From an uncultured bacterium (GTDB taxonomy: Bacteria > Planctomycetota > SZUA-567 > JAKLDR01), in NCBI GenBank assembly GCA_937935355.1, contig CALGYR010000109.1:403-64402 (forward strand): 64,000 nucleotides of DNA, written 5' to 3'. The notes beneath the pieces are model-generated. The model worked only from the letters and a program-made list of their open reading frames with translations. It was not told the DNA's origin and did no database searches. Of the stretch, positions 1-64,000 are shown one piece after another. How positions within the stretch are numbered: the stretch's first letter is position 1; each line of letters starts with the position of its first letter. The translations under genes were made by a program, and so were the position numbers.

Positions 1-1
1 C

Positions 2-109
2 CACCAGATGGGCGCCCCGCGGATCGACACGATCATGAAGATCAACACCCGCACCGACCGGGAGGAGAGCGCCGAGCGCATGATCCGGAGCGTCAAGGAG
101 AAGATGTAG
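2..109 (+). CDS. 3' end of an unknown CDS. The C-terminal fragment reads ...TIMKINTRTDREESAERMIRSVKEKM.
   Basis: Open frame running in from the window edge to TAG at 107-109. Third-codon positions are GC-rich, as in the rest of this genome. Confidence 0.4.
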   Translation, partial: HQMGAPRIDTIMKINTRTDREESAERMIRSVKEKM

Positions 110-116
110 AGGCGAT

Positions 117-190
117 GACTTCAGGGCTTTGGGGCTTCAGGGGCTTCAGGGCTTCCCGACTTCGCGACTTCCAGAGCGTTCCAGAGCGTT
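117..190. repeat. Tandem repeats (GGGGCTTCAGG)x3 followed by (CCAGAGCGTT)x2.
   Basis: Read directly in the sequence. Intergenic. Confidence 0.8.
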
Positions 191-353
191 AGAAGGCCGT
201 TTCTTGGGCAATCAGAGGCCTCTAAGGCCCCAAAAACGCCCTCAAGCAGCATCTAACCTGCGCCCGTTCAAGAACTTGCCGCGGTCCGACCGCGAGGGCC
301 TCCGCCGCGAGAGCCCCCGCGAGCCCCGAAGACACTAGCGTTGGCGAAGATCG

Positions 354-935
354 TTACTTCTGCCCAAGGTCGCGATATAGCCGGCCCGCGTAATACACGC
401 GACCAGTCTTCTTCATGATAACCAGCATGTCGCTGTTCTTGCGCCGGTACACTGTCGTTTCACCGGCACCCCATGCCTCTGCAAGGCGATCCGTTTTCCC
501 CTCCTGCCACCACGATGGACCCTTATCCCACTCGAACTGGAAATCTACCCAGGACGCGTTGCGACTCTCCTCTCTGTCGAAACCCAGTGCTCGGATCGAT
601 TTCGGTTCCAGATCAATCCCGGGGCCCAGACGGATGAACACCATGCTGTCCGACGAGGCAAAGGCGTAGCGCATTCGCTTCCACGTATAGACCTCACCGA
701 CGGACAGGCTTTGAACGTCCGCCAAATGCTCTCTGAGCAAGCGGATATCCTCGGCCTGACCGGGGGTGTCTGCGTCATGTTGTCTCTTCGCACGGACCCC
801 GAGAAATCCAAGAGTAGCCAGGGACGCGACGACGACTGCCGCCAGAAGTCGCTTGAACCAGCGCCTCTTCGGCTTCGGCGGCTCGTAGGCCACGGCATCG
901 AGGGTCTCGGCCAGCCTGGCCTGCTCATCGGTCAC
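354..935 (-). CDS. Hypothetical membrane-anchored protein, 193 aa.
   Basis: Complete ORF with an N-terminal TM helix (LLAAVVVASLATLGFLGV). GC is about 57%, lower than the surroundings. It is flanked on both sides by GGGGCTNGG tandem repeats. Confidence 0.55.
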   Translation of the reverse strand: MTDEQARLAETLDAVAYEPPKPKRRWFKRLLAAVVVASLATLGFLGVRAKRQHDADTPGQAEDIRLLREHLADVQSLSVGEVYTWKRMRYAFASSDSMVFIRLGPGIDLEPKSIRALGFDREESRNASWVDFQFEWDKGPSWWQEGKTDRLAEAWGAGETTVYRRKNSDMLVIMKKTGRVYYAGRLYRDLGQK

Positions 936-951
936 GGACGGCTCCTCCGCT

Positions 952-1015
952 CGGGGCTAGGGGCTAGGGGCTAGGGGCTCGGGGCTCGGGGCTCGGGGCT
1001 AGGGGCTCGGGACTC
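952..1015. repeat. Tandem repeat (GGGGCTAGG / GGGGCTCGG) x8.
   Basis: Read directly. Intergenic. Same unit type as the repeat at 117-190. Confidence 0.85.
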
Positions 1016-1034
1016 GCCGCGCCGGCCTACCGGA

Positions 1035-1910
1035 CTACTCGGGCTCCACGTAGAACGGCTGACTCCAGGCCATGGTCCCGGCCCGGCCCAGGCACTCCAC
1101 GCGGAAGTAGGGCCCGCCGTAGTCCGAGGCGTCCCAGGCCAGCTCGTGGCCCTCGGACCAGGCCAGGCGCGAGCCGAACTTGCCGACGACCGCGATGCCC
1201 TCGGCGTCGGGGGAGACCACCCGCAGCTCGGCGCCGTTCATCCCGATGCTGGCGATGGTCACGCCCGTCGAGGCGTAGAAGTTGCCGTAGGCCAGCGCCG
1301 CCACCACCGCCGTGGCCGAGCGCTCCGCGGCGCGCACCGCGCACCAGCCGCGGCCGCGCTGGACGCTGAAGTGGATGTCGTCGGTGGCCAGCCCCCAGGC
1401 CCGGCGGCCGGCGGAGAGCAGCCGGTCCCACTTGTCGGAGGAGACCGGGCTGCCCGGGTCCTCGACGATGCTGCCGTTGTAGACCTCGATGCCCCCGTAG
1501 CCCCAGAGCCGGCCGAACTCCTCTACCGGATAGTGGTTGTAGTCCCGGCCCCAGTTGGGGTGACAGAGCACGGCCAGCCCGCCGGCGGCGTTGACGGCGT
1601 CGATCACCCGCTGGCGGTCGGGGTTGGGCTCGATCCGCCCGGCGCAGCCCACCGCCAAGACGTGCCGTCCGCCGGCCGAGACCTCGCTGGCCGGCACCAG
1701 CACCATCCCGCGCGAGGCGAGGCCCTCGGTCGGGGCGACCACGTCGTGGTCGCTCAGCGCCAGGAAGTCGTAGCGCAGCGCCGCGTAGGCGTCGACCATC
1801 TCCTGGGGCGGGGCGTATCCGTCGGAGAGCCGGGAGTGGGTGTGCAGGTTGCCCCGCAGCCACACGCCGCCGGGGACCTCCGCATAGGGGCTCTTGATGC
1901 TCATGAGCAC
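1035..1910 (-). CDS. PHP-domain metal-dependent phosphoesterase.
   Basis: N-terminal NLHTHSRLSDG motif, the HxH signature of the PHP family, plus further His/Asp metal ligands. Starts with GTG at 1910 (an ATG lies at 1904). Confidence 0.8.
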   Translation of the reverse strand: MLMSIKSPYAEVPGGVWLRGNLHTHSRLSDGYAPPQEMVDAYAALRYDFLALSDHDVVAPTEGLASRGMVLVPASEVSAGGRHVLAVGCAGRIEPNPDRQRVIDAVNAAGGLAVLCHPNWGRDYNHYPVEEFGRLWGYGGIEVYNGSIVEDPGSPVSSDKWDRLLSAGRRAWGLATDDIHFSVQRGRGWCAVRAAERSATAVVAALAYGNFYASTGVTIASIGMNGAELRVVSPDAEGIAVVGKFGSRLAWSEGHELAWDASDYGGPYFRVECLGRAGTMAWSQPFYVEPE

Positions 1911-1973
1911 AGCCTAACCGGCGCAACCAGGAAACGCAACGACGGCGGCTGATCCTGATGCGCCGCTCGCCAG

Positions 1974-2091
1974 CCACAGATGCACACAGATGCACACGGA
2001 TGCACACAGATGGGGGAAGGAGCATGATTGCCGCAGTATCAGCCCCAAGTCCCATCGGTGTTCATCGGTGTTCATCTGTGGCCAATGCTGG
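1974..2091. repeat. Inverted pair of tandem repeats: (CACAGATGCA)x3-4, a spacer, then (TGTTCATCGG)x2 and GTTCATCTGTGGCC.
   Basis: The two arms are approximate reverse complements, which predicts a long hairpin. Intergenic, between the PHP gene and lemA. Confidence 0.8.
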
Positions 2092-2121
2092 ACATGGCGA
2101 CCGGGAGTGAGCTGCTCCCTG

Positions 2122-2694
2122 TCAGCACACGGCCACCTGCGGCGCCTGGCGCACCAGCGCCGATTCGATCTCGAAGAACTCCGCCGGCTTGAAGTCGAAC
2201 ATCCCGGCGATGATGTTCGTGGGGATGGACTGGCAGGCGTTGTTGAGGTCGCGGACGTTGCCGTTGTAGAAGCGCCGGGCGGCCTGGATGCGGTCCTCGG
2301 TGTCGGTGAGCTCCTCCTGGAGCGCCAGGAAGTTCGAGCTGGCCTTCAGGTCCGGGTAGCGCTCGGCCACGGCGAAGAGGCTCTTCATCGAGCCCACCAG
2401 CTGGTTCTCGTCGGCGGCCTGCTCCGAGGGCCGTCCGCCCGAGGCCAGCGCCCGGGCCCGGGCCTCGACCACCCGCTGGAACAGCTCGCGCTCGTGGGCG
2501 GCGTAGCCCTTGACCGCCTCGACCAGGTTGGGGATCAGGTCGTAGCGGCGCTTGAGCTCGGTGTCGACGTTCGACCAGCTCTCGGTCACCCGGTTCCGCA
2601 GGCTGACCAGGTGGTTGTACATCAGCGCGACGGCCACGATCGGCACGATCATGCCGAGGCCGAGGATCACCAGGAAAATCATGATGGGCGCCAT
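2122..2694 (-). CDS. lemA: LemA family protein.
   Basis: N-terminal TM helix plus conserved LemA motifs ([18 protein letters not shown], ...IPTNIIAGMF). Confidence 0.9.
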   Translation of the reverse strand: MAPIMIFLVILGLGMIVPIVAVALMYNHLVSLRNRVTESWSNVDTELKRRYDLIPNLVEAVKGYAAHERELFQRVVEARARALASGGRPSEQAADENQLVGSMKSLFAVAERYPDLKASSNFLALQEELTDTEDRIQAARRFYNGNVRDLNNACQSIPTNIIAGMFDFKPAEFFEIESALVRQAPQVAVC

Positions 2695-2750
2695 GGGCGG
2701 GCTCCTTCCACCCGCAGGCTACGCGGGCAAGGCGGAAAAGCAAACCATCT

Positions 2751-2852
2751 TGGCCACAGATGAACACAGATGCACACCGATGACGACATCGTCGCCGTTG
2801 TCGTTTTCATCTGTGTCCATCTGTACTACTGACGTTGTTTTTGTTGTTGTGG
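2751..2852. repeat. Inverted pair of tandem repeats of the CACAGATG family (GGCCACAGATGAACACAGATGCACACCGATG ... TTCATCTGTGTCCATCTGTAC).
   Basis: Arms are reverse complements with a 16-nt loop. The motif GGCCACAGATGAAC recurs at 2080, 4540, 43900 and 63580. Confidence 0.8.
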
Positions 2853-2862
2853 CGCGAAGGTT

Positions 2863-4431
2863 TTAGGCGATGAGCTGGGCAAGTTGCTTGGGGGTGGCTT
2901 GTCCGGCGCTGGAGAGGGCGGCTACGAGGGTATGGCCCTTATCCGTGAGGATGTAGCGGTGGGTTTTGGAGACCTTGCGAATCAAGCCGTGAGCTTGCAG
3001 GAGACGCAGCAGCCTGGAGGTCCGAGCTGTTTGGCGGCGTCGCTCGATCGGATCTTGGTCCGATTCAGGGGCGAGGGCTTTGCGCAGGTCGCGATTGCGC
3101 AGTCCCTGGATGGCGAATTCGCCACGGCCCAGAGCGGCCAAGAGCGGTTGATCCTTGCCCCAGGGGCTCAGGCCGCGGACGCGTCGATCACGCCACTTGG
3201 TCGGTTGGCACAGCGGCGGGAGGAGATCGCCCAGCCGTTCCGTGGCATCGGCCGCGGCCAAGGCCTTGAGGTAACGCTCGTTGGCTGCCTGGGAAATCTG
3301 GGCGCGTCGGTGCAGGTCAGCCACGCCGCGGCGCAGAGTTCGCCAGGAGCGCTCCCCTTTGCGTTCGCCTTCCTTGGTTCGGTAGACCTTGAAGTCCGCC
3401 GGTTCGTTCACGGTAGTCTCGACTCGCAGCACCGAGGCTTGTTTGTCGTAGAGCTTGATCGAGTTGGCGCCCACCGTGTGCTTCAGGCGCACCCCCTCCG
3501 GACGGTGCTTGAGATCGCTTACCACCTCGCCTTGAAAGCGCCGGTTGACCCGGCCGGTAGAGGCCGGCACCGCACGCCCGAGAAAGCGCATCACGTCGGG
3601 GCTCTGAAATGCAGTTATCCCGTGACGCACCAGCCGGGGATAGACTGCCCCCAGCCTTTCTGGCGAACGAAACATCACGTCGGTGGCCCACTCGCTCTGA
3701 CTGGCGCTCCAGTAGTACTCCTGCGGAGCGCATCGAAAGATCTTCTCGTGAGCCGGGTTGAGCTCCCGGGCGACGCGGCCAAGCAGCCCCGGCCAATCGG
3801 TCCGGAGCATCTCCTCGGCCAAGCTCTGGGCGCGCTTCGGATCTTCGATCCACACGAAACAATTGTCGCGCTGGCGGTAGGCCAGCCCGGCACGGTCGAA
3901 CCTCCGCGCCAAAGCCTCCCGACCGTTCAGGCAGACGTGCATGGTGAAGGGAAACCACGTCTGGATGCGGCCATGCATCGGACCCCACTCGGGAGACAGC
4001 CAGTAGTGGTAATAGTGCAGACACTTGCGAAACCGCGGCTGCAATTCCAGCAGCTTGCTCTCCCGGCTACGGTGAACCTCATAGGACCAGCACGGCTCGA
4101 CGCTGGAGAGCACGCAAACCAACCCCTCTCTGATACCATCCCGCGCGGCTATCTCCCTGGCCACATCCTCCTTCCGCAGCGACGGCGAAGCCAGGTATCG
4201 CACCTCCCGCCCAAGCCTGATCGCCTTGCGTGTCGATGCCGCCTTAATCTGCTCCGTCACCGCCTCCACGTGCGCCCCAAAGTCCTTCAAAAGCACCTGG
4301 CGATGCCACAGATAACTCATCATCCCGCCAACAAAACACAGCGAACGCAACGTCCCCCGGAACAGCAGCCGGTCGAACCCCGACAAAACACCCGTGACTT
4401 CAGGCGCCCACTTGGCTATAAACTCCAACAT
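2863..4431 (-). CDS. Hypothetical protein, 522 aa. The C-terminus looks like a MarR-like winged-helix DNA-binding domain. It may be the ORF of an IS-like element.
   Basis: Clean ORF. AGGAGGG RBS 6 nt upstream of ATG 4431. The C-terminus (...LLRLLQAHGLIRKVSKTHRYILTDKGHTLV) is wHTH-like. The gene is flanked by inverted GGCCACAGATGAAC / GTTCATCTGTGGC motifs. No DDE motif is evident. Confidence 0.65.
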   Translation of the reverse strand: MLEFIAKWAPEVTGVLSGFDRLLFRGTLRSLCFVGGMMSYLWHRQVLLKDFGAHVEAVTEQIKAASTRKAIRLGREVRYLASPSLRKEDVAREIAARDGIREGLVCVLSSVEPCWSYEVHRSRESKLLELQPRFRKCLHYYHYWLSPEWGPMHGRIQTWFPFTMHVCLNGREALARRFDRAGLAYRQRDNCFVWIEDPKRAQSLAEEMLRTDWPGLLGRVARELNPAHEKIFRCAPQEYYWSASQSEWATDVMFRSPERLGAVYPRLVRHGITAFQSPDVMRFLGRAVPASTGRVNRRFQGEVVSDLKHRPEGVRLKHTVGANSIKLYDKQASVLRVETTVNEPADFKVYRTKEGERKGERSWRTLRRGVADLHRRAQISQAANERYLKALAAADATERLGDLLPPLCQPTKWRDRRVRGLSPWGKDQPLLAALGRGEFAIQGLRNRDLRKALAPESDQDPIERRRQTARTSRLLRLLQAHGLIRKVSKTHRYILTDKGHTLVAALSSAGQATPKQLAQLIA

Positions 4432-4475
4432 GGCGTCCCTCCTCTCGGCCTGAGTGCTTTCTTTCCAAAAACACT

Positions 4476-5327
4476 CTACCAGAGTCGGGACGCCTTTTCA
4501 TTAGGTTGCGGTGGCCGGCCGAAGGCCGGCCACCGCGATGGGTTCATCTGTGGCTGATGGAGGCTCTCAACGTAGTACTCCTGCCGGAGGTGCCGCGGCA
4601 CCAGGTCCAGGAAGCCCGCCAGGAACTCGAGCGCCGCCTCGAAGCGGTCGGGGGCCCAGCGGTTGCCATCCCAGACCAGGACCTCGCCACCGTCGAGCTC
4701 CACCGACCAGCCCGGACGGGCCAGCAGGTGCTCCATCATCCGCGGGTCCACCAGGGCATAGGCGAAACGCCGGTCGGCGCCCTGGACGTAGAACTTTCTG
4801 GAGAACTCGTGGCTCTCGAAGTCGATGTCCTCGAAGCCGGCGGCCGCCGCGGCGCGGTCGGCGGCGGTCTCCGGCCGAATCACCGTCCGCGGGAAAAGCC
4901 ACGGCTCGTCCGCCAGGACCGCCGACAGGTAGCACAGGGCGGTGCTCTTGCCCTGCGGGGTCAGCCGCCGCTGGTAGAGATAGTCGAAGGCCCGGACCCG
5001 ACGGCCGCGCCAGTCCCCGGCCAGGACGTTGAGGGCCGACTGCTTCCCGGCCACGCCGCGCGCCAGGACGTCGAACTTCGGCCCCAGCCGCCCGGCCAGG
5101 CCGGACTGGTCGGTCTCCGAGAAGGAAAGGCCGAGCTCCCGGGCCTTCCCCGCGAGAGCCCGCGCACGCCGGCGCTCGCGCAGGTACCAGCGCAGGCTGT
5201 AGAGCAGCCCCCCGACGATGACGGCGAACAGGACGTAGGGAATGGCGTACGCCGCCGGCGCCCAGGGTGGCTCGGACGGTGGCGGCGACCCGGGCCCGCC
5301 GGCTAGGAGCAGGAGGGGCGCGTTCAT
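4476..5327 (-). CDS. Membrane-anchored paralog A of a five-member tandem family (possibly DUF3137-like).
   Basis: Start MNAPLL at 5327 overlaps the upstream stop by 4 nt (ATGA). One TM helix, then a conserved domain (FDYxY ... VIRPE ... DIDFESxEFS ... AYDxV ... MMxxLLA ... GW ... W ... P ... F). The C-terminal tail is encoded by a GGTGGCCGGCC/GGCCGGCCACC hairpin plus a GTTCATCTGTGG repeat. Confidence 0.75.
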   Translation of the reverse strand: MNAPLLLLAGGPGSPPPSEPPWAPAAYAIPYVLFAVIVGGLLYSLRWYLRERRRARALAGKARELGLSFSETDQSGLAGRLGPKFDVLARGVAGKQSALNVLAGDWRGRRVRAFDYLYQRRLTPQGKSTALCYLSAVLADEPWLFPRTVIRPETAADRAAAAAGFEDIDFESHEFSRKFYVQGADRRFAYALVDPRMMEHLLARPGWSVELDGGEVLVWDGNRWAPDRFEAALEFLAGFLDLVPRHLRQEYYVESLHQPQMNPSRWPAFGRPPQPNEKASRLW

Positions 5328-6115
5328 CCTGGCTCGTCCTCCCCGGCTCCCGGCGCCCCCGCCATCGCCTTGTCCCCGAAGACTTCCCGGGCAAGGCCGC
5401 GCCAATTGGCCAGCACGTGCGCCGGGATGCGTTCGACGAAGCCGGTCAGCGCCCGTATGGCCGGGCCGAACTGCCCGGGCGCCCAGCGTTTTCCGGTGTA
5501 GACCATGACGTCCGGGCCGGCAACCTCGAAGGCCCAGCCCGGGTTGGCCAGCAGGAACTCCATCATCCGGGGATCGACCACGTCGTAGGCGAACTTGCGG
5601 TCGGAGGCCCAGACGCCGTAGTGGCGGTTGAACTCCTCGCTCTCGAAGGAGTCCCGGGGCTTGAAGGCCAGCCCCAGCCTGCGGGCCAGTCCGGCCATTT
5701 GGCGGCGGCGGTCGTCTTCGGCCGCATGGTTCAGGAATAGAAGCGCGCCGAGCATCAGAAGGAGGACTCCGCCGGCGTAGCCCGCGCCGTCGACGGGACC
5801 GGCGAGCAGACTCCAGAGCAGCCAGACGCAGCTCGCAGCGGTCGCCAGGCCCAAGAGGACGTTGAGCGCGTAGAGCCGCCTGAACTCGCGCGAACGCACG
5901 CGCAGCCAGGACGAGGCCATGCCGCGAATGCCTGCGCCGCACAGGAAAAGCAGGGTCGCGGAGCCCAGGCCAACCCAGCAGATCCGGGCCCACTCGCCGG
6001 CGCAGAAGGCCAGCCCCCCCAGGAACCGCACGTAGAAGACCGAGACCGCCAGGCCCCCGGCCGCCGCAGCGATGGCGATCGACAACAGCCTGCGGTCGTC
6101 GAGCCTCAGGCGCAT
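5324..6115 (-). CDS. Paralog B: polytopic N-terminus (about 4 TM helices) plus a truncated C-terminal family domain.
   Basis: Start MRLRLDD at 6115. It shares the DSFESEEFNRHYG ... FAYDVVDPRMMEFLLANPGW block but lacks the FDYxY ... VIRPE segment. Confidence 0.6.
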   Translation of the reverse strand: MRLRLDDRRLLSIAIAAAAGGLAVSVFYVRFLGGLAFCAGEWARICWVGLGSATLLFLCGAGIRGMASSWLRVRSREFRRLYALNVLLGLATAASCVWLLWSLLAGPVDGAGYAGGVLLLMLGALLFLNHAAEDDRRRQMAGLARRLGLAFKPRDSFESEEFNRHYGVWASDRKFAYDVVDPRMMEFLLANPGWAFEVAGPDVMVYTGKRWAPGQFGPAIRALTGFVERIPAHVLANWRGLAREVFGDKAMAGAPGAGEDEPG

Positions 6116-6900
6116 CCCGCCGGCCTCCCCGCCGCCGCATCGTCCGGAGTCGGCGCCGACGCCAGGTCCAGGAAACCGCCGAGCACCTCGAGGGCCTCCT
6201 TGAAGCGCGCCGGCTTCCAGATCCGGAGGTCGTAGATCAGCGCGTCGGAGCCGCACATCTCGATGTACCAGCCCGGGTTGGCCAGCAGGTAGCTCATCGC
6301 CTCCGGGGTCACGAACCGCCTCGCGAAGGATTCGTCCCGGCAGTACACGTAGAACCGGTCGCTGAACTCCCGGTTGGACTCGAAGTCCACGTCGTCGATG
6401 CCCAGGGACGCGGCCAGCCGGTCGTCCCAGCGCTCCGGGCGGATCACCAGGTGCGGACGCTTCTCGTCGCCGATCACCGTCAGCATCGACATGTCCTGCC
6501 GGCAACCATCGGCGGCTCTGCTGGCCTCGGCCGTGGGATCGCAAGCATCGAAGGCCAACACTTCCCGAGCTTTGAAGCGCCCGTGGATCGCTCCGCCGTC
6601 ATGGTAGTATCTGCCGTAGACTGCGACCTCAAGATCGTCGACCGGCTGCACCGGCAAGCCGAACATCCCCCGGGAGAGCCGCGCGAAGAGCAGCGGCATC
6701 TGCGCAGATCCCTCCGGCAGGAACGCGAGGGCGAGTTCCGCTGCCACGGACTGCAACTCGCGCTCCCGCCGCCTGCCGCGGCCGTCCAGGAGCCTGGCGA
6801 CGAAGGCGGCCAGCGTCGCCAGAACGAGCGGAACGCCGAAGAGCAGCCCAATCTGCGTCCAGCGGTTCAGGCGGTCGAACCACTCCAGCAGTTCAGCCAT
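6106..6900 (-). CDS. Paralog C, membrane-anchored family-domain protein.
   Basis: Start MAELLEWF at 6900, 2 bp after the upstream stop. Carries the VIRPE, DVDFES and GWYIE motifs. Confidence 0.75.
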   Translation of the reverse strand: MAELLEWFDRLNRWTQIGLLFGVPLVLATLAAFVARLLDGRGRRRERELQSVAAELALAFLPEGSAQMPLLFARLSRGMFGLPVQPVDDLEVAVYGRYYHDGGAIHGRFKAREVLAFDACDPTAEASRAADGCRQDMSMLTVIGDEKRPHLVIRPERWDDRLAASLGIDDVDFESNREFSDRFYVYCRDESFARRFVTPEAMSYLLANPGWYIEMCGSDALIYDLRIWKPARFKEALEVLGGFLDLASAPTPDDAAAGRPAGCA

Positions 6901-7753
6901 GGCCACCGGCCTTCGGCGCGGCCTCCCGCGTCTCCCCCAGTTCCTTCCACACGAACCGCGGGACGCGGTCGAGGAAGCCCTGGAGCACGGCCAGGCCGGC
7001 ACGGAACTCCTCCGGGCTCCAGGTCCGGCCGGTCCAGATCAGGACGTCGGCGCCGTCGAGCTCGATGCTCCAGTGGGAGTAGGCCAGCAGGTAGTCCATC
7101 ATCCCGGCATGGACTATGTCGTAGGCCAGCTTGCGGTCGCGGCTCCTGACGCAGAAGCACCTGGAGAGCTCGTGGCTCTCGAAGTCGATGTCACCCAGGC
7201 CCATGGCCGCGGCGATCTTGTCGAGGAAGTTCTCCGGCCGGATCACGAGCTCCGGAAAGCGGCAGCCCAGCGTCGCCACCACCGCCGAAAAGCGGCGGGT
7301 GTTCCGGTGCTTGCCGCTGCCGGTCGAGTACTGGTAGTCGAAGGCCATTACCCGGCGTCCCCCATGCGTTCCCCAGAAGACGTTGCTCGCGCGCCTGGAT
7401 CCGCCGATGGACATGACTCCGAACTGCCCGAATCTTCCGGGGACGCCGGACCGGGCGGCATCGAAGAGGCCGGCCAGGAAGCCCTGACTCTGGCCATAGG
7501 ATCGGTCCGCCAGGGGGTCCGCCTCGGAATAGTCGAACCCCAGTTCCCGAGCCAGGGCCGCCACTTCCTGGCGCCGCCGCTTGGCGGCGTTGAAGCCGTA
7601 GACGAGCACCAGCACCACCACGGCGATCGGCGCCAGGCAGAACAGGAGGCCGCCCACGACCAGCGCGGCTGCCAGCAGAAGGGTCGGAATGGAGCCCACG
7701 GCGCTCAACCTCCCGAGCGCGAGGCTTCGCGCGCCTCGCCGAGCGCCTTCCAC
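6893..7753 (-). CDS. Paralog D, membrane-anchored family-domain protein.
   Basis: Very similar to paralog E. An alternative GTG start at 7699 would remove the overlap with E. Confidence 0.75.
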   Translation of the reverse strand: MEGARRGARSLALGRLSAVGSIPTLLLAAALVVGGLLFCLAPIAVVVLVLVYGFNAAKRRRQEVAALARELGFDYSEADPLADRSYGQSQGFLAGLFDAARSGVPGRFGQFGVMSIGGSRRASNVFWGTHGGRRVMAFDYQYSTGSGKHRNTRRFSAVVATLGCRFPELVIRPENFLDKIAAAMGLGDIDFESHELSRCFCVRSRDRKLAYDIVHAGMMDYLLAYSHWSIELDGADVLIWTGRTWSPEEFRAGLAVLQGFLDRVPRFVWKELGETREAAPKAGGHG

Positions 7754-8457
7754 ACGAACCGTGGCACGCGGTCGAGGAACCCCTGGAGCACGGCCAGGCC
7801 CGCGCGGAACTCCTCGGGCTTCCAGGTGCGACCGGTCCAGATCATGACGTCGGCGCCGTCGAGCTCGATGCTCCAGCCGCGGTGCGCGAGCAGATAGGAC
7901 ATCATCTCCGTGGTGACGATGTCGTAGGCCAGTTTCCGGTCGCGGCAGGAGACATAGAAACGCTTCGAGAACTCGTGGCTCTCGAAATCGATGTCGTCGA
8001 GGCCCATGACCGCGGCGACCTTGTCGAAGAGGTTCTCCGGCCGGATCACCAGTTCCGGGAAGCGGCAGCCGAGCGTCACCACCGCAGCCGAGAGGTGGTG
8101 GGTGCTCCGGTTCTTGCCGCTACCGGTATCGTACTGGTAGTCGAAGGCGGTCAACTGCCGGCCGCCGAGCTCGCCCCGCATGACGTTATAGCCCCTGTGC
8201 GAGTCGCCCTGGGAGAGCGCCCCGAACTGCCCGAAGCGCCCGGGGAGTCCCTTGCGCTCCGAGCCGAAGAGGCCCGCCAGGAAGCCCTGGCTCCGGCCGA
8301 AGGCCTGGCCCTTGAGCGGATCGTCCGCGGAGAAGGCCAGGCCCAGCTCCTGGGCCAGCGCATCGAGAGCCTCGCGCCGCTTCTTCGCGGCGACGATGCC
8401 CCAGACGACCCCGACGACGATGAGGGCGGCGAAGAGGGCGAAGATGGCGATGTGCAT
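7705..8457 (-). CDS. Paralog E, membrane-anchored family-domain protein.
   Basis: Start MHIAIFALF at 8457 overlaps the htpX stop (TGATG). Full domain present. Confidence 0.8.
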   Translation of the reverse strand: MHIAIFALFAALIVVGVVWGIVAAKKRREALDALAQELGLAFSADDPLKGQAFGRSQGFLAGLFGSERKGLPGRFGQFGALSQGDSHRGYNVMRGELGGRQLTAFDYQYDTGSGKNRSTHHLSAAVVTLGCRFPELVIRPENLFDKVAAVMGLDDIDFESHEFSKRFYVSCRDRKLAYDIVTTEMMSYLLAHRGWSIELDGADVMIWTGRTWKPEEFRAGLAVLQGFLDRVPRFVWKALGEAREASRSGG

Positions 8458-9431
8458 CAGACAACCCCGCCCCCCGCCCGCGCCGCCCGATTGTGGCTCA
8501 TCTCCCTCAGGATCCGGATGCGCTCGTCGATGGGCGGGTGGGTGCTGAAGAGCCCGGCGGCGCGCTTCTCGAAGCTCTTGAAGGGGTTGACGATGTAGAG
8601 GTGGGCGGTGGCCCGGTTGGCGGCCTCCAGGACCTCCTGGTCGCCGGAGATCTTCTCGAGCGCCCGGGCCAGTCCCTCGGGGTTGCGGGTGAGCTCGACC
8701 GCCGTGGAGTCCGCCAGATACTCCCGCCGGCGGCTCACCGCCATCTGCAGGAGCTTGGCGAAGAGCGGCGCGAGGATGGCCAGCAGCAGCGCCACGATCA
8801 GGATGACCGCCTGGGCGCCCCCGCCGCCCCGCTCCCGGCTCGACGAGCTCCGCCGGCCCATCCGCCCGTAGAAGGCCATCCGCCGGAAGGCGTCGCACAT
8901 CAGCGCGATCGAGCCGACCATCACCCCCACGAGCGTCGCGTAGAGGATGTCGTGGTTGCGGACGTGGCCCATCTCGTGGGCCATCACGCCCTGGAGCTCG
9001 TCGCGGTCGAGCTTCTGAAGCAGCCCGGTGGTGATGGCCACCGCCGCGTGCTGCGGGTCGCGCCCGGTGGCGAAGGCGTTGGGCGCGGTGTCCTCGATGA
9101 TGTAGATCGCGGGCAGCGGCGAGCCCGAGGCGATGGCCATCTCCTCGACCACGTTGAAAAGCTGCGGGTGGTCGCGCTTCTCGATGCGCCGGGCGGAGCT
9201 CGCCGAGAGCATGATCGAGCCGCCGCCGTAGTAGCTCACGAGCCCTATGACCAGGGCGAGCGCCGCCGAGAAGGCCAGGCCCACGGCCGCCCCGGCCGGG
9301 TCGGCCCGGACCGAGAGGCCGAAGACCGTCCCAGTGGCGACCAGCAGCAGGCCGACCATGGCGATGAGCAGCCAGCTCCGGCGGCGGTTGCGCCGGATCT
9401 CGTCCCAGAGGTAGGCGGGCTGTGCCGGCAT
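8457..9431 (-). CDS. htpX: HtpX-like M48 zinc metalloprotease.
   Basis: HEMGH zinc motif, multiple TM helices and the ...EYLAD motif. Confidence 0.9.
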   Translation of the reverse strand: MPAQPAYLWDEIRRNRRRSWLLIAMVGLLLVATGTVFGLSVRADPAGAAVGLAFSAALALVIGLVSYYGGGSIMLSASSARRIEKRDHPQLFNVVEEMAIASGSPLPAIYIIEDTAPNAFATGRDPQHAAVAITTGLLQKLDRDELQGVMAHEMGHVRNHDILYATLVGVMVGSIALMCDAFRRMAFYGRMGRRSSSSRERGGGGAQAVILIVALLLAILAPLFAKLLQMAVSRRREYLADSTAVELTRNPEGLARALEKISGDQEVLEAANRATAHLYIVNPFKSFEKRAAGLFSTHPPIDERIRILREMSHNRAARAGGGVV

Positions 9432-9443
9432 GGTTGGCCCTGT

Positions 9444-9492
9444 CAGACTGGTCTGACCCGTCCGACTCGTCCGACTCGTCGGACCGGCCTGC
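9444..9492. repeat. Short tandem and palindromic repeats (GTCAGACTGGTCTGAC, then (CCGACTCGT)x2, then CGGACCGG).
   Basis: Sits between htpX and lemA. Same GTCGGACC family as the repeats at 48535 and 54070. Confidence 0.6.
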
Positions 9493-10064
9493 TAGAACTG
9501 CACCTTCGGCGCGACGCGCTCGGCGGCGTTCTCGACCTGGAAGAACTCCTCGGCCTTGAATCCGAACATCCCGGCGACGATGTTGGACGGGATGGTCTGG
9601 ATCCTGGTGTTGTAGCGCATGGTCGAGTCGTTGTAGAACTGCCGCGCGAAGGAGACCTTGTTCTCGGTGGAGGCCAGCTCCTCCTGGAGGGCCAGGAAGT
9701 TCTGGTTGGCCTTGAGCTCCGGGTAGGCCTCGGCCACCGCGAAGAGGCTCTTCAGGGTCTGGCTCAGGAAGTTCTCGGCCTTGGCCGCCTCGGCCGCGCC
9801 GGCCGCGCCCATGCAGGCCGCGCGCGCCTTGGTGACGTTCTCGAAGACCTCCCGCTCGTGCTTGGCGTAGCCCTTGACCGTCTCGACCAGGTTCGGGATC
9901 AGGTCGTAGCGGCGCTTGAGCTGGACGTCGATCTGACTCCAGGCGTTCTTGACCTGGTTGCGCATGGACACCAGGCCGTTGTAGATGGCCACGAAGGCCA
10001 GCACCGCGACCAGGAGCAGGCCGCCCACCACCAGGACGCCGACGAGTAATGCGGTCATCTCCAT
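9492..10064 (-). CDS. lemA: LemA family protein.
   Basis: Start MEMTALL with an AGGAGG RBS. LemA motifs present. Adjacent to htpX, the classic lemA-htpX pairing. Confidence 0.9.
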
Positions 10065-10319
10065 TCCTCCTGTACGGGGTTTCCGCCGGGGGGGTGAGCT
10101 CATCCGGCGCCCGCCCCGCCTCCGATGGAAGGTTAGTCCCGGACAGGACGCTTGGCAATTACAATTCCCCGGGGGACAAGTAGGCTGGCGAACGCAAGGC
10201 CCGCCGAACGCAGCCTTTGCGGTGGACAAGACCACTTGCGTGGTGTAATCCTATGCGGGTGCGGCGCAACCGGCCGCGGGACGACATTCTTCTCAGCGAG
10301 ACGAAAGGCGGGAGAGAGC

Positions 10320-12260
10320 ATGACCATGCGCACTCTGGCGACCATCCTGGCGGCGGCCTCGGCGATCCTCCTGTGCGGCAGCGGCGGGGAGGCCGCCCGG
10401 GCCGGAGAGGGCCTGTCGGTCTACGGCGCGAACACCACCGAGTACGTCTTCCCGGACGGCTTCAAGCCGGCCGGCAAGTCGGGCGAGGCGGTCCGGATGG
10501 TGGCGGTGCGCAGCGGCATCCACGCCGCCCAATTGGTGGTCTGCTCCGGCGCGCCGATCAAGGGGCTCAAGGCGGTTCCCGGCGACCTCAAAGGCCCGGG
10601 GACCATCCCGGCTTCGGCCGTCAAGGTCGCCTACGGCGTCGCCGACGGCGCGCCGCTCAAGCAGGGCGCCTTCTTCGACTCGCTGGAGAGCGATCCGCCC
10701 GCGGAGGTCGCGGCGGGCAAATCCGGCCAGGCGGTGCAGAGCGTCTGGCTCAAGCTCTACGTCCCGGCCGACGCCAAGCCCGGCGAATACTCCGGCAAGG
10801 TGAAGGTCAGCGCTGAGGGCGGCTCGGCCGAGGTGCCGCTCGAGGTCAAGGTCTTCGACTGGGTCATGCCCGACCCGAAGACATGGTCCGCGCACTTCGA
10901 CGCCATCCAGTCGCCGGAGTCGGTGGCCATGGCCTACGACGTCGAGCCCTGGAGCGACAAGCACCTGGCGCTCCTCGACAAGACCTTCGCGATCCTCGGG
11001 GAGATGGGCCAGAAGACGCTCTACGTCACCGTGGTGCGCCGCACCCACTTCGGCAACGAGAACGCCGTGGTCCGCTGGACCAAGGACGACAAGGGCGAGC
11101 TCCAGCCCGACTTCACCAATGCGGAGAAGTACCTGGACGTGGCCACCAAGCACCTCGGCAAGATCCCCGGGGTGATCTTCTACTGCTGGGAGCCGGTCGA
11201 GTCCATGGGCCACGCCGGCGGCGCCGGCACCGCCGGGCGGACCACCGACCGGGTCATGCAGTACACCCTGTGGGACCCCAAGACCGGAGAGCAGAAGAAG
11301 CGCACCGGCCCGGCCTGGGGCTCGCCCGAGTCCAAGGAGCTCTGGAAGCGCTTCAACGAGGGACTGAAGCCCGTGCTCGAGAAGCGCGGCCTGACCGACA
11401 GCAAGCTCTTCGGGCTCATCGGCGACTGCCGGCCCACCAAGCTGACCATGGACGACATCTGCACCGGCGCGGAAAATCCGCGCTGGGCGGTCCACTCGCA
11501 CTTCTACTGCCCGGAGTGGCAGGGCCACAAGATCGGCATGGCCATCGCCCTGTGGGGCATCCACATGAACATCTGCGACCCCAAGCAGGGCCGCGGCTTC
11601 GGCTGGAACACCGACTTCTGGCTGTCCTACTATCCGCGGGAGTTCGCCATGAACTCGCCGCTGATCGAGCACCGCTTCAAAATGGAGATGTGGATGGGGG
11701 CCTTCTCGCTCTTCGAGATGCAGCACCAGGGCCGCAGCCGCTTCGCCTGCGGGCTCGGGCGCCTGGGCGGCGACTTCTGGAAGGTGGTCAAGGACAGTCG
11801 CGGCCGGCCCCGCGCCACCCTGGCCGGCTACTATCCGGAGTCCTACTGGGGCCAGCTCAACCTCAACTACTGCATCTCGAGCATCCTCGGCCGCGGCAAG
11901 GACGGGGCGGTGCCCACGGTCCGCTCGGAGGCCTTCCGGGAGGGCAGCCAGGACGAGGAGGCCCGGATCTTCGTGGAGAAGGCCGTCGAGCTCGAGCAGT
12001 ACCGCGCGAAGCTCGGCGAGGACATGGCCAATAAGCTCCGCGAGCTGCTCGACGAGCGCATCCGCATGGTCAACCGCTGGGGCGGGGCCGGCAAGGACCA
12101 GAAGAGCGGGGCCCTGGCCGACGCCAAGCTGGACCTGCTCGAGAGCAACGGCAAGCTGTACGCCGCCGCCGAGGAGGTCGCCAGGAAGCTCGGCGCCATG
12201 CGCATCGAGGAGAGCTCCGGCGAGCTCCACGACATGCCCAAGAAGGAAAAGAAGAAGTAG
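10320..12260 (+). CDS. Secreted hypothetical protein, 646 aa, possibly glycoside-hydrolase-like.
   Basis: ATG at 10320 after a GGGAGAGAGC RBS. Signal peptide MTMRTLATILAAASAILLC. The upstream ORF extension is spurious. Confidence 0.7.
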   Translation: MTMRTLATILAAASAILLCGSGGEAARAGEGLSVYGANTTEYVFPDGFKPAGKSGEAVRMVAVRSGIHAAQLVVCSGAPIKGLKAVPGDLKGPGTIPASAVKVAYGVADGAPLKQGAFFDSLESDPPAEVAAGKSGQAVQSVWLKLYVPADAKPGEYSGKVKVSAEGGSAEVPLEVKVFDWVMPDPKTWSAHFDAIQSPESVAMAYDVEPWSDKHLALLDKTFAILGEMGQKTLYVTVVRRTHFGNENAVVRWTKDDKGELQPDFTNAEKYLDVATKHLGKIPGVIFYCWEPVESMGHAGGAGTAGRTTDRVMQYTLWDPKTGEQKKRTGPAWGSPESKELWKRFNEGLKPVLEKRGLTDSKLFGLIGDCRPTKLTMDDICTGAENPRWAVHSHFYCPEWQGHKIGMAIALWGIHMNICDPKQGRGFGWNTDFWLSYYPREFAMNSPLIEHRFKMEMWMGAFSLFEMQHQGRSRFACGLGRLGGDFWKVVKDSRGRPRATLAGYYPESYWGQLNLNYCISSILGRGKDGAVPTVRSEAFREGSQDEEARIFVEKAVELEQYRAKLGEDMANKLRELLDERIRMVNRWGGAGKDQKSGALADAKLDLLESNGKLYAAAEEVARKLGAMRIEESSGELHDMPKKEKKK

Positions 12261-12281
12261 CCCGGTCCGGGAGGACATTCC

Positions 12282-14822
12282 ATGTCTTCGTCACGCCCCC
12301 TGTGGGAGCCGGGCCGGGCCGCCGTCCCGGCGCTGCTCCTTGGTCTCCTTCTGGCCTCGGCCCCGGCCTTCGGGCTCGAGGTCAAGCTCGCCGCCGCCGA
12401 TGATTCCGGCACGGCCCGCACCGGCGCGACGGTCTCGAGCGGCGTGCCCTTCGCCAAGGGAGCGGTCACGGACCTCGGCAAGCTCTCGGTGAGCGTCGGC
12501 GGGAAGAAGATCCCGGCGCAGTTCCGCACGCTGGCCAAGTGGGATGACGGCTCGGTGCGCTGGGCGCTCTTGGACTGCCTGGTCGACGCGCCCGCCAACG
12601 GGAAGGCCGAACTGGTCCTGCGGGACGACGGCGCCGGGCCGGCCCCGGCCGCGCCGGTCAAGGCCTCGGTGTCGGACGATGCCGCGGTCGTCTCCACCGG
12701 CCCGATGGAGGTCCGGATCGACCGCAAGACCGGCAACTTCCTGAGCTCCGTGAAGGTCGACGGCCGGGAACTGGTCACCGGCAAGAGCCGGGGGCTGGTG
12801 CTCTGCACCGCCGGCGAGCTCAAGACCGAGACGCCGGTGGACTCCAAGGGCCGCAAGGGCCGGCCCGTCCAGGTCCGCGCGCCCGGCAAGGAGGTCCCGG
12901 CCGGGGCCCCGACCGAGGTCAGGGTGGAGGAGACCGGCCCGGTCAAGACCGTGCTCCTGCTGCGCGGCGCATTCCCGGTCGAGCACAAGGCGCCGGTGAC
13001 CTACACCGTCCGGCTGACCGCCTGGGCGGGCGCGAAGTTCCTCAAGGCCCGGGTCTGGTTCGAGAACAACGGGGCCCACGGCTACACGCCCCAGGAGAAG
13101 ACCGGCTCGACCGCCAGCGAGTGGTTCGCCTTCGACGGCCTGGCCGTGGACCTCGACCTGGACCTGGGCGGCGAGATCGAGGCCTCCTGCGAGGGCGTCT
13201 CGGCCAAGGGCAAGTTCAAGGTCTACCAGTACTGCCGGCCGGCGCCGGACTACACCAAGCCGGCTTACGGCTACGCCAACATGGAGTACGTCATCACCGG
13301 CGGGGCCGAGCCCAGAAAGGGCGCGACCACCGACGGGGTGACCGCGCTCTCGTCCGGCAAGACCCGGACGGTGGTCGCCGTGCGCCACTTCTGGGAGAAC
13401 CACGAGAAGGCCGTCGAGCTCGACGGGCGGACGCTGCGCCTCTGGCTCTGGCCCACCGAGGGCCAGTGGCCGCGGGCCTTCTACGAGCACTCCGCCCCGG
13501 GCTACGCCACGTCCCACGTCGAGCCGCTGCGCCTGCTCGGCGTCTACAACCTGCCCGGCTCGGTGCACAAGGGCCACGAGCTGATCCTCGACTTCTCCGG
13601 CCGGGAGGCCGCGGAGAGCTCCGCGGAGCTATCCCGTCCGCTCTTCGCCCTGGCCGACGCGGCGTACAACTGCTCGACCGAGGCGGCCCCCTTCCTCTTC
13701 GCTCCGGCGGGGATTCGCACCGGCGACGCCGACTGCGACGCGAAGCTCGCCGCCTGGGAGCGCATGGCGCTCAACGCCGTCGACCCCAAGGGGGACGCCG
13801 GCATCCCCGCCGGCCGGCGGACGCACTCGTGCAAGGGCAACGCCTTCAGCGACGGGTACTGGCACGGCTGGATGGACTTCGGGGACATCCCCAATCCGGC
13901 CAGCGCCTACACCAGCCTCGGCTACGGCTGGCTGCAGATCATGTGCATGGACCTGCTGCGCACCGGAAACACCGACTTCCTGCGCCTGGCCGACGAGATG
14001 GACCGCCACCGCGTCGAGGTCGACCAGCAGTGGTCGGACCGCGAGGCGGTCAAGTCCACGCTGGGCTTCCAACGGCCGGGCTACGCCTATCTGCAGTTCC
14101 ACACCCAGATGTTCAGCCGGGGCTTCCCGAGCGTCACCGGCACCGACCTGACCGGGCCGGTCTTCTACTACCTGCTGACCGGCGACGCCAAGACCCGCGA
14201 GGCTATCGAACGCTGCGCGCCGCGCATCGCCCCCGCCTGGGAGGAGATCTTCGCCTCCAAGGACTACGGCGTGCGGCAGACCCCCGGCAACATGGGCGCG
14301 GTCTTCGGGACCATCGACAACTGCTGCTCGCTCTACGTCATGACCGGCGAGAAGCAGTGGCTGGACCAGGCCATGGCCATGTTCAAGCGCTGCGTCCTGG
14401 CCAAGGCCAAGAACTGCGGCCCGCACCTCCACGAGCGCGAGCAGATCCGTTCGCAGGACTACACCGAGGACGACATCAAGTACTGCTACTCGATCGCCAG
14501 GCTCTGCCTGCTGCACCGCCTGACCGGCGAGAAGGAAGTGCTCGACCTGATCCTGGCCGGCTGCGAGAAGCCGTTCCCCGAGAACTTCTACGACGCGCCG
14601 CTATTCCTCGCCGACCTGCACGCCTACGGGGCCCTGGCCGGCGGCAAGTCGGAGTACGCCAAGGACGCCGTAGAGCACTGGATCGAGGCCTCGCCGGAGT
14701 CCGAGTCTCCCCCGGTCTTCCTGCCGGGCAACAGCACCTGGAACCGCGTCAAGGCCATGCACCTGCGCACCGGCCACCTGCTCCAGTACTGCTTCTGGAA
14801 GCAGGGCGCCAAGAAGAAGTAA
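12282..14822 (+). CDS. Secreted 846-aa protein with an N-terminal beta-sandwich region and a C-terminal alpha/alpha-toroid-like region. Putative polysaccharide-active enzyme.
   Basis: Signal peptide. Tandem paralog of the gene at 14857..17382, sharing blocks such as SGVPFAxG, VRWALLDC and YWxGWMDFGDIP. Confidence 0.75.
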   Translation: MSSSRPLWEPGRAAVPALLLGLLLASAPAFGLEVKLAAADDSGTARTGATVSSGVPFAKGAVTDLGKLSVSVGGKKIPAQFRTLAKWDDGSVRWALLDCLVDAPANGKAELVLRDDGAGPAPAAPVKASVSDDAAVVSTGPMEVRIDRKTGNFLSSVKVDGRELVTGKSRGLVLCTAGELKTETPVDSKGRKGRPVQVRAPGKEVPAGAPTEVRVEETGPVKTVLLLRGAFPVEHKAPVTYTVRLTAWAGAKFLKARVWFENNGAHGYTPQEKTGSTASEWFAFDGLAVDLDLDLGGEIEASCEGVSAKGKFKVYQYCRPAPDYTKPAYGYANMEYVITGGAEPRKGATTDGVTALSSGKTRTVVAVRHFWENHEKAVELDGRTLRLWLWPTEGQWPRAFYEHSAPGYATSHVEPLRLLGVYNLPGSVHKGHELILDFSGREAAESSAELSRPLFALADAAYNCSTEAAPFLFAPAGIRTGDADCDAKLAAWERMALNAVDPKGDAGIPAGRRTHSCKGNAFSDGYWHGWMDFGDIPNPASAYTSLGYGWLQIMCMDLLRTGNTDFLRLADEMDRHRVEVDQQWSDREAVKSTLGFQRPGYAYLQFHTQMFSRGFPSVTGTDLTGPVFYYLLTGDAKTREAIERCAPRIAPAWEEIFASKDYGVRQTPGNMGAVFGTIDNCCSLYVMTGEKQWLDQAMAMFKRCVLAKAKNCGPHLHEREQIRSQDYTEDDIKYCYSIARLCLLHRLTGEKEVLDLILAGCEKPFPENFYDAPLFLADLHAYGALAGGKSEYAKDAVEHWIEASPESESPPVFLPGNSTWNRVKAMHLRTGHLLQYCFWKQGAKKK

Positions 14823-14856
14823 CCGGCGTCCGACCGCCGCCTGGGAGGGAATCCGC

Positions 14857-17382
14857 GTGAGAACCGCATTGGGCATTCTGTTGACGCTGACCGCCGCAGG
14901 CGCGCTGCTCCTGCCGGGCCGGGCCGCAGCTCTCGAGGTCAAGCTCACCGTGGCCGACGACGCCAGGGTCGAGCGCAAGGCCGGGACGGTGACCTCCGGC
15001 GTGCCCTTCGCCAGAGGCGAGGTCAAGGACCTCGGCAGGCTCTCGGTCTCGACCGGCGGCAAGGTCGTGCCCGCCCAGTTCACCAAGATCGCCCCCTGGG
15101 ACGACGGCTCGGTGCGCTGGGCGCTCCTCGACTGCCAGGTCGACGCGCCGGCCGGAGGCAAGGTCGAACTGGTCGTGCGCGACGACGGGAAGAACGCCGC
15201 GCCGGCCGCCCCGGTCAAGGTCTCCGATGGCGACGCCGAGGTGAAGATGACCACCGGCGGCCTCGAAGTGGTCGTCGACAGGAAGAAGCCGGGACTCCTG
15301 CGCGTCAAGCTCGACGGCAAGGAACTGGCCGGAGCGGCCGGCCGCGGCATCGTGCTCTACGCCGCGGGCGAGCCCAGGGAGGTCGAAAAGAAGTCCGGCA
15401 ACCGCACGGTCAAGGTCACCGAGTACGGCCCGGGGAAAGAAGTCGTCGCCGCTGCCCCCTCCGAAGTGACCGTCGAGCAGGCCGGGCCGCTCCGCGCGAC
15501 GGTGGCGGTCCGCGGCAGGTTCCCGGACGTCCACGATGGGCTCCTCGGCTACACCGCCCGAATCTCCGTCTTCGCCGGACAGAAGCACGTCAAGGTGCAT
15601 CTCTGGATCGAGAACGGCGGGGCCATGGGCTACTACCACGGCGGCGACAAGAAGTCGCCCCGCACCGCCCGGATGGAGTGGCTGCTCTTCGACGGCCTGG
15701 CCGTCGAACTCGGCCTGGGGCTGGGCGGCGCGCCGGCCGCCTCCTGCGATGGCGCCGAGGCCTCCGGCAAGTTCAAGGTGCTCCAGGCCTGCTACTGGAA
15801 CAAGGACAAGCGCAAGCTGACCTACAACGATTACGAGGTCTTCAGCCTCAAGGACTACGAGTACGCCGTGACCGGCGACGGCAAGGAGCTAAAGAAGGGC
15901 GACCGCACCGACGGGGTGGTCGAGCTCAAGGGCCAGGCCGGCCGACTCACCACGGCGATCCGGGGTTTCTGGGAGAACTACGAGAAGGCCGTCGAGCTCG
16001 ACGGCGACAAGCTCCGCCTGTGGCTCTGGCCCACCGAGGGACAGTGGCCACGGGTCCGCCAGACCCAGTGGGCCGGGCTCTTCGACAAGGAGCTGGAGAC
16101 CTCGCCCAGGCCGGGGCTCTACTACCTGCCCGGCGCGGTCCACAAGGGCCACGAATTCATCCTGGACTTCTCCGGCCGTCCGGCCGCGGAGAGTTTCGCC
16201 GAGCTCTCCCGCCCGCTCTTCGCCCTGGCCGGCGCCGAGTACTACGCCTCGACCGACGCCGTCCCGGGCCTCTTCGCCCCGCAGGGGATCCGCACCGGCG
16301 ACGCGGACTGCGACGCCAAGCTCTCCGCCTGGGAGCGCATGGGCGCCAGCCTGGTCGATCCGGAGAGCTCCACCGGTCTCGTCGCCGCGCGCCGGCAGTC
16401 GAACTGGTCGTCGGTGACCTACTTCGGCGACAGCACCTACTGGTACGGCTGGATGGACTTCGGGGACATTCCCTCGCCGGCCCGGGGCCCGACGAGCCTG
16501 AGCCACGACTGGCTGTGGGTCATGATGCTCGACGCCATGCGCAGCGGCAATGTGGCTTTCATGCGCTTCGGCACGGAGATGGCCCGGCACCAGATCGACG
16601 TGGACCAGCTCTGGTCCGACCGGGACATGCCCGGGGTCCGCGGCCTGCAGCGCGGCGAAACCAACTTCCCGGCCTTCCACTGCTACCGGCTGTCCTCTCC
16701 GCCGGGCGTGCGCAGCAACCATCTGGCCGGCCTGGCGCTCTATCACATGCTCACCGGCGAGCCCAAGGCCCTGGAGGCCTGCCGCCGGAACGCCGAGGGG
16801 CTCAAGGTCGCCTGGGAAAACATCGCCAAGACCAAGCCCTGGGCCGGCCCCCAGGGCGACATGGCCGCCAACGGCTGGGCCATCCACGGCTACGTCGCCA
16901 TGAACGCCCTGACCGGAGACAAGGCCTGGCTGGACGAGGCCCTGGGGCTCTTCCGGGACAACGTGGTCCCGAAGTGGAAGGCGCTCGGGCCCCACCTGCA
17001 CGCCCGCGAGCAGATCAACTCCCAGGACTACACCGAGGACGACATCAAGTACTGCTACTCGATCGCCGCCCTGTGCCTGCTGCATCACGTCACCGGCGAC
17101 AAGCAGGTGCTGGAGCTGATCACCGCCGGCTGCGACAAGCCCTTCCCGGAGAACTTCTTCGACGCGCCGCTCTTCCTGGCCGACCTGCACGCCTACGCCG
17201 CGACGGTCACGGGCAAGGCCGGGTACGCCGCCGACGCCGTCGAGCACTGGATCGAGGCCTCGCCGGAGTCGGAGTGCCCGCCGGTCTTCCTGCCGGAAAG
17301 CAGCACCTGGACGCGGGTGAAGGCCATGCACCTGCGCACCGGCCACATCCTCCAGTATCACTTCTGGAAGAAGAAAAAGTAG
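14857..17382 (+). CDS. Secreted 841-aa paralog of the gene at 12282..14822.
   Basis: Signal peptide. Collinear, with roughly 60% similar blocks. Confidence 0.75.
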   Translation: MRTALGILLTLTAAGALLLPGRAAALEVKLTVADDARVERKAGTVTSGVPFARGEVKDLGRLSVSTGGKVVPAQFTKIAPWDDGSVRWALLDCQVDAPAGGKVELVVRDDGKNAAPAAPVKVSDGDAEVKMTTGGLEVVVDRKKPGLLRVKLDGKELAGAAGRGIVLYAAGEPREVEKKSGNRTVKVTEYGPGKEVVAAAPSEVTVEQAGPLRATVAVRGRFPDVHDGLLGYTARISVFAGQKHVKVHLWIENGGAMGYYHGGDKKSPRTARMEWLLFDGLAVELGLGLGGAPAASCDGAEASGKFKVLQACYWNKDKRKLTYNDYEVFSLKDYEYAVTGDGKELKKGDRTDGVVELKGQAGRLTTAIRGFWENYEKAVELDGDKLRLWLWPTEGQWPRVRQTQWAGLFDKELETSPRPGLYYLPGAVHKGHEFILDFSGRPAAESFAELSRPLFALAGAEYYASTDAVPGLFAPQGIRTGDADCDAKLSAWERMGASLVDPESSTGLVAARRQSNWSSVTYFGDSTYWYGWMDFGDIPSPARGPTSLSHDWLWVMMLDAMRSGNVAFMRFGTEMARHQIDVDQLWSDRDMPGVRGLQRGETNFPAFHCYRLSSPPGVRSNHLAGLALYHMLTGEPKALEACRRNAEGLKVAWENIAKTKPWAGPQGDMAANGWAIHGYVAMNALTGDKAWLDEALGLFRDNVVPKWKALGPHLHAREQINSQDYTEDDIKYCYSIAALCLLHHVTGDKQVLELITAGCDKPFPENFFDAPLFLADLHAYAATVTGKAGYAADAVEHWIEASPESECPPVFLPESSTWTRVKAMHLRTGHILQYHFWKKKK

Positions 17383-17385
17383 GGG

Positions 17386-17412
17386 CGGGTTTCAAACCCG
17401 CCCCTACGTCAT
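17386..17412 (+). terminator. GC-rich hairpin GGGGCGGGTTTCAAACCCGCCCC, a candidate intrinsic terminator with no U-tract.
   Basis: Perfect 11-bp stem 4 nt after the stop codon. A near-identical hairpin occurs at 63738-63762. Confidence 0.5.
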
Positions 17413-17457
17413 GGGCGCCGCGTAGCCTCCGGAAGATCGCGAGTCCCCGGTCGAAGC

Positions 17458-18159
17458 TCAGCCGGCCTTTCTGAAGATCCTCAGGGCCAGGGCGCCCGAG
17501 CGGTAATCGGAGAGTCTCGCGGGCTCGAAGCTCAGGTTGAGCGGATCGTTGACCAGCCAGTCGGAGCCCTCGCGGCCCACCACCAGCACCCAGTGCTGGA
17601 CCCCGCCGTCGAGGAGCACCTTGACGATCGCCGGCCGGCCGGCCTCGAAGGCCCGGCTCATCCGCGCGGCGTCGGGCTCGCCGACGTACTCGAGGGCGGC
17701 CCGCCCGCCGGAGTACTCGACGCACTTGTCCCACTTGAGCCAGCCCCTCGCCGTGTAGCCGCCGTTGCCCTTGAGCCAGGCGTTGAGCCGCCCGGGATCG
17801 GCCTCGATGCCGTAGTGCCGGAAGACCATGGCCACGCACGAGACCGTGCAGCCCACGCAGCGCAGCTGCTCGCCGCTGCCGCCGAGTTCGTCGCCGCCCC
17901 AGGCCGGGTCCCACTGCTTGAACATCGGGACGCCCAGCAGGACGCGCCCGTCGGAGGAGGAGGCTGTGGCGGGAGACGAGGCGGGGCGCTCGGGCGGAAC
18001 GGCAGCCGCCCCCTCGGCGAGCGACGGCGGACGGCTCCGGGAGTCCAGGAGATGCCTGATCCGCAGCCCGGCCGCCAGGATCAGGCCGGCCGCCGCTGCG
18101 CACAGGACGAGAATCGCCGCACGTCGGACACGTTCGCGGGAACCGGCCGAGTCGCCCAT
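17458..18159 (-). CDS. Peptidase C39-like (papain-fold) domain protein, membrane-anchored.
   Basis: Start MGDSAGS at 18159. N-terminal TM helix. C39_2-like block PMFKQWDPAWGGDELGGSGEQLRCVGCTVSCVAMVFRHYG with a candidate catalytic Cys. Confidence 0.55.
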   Translation of the reverse strand: MGDSAGSRERVRRAAILVLCAAAAGLILAAGLRIRHLLDSRSRPPSLAEGAAAVPPERPASSPATASSSDGRVLLGVPMFKQWDPAWGGDELGGSGEQLRCVGCTVSCVAMVFRHYGIEADPGRLNAWLKGNGGYTARGWLKWDKCVEYSGGRAALEYVGEPDAARMSRAFEAGRPAIVKVLLDGGVQHWVLVVGREGSDWLVNDPLNLSFEPARLSDYRSGALALRIFRKAG

Positions 18160-18235
18160 CGCGGATAAAGCCTCCGTCCCCTCCCGCGGGGCATCATAGT
18201 TTTCGGGGAACGGAGCGCAAGCCCGAAAGAGGCCG

Positions 18236-18350
18236 AAACCACCAAGGCACCAAGACACAAAGACGACACCAAGCTCAGACAAAGTTGACGCTTGGTCCGC
18301 CTCTGCGCCTCTGTGCCTTAGTGCCTTAGTGCCTTAGTGCCTTAGTGCCT
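18236..18350. repeat. Inverted pair of tandem repeats: (CACCAAGG / CACAAAGA units), a spacer, then (GCCTTAGT)x4.
   Basis: The arms are imperfect reverse complements (GGCACCAAG versus GGCACTAAG). It ends at the mtaB stop codon. Confidence 0.75.
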
Positions 18351-19761
18351 ACAAGGTCTCCGAGCCAGCCTCGGTCACGCTGCCGATCAGGTCGGCGCCC
18401 CGGGCGCGCTCGATCCTGACGCGATGGAGCTCGCGCAGGCGCCGCTCCGCTCCGGGCGGCAGCCGGAAGCCGGTCCGCACGTAGCGCCCGGTGTAGCCGG
18501 CCGGCAGTCCGGCCAGCGTGGCGTTCTCGGCCAGCACCTCCTCGACCCGGCCGACGCAGGCGGAGGCGAAGGCCGCCGCGAGCTCCCGACCGAGGGCCCG
18601 GGCCTCGTCGGCTCGCCGGCCGGCCTCGTCGACCGGGACGCGTCCGGGCAACCCGGCGGCCGGCGTGCCCCGGCGCGGCGAGTACCGGAAGACGTGCAGC
18701 CGCGAGAGCCCCGCGCGGCGGCAGACTTCCAGGGTCCGGTCGAAGGCCGCGGCGTCCTCTCCCGGGAAGCCGACCATGACGTCGGTCGAGACCGCCGGCA
18801 GGTCGAGCCGTCCGCGGAGCTGCTCCACGGCGGCGAGGAACTCCTCCGCGCGACAGCGCCGGTTCATGGCCCGGAGCACGCCGTCGTCGCCGCTCTGCAG
18901 CGGCAGGTGGAAGTGCGGGCATACCCGGGGCTCGCCGCCGGCGAGCGCGACCAGGCGCGGCGAGAGCTCCCCGGCTTCGAGCGAGCTGACCCGCACGCGC
19001 GCGCCCGGCGCGGCCGAGAGCGTCGCCTCGACGGCGTCGGCTAGCTCCAGCCGGCCGTCCAGGTCGCGCCCGTACCACCCCAGGTGCGTGCCGCAGAGGA
19101 CGATCTCGCGGCGCCCGTCGGCGGCGAGCCGGGCGGCCTCGGCCGCCACCGCCGCGAGAGGGCGGCTCCGCGGCCGGCCGCGCAGGGCCGGCACGACGCA
19201 GTACGTGCAGCCCGCCGCGCAACCGTCCTGGACCTTCAGGAAGGCCCGCGAGTGGCCGTCGAAGCGGGTGATACCCTCCGTCGAACGCGACGATTCACCG
19301 CGGAGACGCAGAGAGCGCAGAGACGACGCGGAGAACAACGACGACGTTTCGTTGCGGAGGGACATAGTGGCAACTCCACTCCCATCCTCTCCGCGCTCAC
19401 TACGCGCCCTCTGCGTCTCTGCGGTGACTTCCGGCCAGGCCAGTTTCTCCTCCTGATTGAGCGCCAGGTCGGCTCCGCTCCGGCGCAGCGCCTCCTCGCG
19501 GCCCAGGTGGCTTACCAGACAACCGGCCACGACCAGCCGGGCGCCGGGACTGCCGCGCATCAGGAGCCGGGCGGCATCCAGGCTCTTCCTCGCCGCCGGG
19601 GCGGTCACCGCGCAACCGTTGGTCAGGCAGATGTCGGCCACCTCGCCTTCGACCGCCCGGCGGAGCCCAGCCGCCTCCAGGCGCTCGGCGAGGCACTGGC
19701 CCTCGTATTGGTTCACCTTGCAGCCCAGGCTGACTATCCGGAAGGTCTCTGGAGAGGCCAA
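18349..19761 (-). CDS. mtaB: MtaB/MiaB-family radical-SAM methylthiotransferase. It carries an in-frame insert of about 45 aa, encoded by a palindromic element, between the MTTase domain and the radical-SAM domain.
   Basis: N-terminal MTTase domain, CAAGCTYC radical-SAM Cys motif and a TRAM-like C-terminus. The ORF is uninterrupted across the palindromic element at 19296-19426. Confidence 0.85.
   Translation of the reverse strand: MASPETFRIVSLGCKVNQYEGQCLAERLEAAGLRRAVEGEVADICLTNGCAVTAPAARKSLDAARLLMRGSPGARLVVAGCLVSHLGREEALRRSGADLALNQEEKLAWPEVTAETQRARSERGEDGSGVATMSLRNETSSLFSASSLRSLRLRGESSRSTEGITRFDGHSRAFLKVQDGCAAGCTYCVVPALRGRPRSRPLAAVAAEAARLAADGRREIVLCGTHLGWYGRDLDGRLELADAVEATLSAAPGARVRVSSLEAGELSPRLVALAGGEPRVCPHFHLPLQSGDDGVLRAMNRRCRAEEFLAAVEQLRGRLDLPAVSTDVMVGFPGEDAAAFDRTLEVCRRAGLSRLHVFRYSPRRGTPAAGLPGRVPVDEAGRRADEARALGRELAAAFASACVGRVEEVLAENATLAGLPAGYTGRYVRTGFRLPPGAERRLRELHRVRIERARGADLIGSVTEAGSETL
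19296..19426. repeat. Palindromic element lying in frame inside mtaB: CACCGCGGAGACGCAGAGAGCGCAGAGACGACGCGGAG, a loop, then CTCCGCGCTCACTACGCGCCCTCTGCGTCTCTGCGGTG.
   Basis: The 38-nt arms are about 80% reverse-complementary. Same family as the element at 20622-20748. Confidence 0.8.
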
Positions 19762-19767
19762 GGCGCT

Positions 19768-20538
19768 TCAGTCCAGCGCGGGGCGGGGCGCGGCCAGGCT
19801 CAGGCCCTCGCAGAGCAGTCCGGCGGCCAGGGCCACAGCGGCGGTCTCCACGCGAAGGACATTGGTCCCGAGGGTCAGGCGCCGGAGCCGCTCGGCGCCG
19901 GCGGCCGACTCGATGGCGGCAAGGTCGCCGGCGGTAAGCCCGCCCTCCGGCCCGACGAGCGCGAGCACCCGTTCGCCGGCGGGCAGCCCTGCGAGCGCCC
20001 GGCGCGGCGGCTCCCCGCGCCGGAGTTCGAGGACGAGCACCCGCCCGAACTCCCCGGCGCGAGCGGCTATCTCGCCGGCGGCCATCGGCCCGGCCACCTG
20101 CATGAGGCTGGCCTGCCGCGACTGTTTGGCGGCGGCTTCGGCCAGGCGGCGCCAGCGCTCCACCGCGTTCTCCGAGCCGGAGCGCGGGCTGCGGCTCCAC
20201 TGCGCCGGCCAGAGCTCGGCGACGCCCAACTCGGCACACTTCTCGACCAGCCAGGACATGCGCTTGCCCCTGGGCACGGCCACGGCCAGCGTCAGCCGCC
20301 AGCCGGCCGCGACGCCGGCGGGCAGTTCCTCCAGCACCCGGCAGAGGGCCTGTTCGCCCTCGGTCCCGACGAGCTCGGCCCGCCAGGCGCGCCCGCGGCC
20401 GTCGAAGAGCTCCACCCGGTCGCCCGGTGCGGCCCGGCGCGACTGGAGCAGGTGGCGGCTCTCCTTCGCCGGGAGGGCCACCACGTCGCCGGCACCGGCG
20501 GGCGCCGGCTCGGCCAGGAAACGCCCCTGGATGCGCAT
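19768..20538 (-). CDS. rsmE: 16S rRNA (uracil1498-N3)-methyltransferase RsmE.
   Basis: Start MRIQGRF at 20538. RsmE-like PUA N-terminus and SPOUT C-terminus (LVGPEGG ... LGTNVLRVETA). Directly upstream of mtaB. Confidence 0.8.
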   Translation of the reverse strand: MRIQGRFLAEPAPAGAGDVVALPAKESRHLLQSRRAAPGDRVELFDGRGRAWRAELVGTEGEQALCRVLEELPAGVAAGWRLTLAVAVPRGKRMSWLVEKCAELGVAELWPAQWSRSPRSGSENAVERWRRLAEAAAKQSRQASLMQVAGPMAAGEIAARAGEFGRVLVLELRRGEPPRRALAGLPAGERVLALVGPEGGLTAGDLAAIESAAGAERLRRLTLGTNVLRVETAAVALAAGLLCEGLSLAAPRPALD

Positions 20539-20621
20539 GGCCCCGATGGTAAGAGCTCCGGTCCGGCGCGCAACCGAAACCGGCTCGAAGCCGGCCAACG
20601 GCCATCGCCTGAAACGCGGTT

Positions 20622-20748
20622 CACCGCCGAGACGCTGAGCCGCCGAGACAAGATACTGGCCGCGGCAGAGGGCTTTTCTCTGCAAGAGCCGTCTGTCGCG
20701 TCCATAAGCCAGCTCTGCGCCTCCGCGCCTCTGCGGTGCAGGCACCTT
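20622..20748. repeat. Palindromic element of the CACCGC-GAGACGC ... CTCTGCGGTG family.
   Basis: Lies in the divergent intergenic region between rsmE and the histidine kinase. It shares both termini with the mtaB-internal element. Confidence 0.7.
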
Positions 20749-20825
20749 CTGAAACGGCCCTGGAAGCCGCCGGGGGGGCTGTGGATAATTGCCCCTGTCC
20801 GGGTTATATTCAGTGTGGAGGGACG

Positions 20826-23800
20826 CGTGCCGGTCAACCTCGCCAGATTCGCTCCGATGCTGCGGGAGCGCTCGGCGGACATCGTCGGGCGGGTGCTGGC
20901 GCCGTGCCCGGAGGGTCCCATCAGGCCGGACACCCCCCCGGAGGCCCGCGCCTTCTGGGAGATGGCCGGTCCTATGACCGTGACGGCCGTGGCCCAGTTC
21001 ATGGATGACGGGCTGACGCGATCGCGCGAGGAGTCCGGCGCGGGCGTCGCCCGGATGATGTCGGCCGGTGTCACCCTTACCGACTGCCTGGCCGCCAAAT
21101 CCGCATTCTGCAGAGAGATCGGGCGCACGGTCGAGTCCTGCGGCGGCGACGTCACCGCCGTGCTCGCCGCCGTGGAGGCCGCCGACCGGGTCATCGGCTG
21201 GGCCATGGATGCCTTCCTGGCTCACATCGAAAGCAGCCTGAGCGCCGAGCGCTCCGGGCTGCTCACCTCGCTGGAAGCCTTCGATGTCGTCGTCTTCCGG
21301 GCCGACCTGGATTCGCGGCTGCTGGCCGTGAACCGGGCCGGGGCCGCGGTGCTGGGCGCCGCGTCCCCTTCCGAGGTCATCGGGCGGCGCTTCGCCGAGT
21401 TCTACGCCGACGAGGCCGAGCGCGAGCGGCTGAGGGCGCTGCTGGCCGAGAACGGCGAGGTCCGCCAGTTCCGGTTCCGGCTACGCCGACTCGACGGCCA
21501 GGTGCGCTGGTGCGAGACCAACCTCAGGCGCATCGTCGATTCGTCCGGCCGGCCCGTCGGCCTCGAGGGTTTCGGACGGGACATCTCCGGGCTCTTGGAG
21601 ACCGAGGGCGCTCTGAAGCGCACCGAGAGCCGCTACCGCGAGCTCGTCGAGCTGGCCAACAGCATCATCCTGCGCATGGACACCGAGGGCCGCGTCACCT
21701 TCCTCAACGAATTCGGCGAGCGTTTCTTCGGGTTCCGCAAGGACGAGCTCGTCGGGCGCAACGTGATCGGCACCATCGTCCCGGAGACCGAGTCCTCCGG
21801 GCGCGACCTGAAGGCCCTGATCCTGGACATCGGCCGGAACCCCGACCGCTACGCGCTCAACGAAAACGAGAACCTGCGGCGCGACGGCGAGCGCGTCTGG
21901 ATCTCCTGGACCAACAGGGCGATTCGCGACGAGTCCGGGCGCATCACCGAACTGCTGTGCGTGGGCAGCGACTCGACCACGCGCAGGCGCGCCCAGGAGG
22001 AACTGCGCCGCTCCCAGGAGCTCTACCGCGACCTGGTGGAAAACCTCAACGACGCCATCTACACGGTGAACGAAGCCGGAGTCATCACCTACTGCAGCCC
22101 GGTGATCGAACGCATGTCCGGCTATCGTCCGGAGGAGATCGTCGGCCAGCCCTTCTCCCGGTTCGTTCACCCCGACGACATGGAACTGGTCGCCAGGGAA
22201 TTCGGCAAGGGCCTGGCCGGGGACGTCGAGCCCAGCACCTTCCGGATCGTGGCCAAGGACGGCACGGCCCGCTGGGCGCGCACCTCCACCCGGCCGGAGA
22301 TCGTCGACGGACGGGCCGTCGGCCTGCACGGACTGCTCGCCGACGTGACCGCCCTGTTCGAGGCCGAAGAGGCCCGCAAGCGCACCGCGCAACTGCTCGA
22401 CAAGCTGCCGATCTGCGCCTTCGAGATCGGCCAGGACAACCGCATCGCCACGATCAGCGCCGGCGGCCTGCGCATGGTCGGCGCGGCCGAACCGGCCCAG
22501 GTCGTCGGCCGCCCGGTGACCGACTTCTACGCGACGCCTTCGCAGGAGCCGGACCTCCGGGCCCGCGTGGCGGCCGACGAGCGGGGCGCGGTCATGCGCA
22601 TGCAGGTCCGGCGCCTTGACGGCACGACCTTCTGGGCCGAGGGCTTCGCCCGCACCGTGCGCAACGCCGCCGGAGAGGCCATGGGCCGCGAGGGGTTCCT
22701 GCGCGACATATCCGCCCTGGTCGAGGCCGAGCACGCCCTGGAAGCCGAGCGCGGACGCCTGGACCAGGTCGTGCGCTCCGTCGGCGCCGGCCTCTGCCTC
22801 GTCGACCGGGATCTGCGCATAGTCTGGGCCAACGATCTGCTGGCCAGGACCTTCGGGCCGCTAGACAAGATGGCCGGCTGCCTTTGCCACCGGATCTTCG
22901 CCCGCTCTGAGAGCGCCTGCCGGGAATGCCCGGCGCTCAGGACCTTCCAGGACGGCGGACAGCACGTGGCGGACATGCCCGTACCCGCGTCGGACGGAGG
23001 GCAGAGGATCATCCGCCTGACCACCTCGCCGGTCCGGGACGCCGACGGCCGCGTCGTGCAGGTCCTGGAACTGACCCAGGACGTCACCGAGGAGCGCGCC
23101 GCCGAGGGCGAGCGCGCGCGGACCGCCAGCCTGCTCTCCGGCATCCTCAGCTCGGCCGGCGAATACGCCATCGTGGCCACCGACGCCGGAGGCACGATCA
23201 ACTACTTCAGCGAGGGCGCCGAGCGGCTCTTCGGGGTCCGGCAGTCCGGACCGGTCGGCCGGCTGAACGTGGCCGACCTCTGGCCGCCGGAGTCCCGCGC
23301 GGCCCTGGCCGCCGCCCTCGAGGACCTGGGGCGCGGAGGACGCTACGAAGATGACGCCGAACTGCTCCGCGCCCAGGGCCTGACCTTCACCGCCCGGGTC
23401 TCCGGCACCTCGCGCCACGACGGCGACGGGACGCTCGCCGGCTACACCTTCGTGATCCGCGAAGTCACCGAGGAGCGCGCCGCCCAGAAGCTGGTGACGC
23501 TGCTGGCCCACGCCGTGGAGTCGAGCCGCGAGGGCATGGCCCTCACCGACATGTCCGGGGTGGTGACCTACGTCAACCCGGCCATCGCCGCCCTGACCGG
23601 GCGCGAGGCATCCGAACTGCTCGGCAAGGACGTCTCCATCATGTACTCGAAGGAGACCCCCGGCGAGGAGATCCGGGCCATCGCCCGCTCGACGCTGGCC
23701 GGCGGCTGGAGCGGCGAGGTCACCGGGGTGCGCGCCGACGGCTCGACCTACCCGGCGTACATGACCACCAGCCTGGTCCGCGACGAGCACGGCCGGGCGG

Positions 23801-25134
23801 TGGCCATGGTGGGCCTGTGGCGCGACGTCTCCCGGGAGAAGTCGCTGCAGCGGCGGCTCTTCGAGCAGGAGCAGCGCCACCTGGCCGAACTCGAGCGCCA
23901 GGTGCGCGAGCGCACCGCCGAACTGGAGCGCGCCTACCGCGACCTCCAGAAGCTCGACGCCATGAAGGACCGCTTCCTGACCAACGTCAGCCACGAGCTG
24001 CGCACCCCGCTGGTCAGCGGCGTCGGCTACATCGAACTGATCCTCCACGAGGGGCTCGGGCCCATCAACGAGGACATCCGCAAGGGCCTGCGCGTGGCCC
24101 ACCGCAACCTGCTCCGGCTGGTCAACCTCATCGACGACCTGCTGACCTTCACGCGGCTGGGCTCCGGCAAGGAGTCCATGGTGGTCGGCCGCTTCGACCT
24201 CGAGGCCATGATCAACGACTGCCTGCTCGACCTCAAGGTGCGGGCCAGCAAGAAGGCCCTGCACGTGGAGATGGACGTCGAGAAGGGCCTGCCGCCCGTG
24301 GAGGCCGATGAGGAGAACATCCACCGGGTCCTGACCAACCTGCTCTCCAACGCCGAGAAGTTCACCGGCGACGAGGCCGTCATCCGCGTCCAGGCCCGGC
24401 GGGTCTCGGAATCCCGCGTGGAGGTGCGGGTCTCCGACGACGGCGTGGGCATCCCCCCCGAGGAGCTCGCCCAGGTCTTCGAGCGGTTCTACCGCTCGCA
24501 CCGCACCGTCTCGCCGCGCTACGGCGGCACCGGCATCGGGCTCTCGCTCGTCCGCGAGATCCTCGAGGCCCACGGCTGCACGGTCCACGCCGAGAGCCCC
24601 GGGGAGCGTGGCACGATCGTCGTCTTCACCCTGCCGCTGGCGGCGAGCGCGGCACGAGCGACCCGCCGGGCGCCGGCGGCCGCCGTGTCGGAGCCGGAGC
24701 CGGCGCCCTATGGCCGGGGCCGCACCGGGGCCTCCATCCTGGTCATCGACGACGACCCGGACGTCCACGAACTGCTCCGGAGCATCCTGAAGGACAGCGG
24801 CAACCGCCTGGTCTCGGCGCAGAGCGGAGGCGAGGGCCTCGAAGCGGCGTCGTCCGGCGACTTCGACCTGATATTCCTGGACCTGTCCATGGAGGACATG
24901 GACGGGACCGAGGTGCTCGCCCGGCTCAGGCGGGAGGAGCGCAGCCGCCACACGCCGGTCTGCATGCTCACCGCCCGGGCCGACGACGGCACGCTCAAGG
25001 ACCCGCGCGCCTCCGGGGCCCAGGGCGTCCTGGCCAAGCCATTCTCCATAGCCGAGGTCCGCGAGGCCATCGACGAGTTCATGTCCGGAGGGGACTCCGA
25101 CCGGCCCAGCGGCCGGCTGCCGCGGGCGACCTGA
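20826..25134 (+). CDS. Multi-PAS hybrid sensor histidine kinase with a C-terminal receiver domain.
   Basis: GTG start after a GGAGGG RBS. At least 8 PAS-like segments. HisKA (SHELRTPL), HATPase (GTGIGL) and REC (ILVIDDDPD ... DLIFLDLSM ... KP) domains. The 2016-aa track ORF is a spurious upstream extension. Confidence 0.85.
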
Positions 25135-25164
25135 GCCTTGGCAATCACAGCGTGCAGCGGGGCT

Positions 25165-25345
25165 CTTCGGCTCTCCGGGAGGGGGCGCTCCGCGGTGAGG
25201 AAACGCGCAGCGTTTCCTCAGCCGGGTTTCATCTCTCGTCGGGCGCGGAAATGTGTGGCTGGCGTCGGGAATGAGATTCAAACCCTGCGGCCTGCGGCCG
25301 CATGGCTTGAATCCGTGCCCCCTCCCGGAGAGCCGAAGAGCCCCG
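25165..25345. repeat. MITE-like element with perfect 28-bp terminal inverted repeats (GGGGCTCTTCGGCTCTCCGGGAGGGGGC ... GCCCCCTCCCGGAGAGCCGAAGAGCCCC) and nested internal hairpins.
   Basis: Read directly. Internal hairpins are GAGGAAACGC-gcag-CGTTTCCTC and GATTCAAACC ... GGCTTGAATC. Intergenic, between the histidine kinase and the isomerase. Confidence 0.8.
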
Positions 25346-25373
25346 GGGGCTGAGACCGGACAGGAGGACCGCC

Positions 25374-26174
25374 TTGCTCTCCATCGTGACCGATGAAATC
25401 TCCCACGACCTCGAGACCGCCGTGTCCATCGGCTGGAGGTGGGGGATCCGGGAGTTCGAGCTCCGTCGGGTCTACCTCGAGCGCGCGCCTTTCTACCACG
25501 AGGCCTTCTACGAACTCCTGCCCTCGCTGCGGAAGACCTACCAGGGCATCCGCTTCGTCGCGGTGAGCCCCGGCCTCTTCAAGTGCCCGGCCGGCCACTG
25601 GTCGGTCGCCCACCAGGCCGGGCTGAAGCTCGAAGCCAGCTTCCGCCTGGCCGACCTGATCGGCTGTCGCAGGGTGATCCTCTTCGGCTTCGACCGTCCG
25701 GCCGGCGCCCCCCGGGAGGAGCGCGCGCCGGCGCAGGTCCTCGACACGCTCGGCGCCGTCGCGGACAGGGCCGCGCAGGCCGGCTTCGACCTGGCCGTGG
25801 AGATCGAAGGCGGCAGCTACGCTGACTCGGGCTCGGCGGCCGCGGCGCTCGTCGAGGCGGTGGGCTCGCCGGCCCTGGGCGTCAACCTCCAGCGCTGGGA
25901 CCCGGCCGCGACCGGCGATTCCTGGGACGGCGGCTTCGAGCGCGTCCGCCGGCACGTCCGGCACGTGCACTACAAGGCGGTCGACGCCCCGGAGTTCGGT
26001 GGCGCCGAGCCCGGCAAGGACTTCGGCTGGGCCGCGAAGCTCGCGGCGCTCAAGGCCGACGGCTACGCCGGGAACGTCTCCGTCGAGACCCACATGAAGC
26101 CGCGGCTCGAGCGGAGCGAAGCGACGCTCGCGGCGCTCAGGAAGGTACTCGGGGAGGCGGGGATCGCCGAATAG
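25374..26174 (+). CDS. Sugar phosphate isomerase/epimerase (xylose-isomerase-like TIM barrel).
   Basis: AP-endonuclease-2/TIM-barrel-like motifs. 266 aa. Confidence 0.75.
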   Translation: MLSIVTDEISHDLETAVSIGWRWGIREFELRRVYLERAPFYHEAFYELLPSLRKTYQGIRFVAVSPGLFKCPAGHWSVAHQAGLKLEASFRLADLIGCRRVILFGFDRPAGAPREERAPAQVLDTLGAVADRAAQAGFDLAVEIEGGSYADSGSAAAALVEAVGSPALGVNLQRWDPAATGDSWDGGFERVRRHVRHVHYKAVDAPEFGGAEPGKDFGWAAKLAALKADGYAGNVSVETHMKPRLERSEATLAALRKVLGEAGIAE

Positions 26175-26274
26175 GGCTGCAGGCCCCTTGCTGCGGGGCT
26201 GGGAGGATGGCAGCGGAGGGGTCATGTCGGAGCCCGGTGAGCAAGCCGTCCGCCTGCGTCGCACCTAGCGTCCG

Positions 26275-26757
26275 ATGATCCTGTGGGCAACGGGGATCCT
26301 GCTGACGCTGGGGGCGGTCGCAGCTGTAACAGCCACCAGTACCGATCTAGGGCGCTTCCGGCTGGCAACCATCCGCATCAAGCATTGCCCAGAGGGGCTT
26401 ATTGCCAGGCGATTCGGCATGAACACACTCGACTCCTTCGGCGTGTGGTCCGGCGCGATAGCCGAGTCTGTCGACAAGACATATGACGAACTTTCGGCGG
26501 CATTCGCCGTACCGCCAAAGACATACTACTCCGAGTGCGGCGATTGCCCGACCCAGGAGACTATCTGGCAGTTCCCCGGGTACTTCGTAAGGCTCTACGC
26601 CACATCGGCGCTGGAGAGCGACGCTGCTGAAGTGGGCGTCTTCGCCGGCACCTACGAGACCTTCCGGGGCGAGCGACTGCTGTCCTCCGACCCCTGGACG
26701 AAGTTCGCCCTCATCGAGTGCAAGTCCCCTCGCAGGTTCCTGAGTCCGAACCGCTAG
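26275..26757 (+). CDS. Hypothetical secreted protein (160 aa) in a lower-GC islet.
   Basis: ORF with an N-terminal hydrophobic segment. Local GC is about 58%. Confidence 0.45.
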   Translation: MILWATGILLTLGAVAAVTATSTDLGRFRLATIRIKHCPEGLIARRFGMNTLDSFGVWSGAIAESVDKTYDELSAAFAVPPKTYYSECGDCPTQETIWQFPGYFVRLYATSALESDAAEVGVFAGTYETFRGERLLSSDPWTKFALIECKSPRRFLSPNR

Positions 26758-26818
26758 GCGACCACGGACTTGCGCCGCGCCCCCGGGCGGGGCCGCCCGA
26801 TTCAGGAACAGCCGGCGG

Positions 26819-27346
26819 TTGTCGATAGATATGGTGAGCGGGAGAGCCAGCATGGCTGCGATATACGGAACCGGAACGCTCTTCTACGGGTGGAAGAGCT
26901 CGCGCGGCCGGATCGCCACGGCCACCAGGTGGCTGTCGGTCTTCTACTTGCCCGTCCTCCCCTTGGGGCGCTATAGGGTACGCCTGCCAATGCCGCCCAA
27001 GAAAGGGTTCCTGTACGGATTGAGGGAACTCCTGAAGCTGGGGAGGGGTCCGCTATCGGTGCTGGCTTGGGCACCGGTTCAGACGGAGTGCCGGGTGATC
27101 GGACGCGAGCCGTTCAGGTTCGAGGAAGCCGTCCTGACTTACGTGAAAACGTATCTGCTCCTCCCGCTGGCGCTGGCCGGCCCGGTGTACGCGATCGGGC
27201 TCGGAGGGAACCTCCTCGATCAGAGCTCCGAACTGGGTTTCTGGGCGGCCATAGCGGGCCTGCTGGCGTTGGCAGCCTACTACCTCATCCTCATAGCCTC
27301 CCTCCTCAACCGCGCGCGCTACGGGCCCATGGCCGGGCGGCAGTAG
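26819..27346 (+). CDS. Hypothetical membrane protein in the lower-GC islet.
   Basis: ORF with two C-terminal TM helices. The start codon is uncertain. Confidence 0.4.
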   Translation: MSIDMVSGRASMAAIYGTGTLFYGWKSSRGRIATATRWLSVFYLPVLPLGRYRVRLPMPPKKGFLYGLRELLKLGRGPLSVLAWAPVQTECRVIGREPFRFEEAVLTYVKTYLLLPLALAGPVYAIGLGGNLLDQSSELGFWAAIAGLLALAAYYLILIASLLNRARYGPMAGRQ

Positions 27347-27436
27347 GCTTGTGCCGCGAGACGAGGCGGGACGGGAATGGGAGGATGGCTGGCGTGGACT
27401 GAATTGCCGCCAATAGTCATGGCCACATAGGAGACG

Positions 27437-27913
27437 TTGATGGGCGCCCCGGGCACAGATCAGACTGACAATACGGCCCATAGCAGGCCGACTTGGAAGT
27501 ACCCAGGCAGGCATGTGTTGCGGGTGTTCATCGCCGCCTTTGCAGCTGTCGGGGCTCTCTACGCGACAGTCTGGCTTTATGAGTTTCCGCACCGCTGCGA
27601 CATGAGAAGAATTGACACCGTGTACATGGACTTCCACATGGCGTTGCACGACAAGGACTACGACTCGGCCTACTCCTGCATGTCTCCGGAATATCGTCAG
27701 GCTCATTCCCTGGCTCAGTTCAAGGAGCGCTTTGGTGAAATGGGAGAGCGTTGGCTTGCCCTGGAGCCCGGTCGCTACCTCAGAGTGCGGGGGCGCGCAG
27801 CAAGGCTGCACCCCGGGAGCGATCACTGGCCCATGTCCGGTCCGATATACGAGTTCGTGAAGGTGGGAGACGACTGGTATCTGACCGGCAACTACGAGCT
27901 ATCGGTGGACTAG
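27437..27913 (+). CDS. Hypothetical membrane-anchored protein in the lower-GC islet.
   Basis: ORF with a TM helix (VFIAAFAAVGALYATVWLY). GC is about 55%. Confidence 0.45.
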   Translation: MMGAPGTDQTDNTAHSRPTWKYPGRHVLRVFIAAFAAVGALYATVWLYEFPHRCDMRRIDTVYMDFHMALHDKDYDSAYSCMSPEYRQAHSLAQFKERFGEMGERWLALEPGRYLRVRGRAARLHPGSDHWPMSGPIYEFVKVGDDWYLTGNYELSVD

Positions 27914-27929
27914 AGGCACCCTCCGGCGC

Positions 27930-29198
27930 TCAATGTACCGAGCACGAGAAGCACGGGTCGTACGCCCTCACCAGCATCTCGCAGGCCAGCCTGATCTCCG
28001 CCGCCGGCCGGTCCTCCAGGAGGGCCACGAGCGCCCGGAGGTCCTCCTCCATGGAGAGGAAGTTGTGGACGGTCGGCGTGGCGATGTCCGCGCGCTCGAC
28101 GACGCCCTTGCGGTTAACCGCGTAGGAGTGATAGAGGAGCCCCCGCGGCGCCTCGGTGGCCGCCGCGCCCTCGCCGGCGGCTGGCTGCACCGCCGGGCGC
28201 TCGGGCCGGGGTGAGAGCCCCTCAAGCAGCTCGATGCAGTCCTCCACCGCCTGGACGACCTCCACGGCCTGGGCCAGGTTGTTGTGGAAGGGGTTCCGGT
28301 CCGGGAGCGCGAGGCCCGCCTCCCCGGCCGCGTCGCGCGCCGGAGCCGACAGCCGGTCGGCGTTGAGGTTCATCCTGGCCAGCGCCCCGACCATCATCGC
28401 GCCCCGGCCGCGCAAGGTCGCGCGCTTGGTCATTGCGTAGGGGACCTGCTCCTCGCCGATGGCCGTCCGGTACTCCGACTCCGCGACGGCCAGGCCGGCG
28501 GTGGAGGCGACGATCCCGACGTTGTCCGAGTAGCGCTCCGCCGGCCGGAGCGCCACGAATTCGCGGTCGCGCTCGAGTTGCGGCGTCTGGAACCGGGCCA
28601 CGGTCCGGACCAGCTCGCGGGCGTCGGGCCGGATGGCGATGAGCCGCTCCCGGGCCCCGGCGAGCTCCGCGGCCGGGGGCACGCGCGTGAAGCCGCCCAC
28701 CACCGTCCCGATGGGATGGAGCGGCCGGCCGCCGCCAACCAGCGCGGTGAGGTCGTTGACGGCCTCGCGCATCCGGAGCAGCCTGGCCACGTGCTCGCCG
28801 TGAGCCGGGAGCATCTCCGGGAACCCGGCGAGGCTCAGGTGGTCGGGCATGACCAGGGCGTAGAGGTGCACGAGGTGGCTGGCCGCCACCTGGCTCGTCG
28901 TCTCGATGAGCCGGAGGCGGCGGGTCTGTTCGCTCGGCTCGATGCCCATGGCGTTCTCGAGCGCCCGGATGGCGGTGAGCATGTGCGAGACCGGGCAGAT
29001 GCCGCAGATCCGCGAGACGATGTCCCCGACCTCGTCGTAGCGCCGGCCGACCAGGAAGCCCTCGAAGAAGCGCGGCGGTTCGAAGATGCGCAGGCGAACG
29101 GTCTCTCCGCCCCGGGGCGCGGGCACTCGCACCTCGATGGCCGTCTCGCCCTCCACGCGGGCGAGATAGCCGACGTCGATCTTGCGGCGAGTGGGCAT
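27930..29198 (-). CDS. hydA: [NiFe] hydrogenase large (alpha) subunit, group 3.
   Basis: N-terminal RICGICPVSH and C-terminal DPCFSCSVH Ni-Fe ligands. Start MPTRRK at 29198 with a GGAGGG RBS. Confidence 0.9.
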   Translation of the reverse strand: MPTRRKIDVGYLARVEGETAIEVRVPAPRGGETVRLRIFEPPRFFEGFLVGRRYDEVGDIVSRICGICPVSHMLTAIRALENAMGIEPSEQTRRLRLIETTSQVAASHLVHLYALVMPDHLSLAGFPEMLPAHGEHVARLLRMREAVNDLTALVGGGRPLHPIGTVVGGFTRVPPAAELAGARERLIAIRPDARELVRTVARFQTPQLERDREFVALRPAERYSDNVGIVASTAGLAVAESEYRTAIGEEQVPYAMTKRATLRGRGAMMVGALARMNLNADRLSAPARDAAGEAGLALPDRNPFHNNLAQAVEVVQAVEDCIELLEGLSPRPERPAVQPAAGEGAAATEAPRGLLYHSYAVNRKGVVERADIATPTVHNFLSMEEDLRALVALLEDRPAAEIRLACEMLVRAYDPCFSCSVH

Positions 29199-29222
29199 CA
29201 GACCCCCTCCCTGCGGGGCGAG

Positions 29223-29312
29223 CCGAACAGCCAACAACCAACAGCCAACAACCAGCAGCCAACATCATTGTTGGTTGTTGGACGTTGGTTGTTGGTTGTT
29301 GGCTGTTCGTTC
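29223..29312. repeat. Inverted tandem repeat (CAGCCAACAAC units, a loop, then GTTGTTGG units), near-perfect hairpin.
   Basis: It fills the whole gap between the hydrogenase small-subunit and large-subunit genes. Confidence 0.85.
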
Positions 29313-29318
29313 ATCTGC

Positions 29319-30089
29319 TCACTCCCGATAGAGCTCCACCCCCGGCTGGAACTCGTGGGTGGGGTAGCCGAACTCGCTGAAGCGCCGGGCGATCTCGTCC
29401 GGCGGCTGGCCCATGAGCCGGAACTGGCGGGCGAGCGCCGGGGCGTTGGGCTTCTCCATCGGCCCCCAGCAGGCGTAGCAGGCGCGGCCGTTCGACGGGC
29501 AAAGGGCACCGCAGCCGGCGTTCGTCACCGGGCCCATGCAGGGCAGGTTGTCAGAGACCAGCACGCAGGTGTTGCCGCGCATCTTGCACTCGACGCAGAC
29601 AGCGTAGGCGGCCGTGTCCGGCCGACGGCCGAGCAGGAGCCCCGAGACCACTTCGAGCACCTCTGCCTCGCCCACCGGACAGCCGCGCGCGTAGGCGTCT
29701 ACCCTGACGTAGTGGTCCACCGGCGAGGCCCGGACCGAGTGAACCGTGGAGAGGTCCCGGTAGACCCGGGCCTCGACCTCGCGCTCGTTGACCAGGTTCT
29801 TGATGGCCGGGATGCCGCCGTTGGTTGCGCAGGAGCCGATGGGCACCAGGAAGCCGCTGACGTTCCGGACGTGCTTGAGCTCGTCGGCCTGCCAGGACTC
29901 GGTGATGGTGCCCTCGATCAGGGCCAGGTCGAAGGGGCCCTCGGGGGTGCCGGCGTCGGTCTCCATACGGCCGTAGACCACCTCCACGGCCCCGAGCAGT
30001 TCGGCCACCTTGCGCTGGAAGAAGATGAGCTGGAACTGGCAGCCGGCGCAGCAGCTGTATTTGAAGATGCCCAGGCGCGGCTTCTTCAT
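29319..30089 (-). CDS. hydD: [NiFe] hydrogenase small (delta) subunit, group 3.
   Basis: Start MKKPRLG. Cys clusters CCAGC and GSCATNGG for Fe-S coordination. Confidence 0.9.
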   Translation of the reverse strand: MKKPRLGIFKYSCCAGCQFQLIFFQRKVAELLGAVEVVYGRMETDAGTPEGPFDLALIEGTITESWQADELKHVRNVSGFLVPIGSCATNGGIPAIKNLVNEREVEARVYRDLSTVHSVRASPVDHYVRVDAYARGCPVGEAEVLEVVSGLLLGRRPDTAAYAVCVECKMRGNTCVLVSDNLPCMGPVTNAGCGALCPSNGRACYACWGPMEKPNAPALARQFRLMGQPPDEIARRFSEFGYPTHEFQPGVELYRE

Positions 30090-30919
30090 AACATCGCATC
30101 CGGATACGGCTTCACCTGCGGATACCGGAAGACCGGCCCGTCGGCGCAGACGTAGTTGGGCCCGAGCTGGCAGTGCCCGCAGTGGCCTATGCCGCACTTC
30201 ATCCGGCGCTCGAGCGAGACGAAGACGTCCGCCGGGCGCATGCCCCGGAGCAGCAGTTCGCGCACGGCGAAGCGCATCATGAGCTCCGGCCCGCAGACCA
30301 GGGCCAGCTCCGCCGGGTGCCCCGCCGAGGGATGATCGAGAAGGCCGGTGACCACCCCGCGGGGCCCGTCCCACTTCCAACCGTCGGGGACCTCATCCAC
30401 GGTCAGGCGCACCTCCACGCCCGGAGCCGAGGCCCAGGCGTCGAGGTCCCTGCGGAATAGCAGTTGGCCCGGCTCCCGGCCGCCGTAGAGGACGAGCAGC
30501 CGGCTGCCATCGGGTCTGCGGTCGGCGACCATCTTCTGGAGCAGCGGCCTGAGCGGGATGATCCCGTTGCCACCGGCCACGGCCACCACGTCGCGGCCGG
30601 CGAGCTCCTCCTCGGGCCACGAGGAGCCGTAGGGACCCCGCACCTGGACGGTGCCACCGGGCGCGACGCCGATGAGCGCGCGGGTCACGCTGCCCACGCC
30701 GCGGATGGTGTGGGCGAACTCCCCGTCCCCGCCGATGGCGCTGAAGGTGATGGGCGCCTCGCCGATGCCGGGCAGGCCCACCATGTTGAACTGCCCCGGC
30801 CGGGCGTCCATCCGCGCCGACGAGTCCCGGAGCCTGAGGACCAGGGTCCGGGTGTCGGATGACTCCTCGCTGACGCGAAGGACCTCGGCGTCGAGAGGGA
30901 GGAGGGGGCTGGGGGTCAT
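30086..30919 (-). CDS. hydG: Sulfhydrogenase gamma subunit (FAD/NAD(P)-binding, [2Fe-2S]).
   Basis: Ferredoxin-reductase-like fold (GPYGSS, VAGGNGI) with the C-terminal Cys cluster CGIGHCGHC. Its stop overlaps the hydD start (ATGA). Confidence 0.85.
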   Translation of the reverse strand: MTPSPLLPLDAEVLRVSEESSDTRTLVLRLRDSSARMDARPGQFNMVGLPGIGEAPITFSAIGGDGEFAHTIRGVGSVTRALIGVAPGGTVQVRGPYGSSWPEEELAGRDVVAVAGGNGIIPLRPLLQKMVADRRPDGSRLLVLYGGREPGQLLFRRDLDAWASAPGVEVRLTVDEVPDGWKWDGPRGVVTGLLDHPSAGHPAELALVCGPELMMRFAVRELLLRGMRPADVFVSLERRMKCGIGHCGHCQLGPNYVCADGPVFRYPQVKPYPDAML

Positions 30920-30944
30920 GGGCGGGGGCCTTCACGGGGAAAGG

Positions 30945-31076
30945 CAGAAGGGAGAAAGCAGAAGGCAGAAGGACGAAGGGAGAAGGACGAGGGGCGTGGG
31001 ACAGCCCCTCCTTTTCGGTTTCTGCCTTCTGCCTTCATCCTTCTGCCTTCCCCTTCAGGTCTTCTGCCTTTTCCGT
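30945..31076. repeat. Inverted tandem repeat (GCAGAAGG units, a loop, then CCTTCTGC units).
   Basis: The right arm encodes the hydB C-terminal tail (...KAEDLKGKAEG). Confidence 0.85.
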
Positions 31077-32132
31077 TCGCCGTATCTCCCCGGCGATCTC
31101 GGCCAGGTCGATGCCCGTCGGGCAGAGCCGGATGCAGCGGCCGCATCCGACGCATCCGAAGCAACCGTGCTGCCCGACCCAGTAGCTGAGCTTGTGGCAG
31201 ACGAACTGCCTCAGGCGCGCCTTGCGCGTGGCCCGGAAGTTGCCGAAGTGCACCGCGGCGAAGTTCCGATCCTGGCAGGAGTCCCAGCGCCGGGCGCGCA
31301 CGGTCTCGCGGAGGTCGAGGGAGCTGCGGTCCTGGAGGTCGTAGCAGTAGCAGGTCGGACAGACCATGGTGCAGTTGGTGCACGACAGGCACCGGCCCTC
31401 GCCGACCCGCTCCCAGACCGGGTGCTCGAGGTTGCGCAGGAGCAACTCGGGCAGTCCGCCGATCTCCAGTTTCTTCTTGAAGCGCGAGCGGGCGCTCTCC
31501 TCAAGCCGGTCGCGTTCGGCGTAGTCCGTCTCGGAGGCCTCCGTCATCCGAGTCCCGGCGAGCAGCTCCTCGCCGGGGCGGCTCATGACCTCGACGAGAC
31601 AGTCCCCCTCGAGCTCGGTGAGCAGCAGATCGCAGCCATCGCTCGGCCCCTGATCCATCCACCGGGAGTAGAAGGGGCCGGTGCCGAAAGAGGCGCAGAA
31701 GCACAGCTCCCCGACGTGACGGCAGTTGAGGCCGACGATCAGAGTCTGAGCGCGCCACGCGGCGTAGGAAGGGTCGACGAAGCGCCGGCCCTTTACGGTC
31801 CGATCGAGGACCAGGATCCCGTGCAGGTCGCAGGGATGGACGGCGAGGAGCAGCGACGGGCGCGCGTCGGGCTCGACCGCCCCGGTGGCCACCGCATCGC
31901 CCGCCCGCGTGAATCGCGCCACGTCGACGAGCGGCTTGTACAGGACCTTGGATGGCGGCAGCATGGTCGAGGCGTAGTCCCAATCGACCTGGGCCGCGTC
32001 GGTCACCGGCCGCCAGTGGACCTCGTTCCCTTCGCGGACCGGCGCGACCACTTCGCGCGCCCCGGCCCAGCGGACCACCAGGCCGTGGAGGTCTTCGCGG
32101 GCGAGGCGGCGGGCGGGGAAGGCGGCGGGCAT
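31035..32132 (-). CDS. hydB: Sulfhydrogenase beta subunit (4Fe-4S ferredoxin-like).
   Basis: Multiple CxxCxxCxxxCP motifs. Gene order beta-gamma-delta-alpha matches group 3b hydrogenases. Confidence 0.8.
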   Translation of the reverse strand: MPAAFPARRLAREDLHGLVVRWAGAREVVAPVREGNEVHWRPVTDAAQVDWDYASTMLPPSKVLYKPLVDVARFTRAGDAVATGAVEPDARPSLLLAVHPCDLHGILVLDRTVKGRRFVDPSYAAWRAQTLIVGLNCRHVGELCFCASFGTGPFYSRWMDQGPSDGCDLLLTELEGDCLVEVMSRPGEELLAGTRMTEASETDYAERDRLEESARSRFKKKLEIGGLPELLLRNLEHPVWERVGEGRCLSCTNCTMVCPTCYCYDLQDRSSLDLRETVRARRWDSCQDRNFAAVHFGNFRATRKARLRQFVCHKLSYWVGQHGCFGCVGCGRCIRLCPTGIDLAEIAGEIRRTEKAEDLKGKAEG

Positions 32133-32210
32133 CGGGCTCTCACCTCAACCGGGCTCGAGGGGCGAATGAGCCGGGCGTCCCGGGGCGGGAGCGATCGAGG
32201 GACGGCGGGG

Positions 32211-32418
32211 GCCAACAGGCAACATGCCCCTCGACACACTTCCGCTCGGGGCACTGAGCATGGTCGAAGGGCAACATGAAACACTCAACATGCAATGAAT
32301 CAGTGGAAGGAGCCGATTGTCTTGATGATAGCCATCCGATCTTCGGCGGCTCATTCTCCTCTGCCCCTTGTCCCGCTCTGCGTGTTGCATGTTGCGTGTT
32401 GAATATTGCATGTTGGAC
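32211..32418. repeat. Inverted tandem repeat (CAACATGC units, then GCATGTTG units) with a roughly 75-nt loop.
   Basis: Sits between the hydB start and the stop of the GAF-protein gene. Confidence 0.75.
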
Positions 32419-32419
32419 T

Positions 32420-33487
32420 CTAGATTTTCGGCGGCCGCTCGCCCCAGTCGTACCACTTCCACACCTCGCGGGTGAGGTCGGCGTAGTCCCGCCGCAGGTG
32501 CTCGAAGAGCCGGGCGTTCTCCACCGCGATGGCGCCGTGGTCGGCCAGCGACTTCAGGAAGTCGACGTCCGAGTCCGTGAACCTGTAGGGCACGGAGCTG
32601 TAGACGCGGAGCACGCCCACCGGCCGGCCCTTGACGGCCAGCGGCAGGCAGAGCACGGCCTTGATGCCCTCCCGGCGCGTCTCTTCGGGATATTGAAGCT
32701 GGCCGCCCACCTCGCCGTCGGACAACGACACGACCTTGCCGGAAAGCACCTCGCGGTCGAGCGGGCTCTTGTCGAGCTCCACCGGGCCCTTGCCCTTGTA
32801 CTCGTCGCTGAGGCCGTGGGCGGCCCTGAGGACCAGTCGCCGGCCGTCGTCGTCGAGCATCCGGATGGATGCGCCCTTGAAGCCCAGCACCTCGGCGGCC
32901 TGGCGGACGATGGCCGAGAGCACCGCGGACTCCTCGAGGCTGGAGTTGATGGCCGCGGCGATCTCTCCGAGCACGCGCGTCTGTCGGAAGAGGCGCAGGC
33001 GCTCGAGGACGATGCCGGCGTGGGTCGCCAGGGTCCGGGCCATGGCCTTCTCCTCGTCCGAGAAGGGCCGGACCTCCCGGCGGTAGACGTGCATCACGCC
33101 CACGCACCGGTCCGCCAGGCAAAGCGGGGCGGCCAGGGCCGAGCCGACCTCGCCGGCGGGCGTCCCGCCCCCGGCCGGAAGCCCGTCCTCCGCGGCCACG
33201 TCCCGGACTTCAACGACCGCGCCGCCGATGGCGGCCTTGTCCACGGGGCTGCGGGCCAGTTCCAGCTCGCCCGCACCGACGGCCTGCCCGCTCATCCCCG
33301 CGGCGGAGGCCAGCTTCAGCGTCTCGCGCTTTTCGTCGAGGAGCCGGACCAGGGCGCCGTCGGCCGCCAGAGCCGAGGCCGCCGCCCCGGTCAGATTGTC
33401 GAGGAGCGCCTCGACGCTGGAGCTCGAAGCGATCGACTCGCAGATCCCGCAGAGGCCGCAGTGCATCCCGGCGGATGAGGTTTCCAT
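32420..33487 (-). CDS. Tandem GAF-domain protein with an N-terminal CGLCGIC Cys motif.
   Basis: Two GAF-like segments. It lies upstream of the hydrogenase operon. Confidence 0.7.
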   Translation of the reverse strand: METSSAGMHCGLCGICESIASSSSVEALLDNLTGAAASALAADGALVRLLDEKRETLKLASAAGMSGQAVGAGELELARSPVDKAAIGGAVVEVRDVAAEDGLPAGGGTPAGEVGSALAAPLCLADRCVGVMHVYRREVRPFSDEEKAMARTLATHAGIVLERLRLFRQTRVLGEIAAAINSSLEESAVLSAIVRQAAEVLGFKGASIRMLDDDGRRLVLRAAHGLSDEYKGKGPVELDKSPLDREVLSGKVVSLSDGEVGGQLQYPEETRREGIKAVLCLPLAVKGRPVGVLRVYSSVPYRFTDSDVDFLKSLADHGAIAVENARLFEHLRRDYADLTREVWKWYDWGERPPKI

Positions 33488-33556
33488 AGGCTCGGGCTCC
33501 AGACCGCACTATAAACCCGGCTGGCGCCTCAGGCGATTCCCGTCAGAAACCCCTTA

Positions 33557-33728
33557 ACCACAAAGACACGAAGACACCAAGAGAACACAAAGGGAGACGG
33601 ACTGACTACCATCCGCGGCGTGGGACTCCGGCGACGTGATCGTCACCCGCCGCGCACGGTGGCTCTGCCGTTCTTCGTGTCCTCTTGGTGTCTTGGTGCC
33701 TTGGTGGTTTGGTGCTCGGTGGTTTGGG
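33557..33728. repeat. Inverted tandem repeat of the CACAAAGA/CACCAAGA family with an 80-nt loop.
   Basis: The arms are reverse complements. Sits between the GAF gene and GH130. Confidence 0.8.
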
Positions 33729-33729
33729 C

Positions 33730-34755
33730 CTACCGGCTGAACGGCTCGCAGAGCTTGAGCAGCTCGCCCACGTCGGCGGTGGCCAGGCACTCGACCGTGT
33801 CGGCCGCGCCGTAGTAGATCTTCACCTCGCCGGAGTCTTCCAGGATCATGCCGCCGGGGAAGATCACGTTGTTGCGCAATCCGCCGGAGACCTCGTACCC
33901 GGCCTCCGGGGCGATGAGCGGCCCGCGGTATAGGCCGACGACCTTCGAGGGGTCCTGGCGGTCGAGGAGCATCAGGCCCGCGCAGTAGCGCTTCTGCCAC
34001 TTCTGCTCCCAGCCGTTCTTGCCGCGGTTCTCGTCGCGGTCCACGGTGTGGATGAGGGTCAGCCAGCCCTTCTCGGTGAGCACCGGCGGGGCCGCCGGGC
34101 CGATCTTGTCGTTGGCGTAGGGCACGTCCTCGACGCCCAGGACCAGCGCGGAGTCGCCCCAGTAGCGCAGGTCCGGCGACCAGGACATCCAGACGTCGAA
34201 GCGGTCCTTGCTGCGCGCACGGCTGTAGATGGGGAAGGGCCGCTCCAGGCGCGCGTACCGGCCGCCGATCCTCTCGGGGAAGAGCACCATGTTGCGGTTG
34301 TCCGGGACGGTCAGGTGCAGCACCTCGAACTTCTCGAAGTCGTCGGTCACGGCGATGCCGCCGCGCAGGCCGTGGCGGGTGTCGAGCGCGAAGCACATGT
34401 AGACGCGCCCTTCGAGCACGGTGATGCGCGGATCGTAGGCGCGGATGACCTCGTCGTCGCGCCAGGAGAAGCAGGGCTTGGGGGCGACCTCCCACTTGAC
34501 GCCGTCGGCGCTCGTGGCCAGGCCGATGTTGGTCTCGAGTATCTTGCCGGTGACGTGCTGGTCCGGCGGGTAGACGTCGTTGCGGAAGACCATCACATAC
34601 TTGCCCCGGTACCTGGCGATGCCGGCGTTGTAGACCAGCGTCGCCGGGTAGGGCACGTCTTTAGCCGAAAGCACGGGGTTGGCCGGGTGGCGAACGACCA
34701 CCGGGCTGGACTTGAGCTCACCGATCACAGCAGGCAGTTCCCAGGCCATCTCCAT
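33730..34755 (-). CDS. GH130-family glycoside hydrolase or phosphorylase (beta-mannoside phosphorylase-like).
   Basis: Five-bladed propeller GH130-like sequence. The 313-aa alternative-frame ORF is spurious. Confidence 0.8.
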   Translation of the reverse strand: MEMAWELPAVIGELKSSPVVVRHPANPVLSAKDVPYPATLVYNAGIARYRGKYVMVFRNDVYPPDQHVTGKILETNIGLATSADGVKWEVAPKPCFSWRDDEVIRAYDPRITVLEGRVYMCFALDTRHGLRGGIAVTDDFEKFEVLHLTVPDNRNMVLFPERIGGRYARLERPFPIYSRARSKDRFDVWMSWSPDLRYWGDSALVLGVEDVPYANDKIGPAAPPVLTEKGWLTLIHTVDRDENRGKNGWEQKWQKRYCAGLMLLDRQDPSKVVGLYRGPLIAPEAGYEVSGGLRNNVIFPGGMILEDSGEVKIYYGAADTVECLATADVGELLKLCEPFSR

Positions 34756-34785
34756 CTCCCTTCGTCAACCGGGCGGGCATTCTAA

Positions 34786-34962
34786 CCACGAAGCCACAAA
34801 GACACAAAGACACAAAGACACAAAGACACGAAGGAACACGAAGGACGGCAGCGACTTTCGTGTCCGCGGCGGAAGCTTCCGAGCTCATCGACGAACGTTG
34901 CCGCGCCCATGCCCCAATCTGTTCTTGGTGATGTCTTCGTGTCTTTGTGCCTTTGTGGTTGG
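34786..34962. repeat. Inverted tandem repeat (CACAAAGA)x4, a 78-nt loop, then (TCTTTGTG) units.
   Basis: Same family as the repeat at 33557. The two together bracket the GH130 gene. Confidence 0.85.
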
Positions 34963-35025
34963 ATGGCTTCGCGCCTTTGGCGTCGCCCTGTACTTTGGGA
35001 GACGGCGGCTTAGAATCGCCGGACC

Positions 35026-35280
35026 ATGAGCATCGTTCTGATCGCCGGGATCGCCTTCGTCGCGGCTTTCACCCAGAACCTGGCCGACGAGAAGACCATG
35101 CTCACGGTCCTGGGCGCGGTGATCCTGGCCTACGCGGTCTACGGACTCGTCGCCCCGCGCCTGCCCCGGATCTTGGGTCTTCTGAGGAGAGGCGCCGTTC
35201 AGCGCCGCGCCGCGCCGGGCGCTACCCGGCAGACCGGCCGCCGCCCTCGAGCCCCGGAACTCCGTCCAGGAAACGCCTGA
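35026..35280 (+). CDS. Possible small 2-TM membrane protein, 84 aa.
   Basis: ORF with two hydrophobic helices. It overlaps the convergent hydrolase 3' end, so it is uncertain. Confidence 0.3.
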   Translation: MSIVLIAGIAFVAAFTQNLADEKTMLTVLGAVILAYAVYGLVAPRLPRILGLLRRGAVQRRAAPGATRQTGRRPRAPELRPGNA

Positions 35281-36115
35281 CGCCATCGGTATAGAGCTCT
35301 CCCGATGTGTGGAACCCGGAGTTGTGGCTGCCGTAAATTTCCAGGAAAGCCTTGGGCCCCGGGGCGGCCTCGAACACCTTCCTGCCGAACTCGATGGGCA
35401 GCATCTCGTCCTCGGTGGAGTGCACCGCCAGCAACGGACACTTCACCCGGCGGACCTGCTCGAGATTGTCGAGCCTCGTACGGGCTATGAGCCTCACCGG
35501 CATCCAGGGATAGGCCCGCGCGCCGGCGTCCGGCACGGAGGTGTGCGCGGACTCGATGATCACCGCCGCCGGTCTCACCTCGCCGGCCAGCCTGGTCGCC
35601 ACCGCGCTGCCCAGCGAGCGCCCCCAGATCACGATGCGGTCCGGGGACTCGCATTTGACCTCGACCAACCAGTCCCAGGCAGTCCGGCCGTCGCTGTAGA
35701 TGCCCGCCTCGGAGGGCCGGCCATCGCTCCGGCCGTAGCCGCGATAGTCGAAGATCAGCACGTTGAGTCCCAGCCTGCGGATCTTCTCGATGGTCAGCAG
35801 CCGGTGCGAGATGTTCCCGGCGTTGCCGTGGCAGAAGAGGGCCGTGCCGCGCGCCGGGCCCTCGGCCGGCACGTACCAGGCCCCGAGCGCACAGCCGTCC
35901 GGCGCGCGCAGGGTCACGTCCTCGAAGGGGATCCCGGCAGAGGAAGGGTCGCCGTGCAGGACCCGGCTCGGGGCGAAGATCAGCCGGTCCTGGAAGACGT
36001 AGAGCAGCCCGACCAGGATCAGGTAGATGCCGGGCGGCACGAGCAGCAGGATCGCGAGCATTTTGCGCCACCGCCTGCGGCCTGGCCGGCCGGGTTCGGG
36101 TTCGGGTTCGTTCAT
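35222..36115 (-). CDS. Alpha/beta-fold hydrolase.
   Basis: GRSLG nucleophile elbow, N-terminal TM helix and HGNAGN motif. Confidence 0.8.
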   Translation of the reverse strand: MNEPEPEPGRPGRRRWRKMLAILLLVPPGIYLILVGLLYVFQDRLIFAPSRVLHGDPSSAGIPFEDVTLRAPDGCALGAWYVPAEGPARGTALFCHGNAGNISHRLLTIEKIRRLGLNVLIFDYRGYGRSDGRPSEAGIYSDGRTAWDWLVEVKCESPDRIVIWGRSLGSAVATRLAGEVRPAAVIIESAHTSVPDAGARAYPWMPVRLIARTRLDNLEQVRRVKCPLLAVHSTEDEMLPIEFGRKVFEAAPGPKAFLEIYGSHNSGFHTSGELYTDGVRRFLDGVPGLEGGGRSAG

Positions 36116-36167
36116 CGTCGCCTTCCGGGGATCAATTCATACCAGGGTGCGGCTGGGAATCAACCGC

Positions 36168-37295
36168 CTACCCTCTGAACACCACGGCCGGCTCCAGCCT
36201 GAGCACCCGGACCATGGGCAGCGCGGCCGCGGCGAGGCAGACCAGCACCGCCGCGACGACGGTCGCGACCGCGAAGGCGCCGCTGAGCAGGATCGGCGAG
36301 CCGGAGGCGCGCACCGCCTCGGCCAGCGCCAGGCTGAGCGCCTCGCCGGCCAGTCCTCCGACCAGGGCCACGATCAGCGCCTGGCCACCGACGATGCGCA
36401 GCAGCGCCGCCGCGCCGGCGCCCATGGCTTTCAAGACTCCGAACTCCGCGCGCTGGTCCTGGACCAGGGCGTGCAGCACCTGCCAGACGATGGCCCCGCC
36501 GACCAGGAAGCCGAGCAACGCCGTCAGCAGGAAGGCCGAGCCGACTCCGGTGCCGAAGAGCCAGTAGTTCCTGGTGCGCTCGCCGAACTCCGCCGCGGTC
36601 AGGACGTCGGCCTCGGGCAGCTCGCGCCGGACCGCGTCGCGGAGCGCCTCGGGGGAGGTGCCCGGGGCGGCCTTGACCAGCACGTAGCTGGTCATGCCCG
36701 GCACGGCCCGCGAGGCCTTCTCGGCGTCCTCGTACCGCATGAGCACGTAGGGGTTGGTCGTGAAGCTGCGCATGCCGCTGGTGAAGCCCAGCACCCGGAC
36801 CCGCGCGCCGGTGAGCTCCGCGCAGTCGCCGGGCCCGGTGACTTGCAGACGGCGCCGGTCGGTGCGGTCGATGATCGCCCCGTCGGGAGCGTCGGAGAGG
36901 CCGGCTCCGGCGGGGGAAACCTCCCAGGGAATGCCCAGATGGCCGCCGGGCACGAGCCCGACGACCTCGGTGTTCTCGATGGTGCCCCCGGGGGTCTGCC
37001 AGGCGCCCCAGGCCACCAGCATCTTCTCGGCCCAGAGCGCCCCGGGCGCCGAGCCGGCGCGCTGCGCGTGGGACTCCGGGATGTTGTGGCACATGTCGAA
37101 GTTCGGCGTGCTCGGGGCCATGACCCACACGTCGGCGGGCATGCGCTCGATGAAGACCACCGCGTTGGCCATGAAGCCCGAGAGGATGCCGACCTCCAGG
37201 TTGGCCAGCACCACGGCGAAGATCACGCCGAGCAGCGCGGCGGCGAAGCGCCGCCGGTGGTGGAGAATCGTCCGGCGAGCGAAGGGGACGGCCAC
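36168..37295 (-). CDS. ABC-transporter permease of the FtsX/MacB type.
   Basis: N-terminal TM helix, a roughly 200-aa periplasmic domain and 3 C-terminal TM helices. Confidence 0.8.
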   Translation of the reverse strand: MAVPFARRTILHHRRRFAAALLGVIFAVVLANLEVGILSGFMANAVVFIERMPADVWVMAPSTPNFDMCHNIPESHAQRAGSAPGALWAEKMLVAWGAWQTPGGTIENTEVVGLVPGGHLGIPWEVSPAGAGLSDAPDGAIIDRTDRRRLQVTGPGDCAELTGARVRVLGFTSGMRSFTTNPYVLMRYEDAEKASRAVPGMTSYVLVKAAPGTSPEALRDAVRRELPEADVLTAAEFGERTRNYWLFGTGVGSAFLLTALLGFLVGGAIVWQVLHALVQDQRAEFGVLKAMGAGAAALLRIVGGQALIVALVGGLAGEALSLALAEAVRASGSPILLSGAFAVATVVAAVLVCLAAAALPMVRVLRLEPAVVFRG

Positions 37296-37449
37296 GGGGC
37301 CTCCGGCGGAAGCCCTGCCGGGTCAGTGAACGATCCCCGGGCTCGACGGGAACTCGGCGGAGCGCGCCGCCCTCCCGAGGCTGCGGCGCACCCTGGAGAA
37401 CCATCCGGCTATTCTTCTGGCCATGTCCGTCTCCCTTCAGTTTGTGCGG

Positions 37450-38436
37450 TCAGCAGGCAGCCCCCGCGCCGGCCCGCGCGGTGATTTCGCGCTCGTGCAG
37501 GGCGCCGAGTCCCGGGTACATGCGCATCCCGATCCAGCGGACCAGCCGGTCGCGCAGGGTCACCCGGCCGCGGCGCAGGCAGGTCCTGACGAACTCGCCG
37601 CTGTACGAGTCGAAGTACGAGGCGTGCGGCACGCAGCGGGGGCGGCCGCGCTTGAGCACGATCCGGAGCACCTCCGGCGCGACGATGCCGGCGGCCAGGG
37701 ACATGGCCGAGGCGATGGCCGGGACGCGCTGATTCTCGAAGTCGACGTGCTCGCGGTCCATGACCGCCCCGACCGGCATGCTCCGGGGCGCGACCGCGCC
37801 GCGCAGCATGCCGATGGCCGCCCCCGCCGCCCAGGACCAGGGCATCGGCGGCAGGAGGCCCGCGCCGAAGGCCACCATGCGCTGGGCCCGGGTCATGCCC
37901 GGGACGATGCCGAAGTACTCGTCGAAGCCCATGCCCTGCGGGTCGAAGATCTGCAGCGACGCCCCGTGGCCGATGGGTGCGGAGGTCATGGCGTGGACGC
38001 CCTTCTCCCGGGCCTTCCGGAAGTAGAGGCGCCGCGCGTCGATCTGGAAGAAGTCGATGCCGTCGAGGGCCACGTCCACGTCCCGGAAGAACTCGTCGGC
38101 GTTGTCCTCGCCGAACGGCCGGGGGATGACCCGGATGCGCACCTCCGGGTTGATGGCCCGGACCATCTCGGCCATGACCTCGGCCTTGCCGCGGCCCAGC
38201 GTATGCGCGAAGGCGCCCACCTGGCGCTGGAGGTTGACCGGCTCGAAGCGGTCCGGGTCGGCGATCACGAAGCCGCCCACGCCCATGCGGGCCAGCGTCA
38301 CCAGGTAGTTTCCGCCAACCGCGCCGACGCCGGCGATGCCGACCGTCGCGCCGCGCAGCAGTTCCTGCTCGCGCTCGGCGACCATGCCGATGTTCCGGGA
38401 AGTGGCCTCGGAGTACGACCAGCCCGCCGCGCCCAT
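37450..38436 (-). CDS. ThiF/MoeB-family E1-like adenylyltransferase.
   Basis: GIAGVGAVGG Rossmann motif. The start overlaps the upstream stop (TGATG). Confidence 0.8.
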   Translation of the reverse strand: MGAAGWSYSEATSRNIGMVAEREQELLRGATVGIAGVGAVGGNYLVTLARMGVGGFVIADPDRFEPVNLQRQVGAFAHTLGRGKAEVMAEMVRAINPEVRIRVIPRPFGEDNADEFFRDVDVALDGIDFFQIDARRLYFRKAREKGVHAMTSAPIGHGASLQIFDPQGMGFDEYFGIVPGMTRAQRMVAFGAGLLPPMPWSWAAGAAIGMLRGAVAPRSMPVGAVMDREHVDFENQRVPAIASAMSLAAGIVAPEVLRIVLKRGRPRCVPHASYFDSYSGEFVRTCLRRGRVTLRDRLVRWIGMRMYPGLGALHEREITARAGAGAAC

Positions 38437-39413
38437 CAGAGCACCTCCTCGCGCCCGGCCGGGACCAGGCCGGCCCGTCGGCGCATGGCCTCGAGAGCCG
38501 CGCGCCGCTCCGGACTCTCCCCGGCCAGCAACTCCGGCCGGACGGAGAGGAAGTGGCGCAGCTCGGCCTCGCCCATCGGGCGGAGTTCCCGGGAGAGCTC
38601 GTCCACCGCCCCGGCCTCGCCGCTCTGCGGGATCCACAGGCGGTAGATGGTGCGGTGGCGCTCGGACTCGCCGATCCGGTCGGGGGTGCTCAGCGGTATC
38701 GAGCAGAGCACCGCCGGGGCCCCGCCGACCCGGTCGTAGGCGCGTTCCGGGCCGGCCTCGACGAAGAGCAGCTTGCGCCGATAAAAGCCGGCGTGGCGTG
38801 GATTGACGGTGATCACGAAGTCGGTGGCGCCGCGGATGCGGCGGGCCACGAGGTAGGCGAGGTTGAAGAGGCGAACCAACAACTCCGAGCCGGCGACGGT
38901 TTCCTCGTCGATGCCCAGGGAGACGATCTCGGCCAGGCGCCGGCCGCGCTCCCGCAGGGCGTCGAGCTCCGCGCCGAAGAGTCCGTCGGCCGGCAATCCC
39001 AGCGGCGAGTCGAAGACCACGGTGAGAGCGCCGACGGGGACGACGGCGGTGGAAGGTGGAAGGTGGAGGGTGGAAGACAAAAGGGCGGAGGCCGAACTGT
39101 CGCGATCGGCTCCTTCCACCTTCCACCCTCCACCTTCCACCAGGCGCTTTTCGGCCAGAAGCGTCACCGTGTCGGGCTGGGCGTCATGGATGGACATCCA
39201 CAGCCTCGAGGGATGCGGTCGGGCGTATTCCTTCTCAAGGTACAGGCGGTAGATCAGTCCATAGGCGCTCCGGCGGCTCGCCAGGTCGTTGGCCACGCGG
39301 ATGCGATACGCCGCCGCCGCGCCCACCGACGCGGGTCCCTCATAACCGGTGCGGGCGACATCGGGAGTTCCCTCCAGGGCCTTGAGTCTCTGGCTCAGCT
39401 TCGTGGTCTTCAT
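38436..39413 (-). CDS. FeeM-like GNAT-fold N-acyltransferase (N-acyl amino acid synthase family). It carries an in-frame insert encoded by a palindromic repeat.
   Basis: Start MKTTKL at 39413 with a GGGAGA RBS. N-terminal YRIRVANDL ... AYGLIYRLYLEKEY resembles the long-chain N-acyl amino acid synthase (Acetyltransf_5) family. The ORF continues uninterrupted through the repeat at 39049-39140. Confidence 0.5.
   Translation of the reverse strand: MKTTKLSQRLKALEGTPDVARTGYEGPASVGAAAAYRIRVANDLASRRSAYGLIYRLYLEKEYARPHPSRLWMSIHDAQPDTVTLLAEKRLVEGGGWKVEGADRDSSASALLSSTLHLPPSTAVVPVGALTVVFDSPLGLPADGLFGAELDALRERGRRLAEIVSLGIDEETVAGSELLVRLFNLAYLVARRIRGATDFVITVNPRHAGFYRRKLLFVEAGPERAYDRVGGAPAVLCSIPLSTPDRIGESERHRTIYRLWIPQSGEAGAVDELSRELRPMGEAELRHFLSVRPELLAGESPERRAALEAMRRRAGLVPAGREEVL
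39049..39140. repeat. Near-perfect palindromic element lying in frame inside the N-acyltransferase gene: (GGTGGAAG)x4, a 34-nt loop, then (CTTCCACC)x4.
   Basis: Read directly. Encodes ...VEGGGWKVEGADRDSSASALLSSTLHLPPSTAVV... within the ORF. Confidence 0.85.
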
Positions 39414-39443
39414 GGTGGTCTCCCGTGCCGTCGACTCCCCTAA

Positions 39444-39459
39444 AGCAATCCACATGCCT
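39444..39459 (-). promoter_or_regulatory. Sigma-54 (-24/-12) promoter, aGGCATG-N4-TTGCT, driving the acyltransferase-ThiF-(FtsX) operon.
   Basis: Reverse complement of 39442-39459 is AGGCATGTGGATTGCTTT. GG and GC are spaced 10 nt apart, as in the consensus TGGCACG-N4-TTGCW. The predicted TSS is about 20 nt upstream of ATG 39413. Confidence 0.55.
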
Positions 39460-39594
39460 GCGCCATGCAGCCTTCCGCAGATTCGATCTGGCGATATCAC
39501 GGCGCTTAAGCGTGAGCGCGGGAGTTCCATCTACCCAGACCAAATGAATAATCACCTGGACATCACTTAAACATCACCTATACTGCGCTATGCC

Positions 39595-41994
39595 ATGAGC
39601 GCCAAGCAGACCGACGCAGAGGGTCCCGGCAGGAAGAAGTCCGGCGCGAACCGTCCTGCGCAATTGCATCCGGTGGTGGCCGAGTTCGAGGCCCACCCCA
39701 CCGGATTCATTGACAAGATGGGCGCAAGCCCGCGAGACCCGGCGGCGGCGGCCATTGTCAGGCTGAGCCGCGCGCTGTACGACGAAACCGGCGGCCGAGA
39801 GAAGCTGGCCTCGGTACGGGGCATGGACCTGGCCGGCTGCGACCCGGGGCTGGCCGTCCTGCTGCTGCAGGCCTGGGCCAAGCTGGCCACCCATCTCGAC
39901 CGGCCGGCCGAAGCCGCCACGGTGCTCAAGCGCGCCAGGCTGCTGCTCTCGCCGGACATGCCGGCCGGCCTGCACGCCGTCGTCCGCTTCGCCGAGGCCA
40001 TCCTGGCCTCTCATCGCGGCGACGTGCGGTCATACGGCGGCATGCTCGAGGAGACCCTCGAGCTCCTGCCGGAAAGTTCGCCTCACTACCCCCTCTACCT
40101 CATCAACTATGCGCTGCACCTGGCCCAGATGGGCCGGGCAACGGAAGTGCGCCCCCGACTGGAGCGGTTGCTGGCCGGGAATCCGCGGACCATTCACGTG
40201 ATCGACAGGATCAACTTCATCGACGCCCTGGAGTGCTGCCGGATCGAGGAGGCGGTGCGGCTCCACCCGCTCATCTCCCAGAACGTCCCCAGATTGGTGG
40301 GCTACGACCGGACCTACGAGTTCCTCTTCGACGTACTCCGCGACAAGATGCCCGCGCAAGCCGCCGCTCCATACGACAGCCAGCCGGGCTCCGCGCCGGA
40401 GTGGATCGCGGTGGTCGACCACCTCTTCGCCCGCCGGCCGGCCCGGGCGCTGGAGCTGGCCCGCCGCCTGGCCGCGGCCTCCCCGCGTCAGGCGCTCAGC
40501 GTCACGCGCTTCGACGCTTTCAACCTGATCCGGACCGAGTTGGCCAACGGCCGCGGCGAGGCGGCCAGGCGGCTGGTCGCCATGCGCCGCGAGATCGGCA
40601 ACCCCCACCATCTCGACGATCTCTTCCTGGCTCGCGCCGACCTGCTCGCCGGGGACCGCGCGGCGGCGGCCCGGCGCTTCGCCGCCGTCGACGGCGAGTG
40701 CCGCCGGCTGGGCGCCTCGGGCCGGGTGGATTTCGAGCTCCAGCTGGCCTGCGAGCTCCCGCCCCGCGACCTGGCCTTCCTGCTGTCGGCTGGAGGCGAG
40801 GCGGGGCGCGGCGCCCGGCGCGCCGGATCGTCCACGACCGCGGGCCCGTCTGCCGGGGGCGTCCCCGACGGCGGCCCGGCCGTCGGGATCGACCGCCTGA
40901 TCGGCCCCAGCCCGGCCATGGCCCGGATCCGCGAGTCCCTCGGCCGGCTGGCCGGCTCGGACCTGCCGGTGCTCATCACCGGCGAGACCGGGACCGGCAA
41001 GGAGGTGGTCGCCCGGGCGCTGCACGAGGCCTCGCCCCGGGCGGCGAAGCCCTTCGTGACCGTGAACTGCGGGGCCATTCCCGACTCGCTGCTCGAGTCG
41101 GAGCTCTTCGGCCACGCCCGGGGGGCTTTTACCGGCGCCGACCGCGCGGCGCGGGGGCTCTTCCTCGAGGCCGCCGACGGCGACATCCTGCTCGACGAGA
41201 TCGGCGAGATCTCCCCGCGGCTGCAGGTGGCCCTGCTGCGCGTGCTCGAGAGCGGCGAGGTCCGGCCGGTGGGCGCGCCCCGCGCGCAGCGGATCCGCTG
41301 CCGGGTGCTGGCCAGCACCAACGCGGACCTCTCCGCGGCCGTGGAGAAGGGCCGCTTCCGCCGCGACCTCTTCTACCGGCTCAGGCGGCTGCTCGTGCAC
41401 ATCCCGCCGCTCGGCGAGCGGCGCGAGGACATTGTGCCGCTGGCGCGGCATTTCCTCAACGAGGGCCGCCCCGGCGGCGAGGCCGCCGCCATGGAGCCGG
41501 AGCTCGAGGCGGAGCTCGCCCGTCGCGACTGGCCCGGCAACGCCCGGGAACTGCGCAACGCCATGGAGCGCCTGCGGCTGCTCAACTCCGACGGCCTGCG
41601 CTACTCGCTGGCGAGCTGGCGCCGGTCCGCGGCGGACGAACCGGAGGCGCCGGCCACCGGCCCGGCTGGGGCCGCCGCCCCCGACGCGCCTGCCGGCGGG
41701 ACCGAGGCCGCGGCGGACACGCCCCCCGCATCGGCTCCCGCGCCGGCCGCGGACGTCGCCGGCTTCCTGCGCGAGGGCCGCACCCAGTTCCGGCGGCTCG
41801 ACCGCCTGCGGGAGCTCTTCCGGCGGCACGGCAAGCTCAGCCGCACCGAGGCCGCGCGCATCCTGGGCGTGTCGCTCCGCACCGCCACCATGGACCTGAA
41901 GGTCCTGTGCCGCGAGGGGCTGGTCGAGAAGGTGGCGCCGACCGCCTCGCCGCGGACGCACTACTTCAGGACGAGAGACGGCGCAGGCGGCTGA
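39595..41994 (+). CDS. Sigma-54-dependent transcriptional activator (bacterial enhancer-binding protein) with an N-terminal TPR-like sensory region.
   Basis: AAA+ sigma-54 interaction domain (GETGTGKE, GAFTGA, ESELFGH). Divergent from the sigma-54 promoter operon. Confidence 0.85.
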   Translation: MSAKQTDAEGPGRKKSGANRPAQLHPVVAEFEAHPTGFIDKMGASPRDPAAAAIVRLSRALYDETGGREKLASVRGMDLAGCDPGLAVLLLQAWAKLATHLDRPAEAATVLKRARLLLSPDMPAGLHAVVRFAEAILASHRGDVRSYGGMLEETLELLPESSPHYPLYLINYALHLAQMGRATEVRPRLERLLAGNPRTIHVIDRINFIDALECCRIEEAVRLHPLISQNVPRLVGYDRTYEFLFDVLRDKMPAQAAAPYDSQPGSAPEWIAVVDHLFARRPARALELARRLAAASPRQALSVTRFDAFNLIRTELANGRGEAARRLVAMRREIGNPHHLDDLFLARADLLAGDRAAAARRFAAVDGECRRLGASGRVDFELQLACELPPRDLAFLLSAGGEAGRGARRAGSSTTAGPSAGGVPDGGPAVGIDRLIGPSPAMARIRESLGRLAGSDLPVLITGETGTGKEVVARALHEASPRAAKPFVTVNCGAIPDSLLESELFGHARGAFTGADRAARGLFLEAADGDILLDEIGEISPRLQVALLRVLESGEVRPVGAPRAQRIRCRVLASTNADLSAAVEKGRFRRDLFYRLRRLLVHIPPLGERREDIVPLARHFLNEGRPGGEAAAMEPELEAELARRDWPGNARELRNAMERLRLLNSDGLRYSLASWRRSAADEPEAPATGPAGAAAPDAPAGGTEAAADTPPASAPAPAADVAGFLREGRTQFRRLDRLRELFRRHGKLSRTEAARILGVSLRTATMDLKVLCREGLVEKVAPTASPRTHYFRTRDGAGG

Positions 41995-42006
41995 GGGCGC
42001 GTCCGG

Positions 42007-43662
42007 CTAGTCGTCCGAGAGAACGGCCAGCCTCCGCGCCGCGGCCATCAGGAAGAAGCGGAACAGGATCGCATAGAGCAGCAGGTACAGCACATCGATC
42101 AGCATCCCGCTTATGATGGCGAAGCTATGTTCCGACCAATGTCTCACGGACAAGAACCAATACCACCGAATCAGGAATGATGTCGCGAAGGTCAAGCCTA
42201 CGAGGAATCCATACGAAGAGATCAGCGCCCAGACCACGGAACGCCAGCGTGCCGCGCAGTACAGTCCAACGGCCCCGTACATGGCCACGATCATCGTGCG
42301 ATTCAGCAGCGCCAGGGCTCCTGAACACCCATGTACCAGCATGGACGCCCCAGACTCGCTTGATCCGGCGCCTCCGACGTGTGCCCCATACCACCACCAG
42401 AAGACCCTGGTGGGCACGATCAGGGCGCACAGGACCAGGGCCGGATGCGCGCACTTGCCGGCCAGTCTGCTCGCCGCCAGGCGCAGCGGCGCCACGGGCG
42501 TGATGGCCAGAGACTCCGACACGCCCGACTGCCGGTCGGTCGCGAGCGTGGCGGCCACGATGGTGGCGATGGCAAGGAAGGGAAGCACGTACAAAGAGGT
42601 CACGGCCAGATCGAAGGCAATCTCGGGCAGTCCCCAGTTCGCCATCCGCCAGCCGTAGATCTGCACCGGGATTGGAAGACACGCCGCCACCAGAAATCCG
42701 CCCCAGAGGACCGCCAGCCGCCGCCACGTCCAGAACCCGCGGCGCTCCGCCCTGAAGAGCGGGTCGCGGAACAGCTTCCAGCGCCAAAGCGCCCAGAAGG
42801 AGACGTCCAGCCCCAGGCTCTCCGGCTCCTCCCGGGCCAGGTCCTTGAGCTCGGGATTCTTCTCGCGCCAGTGCAGAGCCTCGCCGAGCCTTCCGGCCCC
42901 GCCCCTGACCAGCAGCAGCCAGGCCAGCAGGCACGGCAGGACGTCGCCGGCCAGGAAGGCTCCGGCCACGATGGCGCCCGGCACGCGGTCGTCGAGACCG
43001 CCCCAATACCCGACGGTCAGCAGCAGGCCGAAGACCGCGCTCAGAGGAAGGCGCGCGCCCACGGCCAGGAGCGCCCTGGCGGCGATGCGCAGGACGCCCG
43101 GCCGCTCGAGGCTTCCGGTCTGGGCCGCCCAGGCCCCGGCCGCCACGGCGACAGCCGTCGAGGCTGCGGCCTGGACCCACATCAGCGCGCCGATCGTAAG
43201 CCAGGAAGGATTCAGCTCCGGGCCGACCAACCCCGGGGCGAGATAGAGCGGGGCGAGCAGGGCGAGGGCCACGGCCGGCGCCACCAGGGCGCGATGGGCC
43301 TCGTCGCGAAACCAGCCTTGCAGCAGTCGTTCCCGCCGGGCCGGGGACGCCTCGCGCACGAGATCCCGGAGGGTGTCGCGCTTCTTGCGCCCCGGAGCAC
43401 GGCTGGCCCCATGGATGGCGGCGGCCACGTTCGCGGACGCGGTCAGCACGCCGAGCGCGAGCCAGCGCTGCCAGACATCCCGAGGCGAGTCGGCGGTGGC
43501 CAGCAGGACGAGCGCGTATAGCGCATAGGCGGCCACCACCGCGACGTACGCCCCCGGCCGTCCGTGCCGGAGGCGGAACTCCTTCCAGAACCCGGTGGAG
43601 AAGCCGGCTGAGGCCGGAGCCTCCGGCTGTCGGCCGGTTGACGGGTCCCGCCCGTCAGTCAC
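42007..43662 (-). CDS. Hypothetical polytopic membrane protein (at least 10 TM helices).
   Basis: Long hydrophobic ORF. The start is uncertain. Confidence 0.55.
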   Translation of the reverse strand: MTDGRDPSTGRQPEAPASAGFSTGFWKEFRLRHGRPGAYVAVVAAYALYALVLLATADSPRDVWQRWLALGVLTASANVAAAIHGASRAPGRKKRDTLRDLVREASPARRERLLQGWFRDEAHRALVAPAVALALLAPLYLAPGLVGPELNPSWLTIGALMWVQAAASTAVAVAAGAWAAQTGSLERPGVLRIAARALLAVGARLPLSAVFGLLLTVGYWGGLDDRVPGAIVAGAFLAGDVLPCLLAWLLLVRGGAGRLGEALHWREKNPELKDLAREEPESLGLDVSFWALWRWKLFRDPLFRAERRGFWTWRRLAVLWGGFLVAACLPIPVQIYGWRMANWGLPEIAFDLAVTSLYVLPFLAIATIVAATLATDRQSGVSESLAITPVAPLRLAASRLAGKCAHPALVLCALIVPTRVFWWWYGAHVGGAGSSESGASMLVHGCSGALALLNRTMIVAMYGAVGLYCAARWRSVVWALISSYGFLVGLTFATSFLIRWYWFLSVRHWSEHSFAIISGMLIDVLYLLLYAILFRFFLMAAARRLAVLSDD

Positions 43663-43878
43663 CGGCTGGCGTCTCCGTCATACCGCAAGCATCGAGCTCG
43701 AATACCCCGCAGCAGACCGGGCACCTGTAGCGCAGACTGCTCACGCCAGCCTCCACAACGCCGATTGCGTTTCCGTATCAGTTAGCCGGATGGCCCGATT
43801 ATCGCCCGCCCGGCGCCTCCGACAAGCTCAGGCGCAGCGCGTCCACGGCATGTCAGCAGGAGGACCGCCCATGAACAC

Positions 43879-43921
43879 TTGGCTCTGCGTCATCCGTGTT
43901 CATCGGTGTGCATCTGTGGCC
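43879..43921. repeat. Single arm of the CACAGATG/GTTCATC repeat family (TCATCCGTGTTCATCGGTGTGCATCTGTGGCC).
   Basis: It overlaps and encodes the last 6 codons plus the stop of the heparinase-like gene. Confidence 0.7.
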
Positions 43922-46020
43922 GAAGCTCCGATCTCTCCGCCGATGCCCGGGAACTCGACCCGCTCCGCGCCGACCTTGACGACCAGCCGGCCGCCGGCGA
44001 GCTCCGCCGAGGCCTCGCTCGGTGCGGCCGCCGGGTCGTCGGCGGTGAGCACGGTCACGAAGAGCCGCTTCGCCGCCGACGCCGGCGACTCGAGCTCCAG
44101 GCGCCAGAGGCCCTCCTCGGGCAGGGGCTTGAGGTCCTTCCGGCCCTTGTGGACCCGGACGAACTTGTCGCAGGTCGTGTAGGGGTAGTTGACCCCGTTG
44201 ACCTCGCACTCATGGCCCTCGCCGCCGATGAGCGTCGCCTTGGTGGCGGCCGGCAGGAGCGGCCGGACGTAGAGCACCGACTCGGGCGTCCGCACCTCCC
44301 AGACGGAGGGCTGGCCGGCGCCCGTTGCCGCCGCCCCGGCCGCTACCGCGGCCGCCGCGACCGGCTTCGGCTCGACGGGCGCGTGCAGCAGCCAGCGCGC
44401 GCGGATCTCCGGGCGAACGGTCTCGGTCTCGTCGACCACCACCAGGTGCCTGCCGCCGACGAAGGCCAGGCGCCGGACGAAGCGCCGGACCTTGGCCTGG
44501 TCCCAGGCGGCGGTCACGTCGGCGACCACGCTGTGGAAGCCGGCGCCCGTGCCAGAGGCCCAGGCCGGGTCGTCGACCGCCAGAATCTCGCCGGTCTCGA
44601 CGCAGGGCTCCGCTCCCGGCTCCTTGTGGGCGAGATAGTCGGCGACGGTGCCGGCCGACTGGTAGTGCATCTGCCGCTGGCGGCCCTCGTCGGCCGGGTC
44701 GGCCGGATCGGAGAAGATCACCGTGTTGGCCGAGACCGCCTGCTTGTAGTAGTGGTGGCGGTGGTCGGTGTCGAAGCCCCAGTAGCCGCCGCCCTTGAGG
44801 GCCAGCCCGCCCTTCCGGAAGATCGTGAAGCTGCCCTGGTCGAAGTGCCCGTGGTCCTCGAAGTAGTCGCCGCAGCGGAAGTGCACCAGCGTCGCCGACT
44901 CCGACCAGTCCGAGCGCCAGAAGGCGTGGCCCACGCCGTGGGGCGAGAAGACCCGGAAGACGGGCAGTTCCTCGAGCGACCGGGGCGCCACCTCGGGGTC
45001 GTGGAAGGCGAAGAAGAGGTAGATCCACTCCGCGTGGTAGCCGCTGGTCTTGAAGCGCTCGCTGATCCGGCGGGCGAGCTCCGCGGCATAACCGTCGCGG
45101 TACTCGGCGGCCAGGATGTCGAGCATGAAGCGGAAGTGCTTGGCCGGGTCGGTCGTGGCCACGTCGCCGTAGAGCACATGGCGGAAGTCCGGCCGCACCG
45201 CGTACGTCAGGAATGGCGCCGTGGCCCGCAGCCAGTCGCTGTCGGCCGCGCGGGCGGTGTGGAAGTAGTCGACGTTCGCCGCGCTCTTCGCCCCCTCCAG
45301 GAACTGGAGCAACGGGAACATCATGTAGTTGGGCCCGTAGCTCAGGCCGTTGTGCATGGCCCCGTCCTGGATGGCCCGGGCCGGGAGCAGCCGCTCCTCG
45401 TAGTAGCGCCGCGCGAACCCGAAGAGCCCGGCGCCCTCCGGCCGGACGTCGTGGAGGGCGAGCCCGGCGAGGCCCACCCCCGCGGTCCAGGCGTACATCC
45501 GGGTGTGGAAGACGTGGGCGCCCTCGCCCTCGAGATACGCGCGCATCCCGGCGGCGAGCGAGAGCATCCGGTCCTCGACCATCCGGCGGTCCTCCGCGGA
45601 GAAGCCCTTCCAGGCGAAGAGCCAGTCGTAGGCCAGCGCCGCGTCGACGAGCTCGGTGCCTTCGTCGCTGGTGCCGAGCTTGGTGCGGAGCGACTTGAGC
45701 CCGGCGAGGGCCTCGGCGGCGGCGGCCTCGTCGCCGGAGATCAGCCACTTGAGCGCCAGGTTCGCGCGGGTGGTGCGCAGCAGCCGCACCCGGTCCTTGA
45801 AGGGCTCGGTCGCGGCACGCGCGCGGAGCTCGGCCACCGAGCGCCCGCCCGGCCAGGACTCCGGCCGGAAGAAGAGCCGCGGCCGGCAGGTCTCGAGGCG
45901 GCTGGGCGGGAAGCTGCCCGAGGAAGCGTCCCGGCCGGAGAGGCCCAGGCAGCCGGGCAGTCCCAGGACCGCCGCCGATGCCAGCAGAAGAACCGAGACG
46001 GTGATGACGCTGCGTCTCAC
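43900..46020 (-). CDS. Heparinase II/III-like polysaccharide lyase, a probable lipoprotein.
   Basis: Lipobox LGLPGC. Alginate-lyase-like N-terminus and the Hepar_II_III-like block FEDHGHFDQGSF. Confidence 0.75.
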   Translation of the reverse strand: MRRSVITVSVLLLASAAVLGLPGCLGLSGRDASSGSFPPSRLETCRPRLFFRPESWPGGRSVAELRARAATEPFKDRVRLLRTTRANLALKWLISGDEAAAAEALAGLKSLRTKLGTSDEGTELVDAALAYDWLFAWKGFSAEDRRMVEDRMLSLAAGMRAYLEGEGAHVFHTRMYAWTAGVGLAGLALHDVRPEGAGLFGFARRYYEERLLPARAIQDGAMHNGLSYGPNYMMFPLLQFLEGAKSAANVDYFHTARAADSDWLRATAPFLTYAVRPDFRHVLYGDVATTDPAKHFRFMLDILAAEYRDGYAAELARRISERFKTSGYHAEWIYLFFAFHDPEVAPRSLEELPVFRVFSPHGVGHAFWRSDWSESATLVHFRCGDYFEDHGHFDQGSFTIFRKGGLALKGGGYWGFDTDHRHHYYKQAVSANTVIFSDPADPADEGRQRQMHYQSAGTVADYLAHKEPGAEPCVETGEILAVDDPAWASGTGAGFHSVVADVTAAWDQAKVRRFVRRLAFVGGRHLVVVDETETVRPEIRARWLLHAPVEPKPVAAAAVAAGAAATGAGQPSVWEVRTPESVLYVRPLLPAATKATLIGGEGHECEVNGVNYPYTTCDKFVRVHKGRKDLKPLPEEGLWRLELESPASAAKRLFVTVLTADDPAAAPSEASAELAGGRLVVKVGAERVEFPGIGGEIGASATDAHR

Positions 46021-46193
46021 TTCGAGCCTTCCTTCCTCATCTTCTCCCTGTCACTGTCAATACACCGAACAATGCATCGGCACATGTGGTTCAGGGGCAC
46101 ATAAAGCGGGCGGCCGGGCAGTCCGGTCTGCTCAACCGACCGGACTGACCAGCCGCCCCGGCACCAGGGACTGCCGCTAGTTCGCGGCAGTCA

Positions 46194-46460
46194 TCACGGC
46201 GCAGGTTGCGCCGACGCCGCGCCCATGGCCCCGCAGATCGCGCCGACAACTATCAGGCCAATGCCCGCCAAGTAGAGAAGAAAGCCCTTCTTGGCGACGC
46301 TCCAGTGCAGAACGACGAAAACCAGGCTGACCACCGGAACGAGCAGGCTGCCCAGTCCCCAACCGACGCTCTCCTTGAATGCCTCGATCAGCACCATGAT
46401 GCCGCCGATCAACGCCACGATTCCACCAACGACCAGGAGAAGAGTACCGAGAATCCCCAT
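46194..46460 (-). CDS. Small hypothetical membrane protein, 88 aa.
   Basis: Start MGILGTL at 46460. Two TM helices. The 368-aa track ORF is a spurious extension. Confidence 0.5.
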   Translation of the reverse strand: MGILGTLLLVVGGIVALIGGIMVLIEAFKESVGWGLGSLLVPVVSLVFVVLHWSVAKKGFLLYLAGIGLIVVGAICGAMGAASAQPAP

Positions 46461-46712
46461 TTCCGGCCCTCCAAAAAGTGGTTCCAGGCCCACCCCCACA
46501 CTTAGCTTCCGAGCCGCATCGGCGACTCGGCCTGAACCTGCGGGCATTCTAGTCATCAATCCCGGTTTGCAAATGGCTTTCGGAGCTTCTCTTGACGTTC
46601 CTTTGGAGCGCATGAAAGGTGGAAGTTCATCTGCGGCAGGCCGTCGAACGGCAAAAGCGCAATTGACGCCGCCGACTGCCGCCGTAGTCTTCTCTGCAAA
46701 GGAGGCAGCTCC

Positions 46713-47255
46713 ATGTTGACTCCCAACGATGCCGTGCTGGTGGTGGTCGACGTCCAGGGCAAGCTCGCCGGGTTGATGCACGAGGCCGCGGCGCTCTTCG
46801 AGAACGTCGCGCGGCTCGTCAGGGGTTGCCGGGCGCTCGGCGTGCCGGTCATCTGGATGGAGCAGAACCCGAAGGGCCTGGGCCCGACCGTCCCGGAGGT
46901 CGCCGCGGCCATGCCCGAGGGGCTCTCGCCCATCTCCAAGATGAGCTTCGGCTGCTGCGGCGAGCCGCGCTTCATAGCGGCGCTCGAGGCCTCCGGACGC
47001 CGGCAGGTGCTGCTCGCCGGCATCGAGGCCCACATCTGCGTCCACCAGACCGCCGTCGCGCTCAAGGCGCGCGGATACGAGGTCCACCTGGTCGCCGACG
47101 CGGTCTCCTCGCGCAAGCCCTTCAACCGCGACCTGGCCATCGCCAGGCTGGGCCGCGGCACGGCCGAGCTCACCTCGGTGGAGATGGCCCTCTTCGAGAT
47201 GCTCGGCACCGCCGAACACCCGGCGTTCCGGGAGGTCGCGAGGCTGGTTAAGTAG
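46713..47255 (+). CDS. Isochorismatase-family cysteine hydrolase.
   Basis: AGGAGG RBS. VDVQ and catalytic Cys motifs. Confidence 0.85.
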   Translation: MLTPNDAVLVVVDVQGKLAGLMHEAAALFENVARLVRGCRALGVPVIWMEQNPKGLGPTVPEVAAAMPEGLSPISKMSFGCCGEPRFIAALEASGRRQVLLAGIEAHICVHQTAVALKARGYEVHLVADAVSSRKPFNRDLAIARLGRGTAELTSVEMALFEMLGTAEHPAFREVARLVK

Positions 47256-47378
47256 CCTCCAGACATGGGCTGAAGCGCTTCGCGCCTTTCCCGCCCCCAT
47301 CGAGATTCTGGATTTCCAGCCAACTCCACAGTCCTTCCGGTGTATATAAGACCGGTCTTAGCACCATAATACCAGTCA

Positions 47379-48476
47379 GTGGAGATGGCCATGCCCGAAG
47401 CACGCACGCTGACCGAGCAGTTCACCGAGCGCCTGCGCGAGGAGCTCCGCGCCGGCCGATGGAAGGACCAGTCGCTGCCGTCCGAGCGCACTCTTTCGGA
47501 ACGCTTTAAAATATCTAGGGTTACGGTTCGCCGCGGACTCAAGCAGCTCTGCGCCGAGAGGCTGGTCAGGTCGCATCCCGGGCGCGGATATTTCGCCCTC
47601 CAGGGCGGAGGCGAGCCCCGGCCGGCGGCGGCCGGCAAGGCCGTGCTCTTCGTGCACTGCGACCTGACCGGCCGCCCGACCCTCGATGCGCTCCACACCG
47701 GGATCGTCAACGGCGCCCTCCGCGAGGCCGAGAAGCTCGGCGTCGAGCTCTACGCCACCAGCCAGAGCGCGGCGGAGCTCGCCCGGGCCCTGGTCGAGCG
47801 CTGGGAGCGGGACCTCCGCGGCGTGCTGCTCGACTGGGCCAACCACGACCTGGCCGGGTTGATGGCCGCCAAGGGCATCCCCTTCGTGATGATCGAGAAC
47901 GACCTGGAGGACGCCTCCACCACCGCGGTCATCCAGGACAACGTCGGCGGCATCGGTCTGGTCATGGACCACCTGGCCGGCCGGGGGCACACGGACGTCG
48001 CGCTGGTCCTCAGCGAGCTCGAGGGCGTCCATCCCCGCCAGCGCCTGGCCGGCTACCGCGAGTGGCTGCTGCGCCGCGGGGCGCCCTTCAATCCGGCGTG
48101 GGTCGCCCGCTCCACGCTCGACCCGGCCGGCGGGCGCGAGGCGGCCGCGGCGATCCTGGACGCCGGAGAGCGCCCCTCGGCGATCGTGGTCTGCCACCGC
48201 GAGATGCTCGGCGGCGTGATGGAAGAGCTCTCCGCGCGCGGCCTAAGCTGCCCGGAGGACCTTTCCATCGTGGTCTGGGGCGCGCCGGGAGCCGAGGAGC
48301 CCGCGGGCGGCCTGGCCGGACTCACCTACGTGGCCTGGGACCGCGAGGAGATGGGCCGGCTGGCGGTGCTGGCGCTCGAGGAGCGCATCAGGACGGGCCG
48401 GACGGAGCGGATGGTGCTGCGCGTCGGGCTGAAACTGGTCGAGCGCGGCAGCGTGCGGTCGCCGGCAGGAGGCTGA
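47379..48476 (+). CDS. Transcriptional regulator with an N-terminal GntR-type HTH and a LacI/PBP-type sugar-binding domain.
   Basis: HTH RTLSERFKISRVTVRRGL followed by a periplasmic-binding-protein-like fold. Confidence 0.75.
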   Translation: MEMAMPEARTLTEQFTERLREELRAGRWKDQSLPSERTLSERFKISRVTVRRGLKQLCAERLVRSHPGRGYFALQGGGEPRPAAAGKAVLFVHCDLTGRPTLDALHTGIVNGALREAEKLGVELYATSQSAAELARALVERWERDLRGVLLDWANHDLAGLMAAKGIPFVMIENDLEDASTTAVIQDNVGGIGLVMDHLAGRGHTDVALVLSELEGVHPRQRLAGYREWLLRRGAPFNPAWVARSTLDPAGGREAAAAILDAGERPSAIVVCHREMLGGVMEELSARGLSCPEDLSIVVWGAPGAEEPAGGLAGLTYVAWDREEMGRLAVLALEERIRTGRTERMVLRVGLKLVERGSVRSPAGG

Positions 48477-48534
48477 GAAGATGACGATGCCGGGATTCCA
48501 GGCGGCTGGCGAGGGCAACTGAACGGGGGCCTGG

Positions 48535-48580
48535 GCAGTCGGACCGGTCGGACAGGTCCGACCCGTCCGACCGGTCTGAC
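48535..48580. repeat. Tandem GTCGGACC-family repeats (GGACCGGTCGGACAGGTCCGACCCGTCCGACCGGTCTGAC).
   Basis: Immediately upstream of the RBS of the gene at 48597. Confidence 0.6.
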
Positions 48581-48596
48581 AAAGGAGTTGGGACCA

Positions 48597-51272
48597 ATGA
48601 AGACAGCATCTGCCGTTCTTGCCGGCCTGATCCTCTGCGCGGCTTTCGCGGCTGGCGGTGAAGCCTCCCCGCCGCAGCGGGCGAACTTCACCGCCAAGCC
48701 CGCCGTGGCCAAGGCCGGCGACAAATTTACGATCACTTTCACGGTCGCAGGCCCCACCGACGCCGAGGTGGCCGTGCTCGACGCCGGCGGCAAGGTCGTC
48801 CGCCACCTGGCCGCCGGGATGCTCGGAGGGGAGAAGCCGCCTCCCGAGCCGCTCAAGCCGGGTCTCGCGCAGTCGCTCGAGTGGGACCTGAAGGATGACG
48901 CCGGGAAACCCGCCTCCGGCGGACCATTCAAGGTGCGCGTCAAGCTCGGGCTCAAGCCGGAGTTCGACGGCTTCCTGCTCGACAACCCGGTCGGCACCGG
49001 CTCGATCGGCGCGCTGGCTGTCGGCCCGGGCGGGCAGCTCTACATCTGGCACCACGACTGCACCGCCAACGGCAACCAGGGAGCCGAAAAGCTGAAAGTG
49101 ATCGGCCGCGACGGCAAGTACGTCCGCACGCTCATCCCTTACCCCGCCAACCTGTCACCCGAGAAGGCCAAGGTGTTGGGCGCCTTCCTCGACGACGACG
49201 GGAGCCTCGTGCCGCGGGTCTACAACATCCAGCAGCTCAACCTGAACTACGAGGGCCGCGGCGACCGCGGCCCGTCCATGATGGGCTTCTCCTGCCCGGC
49301 GGTGGATGGGAAGGGCCGGGCCTACTGGCTGGTCCGCGGCGGCCAACTGGAGTGCGTCGAGGCCGACGGCAGTTCGCCCTACGACACGTTCCTGAGCCCG
49401 CCGATCGTGGCCGGTTTCAAGGCGTTGGTCGGCCGCCCGGCGCTGTGCCCCGCCTCGGATGACAAGGGCCTCTACGTCTCCGGTCTGGGCGCGGCCGACG
49501 ACAGCTGGGGCAAGAACTCACGGGCGCTGCCCGCCGTCTGGCTGATCGACACGGCCACGCGCAAGGCCGAGGTCTTCGTCGGCAACCTCGAGGAGACCGG
49601 TAAGGAGAAGGACCGCCTGACCGCGCCGCGCGGCGTGGCCGCGGCCAAGGGGCTGCTCTACGTGGCCGACCCCGGAGCGGACCGCGTGGCGGTCTTCAAG
49701 GAGGCCGACCGCTCCTTCGCCGGCGAGATCAAGGTGAAGGACCCGCAGAGCATCGGCGTCGACCCGGCCACCGGTGCAGTGTACGTCTGCGCCTACACCG
49801 GCAAGGGGACCGCCGACCTCATCAAATTCGAGAAGTACGACACCGGCAAGGAGCTCTACAGGATCGCCCTGCCCAAGACCGGGCTCTCTCCCAACGGCGG
49901 GGTCCACCGGATCGCGGTCGATGCCTCGGCCAAGCCCGTGCTGGTCTACGTCCCGGGGCTGCCCTACGGCCCGCCCTTCACCCGCATCGAGGACGCCGGC
50001 GACAAGTTCCAGATCACGGCCGACCCGCGCGACCTCAAGCGCGCCTGGGCGCCCGGGCCCCGCGACCTGACGTTCGACCGCGCCCGCGGCGAGCTCTACG
50101 TCAAGGGCGGCTCGGACCAGCGCTACTTCCGGGTCGAGGAGAAGACCGGCAAGGTCACCGAGCTCGTCAAGATCGCCGGCGGCGGGGCCGCGGGCAGCCA
50201 GCTGGTGGCCTCGCCGGACGGCAGCCTGGTGATCTACGGCTGGGGGGAGATGGGTCTGCGCCACCTCGACCGCGACGGCAAGCCGCTCAACTGGCCGGGA
50301 CGGGACACCAACGCGATCAAGTACAGCGGGATCATGACCTTCATGCAGCGCTACATGGCGCTGCCCAGGGACGACGAGATATTCATCATCCTGCCGCCGG
50401 AATACCGCAAGAACCCCAAGTCGAGCGGCGGCGACTACAGCTCGGTCAACGTCCTGGGCACAGACGGCGGGACCAAGCGCACGGTCATCTGGCAGTGCAC
50501 CGCCGGGGCGGTCCTGCGGGTCGACGCCAGGGGCAACATCTACCTCGCCGAGATGCTGAAGCCCGCCGGCCGGCTCTATCCGGAGTTCTTCGACGGGAAG
50601 ATCGGGAAGATCCCCAGGGGCAAGTCGGTGGGCGGCCTGAGCGGCAACCCCGAGGGGGCCGCCGCATTCTGGGAAAGCAACATGTACGGCAGCATCGTCA
50701 AGTTCCCGCCGTCGGGCGGGGTCATCTGGTACAACAAGGACCTGCCCCACGGCGTGGAGGGCGCTCCGCCGGCCGAGCTCCTGGCCAAGCCCAAGCTCAC
50801 CTTCGACACGCACATCGGCTACGGCTACAAGCCGGTCGAGGTGCAGGGCGCCGAGTGGGTGCGCTTCGGCTTCTCGCCCTACGGCGTGACCCGCGGCGCC
50901 GGCTTCTGCATGTGCGAGGGCGCCGGCTTCGACGTCGACGGCTACGGGCGCGTCTTCTACCCGAACCTCGGCCAGTTCCGGATCGAGGTCGTGGACAACG
51001 CCAACAACAGGATCGGGACGTTCGGCAAGTACGGCAACCAGGACGACGGCGGGGCGGGGGACGGGGGGCGAGGGGCGAGCGGGAAAGGGAAGAGCGAGGG
51101 CGCCGATTCAGGGACCCGCACCTCGCCCCCCGCACCCCGCTCCATTCCATTGGCCTGGCCGACCTACGTGGCCGTCTCCGACGACTACGCCTACGTCAAC
51201 GACACGCTCGCCAACCGCGTGGTCCGGGTGAAGCTCGGCGCGGCTGCGGAGGAGAGTTGTGAGGTGAAGTAG
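48597..51272 (+). CDS. Secreted 891-aa beta-propeller repeat protein (NHL-like repeats).
   Basis: ATG 9 nt after an AAAGGAG RBS. Signal peptide. Repeats of the YVADPGADRVAVF type. Tandem paralog of the gene at 51328. Confidence 0.7.
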   Translation: MKTASAVLAGLILCAAFAAGGEASPPQRANFTAKPAVAKAGDKFTITFTVAGPTDAEVAVLDAGGKVVRHLAAGMLGGEKPPPEPLKPGLAQSLEWDLKDDAGKPASGGPFKVRVKLGLKPEFDGFLLDNPVGTGSIGALAVGPGGQLYIWHHDCTANGNQGAEKLKVIGRDGKYVRTLIPYPANLSPEKAKVLGAFLDDDGSLVPRVYNIQQLNLNYEGRGDRGPSMMGFSCPAVDGKGRAYWLVRGGQLECVEADGSSPYDTFLSPPIVAGFKALVGRPALCPASDDKGLYVSGLGAADDSWGKNSRALPAVWLIDTATRKAEVFVGNLEETGKEKDRLTAPRGVAAAKGLLYVADPGADRVAVFKEADRSFAGEIKVKDPQSIGVDPATGAVYVCAYTGKGTADLIKFEKYDTGKELYRIALPKTGLSPNGGVHRIAVDASAKPVLVYVPGLPYGPPFTRIEDAGDKFQITADPRDLKRAWAPGPRDLTFDRARGELYVKGGSDQRYFRVEEKTGKVTELVKIAGGGAAGSQLVASPDGSLVIYGWGEMGLRHLDRDGKPLNWPGRDTNAIKYSGIMTFMQRYMALPRDDEIFIILPPEYRKNPKSSGGDYSSVNVLGTDGGTKRTVIWQCTAGAVLRVDARGNIYLAEMLKPAGRLYPEFFDGKIGKIPRGKSVGGLSGNPEGAAAFWESNMYGSIVKFPPSGGVIWYNKDLPHGVEGAPPAELLAKPKLTFDTHIGYGYKPVEVQGAEWVRFGFSPYGVTRGAGFCMCEGAGFDVDGYGRVFYPNLGQFRIEVVDNANNRIGTFGKYGNQDDGGAGDGGRGASGKGKSEGADSGTRTSPPAPRSIPLAWPTYVAVSDDYAYVNDTLANRVVRVKLGAAAEESCEVK

Positions 51273-51403
51273 GGACTGAGGTACTAAGGTACTAAGGGAC
51301 TAAGGCACTGAGTGAACGGAGAACAGCATGGCAACCGAATTGGCGAGTCCGGCAGCGCGTGCAAAGCACACTAAGTGCCTGAGTGCCTTAGTGCCTCAGT
51401 GCC
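51272..51403. repeat. Inverted tandem repeat (GGACTAAG/GTACTAAG units, a loop, then GCCTTAGT/GCCTCAGT units).
   Basis: The right arm encodes the hydrophobic core of the signal peptide of the gene at 51328 (HTKCLSALVPQCLLLL). Confidence 0.8.
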
Positions 51404-54060
51404 TCTTGCTGCTAGCAGGGCTCGCCTCCGCCGGCGAGGCCTCGTTCGCCGCCAAGCCGACCGCGACGAAGGCCGGCGACAAGTTCACGATCCGCTTCGC
51501 AGTCGCCGCGGCCACTGACGTCGAGGTCGCGGTGCTCGACGCCGGCGGCAAGATCGTGCGCCACCTGGCCGCCGGCGTGCTCGGGGCGAAGACGCCGCCG
51601 CCGGAGCCGCTCAAGTCGGGACTCGCCCAGTCGATCGAGTGGGACGGCAAGGACGACGCCGGGAAGCCCGCGGCGGGCAGCCCCTTCAAGGCCCGCGTCC
51701 GTCTGGGCCTGAAGCCCGAGTTCGACCGCTTCATGCTCTACGAGCCTGACGCGTTTCCGGGAGTGAGCGCCCTGGCCACCGGGCCGAAGGGCGAGGTCTA
51801 CGCTTTCTACAAGGACCCCACCGCCAACGGCAACCAGGGCGGGTTCAAGGTCCGGATCATCACCCGCGAGGGCAGATTCGTCCGCCAGATCCTGCCCTTC
51901 CCCGCCGACCTGCCCCACGACAAGGTCAAGGCCAGCGGGGCTTTCCAGGACGGGGACGGGAGCCTTGTGCCGCAACTGCACAACTGGCACACGATGCGCT
52001 TCTATCCGGACACGGTCCCGGCACGGAACAGGAGCTTCCCCGGTTTCGGGCAGCCGGTCGTGGACGCCTCCGGCCGGCTCTACTGGATCATCGGCGACGG
52101 CCGGCTCTGCGCCCTGGACGCCGACGGCGGCATCCCGTACGAGACGTACCTCAGCGAGCCGCTCTTCCCGGGCTTCCCCAACGCCGCCACCCACGGCCAC
52201 GGGCCGACGCTGTGCATGAGCTCCGACGGCAAGCACCTCTACGCCACCAGCACCCACGCCAAGGACGGCTGGGGCGGCGGGACCCAAGCCATCCCCTGCG
52301 TCTGGCGCATCGACGCGGCCACGCGCAAATCGGAGGTCTTCGTCGGGAAGCCCGATCAGGCCGGCAAGGAGAAGGAGTTGCTCTCCAGTCCCCGCGGCGT
52401 GGCCGCCGCCCAGGGGCTCCTCTACGTCGCCGACCCGGAGGCGGGGCGGGTGGCGGTCTTCAAGGAAGAGGACCGCTCGTACGTCGGCGAGATCAAGTGC
52501 GTCCTGCCGCACATCGTACACGTCCACCCCAAGACCGGCGCGGTCTACGTGGTCAGTTACGTGCCCGAGGCCAAACCCAGAGGCGACGGGAAGTGCCGCA
52601 TCACCGACGCGAACCTCTTGAAGTTCAAGAGCTACAAGGACGAGAAGCCGGCGGTCACCATGCCGCTGCCGCGGACGGGGCTGAGCCCCAACGGGGGCGC
52701 CCACCGCATCGCGCTGGACGCCTCGGCCGAGCCGCCGCTCCTCTGGGCGCCGGGGCTGCCCTACGCGCGGGGAGCGGCCAGCCATCTCGCCTGCTACCGC
52801 GACGTGGGAGAGAAGATCGAGCCGGTGGACGTGCCCTCCCCCAAGGGCCCCTGGGGCAACGGCCCGCGCGACCTGGTGGTCGACCGCGCCCGCGGCGACC
52901 TCTACGTCAAGGTCCAGGGCGAGCAGTGGCACCAGTTCGAGGAGGCCACCGGCAAGTACGTCCGCCTGGTCAGCTTCGACAAGAACAAGGGCGGCCCCTA
53001 CGCAGGCAGCTCCGGATCGCAGTTGGGCATCGATGCCTCGGGCGACTACGTCCTGCACTGCTGGGGCGACAAGGCCGGGCTGATGCGCTGGAGCCGGGAC
53101 TTGAAGCCCCTCAACTGGGAGGGCAGGGACACCAACCGCAGCGAGTGGGGCGGAATGATGACCTTCCAGCTGAACTACCTGGCGCTGCTGGGCAATGACA
53201 TCTACGTGATCAAGCCCGTCAAGGGCCCGCACAACGTGGAGGTCTACGACCAGGGACTCAAGGTCAAGCGCCGCGTCGTCTGGAACGTCCGGCGCGGCAG
53301 TTGCCTGCGGGTCGACGCGAAGGGCAACATCTACACCACCGTTCCGCTCCGGCCGGCCGATCGAGACTTCGAGGAGTTCTTCGACGGCAAGCTCGGGAAG
53401 ATCCCCGACTACTACAACGGGGTCGGCAACGGCCCGCACTACTGGTACACCTACATGGCCGGGGCCATCGTCAGGTTCCCGCCGGAGGGAGGGGCCTTCC
53501 TCTGGACGGGCGACAAGGAGGCCGGCGAGGTCGCCGCCGACCTGCCCGAGAAGGTCGCCGCCAGGCCCAGGGTCAAGTGCCAGTACTTCCCCGGCGGCCA
53601 CCACCCGCACAAGACCTGCGAAGTCCAGGGCGCCGACTGGATCCGCTTCGGCTACGCGCCCTACTCCGAGACCTACGGCGCGGGTACGCCCGTGTGCATG
53701 TGCGAGGGCGCGGGCTTCGACGTCGACGGCTGGGGCCGGGTGTGGCACACCAACCTCTTCCGCTTCCGGGTCGAGGCTGCCGACGCGGCCAACAACACGA
53801 TCGCGACGTTCGGCGCCTACGGCAACCAGAACTCGCAGGGCGCAGGCAAGGGGCTCCCGGCAGCGGAAGGCGGCACGGAGGGCTCAGTCGGGAAGACCGC
53901 GGCTGCGAAGAGCGGACCGCGCCACCAGGACATCCCTCTGGCCTGGCCGACCTACGTGGCCGTCTCCGACGACTACGCCTACGTGAACGACACCGTTGAC
54001 ATGCGCGTGGTCCGCGTCAGGCTCGGTGCGGCGGCCGAGGCAACTTGCGAGGTGAAGTAA
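51328..54060 (+). CDS. Secreted 910-aa beta-propeller repeat protein, paralog of the gene at 48597..51272.
   Basis: Collinear similarity throughout, including the C-terminus IPLAWPTYVAVSDDYAYVNDT. The N-terminus is partly encoded by the repeat. Confidence 0.7.
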   Translation: MATELASPAARAKHTKCLSALVPQCLLLLAGLASAGEASFAAKPTATKAGDKFTIRFAVAAATDVEVAVLDAGGKIVRHLAAGVLGAKTPPPEPLKSGLAQSIEWDGKDDAGKPAAGSPFKARVRLGLKPEFDRFMLYEPDAFPGVSALATGPKGEVYAFYKDPTANGNQGGFKVRIITREGRFVRQILPFPADLPHDKVKASGAFQDGDGSLVPQLHNWHTMRFYPDTVPARNRSFPGFGQPVVDASGRLYWIIGDGRLCALDADGGIPYETYLSEPLFPGFPNAATHGHGPTLCMSSDGKHLYATSTHAKDGWGGGTQAIPCVWRIDAATRKSEVFVGKPDQAGKEKELLSSPRGVAAAQGLLYVADPEAGRVAVFKEEDRSYVGEIKCVLPHIVHVHPKTGAVYVVSYVPEAKPRGDGKCRITDANLLKFKSYKDEKPAVTMPLPRTGLSPNGGAHRIALDASAEPPLLWAPGLPYARGAASHLACYRDVGEKIEPVDVPSPKGPWGNGPRDLVVDRARGDLYVKVQGEQWHQFEEATGKYVRLVSFDKNKGGPYAGSSGSQLGIDASGDYVLHCWGDKAGLMRWSRDLKPLNWEGRDTNRSEWGGMMTFQLNYLALLGNDIYVIKPVKGPHNVEVYDQGLKVKRRVVWNVRRGSCLRVDAKGNIYTTVPLRPADRDFEEFFDGKLGKIPDYYNGVGNGPHYWYTYMAGAIVRFPPEGGAFLWTGDKEAGEVAADLPEKVAARPRVKCQYFPGGHHPHKTCEVQGADWIRFGYAPYSETYGAGTPVCMCEGAGFDVDGWGRVWHTNLFRFRVEAADAANNTIATFGAYGNQNSQGAGKGLPAAEGGTEGSVGKTAAAKSGPRHQDIPLAWPTYVAVSDDYAYVNDTVDMRVVRVRLGAAAEATCEVK

Positions 54061-54115
54061 GCGGGGCACCAGCGGTCAGACCTGTCGGACCGCGCCGACA
54101 AGTTCGACGCGACCT

Positions 54116-54195
54116 AGAGCTTCCGGAAGGAACCTCGGGACGGGCCTGATCGACCCAGACAGGCAGGCCCGTCCCGAGGTTCCTTCCGGAAGCTC
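54116..54195 (+). terminator. Perfect 33-bp-stem hairpin (AGAGCTTCCGGAAGGAACCTCGGGACGGGCCTG, a 14-nt loop, then the reverse complement). Candidate terminator.
   Basis: Read directly. Lies 55 nt after the stop at 54060. Preceded by GTCGGACC-type units. Confidence 0.55.
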
Positions 54196-54471
54196 TTGAC
54201 AAGTAGATGGGCACGACAGAGTCCGGCGTCCGAGCGCAAGGGCCGACGCCGGACCCGGCATCCTCCGCAAGTCATCCAAGCACGCGACATCACACTGTAA
54301 TGCCATACACAGCACAGCAGTCACCAAATAGCGAAGGCGCACCCATAATACGCGTTGCGGTATCTTAGGATTAGAGTCCAAGATTCTAGCTTTTGTTGAA
54401 CGCAGCTCATGGCTGCGGTGTAATGACACTGCATAACATCTGTGATGCAACAGATTGGGGACAGGTGAAGA

Positions 54472-55551
54472 GTGGAAACAATGAAGATGTCTGGATCCAG
54501 ATGGATTGCGGAAGAAATCGAGCGTCGGATCTTCTCCGGCGAGATCAGACGGGGGGATTCGCTCGCGAGCGTCAGGTCCTTGAGCAGGGAGTTCGGGTGC
54601 GCGCAGCAGACGGCGCATCGGGCGCTCCGCCGTCTCGTGGATAAGGGCCTGGCCATCGCCAAGTCCCGCGAGGGCTACCAGGTGGCCGAGCCCGGCGGCG
54701 CCGCCAGGGCCGCCGAGGTCGTCGCCTTCCTGGAGGACACGGTCGGGTACGAGGAGTCCCTCGGGGATATCTTCGACGTGCAGCTGTCTTTCCTGCGCCG
54801 CGGCGCCTCGCTGCGCGGCTGGGCCTCGGTGGTGCTGCCCTATGAAGGGCAGAACGCCGGCCGGATCGGCGAGCAGCTGGCCGGAATGGGCGCGACCGCC
54901 CTGGTTCTCCAGGACGTCGGCGAGAAGTTTCCACCGGAGCTGGCGGCCGAACTGCTCGCGCTCGGACTGCCGACGGTGAGCCTTGACGTGGTCACGAGCG
55001 CCGCCGGCCTCGACCAGGTGGTGCGCGACGAGGCCCAGGGAGCCCTGCTGGCCACCGAGCATCTGATCCGCAGGGGCCACCGCCGGATCGGCTGGTACGG
55101 CCCGCTGACCGCCACTTTCAACTCGCGGCGGCGCTTCGCGGGCGCCGCCGAGGCGCTGCTGCGGGCCGGCCTCGAGATCGACGCACAGGGTTGGCGCGAG
55201 TCCGAGGGCGGGACCATGGACGCCCGCGCGTATCTGAGCTCGCCCGACCGTCCCCGGGCGGTGCTGGCGCTCTGGCAGACCGCGGCCCAGGCCATCGCCC
55301 GGGCGGCGCGGGAACTGGGCCTGGAGCTGGGCATGGACCTCGACATCGTCGGCTGGTCGCTCGAGGAGCAAATCGCGGGCAGCTATGCCGCCGACTGCCC
55401 GGAGCTGCGCTCATCTTGCGCGACGGCGACCTGGTCCATGGCCGAGGTCGCCCGGCTGGTGCTCAACCGGATAGCCGAGCGCCGCCGCGAACCGGACCTG
55501 CCCGCGGCCCGCATCCTGGCGCCCATGAAGCTGCGCGAACCTGGGCGATGA
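54472..55551 (+). CDS. Transcriptional regulator with a GntR-type HTH and a LacI/PBP-like domain.
   Basis: HTH SVRSLSREFGCAQQTAHRALRRL. A lower-GC promoter region lies upstream. Confidence 0.7.
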   Translation: METMKMSGSRWIAEEIERRIFSGEIRRGDSLASVRSLSREFGCAQQTAHRALRRLVDKGLAIAKSREGYQVAEPGGAARAAEVVAFLEDTVGYEESLGDIFDVQLSFLRRGASLRGWASVVLPYEGQNAGRIGEQLAGMGATALVLQDVGEKFPPELAAELLALGLPTVSLDVVTSAAGLDQVVRDEAQGALLATEHLIRRGHRRIGWYGPLTATFNSRRRFAGAAEALLRAGLEIDAQGWRESEGGTMDARAYLSSPDRPRAVLALWQTAAQAIARAARELGLELGMDLDIVGWSLEEQIAGSYAADCPELRSSCATATWSMAEVARLVLNRIAERRREPDLPAARILAPMKLREPGR

Positions 55552-55666
55552 CGGGACGCGGGGGAGGAGCGCTGCGAACCGGGACGGACGCGAAGCCGGC
55601 CACGCTCTTCCGCTACGACCCGAAGACGGAGAAGTTCAAGGCGCAGTCGCAACAGGAGAAACAGCG

Positions 55667-57937
55667 ATGAGAACCAGCGTTACGTTGGCAGCCCTCCTGG
55701 TCCTTGCCAGCCCGTCCCCGGCCGGAGAGGCATCCGCCCCGGCCGCCCCGTCGGGCCAGAAGCTCGAGATGATCGAGCGGCCCGATGGCGGGCCGGGCGA
55801 GCCGGGACCGCGGGGGGAATTCTACAAGTTCAACTGCGGCAACCTCAACGCCCGCGCCATGTGGGGCTGGCGGCTCGAACTGGCCGACGGCCGGGGGTTG
55901 GCCTTCGGAGGATTGGCCACCTGGACCATGCAGGAAATTAACGGGGCGCTGGTGCGCAGCGACGACCCCGCCGTGCGCACGCAGGTGCGGCGCAACGGGA
56001 AGTGGGTCCATATCCACGAGGAGTTGCGGAAGAAGAACCCGCTCCAGCCGCACCATGACCGGCTGGCCGGGCTGGTCCGGCCGCTCAAGCTGGTCACGGG
56101 CCTCGCCAGGCACATCTACTTCGAGGGCCGCGACGAGGCCGCCGAGAAGGCCTTCGTCGAGAAGGAGATCGCCCCCAAAGCCGCCGAACTGGCCGGCCAG
56201 CTCAAGTCCGCCCGCGCGGAACTGGCCAAGGCCGGAACGGCCGGAGACCGCTATCTGGCCGGACAGGTGGCTCGCGCTCTGGCCATGCTCGACACCGTGC
56301 CGCCGGCGGTCGAGGGGCTCGGGGCCCGCACCAACCACGAAAAACTCCTGGCCCTGCGCCAGGCGCGGGTGAGCCTGGAGCGGGCAGCCGAGTTCCTGGA
56401 CGCCGAGCCTCCGCCGCGGGCGCTCTCCATGCCCGCCTACGACGCCAGGACCGGCTTGTTCGCCGTCTTCGGCGGGGAGCATTTCGACTACCTTACGAAC
56501 GACCTGTGGGTCTTCGACCCCGGGAAGGAGCTCTGGCAGCAGCGGCACCCGGCCACGCCGGCTCCCGAACCGAGGGCGGACCACCGCCTGACCGCCGACG
56601 GGCAGGGGCGTTTGACGCTGAGCGGGGGCTACATCTACTCCCGCCGGCCGGTACCCAAGGGTTGGAACCGCCATGCCACCTATGTCCACGCCGGACCGGA
56701 CCGGTGGGTTTATGACCTGGCGACCGACGCCTGGACCGCTCCGGGCGAGGCCGAATCGGCGGCCTCCGGCACCCGGTCATACTGGGCGGGCGGGGCCCTG
56801 CCGGAACACTACACGGCGGGCGACCGGCCGGATGCCGCGGCTTACGGCAAGATCCTGGCCGCGCTTCCGGCCAATACCTGGGTGGACCTGAAGCCCGCCC
56901 CGAAGTTCGGCGGCAACCGCGACTGGGGGACGCTCGGCTTCGACGCCGAACGGGACATGATCTACTTCTACAACGGCGGACACTCGGCCTACGGCGGCAC
57001 CGACGTGGCCCATTACCATCTGGCCACCAACCGCTGGGACGTGCCCGTGGAAGTGGAGTACCCGCTTCACTACATCGGGGCCTCGGGGTGTTCGGTGCCG
57101 GGTTGGAGCTTCAATCGGCGGCCGTGGATCACCAATCACACCTGGAATTCCCAGCGCTACCACCCGGGCCTGAGGCGTCACGTGGTGGCCGGGCGGCTGA
57201 CCAGTCCGTGCTTCCCGAAGGGGATGGGCAACCCCGACGTGAACCTCTACTTCTACGATCCGGACCTGGCCGACTGGGAGAAGCGCACGCCCAACAATGT
57301 CGAGATGAGCTGCATGGGCGCCCACGTCCTGCACGTTCCGGGCTTCGGCCTGATCGACTGGGGGCGTTGGCTGCTCGACGACGGGACGCTGGAGTGGAAG
57401 AAGCTCGCACCCGGGGGCAAGCTGCCGGGATCGAGCATGGATTTCGCGGGCCTGGCCCACGACCCGGCGCGCAACCGGGTGCTTTTCTTCAGCGGCGGAA
57501 ACTACGACGGCACCCCCTATTCCGGCGAGGTCTTCGCGATGGCCGTGCCCTCGCTCGAAGTGACCGCGTTCAAGCCGGCCGGCTCCGAGCACATCGGCGC
57601 GGTGAGCACCAGGGCCAATCCCAGGGCCACCTGGATTCTGCGCGAAATGATCTACCACCCGGGGCTCGACATGTTCATCTTCAGCTCGAACCTCCCCGGC
57701 GGGTACTCCGCGGCGCTGGATGTGAAGGGCAACCGCTGGGTGGGTCTGAAGCTACCCGGGCCGCATCCGTACGGGCTGAGTTCGGCCATGGCCTACGATG
57801 CGAAGCGCGACCTGATCTACTCGGTGGGCACGCGCGCCGACGTCTCGGCTCTGCGCATCGACCCGAAGACACTCGAGGTCAAGACGCTCGCCGAGATCGT
57901 CGCCGAGGCGCCCAAGACCGGCGCGGCCGGCAAGTGA
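55667..57937 (+). CDS. Secreted 756-aa Kelch-repeat beta-propeller protein.
   Basis: Signal peptide. Kelch-like blocks (FAVFGGEHFDYLTNDLWVFDP). Tandem paralog of the gene at 57957. Confidence 0.7.
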   Translation: MRTSVTLAALLVLASPSPAGEASAPAAPSGQKLEMIERPDGGPGEPGPRGEFYKFNCGNLNARAMWGWRLELADGRGLAFGGLATWTMQEINGALVRSDDPAVRTQVRRNGKWVHIHEELRKKNPLQPHHDRLAGLVRPLKLVTGLARHIYFEGRDEAAEKAFVEKEIAPKAAELAGQLKSARAELAKAGTAGDRYLAGQVARALAMLDTVPPAVEGLGARTNHEKLLALRQARVSLERAAEFLDAEPPPRALSMPAYDARTGLFAVFGGEHFDYLTNDLWVFDPGKELWQQRHPATPAPEPRADHRLTADGQGRLTLSGGYIYSRRPVPKGWNRHATYVHAGPDRWVYDLATDAWTAPGEAESAASGTRSYWAGGALPEHYTAGDRPDAAAYGKILAALPANTWVDLKPAPKFGGNRDWGTLGFDAERDMIYFYNGGHSAYGGTDVAHYHLATNRWDVPVEVEYPLHYIGASGCSVPGWSFNRRPWITNHTWNSQRYHPGLRRHVVAGRLTSPCFPKGMGNPDVNLYFYDPDLADWEKRTPNNVEMSCMGAHVLHVPGFGLIDWGRWLLDDGTLEWKKLAPGGKLPGSSMDFAGLAHDPARNRVLFFSGGNYDGTPYSGEVFAMAVPSLEVTAFKPAGSEHIGAVSTRANPRATWILREMIYHPGLDMFIFSSNLPGGYSAALDVKGNRWVGLKLPGPHPYGLSSAMAYDAKRDLIYSVGTRADVSALRIDPKTLEVKTLAEIVAEAPKTGAAGK

Positions 57938-57956
57938 GGCAGGAAGGAGACCGACC

Positions 57957-60257
57957 ATGAGGCCCGTTCTGGTATTCGCAGTCGTGTTAAGCCTGGTGTC
58001 CACCGGCATCCCGGCCGGTGAGGCCGGCGCGCCCGGCTGCAAGCTCGAGATGATCGAGCGGCCCGACGCCAGGCCGCCGGAGCCCGCCAAGCGCGGCTCG
58101 GACTACAAATTCAACTGCGGGAAGCTCGACGCCCGCTCCATGTGGGGCTGGAGGCTGGAGCTGGCTGATGGATCCGGGCTGGCCTTCGGAGGTCTGGCCA
58201 CCTGGACCATGCAGGAGATGAACGGGCAGCTGGTGCGCAACGACGACCCGGCGGTGCGCACCCAGGTACGGCGCGACGGCAAGTGGGTCTTCATCCACGA
58301 GGAGCTCCGGAAGAAGAACCCGCTCCAGCCGCACCACGACCGGCTCGAGGGGCTCGTCCGGCCGCTCAAGCTGGTAACGGGACTCGCCCGGCACATCTAC
58401 TTCGAGGGCCGCGGCGAGGCCGCCGAGAAGGCCTTCGTCGAGAAGGAGATCGCCCCGAAGGCCGCCGAATTCCTCGGCAAGCTCAAGGAGGCGCGCGCGG
58501 AGCTCGCCAAGGCCGGCGCCGGTTCGACTGGTTCACCGCCTGAAGCCCTGAGTTCGTCGAAGGGCTCCGACGACAAGTACGCCGCCGGGCAGGTGGCCTT
58601 CGCGCTCGGCTTCCTCGACAAGGTTGCGCCGGCGGTCGAGGCTCTGGGTGCGCGCACCAGCCACGAGAAGCTCACCGCGCTGCGCCTGGCGCGCGTGGCG
58701 CTCGAGCAGGCCGCCGAGGCGCTGGACGCCGAGCCGCCGCCGCGGGCTCTCTCCATGCCCGCCTACGATGCCAAGACCGGCCTGTTCGCCGTCTTCGGCG
58801 GCGATCACTTCGACTATCTCACGAACGACCTGTGGGTCTTCGACCCCAAGGCGCCGCGCTGGATGCAGCGCCACCCGAAGATGGCGCCCGAGCCCCGCGC
58901 CGACCACACGCTGACCTCCGACGGCCAGGGAAGGCTCACCATGCGCGGCGGTCTCCTCTACAACCGCCACCCGCGGCCGCAGGGCTGGGCCAGCAACACC
59001 TACGTCCACGCCGGGCCGGGCGACTGGACCTACGATCTGGCCGCCGACGCCTGGACCGGGCCGGCCGACCCGCCGATGTGTCCCGCCGACACCCGCGGCT
59101 ACCGCACCGGCGGACACCTCCCCGAGCACTTTACCGCAGGCGAACGGCCGGACGCCGCAACCTACGGCAAGGTCCTCGCCGGGCTGCCGGCCAACACCTG
59201 GGTCGACTTGAAGCCCGCGCCGAAGTTCGCCGGCAACCGCGACTGGGGGACGCTGGGCTGGGACGCCGAGCGGGACATGATCTACTTCTACAACGGCGGG
59301 CACTCGGCCTACGCCGGGACGGACGTCGCGCACTACCACCTGGCCACCGGCCGCTGGGACCAGCCGGTGGAAGTCGAGTACCCGCTCAACTACATCGGCG
59401 CCTCGGGCAGCTCGGTGCCGGGTTGGAGCTTCAACCACCGGCCCTGGGTAACGAACCACCTCTGGAACTCCTATCGCTACCACCCGGGCCTCAAGCGCCT
59501 GGTGGTCGCGGGGCGTTACACCAGCTCCTGCTGGCCCAAGGGCTGGGGCAACCCGGACGTAAACATCTACCTCTACGACCCCGACCTGGCCGACTGGGAG
59601 AAGCGCGTCCCCGGCAACGTGGAGATGTCCTGCATGAGCGCGGGCGTCCTGCACGTGCCGGGGCTGGGCATGATCGAGGCCGGCAGGTGGCTGCTCGATG
59701 ACGCCAAACTCGAGTGGAAGCCACTCGGCGCCAAGGGCAAATTGCCCGGGGCGGGCGGCGACTTCAGCGGTTTCGTCCACGACCCCAAGCGCAATCGGGT
59801 GCTCTACTTCAGCGGCGGGACCTACAACGGGACGCCCTACTCCGGCGAAGTCTTCGTCATGGCCGTGCCCTCGCTGGAAGTGACCTCCTTCAAGCCGGAG
59901 GGCTCGGAGCACATCAAGGCGCTCTACGCGGGCAGAGAGAACATGCTCGGCACCTGGATCCTCCGCGAGGTGGTCTACCACCCGGGGCTCGACATGTTCA
60001 TCTTCAGCTCGAACCTGCCCGGCGGCTACTCCGCGGCGCTGGACGTGGCCAAGAACCGCTGGGTGGGCCTGAAGCTCCCCGGACCGCACCCGTGGGGGCT
60101 GAGTTCCGCCATGGCCTACGACGCCAAGCGCGACCTGATCTACTCGGTGGGCACGCGCGCCGACGTCTCGGCGCTGCGGATCGACCCGAAGACGGTCGAG
60201 GTCAAGACCCTGGCGGAGATCGTCGCCGAGGCGCCCCCGCCGCCGGCGAAGAAGTAG
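57957..60257 (+). CDS. Secreted 766-aa Kelch-repeat protein, paralog of the gene at 55667..57937.
   Basis: About 75% identical blocks and a collinear layout. Confidence 0.7.
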   Translation: MRPVLVFAVVLSLVSTGIPAGEAGAPGCKLEMIERPDARPPEPAKRGSDYKFNCGKLDARSMWGWRLELADGSGLAFGGLATWTMQEMNGQLVRNDDPAVRTQVRRDGKWVFIHEELRKKNPLQPHHDRLEGLVRPLKLVTGLARHIYFEGRGEAAEKAFVEKEIAPKAAEFLGKLKEARAELAKAGAGSTGSPPEALSSSKGSDDKYAAGQVAFALGFLDKVAPAVEALGARTSHEKLTALRLARVALEQAAEALDAEPPPRALSMPAYDAKTGLFAVFGGDHFDYLTNDLWVFDPKAPRWMQRHPKMAPEPRADHTLTSDGQGRLTMRGGLLYNRHPRPQGWASNTYVHAGPGDWTYDLAADAWTGPADPPMCPADTRGYRTGGHLPEHFTAGERPDAATYGKVLAGLPANTWVDLKPAPKFAGNRDWGTLGWDAERDMIYFYNGGHSAYAGTDVAHYHLATGRWDQPVEVEYPLNYIGASGSSVPGWSFNHRPWVTNHLWNSYRYHPGLKRLVVAGRYTSSCWPKGWGNPDVNIYLYDPDLADWEKRVPGNVEMSCMSAGVLHVPGLGMIEAGRWLLDDAKLEWKPLGAKGKLPGAGGDFSGFVHDPKRNRVLYFSGGTYNGTPYSGEVFVMAVPSLEVTSFKPEGSEHIKALYAGRENMLGTWILREVVYHPGLDMFIFSSNLPGGYSAALDVAKNRWVGLKLPGPHPWGLSSAMAYDAKRDLIYSVGTRADVSALRIDPKTVEVKTLAEIVAEAPPPPAKK

Positions 60258-60329
60258 TGCCCGAGGCGTCAGGTGTCAGGGTTCAGGAGTCAGCCGGATC
60301 CCCTGACACCTGAAACCAGGATCCCCGGC

Positions 60330-61631
60330 TCACCCGACCTTCTGCGGCGTCTCCTTGGGCGAGAGCGCGTCGGGGGAGTTGACCACCGCCCCGGCCGGTG
60401 CCGGCACCGTGCCCGAGAGCAGTGGGTCCTTCGTCTCGCGCATCCAGCGCTCGAGCCGGCCGCGCATGTCGGCGAGCGTCGCGGCGTTGGCCGGGTCGGC
60501 GGCGACGTTCCTGCGCTCCTGCGGATCGAAGACCAAATCGTAGAGCTGCTCGGCCTCGACCTGACGAGCGGCCCAGCCGGCGGCGAGCCAGACGTCCTTG
60601 CTGGGCCCGTCGTCGGCGTTGGCGAGCACCGGCCTCGTCCGCCCGTCGTAGCGGCGGATGTACTTCCAGCGCCGGGTGCGGACCGCGCGCATCGGCTCGT
60701 AGGCCGCGTGGTAGCTGACCTCGGCGAAGATCTCCTCGTTGACCTCCGGCTTCTCGCCCCGGACCATGGGCAATATCGAGCGCCCCTGGATCCACGCCGG
60801 CCGCTCGATGCCGAGGAGCTCGCAGATCGTCGGGAAGACGTCGATGTGCGAGACCAGGCCGTCGAGGACCTTGCCGCCGGTGAAGCCGCCGGGCCCGCGC
60901 ATCATGAGCAGCACGCCGATGCCGTGATCGGTCAGGTTGCACTTCATGCCCGGGAAGGGGATACCGTGGTCGGTGGTCGAGATGACCAGCGTATTGCCGG
61001 CCAGCCCCGCGGCCTCGAGGGCGGCGAGCACCTCGCCCACCCCGGCGTCGAGCCGCCGGGCGCTGGCCTTGAAGGCGGCCATGTCTGCGCGGGTTTCCGG
61101 GGCGTTGGGCACGGTCGGGGCCGGCAGGCAGCGGCGCGCGTCGTCCTCGGGGCCCGGCTCCGGGAAGACCCGGTGGGTCTCGAAGAAGCCCACCGACAGG
61201 AAGAAGGGCTGCTTCGGCGCCGAGCGCAGGAACCCGGCGGCCGCCGGAGCCACGTGGCGCGCCTCGCGGGTCTCGGTCGGCACTATCCGGTCGTAGCCGA
61301 TGCGCTCGGCCCTGTCGGCCACGTGCTGCACGCCGATGAGGGTCGACTCGTAGCCGGCCGGACGCAGGGTGTGGAGGATGTGCTCGCGGTAGTCGCGCAT
61401 CGAGAAGCCGCGGTGGGCCAGGCCGATCATGCCGCTGGAGTGCGCACACTGCCCGGAGAGGAGCGCCGCGCGGCTCGGGGAGCAGGTTGGCCCCGAGCAG
61501 AAGGCGTTGGTGAAGAGCACGCCCTCGTCGGCAAGCCTCGTCATGTTCGGCGTGGGCACCGCGTGGCCATACGGGGCTATGTGCCGCCCGGTGTCGTGCG
61601 AGTGGATGTAGAGGATGTTGGGAGACGTCAT
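60330..61631 (-). CDS. Sulfatase (formylglycine-dependent).
   Basis: CSPSRAALLSG C-x-P-x-R motif. An ATG at 61631 overlaps the surE stop (ATGA). An alternative ATG lies at 61637. Confidence 0.85.
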   Translation of the reverse strand: MTSPNILYIHSHDTGRHIAPYGHAVPTPNMTRLADEGVLFTNAFCSGPTCSPSRAALLSGQCAHSSGMIGLAHRGFSMRDYREHILHTLRPAGYESTLIGVQHVADRAERIGYDRIVPTETREARHVAPAAAGFLRSAPKQPFFLSVGFFETHRVFPEPGPEDDARRCLPAPTVPNAPETRADMAAFKASARRLDAGVGEVLAALEAAGLAGNTLVISTTDHGIPFPGMKCNLTDHGIGVLLMMRGPGGFTGGKVLDGLVSHIDVFPTICELLGIERPAWIQGRSILPMVRGEKPEVNEEIFAEVSYHAAYEPMRAVRTRRWKYIRRYDGRTRPVLANADDGPSKDVWLAAGWAARQVEAEQLYDLVFDPQERRNVAADPANAATLADMRGRLERWMRETKDPLLSGTVPAPAGAVVNSPDALSPKETPQKVG

Positions 61632-62434
61632 TGCCACTCCTTGAGCCTAGAGATCGTCTCGGCGATCAGCCCGGCCTGCTCCGGCATCCGCCGGCGGAAG
61701 GGCTCGACGGTCAGGTCCAGGAACATGGGCGTCACCGAGATCCAGCCGGCGGCCAGCGCCGCCGCGTCGGTGATCTCGTCGGGATCGTCGATGACCATGT
61801 CGCCGGAGACCCGGTAGAAGCAGGCGTCCGGCCGGGCCTCGCCTTCCGGGCAGGGGCAGGGCCGGTAGTACTCGCGGAAGCCGCTCAGCCCCTGCCGGGT
61901 GAGCCGGATGCCCAGGACCGGCTTCCGGCTCGCCGGCAGGTTGACGTTGAAGAACAGGCCCTTGGGGAAGGGCACCAGCGCGGCGAGCGCCTCGATCACC
62001 GGGCGCGCCCGGAGCGCCGCGGCCGGAAAGTCGTACGGGTCGGAGACGTCCAGGCTCAGCGCCACCGAGGAGGTCCGGCTGACCATGCCCTCGGCCGCCG
62101 CGCCCACCGTGCCGGAGTAGAAGACGTTCACGCCGACGTTGGGGCCGGCGTTGATGCCGGAGAGGACCAGGTCGGCCCAGCCCGGCCAGAGCTCGACCAG
62201 GGCCAGCTTCACCGCGTCGGCGGGCGTGCCGCGCACGGCCATGGCCTTCCCGGTTTCGGGGACCGTCACGGGCCAGGCGGCCACCGGCCGGTGCAGGGTG
62301 ACGGCGTGGCCCACGCCCGAGGCCGGCCGCTCGGTGGCCGAGGCTCGCACCGGCCCGAGCCGTGCGGCCTCCGCAGCCAGGGCGGCGAAGCCCGGCGCGT
62401 CGTAACCGTCGTCGCAGCTGACGAGGACGTTCAT
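61628..62434 (-). CDS. surE: 5'/3'-nucleotidase SurE.
   Basis: Start MNVLVSCDDGYDAPG, the SurE signature. The track ORF extension to 63355 is spurious. Confidence 0.85.
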   Translation of the reverse strand: MNVLVSCDDGYDAPGFAALAAEAARLGPVRASATERPASGVGHAVTLHRPVAAWPVTVPETGKAMAVRGTPADAVKLALVELWPGWADLVLSGINAGPNVGVNVFYSGTVGAAAEGMVSRTSSVALSLDVSDPYDFPAAALRARPVIEALAALVPFPKGLFFNVNLPASRKPVLGIRLTRQGLSGFREYYRPCPCPEGEARPDACFYRVSGDMVIDDPDEITDAAALAAGWISVTPMFLDLTVEPFRRRMPEQAGLIAETISRLKEWQ

Positions 62435-63411
62435 TTGGCGGACGGGGACTTGGTCGGCGATCCTTTGCCCGCCCTGGCCCCGCCATCGGGTTTCTTCTCG
62501 TCCGGCTTCCTGTCGTCCGGCTTCTTCTCGTCGGACTTCTTGCGGGAGGCCTTCTCCAGGCCGCCCAGGCGGGTGAAGCCCGACTTGGCCGGGTCGTCGT
62601 AGTCGCCGGGCTCCTCGCGGATCTCCGCAATGCGATCGGTGCCGATCTCGATCCGTCCTCCGTCCGGAAGCGGGAAGACGGCCTCCATCACGAGGCCCTT
62701 GATCTCGGCGAGCTTGTCGGCGGCCTCCCGGCTGAAGATGAGCCCGGCGCGCAGCCAGGGCTCCTCCAGCGCCGGCGTCTGGCGTCTGGCGATGAAGGCG
62801 CGGAAGAGCTCGTCCGCCCCGGCCTTCACGATCACCAGCTCGCACTCCTCGCCGGCGATGGTCTTCTTCGTGCCCGGACGCTCGATGGCGACAGGCGGCA
62901 GGTCCTCCCCGGTGCCGAGCCAGACCTCGAGGCGCTCGCGCATGGCCGGGTCGCTGACGGTGGGCAGGCGCTTGCTCAGGCGGTCCCGGCTGGACCTGGC
63001 GGCGGAGGACAGCGACTTGAGCGCGATCTCCCGATAGGTCTTGTTCTCGGTGTCGATGAGCCAGAGCACGCCCTCGTCGGAGCGCATGACGGTCACGGTC
63101 TTGCCGTCTTCGGACGTCTCGCGGAAGCGTCCCGGCGCCATCTTCAGCTTCGAGCTCCTGGCCGAGAGCTCGACGATCTCCGGCTTGGGCGGGACGGCCG
63201 GGACCTGCGGAGCCTTGGCGGCCGCGCCGTCCCTGGCGGGTTCGGCGGTCACTGCCGGCGCCTCCGCCGCGGGGGCGGGGGCCGGCTTGGGGCCGTACTC
63301 CCGCACGGTGCGTTCGATCAGCAGGTCCGCCCGGGCCGCGGAAGAAACGAAACACACGGCCCCGATCAGGGCCAGCAATGCCGTGGCGATTCTCGATTTC
63401 ATGCGCTGCAT
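62431..63411 (-). CDS. Secreted hypothetical protein with a Lys/Pro/Asp-rich C-terminal tail.
   Basis: Start MQRMKSR with a signal peptide. Its stop overlaps the surE start (ATGA). Confidence 0.55.
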   Translation of the reverse strand: MQRMKSRIATALLALIGAVCFVSSAARADLLIERTVREYGPKPAPAPAAEAPAVTAEPARDGAAAKAPQVPAVPPKPEIVELSARSSKLKMAPGRFRETSEDGKTVTVMRSDEGVLWLIDTENKTYREIALKSLSSAARSSRDRLSKRLPTVSDPAMRERLEVWLGTGEDLPPVAIERPGTKKTIAGEECELVIVKAGADELFRAFIARRQTPALEEPWLRAGLIFSREAADKLAEIKGLVMEAVFPLPDGGRIEIGTDRIAEIREEPGDYDDPAKSGFTRLGGLEKASRKKSDEKKPDDRKPDEKKPDGGARAGKGSPTKSPSAK

Positions 63412-63534
63412 TCTAGCCCTCGGCCTCGCCGCACGCAACTCTGCTAACGGCGGGGGTGCGCGGAGGATTCGCGCCTTTGGCACGACTCGAAACCGCCAAG
63501 GCGCCAAGAACGACGAGGGAGGTAGCCGCAGATG

Positions 63535-63612
63535 AACGCGGATGAACGCAGATCCGGTGGGCAGGGAGATGAGCCACAGATGGATACAGATACGACAGAG
63601 ACAGGATTCAGG
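63535..63612. repeat. Tandem and inverted repeats of the GATGAACGC / CACAGATG family.
   Basis: (GATGAACGC)x2 followed by CACAGATGGATACAGATACGACAGAGACA. Intergenic. Confidence 0.6.
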
Positions 63613-63737
63613 CCGCTTCCGGCCCTGTCTGTACTACTGCCCTGCAACATCTTGAAATCCGCTTCGGTTCCTCGAGGTCCGGAGGAAGCCGTCAAACATG
63701 ACTAGCGCCGGGGCGCCCTGTCTCGCGGGGCCCGGCG

Positions 63738-63762
63738 TAGGGGCGGGTTTGAAACCCGCCCC
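63738..63762 (-). terminator. GC hairpin GGGGCGGGTTTGAAACCCGCCCC, a near-duplicate of the one at 17386.
   Basis: Perfect 11-bp stem. Its strand assignment is uncertain. Confidence 0.4.
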
Positions 63763-64000
63763 CACAACGCTTCGCCCCGCGAGCCCGGGACCCACGCCCC
63801 GGCGCGGTCATCCCCCTCCCCGCTCTCCCGCAAGCCTGCGGGAGAGGGCCGCGCCTCATCGGCGCGATTCCGGATAAGGTGCGGCACCGCCTTCTTCAGA
63901 GCGGAACGTGGCATCCATAGACTGCCCGGCACGCGGCACAACGGCCAACTGGCGCGGTGCGCGGCAGCGGTGCGATCCTCGCCAACCTTGCGCGTAACGA

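What the first reader, a model, noticed from the sequence alone, without database searches (positions are those of the whole stretch)
39049..39140. Near-perfect (GGTGGAAG)x4 / (CTTCCACC)x4 palindrome lying in frame inside the N-acyltransferase gene
A 92-bp hairpin element sits inside ORF 38436..39413 without breaking the frame. It adds about 33 aa (VEGGGWKVEGADRD ... HLPPSTAVV) between the N-terminal FeeM-like motif block and the C-terminal half.

This is the second in-frame case in the window, and it uses a different unit family. That suggests the elements tolerate insertion into coding sequence, or are selected for it.
Basis: seen in the sequence. Interest (0 to 1): 0.7.

Follow-up and report, generated by a model that had tools for sequence, protein, structure and literature searches.

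The report
In-frame heptamer hairpin inside FeeM gene
A 94-bp DNA palindrome, each arm made of four 7-base repeats, is translated as a floppy surface loop of an otherwise normal N-acyl amino acid synthase, and relatives of the gene carry it at the same spot, with arms far better conserved than the gene around them.

Summary
The repeat unit is 7 nt (GGTGGAR), not 8. There are 4 units per arm, at 39048-39076 and 39113-39141, with a 36-nt spacer.

The palindrome lies in frame in a 325-aa FeeM-family gene (38436-39413, minus strand). It adds 31 residues at the tip of a beta-hairpin. The AlphaFold model shows these residues as a disordered loop. The gene is intact and under purifying selection.

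The window holds about 12 hairpins whose arms are tandem 7-10-nt repeats. They are mostly intergenic, and this is one of them. The insert is not private to this genome. Many FeeM homologs of 45-55% identity carry a heptamer hairpin in the same loop, with at least four unit types in the same phase, and some are nested doubles.

Between the window and one such relative, the arms are 93% identical. The spacer is at 31% and the rest of the gene at 62% (53% at third positions).

The same GGTGGAR hairpin also sits in frame in DnaG, RsmD-like, RecD-like and Mfd-like genes of unrelated contigs with about 50% GC.

Best reading: a tolerated, translated palindromic repeat element, analogous to RPEs and intragenic REPs but built from paired heptamer arrays. 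I found no evidence of phase variation. What keeps the arms conserved is unresolved.

The parts
39113..39141 (-). Arm that comes first in the gene's reading direction. On the sense strand it reads GGTGGAA-GGTGGAG-GGTGGAA-GGTGGAA-G and encodes VEGGGWKVEG.
   Evidence: It is 28/29 identical to the ortholog on L143, although the genes share only 62% nt identity.
39077..39112 (-). 36-nt spacer (hairpin loop with a short inner stem GGAGCCGA/TCGGCCTCC). It encodes roughly ADRDSSASALLS.
   Evidence: The stretch compared (35 nt, offset by 1 nt from these coordinates) is not conserved: 11/35 identical to L143 and 10/35 to L033.
39048..39076 (-). Second arm in the reading direction. On the sense strand it reads C-TTCCACC-CTCCACC-TTCCACC-TTCCACC and encodes S-TLHLPPST.
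   Evidence: It is 26/29 identical to L143. In the closest relative, L032, this arm carries 4 uncompensated substitutions.
38436..39413 (-). Host gene: a FeeM-family N-acyl amino acid synthase (GNAT-like fold), 325 aa, intact.
   Evidence: Pfam PF21926, E = 8e-42. PDB FeeM 2g0b matches by sequence and by fold, target-normalised TM 0.82. There are 122 homologs. 30 synonymous versus 16 non-synonymous codon differences to L032.
39144..39167 (-). Codons of beta-strand residues 83-90 (TLLAEKRL), immediately before the insert.
   Evidence: AlphaFold2 model m03dffd5486a7, strand E83-90.
39012..39044 (-). Codons of beta-strand residues 124-134 (VVPVGALTVVF), immediately after the insert.
   Evidence: AlphaFold2 model, strand E124-134. 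Residues 95-119 have pLDDT below 50.
39595..41994 (+). Divergently transcribed sigma-54-dependent activator. A sigma-54 activator also lies next to the insert-bearing FeeM homologs, which gives a shared gene context.
   Evidence: Pfam Sigma54_activat, E = 3e-62. A sigma-54 activator lies next to FeeM on L154/L155, L156, L158 and L160/L161.
51054..51140 (+). The other periodic hairpin inside an ORF in this window. It has G-rich heptamer arms (GGGGCGR type) in a linker of the 894-aa NHL-repeat protein 48588..51272.
   Evidence: (I21).

Best explanation
**What it is**

The feature is an intragenic copy of a class of small palindromic elements that is abundant in this genome. In this class, two short tandem arrays of a 7-10-nt unit face each other across an unconserved spacer. 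This copy has 4 x GGTGGAR, a 36-nt spacer and 4 x YTCCACC.

It lies in the codons for the turn of a beta-hairpin of a FeeM-type N-acyl amino acid synthase. It is transcribed and translated with the gene and adds a 31-residue disordered surface loop.

**Why it is tolerated**
- Shown: the GGTGGAR unit has no stop codon in any of the six frames.
- Shown: the insert is 93 nt, a multiple of three.
- Shown by model: the site is a solvent-exposed turn.

**History**
- Shown: the insertion is old and shared. The same loop carries a heptamer hairpin in many FeeM homologs.
- Shown for L143: the window's copy and the L143 copy have the same boundaries, register and length. L032 and L033 have the same total length, and one search shows the same start and frame in the other GGTGGAR copies.
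- Shown: the distribution on the protein tree is patchy.
- Inferred: the element has been passed on vertically, and also lost or exchanged by recombination or gene conversion between FeeM genes.

**Maintenance of the arms (inferred)**
- DNA-level processes typical of such repeats probably keep the arms alike and palindromic. These are replication slippage within the arrays, template switching between the two arms, and perhaps conversion from other copies.
- Selection on the protein removes only variants that create stops or frameshifts.

**Function (inferred)**
- For the enzyme the element is most likely a passenger.
- Likely side effects are a very stable hairpin inside the mRNA (-78 kcal/mol), which could be a target for double-strand-specific RNases or slow translation, and a local hotspot for recombination or deletion.
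For: **Anatomy and significance:**

**Class membership**
- About 12 hairpins in the window have arms with period 7-10. They are mostly intergenic and their spacers are unrelated.
- They are depleted from coding sequence: 2-3 of 12-13 lie in ORFs, against at least 81% coding.

**Host gene intact**
- Pfam FeeM.
- PDB FeeM by sequence and by fold.
- 30 synonymous versus 16 non-synonymous codon differences to L032.

**Loop location**
- The insert lies between strands 83-90 and 124-134, with pLDDT below 50 at residues 95-119.
- Homologs without an insert have a 4-6-residue turn there.

**Shared with homologs**
- About 19 of 110 homologs carry an insert at this loop.
- The DNA shows unit types GTGGAAG, GCTGAAG, GCTACAG and GCAGCAG in the same phase and frame, and nested double hairpins in L156 and L157.
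- All fold into long hairpins, -47 to -124 kcal/mol.
- A sigma-54 activator lies next to FeeM in these loci too.

**Selection acts on the reading frame**
- In the GCTGAAG and GCTACAG copies, the imperfect units sit exactly where a perfect unit would give an in-frame TGA or TAG.

**Recombination and patchiness**
- P0015 and P0017 are 100% identical in the 3' half and about 10% diverged in the 5' half, and they carry inserts of different unit types.
- Bootstrap tree: (window, P0001) groups with the insert-less P0003 at 96%, and P0036 (GGTGGAR type) groups with P0048 (GCTGAAG type) at 100%.

**Same element in frame elsewhere**
- L081 carries it in DnaG, an RsmD-like methyltransferase and a RecD-like helicase. 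The Pfam domains of the first two are split.
- L139 carries it in an Mfd-like gene.

**Precedents**
- Paired convergent heptamer arrays with a preference for four units, mostly intergenic and 7-11% intragenic, in Xanthomonas (PMC4692102).
- In-frame intragenic REPs and RPEs (PMC3733652).
Against: **Arm conservation is too high for a neutral passenger.**
- Window versus L143: the arms are 54/58 identical, the spacer 11/35, the rest of the gene 62%, and third positions 53%.
- Among the five orthologs with GGTGGAR units, identical codons at four-fold sites are 80% in the arms and 54% elsewhere. This holds even though the arms use rare codons: GGT makes up 3 of 99 Gly codons elsewhere.
- This calls for nucleotide-level selection or an active homogenising process. 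I inferred such a process but did not demonstrate it.

**The closest pair points the other way.**
- In L032 the second arm has 4 uncompensated changes, so the hairpin is not strictly maintained.

**Other gaps**
- No second GGTGGAR copy exists in the 64-kb window or on the ortholog contigs. Conversion from other genomic copies therefore has no visible donor.
- GCTGAAG-type inserts that share the same Cys codon occur in separate, well-supported clades. Simple vertical descent cannot explain this.
Confidence: 0.5

Rival explanations
1. The hairpin is a selected nucleic-acid element inside the ORF. As an mRNA or DNA structure, or as a repeated sequence motif, it would regulate the gene. Possible modes are RNase III-type cleavage, translational pausing between the N- and C-terminal parts of the fold, and binding of a factor that recognises the heptamers. 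Under this view the peptide is a by-product.
For: - The arms are 93% identical between orthologs whose genes are 62% identical, while the spacer is at background.
- Synonymous sites and rare Gly codons in the arms are conserved.
- When the unit type differs between orthologs, both arms differ together, so hairpin potential is always kept.
- The RNA stem is very stable, -78 kcal/mol, z = -7.6.
Against: - Many close relatives lack the insert altogether, including P0003, the sister of the window's lineage at 96% bootstrap.
- L032's second arm is decaying without compensation.
- P0015 has lost one arm.
- Differences within arms between the window and L143 are not compensatory.
- The window contains many different unit sequences, which argues against one sequence-specific factor.
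- Covariation of arms is also what independent insertion or template switching would produce.
Confidence: 0.2
2. It is a mobile, coding-compatible palindromic element, a true analog of RPEs or MITEs. It would insert repeatedly, or home by gene conversion, into this loop and into other genes. The different unit types would be different element families, not in-situ descendants.
For: - GGTGGAR hairpins occur in many unrelated contexts and in genomes of 47-69% GC.
- They are in frame in DnaG, RsmD-like, RecD-like and Mfd-like genes.
- Subsets share related spacers, for example GGAGAATAC... in L081, L090 and L139, and CCCAAAGTGTGA... in L069, L110 and L127.
- Insert types are patchy on the FeeM tree.
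- Nested double hairpins occur.
- The Thr-Ala codons are possibly duplicated on both sides of the insert in L156 and L157.
Against: - Among FeeM copies the spacers are unrelated.
- There is no clear target-site duplication and no conserved termini beyond the repeats.
- There is no second GGTGGAR copy in the window.
- All FeeM inserts share the same site, orientation, frame and heptamer phase. This fits common descent or homologous exchange better than repeated transposition.
- No transposase candidate was examined.
Confidence: 0.17
3. The inserted peptide has acquired a protein-level function, such as an interaction or localisation loop. Its conservation would then reflect selection on amino acids.
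For: - Amino-acid identity in the arm-encoded segments is 85%, against 56% for the rest of the protein, among orthologs with GGTGGAR units.
- The insert is retained in many lineages.
Against: - Synonymous positions and rare codons are conserved too, which protein-level selection does not explain.
- The segment is predicted to be disordered.
- Other orthologs encode entirely different peptides at the same place, such as AEGCGLKAEG..., ATDYRLQTTG... and AVGSRQQAAG..., or none at all.
Confidence: 0.08
4. It is a phase-variable on/off switch. Gain or loss of one 7-nt unit would shift the frame and silence the gene reversibly.
For: - The unit length is not a multiple of three.
- The arms can pair in slipped registers (I24).
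- One homolog's contig (L163) breaks exactly at the insert site.
Against: - There are only four imperfect units per arm.
- The insert length is identical in the window and in L032 despite 5% nucleotide divergence.
- Proteins P0010 and P0015 recur unchanged on 4 and 6 contigs from different samples.
- No frameshifted allele was found. The contig break in L163 is what assemblers produce at palindromes.
Confidence: 0.04
5. It is an assembly artefact or a chance read-through of two ORFs.
For: None found.
Against: - Independent assemblies from other samples show the same structure.
- Homologs are continuous.
- The FeeM domain and fold span both sides of the insert.
Confidence: 0.01

Closest known systems
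Rickettsia palindromic elements (RPEs; Ogata et al. 2000, from my own knowledge; summarised in PMC3733652)
   Same: Both are short palindromic repeats found in frame inside genes for functional proteins. Both are translated as extra peptide segments that do not destroy the fold, and copies also occur in intergenic DNA.
   Different: RPEs are defined sequence families of about 100-150 bp, conserved along their whole length and specific to Rickettsia. Here only the arms are conserved, the arms are tandem heptamers, the spacer is free, and the hosts are Planctomycetota (and, for the same unit, Bacteroidota-like contigs).
Intragenic GTAG/CGTC-tagged REPs (Di Nocera et al. 2013, PMC3733652)
   Same: Both are small palindromes that are mostly intergenic, with a minority inserted in frame in known proteins, often replication and repair genes, encoding 20-30 aa. 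They are reported in the PVC superphylum (Opitutus terrae). The DnaG, RecD-like and Mfd-like cases seen here echo that bias.
   Different: There is no GTAG or CGTC tag at the stem end. The arms are internally repetitive with period 7. No RAYT association was examined.
Paired convergent heptameric simple-sequence arrays in Xanthomonas (GGGAATC; Rehm et al. 2015, PMC4692102) and heptamer-rich long SSRs of large high-GC genomes (Mrazek et al. 2007, as cited there)
   Same: Both have 7-nt units and a preference for about four units. Both have two arrays on opposite strands close together that can form a stem-loop. Both are mostly intergenic, with 7-11% intragenic.
   Different: In Xanthomonas one unit dominates the genome and has GGG tracts that form G-quadruplexes. 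This window holds many unit families of 7, 8, 9 and 10 nt. Retention at one orthologous in-frame site with arm conservation, as seen here, was not among the passages I read in that paper.
Foldback (FB) transposons of Drosophila (from my own knowledge)
   Same: In both, the inverted terminal arms are themselves built of short tandem repeats, and the middle is variable.
   Different: FB elements are eukaryotic and kilobase-scale, and some copies are associated with a transposase. They do not lie in frame in coding sequence.
[quoted passage not shown] 2010, PMC2996958)
   Same: Both are coding sequences with dyad symmetry that can be read on either strand, are spread patchily across phyla and diversify proteins.
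   Different: PARCELs are tandem 25-residue structured domains in surface proteins of unknown function. They are not a single hairpin inserted into a loop of an enzyme.

Membership tests
Paired (convergent) heptameric SSR arrays / long SSRs | Head-to-tail tandem copies of a 7-nt unit | tested here: met
   TRF reports period 7, 4.1 and 4.3 copies, 90-91% matches.
Paired (convergent) heptameric SSR arrays / long SSRs | Two arrays of the same unit on opposite strands in close proximity, able to form a stem-loop | tested here: met
   29-nt arms, 93% complementary, 36 nt apart. Folds have z = -6.4 (DNA) and -7.6 (RNA).
Paired (convergent) heptameric SSR arrays / long SSRs | Mostly intergenic genome-wide, with a minority intragenic | tested here: met
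   2-3 of 12-13 periodic hairpins lie in ORFs, against at least 81% coding sequence. Only 64 kb were sampled.
Paired (convergent) heptameric SSR arrays / long SSRs | G-tracts of three or more G able to form a G-quadruplex (the Xanthomonas/Nostoc type) | tested here: inconclusive
   The unit has mostly GG tracts, with one GGG per arm. No G4 prediction or experiment was done.
RPE-like in-frame palindromic element | Palindromic element lying in frame in a gene whose product keeps its fold | tested here: met
RPE-like in-frame palindromic element | Multi-copy family conserved along the whole element within one genome | tested here: not met
   There is a single GGTGGAR copy in the window. Spacers are unrelated between copies. 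A whole genome was not available.
REP (GTAG/CGTC-tagged, RAYT-associated) | GTAG or CGTC tetranucleotide at one end of the stem | tested here: not met
   Sequence read directly. The flanks of the stem are GACGGC / AGGCGC. A CGTC lies 2-3 nt outside the stem on the sense strand in the window but is absent in L143, L156 and L157.
REP (GTAG/CGTC-tagged, RAYT-associated) | Associated RAYT (Y1 transposase) gene in the genome | not tested
   Only 64 kb were available and no scan for RAYT was made.
MITE | Target-site duplication flanking the terminal inverted repeats | tested here: inconclusive
   The window shows no direct repeat. In L156 and L157, Thr-Ala codons (ACAGCG / ACCGCT) flank the insert. 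This is weak and could be chance.
MITE | Dispersed copies with a homologous internal sequence | tested here: not met
   Some non-FeeM GGTGGAR copies on other contigs do share related spacers.
Phase-variable contingency SSR | Unit-number differences between close strains that switch the reading frame | tested here: not met
   The window and L032 have the same length. Unchanged proteins recur on 4-6 contigs. No population-level reads were available.
FeeM-family N-acyl amino acid synthase (host gene) | Match to Pfam PF21926 above the gathering score, and the FeeM fold | tested here: met
   143 bits against a cut-off of 27. 2g0b matches at E = 1.4e-8 by sequence and with target-normalised TM 0.82 by fold.
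FeeM-family N-acyl amino acid synthase (host gene) | N-acyl amino acid synthase activity | not testable with these tools
   This needs an enzyme assay or heterologous expression.
PARCEL | Tandem arrays of a 25-residue amphipathic motif | tested here: not met
   This is a single hairpin with a 7-residue peptide period in the arms. The definition comes from PMC2996958.

The most novel reading that the evidence does not exclude
GGTGGAR-armed hairpins, and their sister unit types, form a cross-phylum class of coding-compatible palindromic elements. They are free of stop codons in all six frames and colonise loops of housekeeping and biosynthetic enzymes in frame. An active, sequence-specific process would hold their arms constant: homing or gene conversion between copies, or a trans-acting protein or nuclease that recognises the heptamer arrays. 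That would explain arms at 93% identity while the host gene has drifted to 62% and the spacer to background. It would also explain why discrete unit types swap at one orthologous site. This would be a new kind of selfish or maintained element, not a passive repeat.
Probability: 0.2. Interest if true: 0.8.

Novelty: new variant of a known kind. Interest (0 to 1): 0.58.

Why it matters
In-frame palindromic repeats are known from Rickettsia (RPEs) and from some REP families. Paired heptamer arrays are known from Xanthomonas intergenic DNA.

This locus joins the two and adds a time axis. One insertion site can be followed through dozens of diverged homologs of a single enzyme.

It shows the following:
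- Such a hairpin can persist in frame for a long time.
- Its arms are conserved far better than the protein-coding sequence around it, while the spacer is not.
- The repeat unit can be exchanged while period, phase, frame and palindromy are kept.
- Deviations from a perfect repeat fall exactly where stop codons would arise.

This makes the locus a natural test bed for two questions. One is how palindromic simple-sequence elements are generated and maintained (slippage and template switching versus mobility versus selection). The other is how they add disordered loops to proteins.

There are also practical consequences. These elements break assemblies and create spurious small ORFs: more than 100 clusters of 30-95-aa 'proteins' in the public databases are translations of this repeat.

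Tried and rejected
- **Rfam scan of the whole window.** There were no matches at gathering thresholds, so no described RNA family covers these hairpins.
- **Exhaustive HMMER search of 1.84 billion representatives with the 35-aa insert peptide.** It gave one weak hit, because the query is too short to be informative.
- **Word-indexed protein search with an idealised 55-aa translation of the element.** It returned only 30-95-aa ORFs called over such hairpins. This shows the hairpins are widespread but did not list large host proteins.
- **Literature search for the literal repeat strings.** No paper was found. Searches on 'STRR'/heptanucleotide terms were mostly noise.
- **Ortholog DNA look-ups.** P0006 and P0013 are not on record. 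The P0054 contig simply starts at the insert site, so it says nothing about frameshifted alleles.
- **Elevated substitution rate in the element between the window and L032.** The rates are 8/94 inside and 42/884 outside, p = 0.13, which is not significant. I dropped the claim.
- **Programmed -1 frameshifting.** I read the sequence upstream of the hairpin in the window and in the orthologs and saw no conserved slippery heptamer. Rejected.
- **REP membership.** No GTAG or CGTC tag is present. Rejected.
- **My first automatic census of tandem-armed hairpins** was too strict and missed most of the window's elements. It was replaced.
- **A Biopython bootstrap** timed out and was replaced by a numpy implementation. 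The trees are neighbour-joining only, so deep nodes are weak.
Full report
**1. The observation**

The window is 69.4% G+C. At 39048-39141 it holds two facing arrays of a 7-nt unit:
- GGTGGAA-GGTGGAA-GGTGGAG-GGTGGAA-G at 39048-39076.
- Its near-complement, C-TTCCACC-TTCCACC-CTCCACC-TTCCACC, at 39113-39141.
- A 36-nt spacer lies between them.

Further measures:
- The arms are 29 nt long and 93% complementary. Slipping the register by one unit gives a perfect 22-nt pairing.
- The 16-mer GGTGGAAGGTGGAAGG with up to 3 mismatches occurs six times, all within this element, against 0.61 expected.
- As single-stranded DNA the region folds at -43.9 kcal/mol, z = -6.4.
- As sense-strand RNA it folds at -78 kcal/mol, z = -7.6.

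The unit length (8) is wrong; it is 7.

**2. The host gene**

The minus-strand ORF 38436..39413 encodes 325 aa.
- It matches Pfam FeeM (PF21926) at E = 8e-42. The match falls in two stretches, and the break is at the insert.
- It matches the FeeM crystal structure 2g0b by sequence.
- An AlphaFold2 model (mean pLDDT 80.8) matches 2g0b by fold with target-normalised TM 0.82.
- In the model the insert (residues about 91-123) lies between two adjacent strands, 83-90 and 124-134. Residues 95-119 have pLDDT below 50. It is therefore an extension of a beta-turn on the surface.
- Against the closest relative (P0001 on L032, 95% aa identity, an independent assembly), the gene differs at 50 of 978 nt. 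These give 30 synonymous and 16 non-synonymous codon changes, so there is purifying selection.
- A sigma-54 activator lies next to the gene, transcribed divergently, here and in several homologs' loci.
- The family is found mainly in Planctomycetota MAGs. The window's own genome is not in the reference genome set.

**3. The element belongs to a class that fills the window**

Tandem Repeats Finder and the inverted-repeat search show about 12 hairpins whose arms are tandem repeats of 7-10 nt:

| Unit | Position(s) |
|---|---|
| CACAGATGMA | 1973-2082 and 2755-2830 |
| AGCCAAC | 29224-29309 |
| AAGGCAG | 30937-31053 |
| CACAAAGA | 33556-33709 and 34784-34960 |
| GTCGGACCG | 48538-48580 |
| GGGGCGR | 51054-51140 |
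| AGGNACTA | 51287-51404 |

- Their spacers are unrelated to each other.
- Rfam has nothing for them.
- Only this element and 51054-51140 are clearly inside ORFs; 19295-19427 is uncertain. At least 81% of the window is coding.
- The class is therefore strongly depleted from coding sequence. This argues against 'selected for insertion into genes' as a general rule.

**4. The insert in relatives of the gene**

Among 110 homologs of 250 aa or more, about 19 have a long insert at exactly this turn. All of them are in the subfamily closest to the query. The others have a 4-6-residue turn, for example LAER-TADGEA-VG in P0003.

I fetched the DNA of ten homologs. At codon level the inserts are all heptamer hairpins, with four unit types that share the same phase and frame:
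- GTGGAAG: window, L032, L033, L143, L156, L157.
- GCTGAAG: L155.
- GCTACAG: L158.
- GCAGCAG: L159.

Further points:
- L156 and L157 carry a nested double hairpin, with two arms on each side.
- Each insert folds into a long stem, -47 to -124 kcal/mol as RNA.
- The GGTGGAR unit is stop-free in all six frames.
- In the GCTGAAG and GCTACAG copies, the units that deviate from the consensus are exactly those where the consensus would put TGA or TAG in frame: GGC TGT instead of GGC TGA, and CTG CAG / CTG AAG instead of CTG TAG. This is a clear trace of selection for an open frame acting on an otherwise repetitive sequence.
- P0015 has lost most of one arm.

**5. Conservation pattern: the surprising part**

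Window versus L143 (P0004, 52% aa identity):

| Region | Identity |
|---|---|
| First arm | 28/29 |
| Second arm | 26/29 |
| Spacer | 11/35 |
| Rest of the gene (all positions) | 62% |
| Rest of the gene (third codon positions) | 53% |

The inserts in the window, L032, L033 and L143 have the same total length. Those of the window and L143 also have the same boundaries and register.

Across the five orthologs with GGTGGAR units:
- Codons at four-fold-degenerate amino acids that are identical in both sequences match 80% of the time in the arms and 54% elsewhere.
- This holds although the arms use rare codons. GGT accounts for 3 of 99 Gly codons elsewhere.
- Amino-acid identity is 85% in the arm-encoded segments and 56% elsewhere.

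Protein-level selection alone does not explain this. Yet the hairpin is not strictly protected:
- In L032 the second arm has four uncompensated substitutions.
- The differences between the window and L143 are not compensatory.

The pairs are not independent, and I have DNA for few lineages. I treat the pattern as solid in direction but not quantified.

**6. History**

A bootstrapped neighbour-joining tree with the insert columns removed gives:
- (window, P0001) with the insert-less P0003: 96%.
- P0036 (GGTGGAR) with P0048 (GCTGAAG): 100%.
- The GCTGAAG, GCTACAG and GCAGCAG types nested inside a GGTGGAR-bearing clade: 89%.

Further observations:
- GCTGAAG inserts in three places on the tree share the same stop-avoiding Cys codon.
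- P0015 and P0017 are identical over the 3' half and about 10% diverged over the 5' half, and they carry different insert types. This is a recombinant pair.

The distribution is therefore patchy. Either an old insertion was lost precisely several times, or inserts move between FeeM genes by homologous exchange. Many genomes have several FeeM paralogs. Repeated site-specific insertion is also possible. I cannot separate these options with neighbour-joining trees and the DNA at hand.

**7. The same unit elsewhere**

- Among 120 loci, about a dozen carry palindromic pairs in non-FeeM contexts, in contigs of 47-69% G+C and in both orientations.
- On L081 (about 50% G+C) the hairpin is in frame in a DnaG primase, an RsmD-like methyltransferase and a RecD-like helicase. 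The Pfam domains of the first two are split at the insert.
- On L139 it is in frame in an Mfd-like protein.
- These copies share a related spacer (GGAGAATAC...), so in that genome the element behaves like a true dispersed family.
- More than 100 clusters of 30-95-aa database 'proteins' are simply translations of such hairpins.

**8. What is known**

- Rehm et al. 2015 (PMC4692102) describe GGGAATC heptamer arrays in Xanthomonas. They show a preference for four units, 70-75 convergent pairs able to form stem-loops, a mostly intergenic location and 7-11% intragenic copies.
- That paper cites Mrazek et al. 2007 for the general excess of heptamer SSRs in large high-GC genomes.
- Di Nocera et al. 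2013 (PMC3733652) describe tagged REPs and RPEs inserted in frame in known proteins, including in the PVC bacterium Opitutus and often in replication and repair genes.
- PARCELs (PMC2996958) are a more distant parallel.
- The present element works like an RPE or an intragenic REP and is built like the Xanthomonas paired arrays. It fails the defining tests of REP (no tag), of RPE (no whole-length family) and of a classical MITE (no clear target duplication, no shared core).

**9. Verdict**

The finding is real and is not an artefact.

The most likely explanation (confidence about 0.5) is a tolerated, translated palindromic simple-sequence element in a surface turn of a functional FeeM enzyme. 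It is old, shared with relatives, and shaped by slippage or template switching together with selection for an open frame.

The main unexplained fact is the very high conservation of the arms relative to the gene. This keeps two other readings alive: a selected nucleic-acid function (0.2) and an actively mobile or homing element (0.17). Phase variation is unlikely (0.04).

Novelty: a new variant of known kinds. Interest: moderate to fairly high, because the locus offers a rare evolutionary series for this type of element.

Noticed in passing
window 51054-51140 (inside ORF 48588..51272, +): A second periodic hairpin lies inside an ORF. Its G-rich heptamer arms (GGGGCGR / CCCCGCA-like) encode part of the linker ...DDGGAGDGGRGASGKGKSEGADSGTRTSPPAPRS... 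of an NHL-repeat protein. The adjacent paralog (51328..54060) has an equally long but different linker at the same place and no detected hairpin.
   Followed up: partly
window 1973-2082, 2755-2830, 29224-29309, 30937-31053, 33556-33709, 34784-34960, 48538-48580, 51287-51404 (also arrays at 119-190, 949-1016, 18240-18350, 43890-43918, 63527-63600): The window holds a dense population of intergenic hairpins whose arms are tandem 7-, 8-, 9- or 10-nt repeats of many different units. Their spacers are unrelated. They amount to roughly one per 5 kb, mostly between same-strand genes. No Rfam family matches them.
   Followed up: partly
window 19295-19427: A hairpin with CGCAGAGA-type arms falls inside the long ORF 19084..25134, a PAS/histidine-kinase/receiver protein. 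It is about 70 codons from the ORF's first possible start. The best Pfam stretches reported for this protein begin only near residue 980. It may be in the 5' leader and not in frame in the protein.
   Followed up: no
L081 2136-2240, 4437-4535, 6488-6545; L139 608-700: In Bacteroidota-like metagenome contigs of about 50% GC, GGTGGAR hairpins lie in frame in DnaG, an RsmD-like methyltransferase, a RecD-like helicase and an Mfd-like protein. Their spacers are related (GGAGAATAC...). The Pfam domains DNAG_N and Cons_hypoth95 are split at the inserts.
   Followed up: partly
L069 448-532, L110 871-965, L127 492-590: Three GGTGGAR hairpins in the opposite orientation (CCTTCCACC...GGTGGAAGG) share a related palindromic spacer (CCCAAAGTGTGAnCGCTnAnACTTTGGG) but have different flanks. 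This suggests a dispersed family with a conserved core in some genomes.
   Followed up: no
L158 versus L160 (P0017 versus P0015): The two FeeM genes are 100% identical over the 3' half and about 10% diverged over the 5' half. The switch lies roughly 170 nt downstream of the hairpin, and the inserts are of different unit types. This is a recombinant, or possibly chimeric, pair.
   Followed up: partly
L156 3001-4059 and L157 667-1812: These genes carry nested double hairpins (arm-spacer-arm ... arm-spacer-arm) that encode 55 extra residues. It looks as if a second copy was inserted into, or duplicated within, the spacer of the first.
   Followed up: partly
L034 (Ga0163179_10008697), 1336-6020: A 6.7-kb metagenome contig carries about eight different heptamer-armed hairpins (CTCACGG, GCGTCGG, CCCCTGA, CGTGAGG, TGGGGCC, GCCACAG, ACTCCCA...). 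The many-unit situation is therefore not unique to the window's organism.
   Followed up: no
window 54116-54196 and 25158-25345: Two perfect, non-periodic inverted repeats lie in intergenic DNA: 33-nt arms 15 nt apart, and 29-nt arms 130 nt apart. They are a different kind of palindrome from the tandem-armed class.
   Followed up: no
proteins P0121-P0240: More than 100 clusters of 30-95-aa 'hypothetical proteins' in the public protein collections are translations of GGTGGAR hairpins. They are probably spurious gene calls, made possible because the unit has no stop codon in any frame.
   Followed up: no
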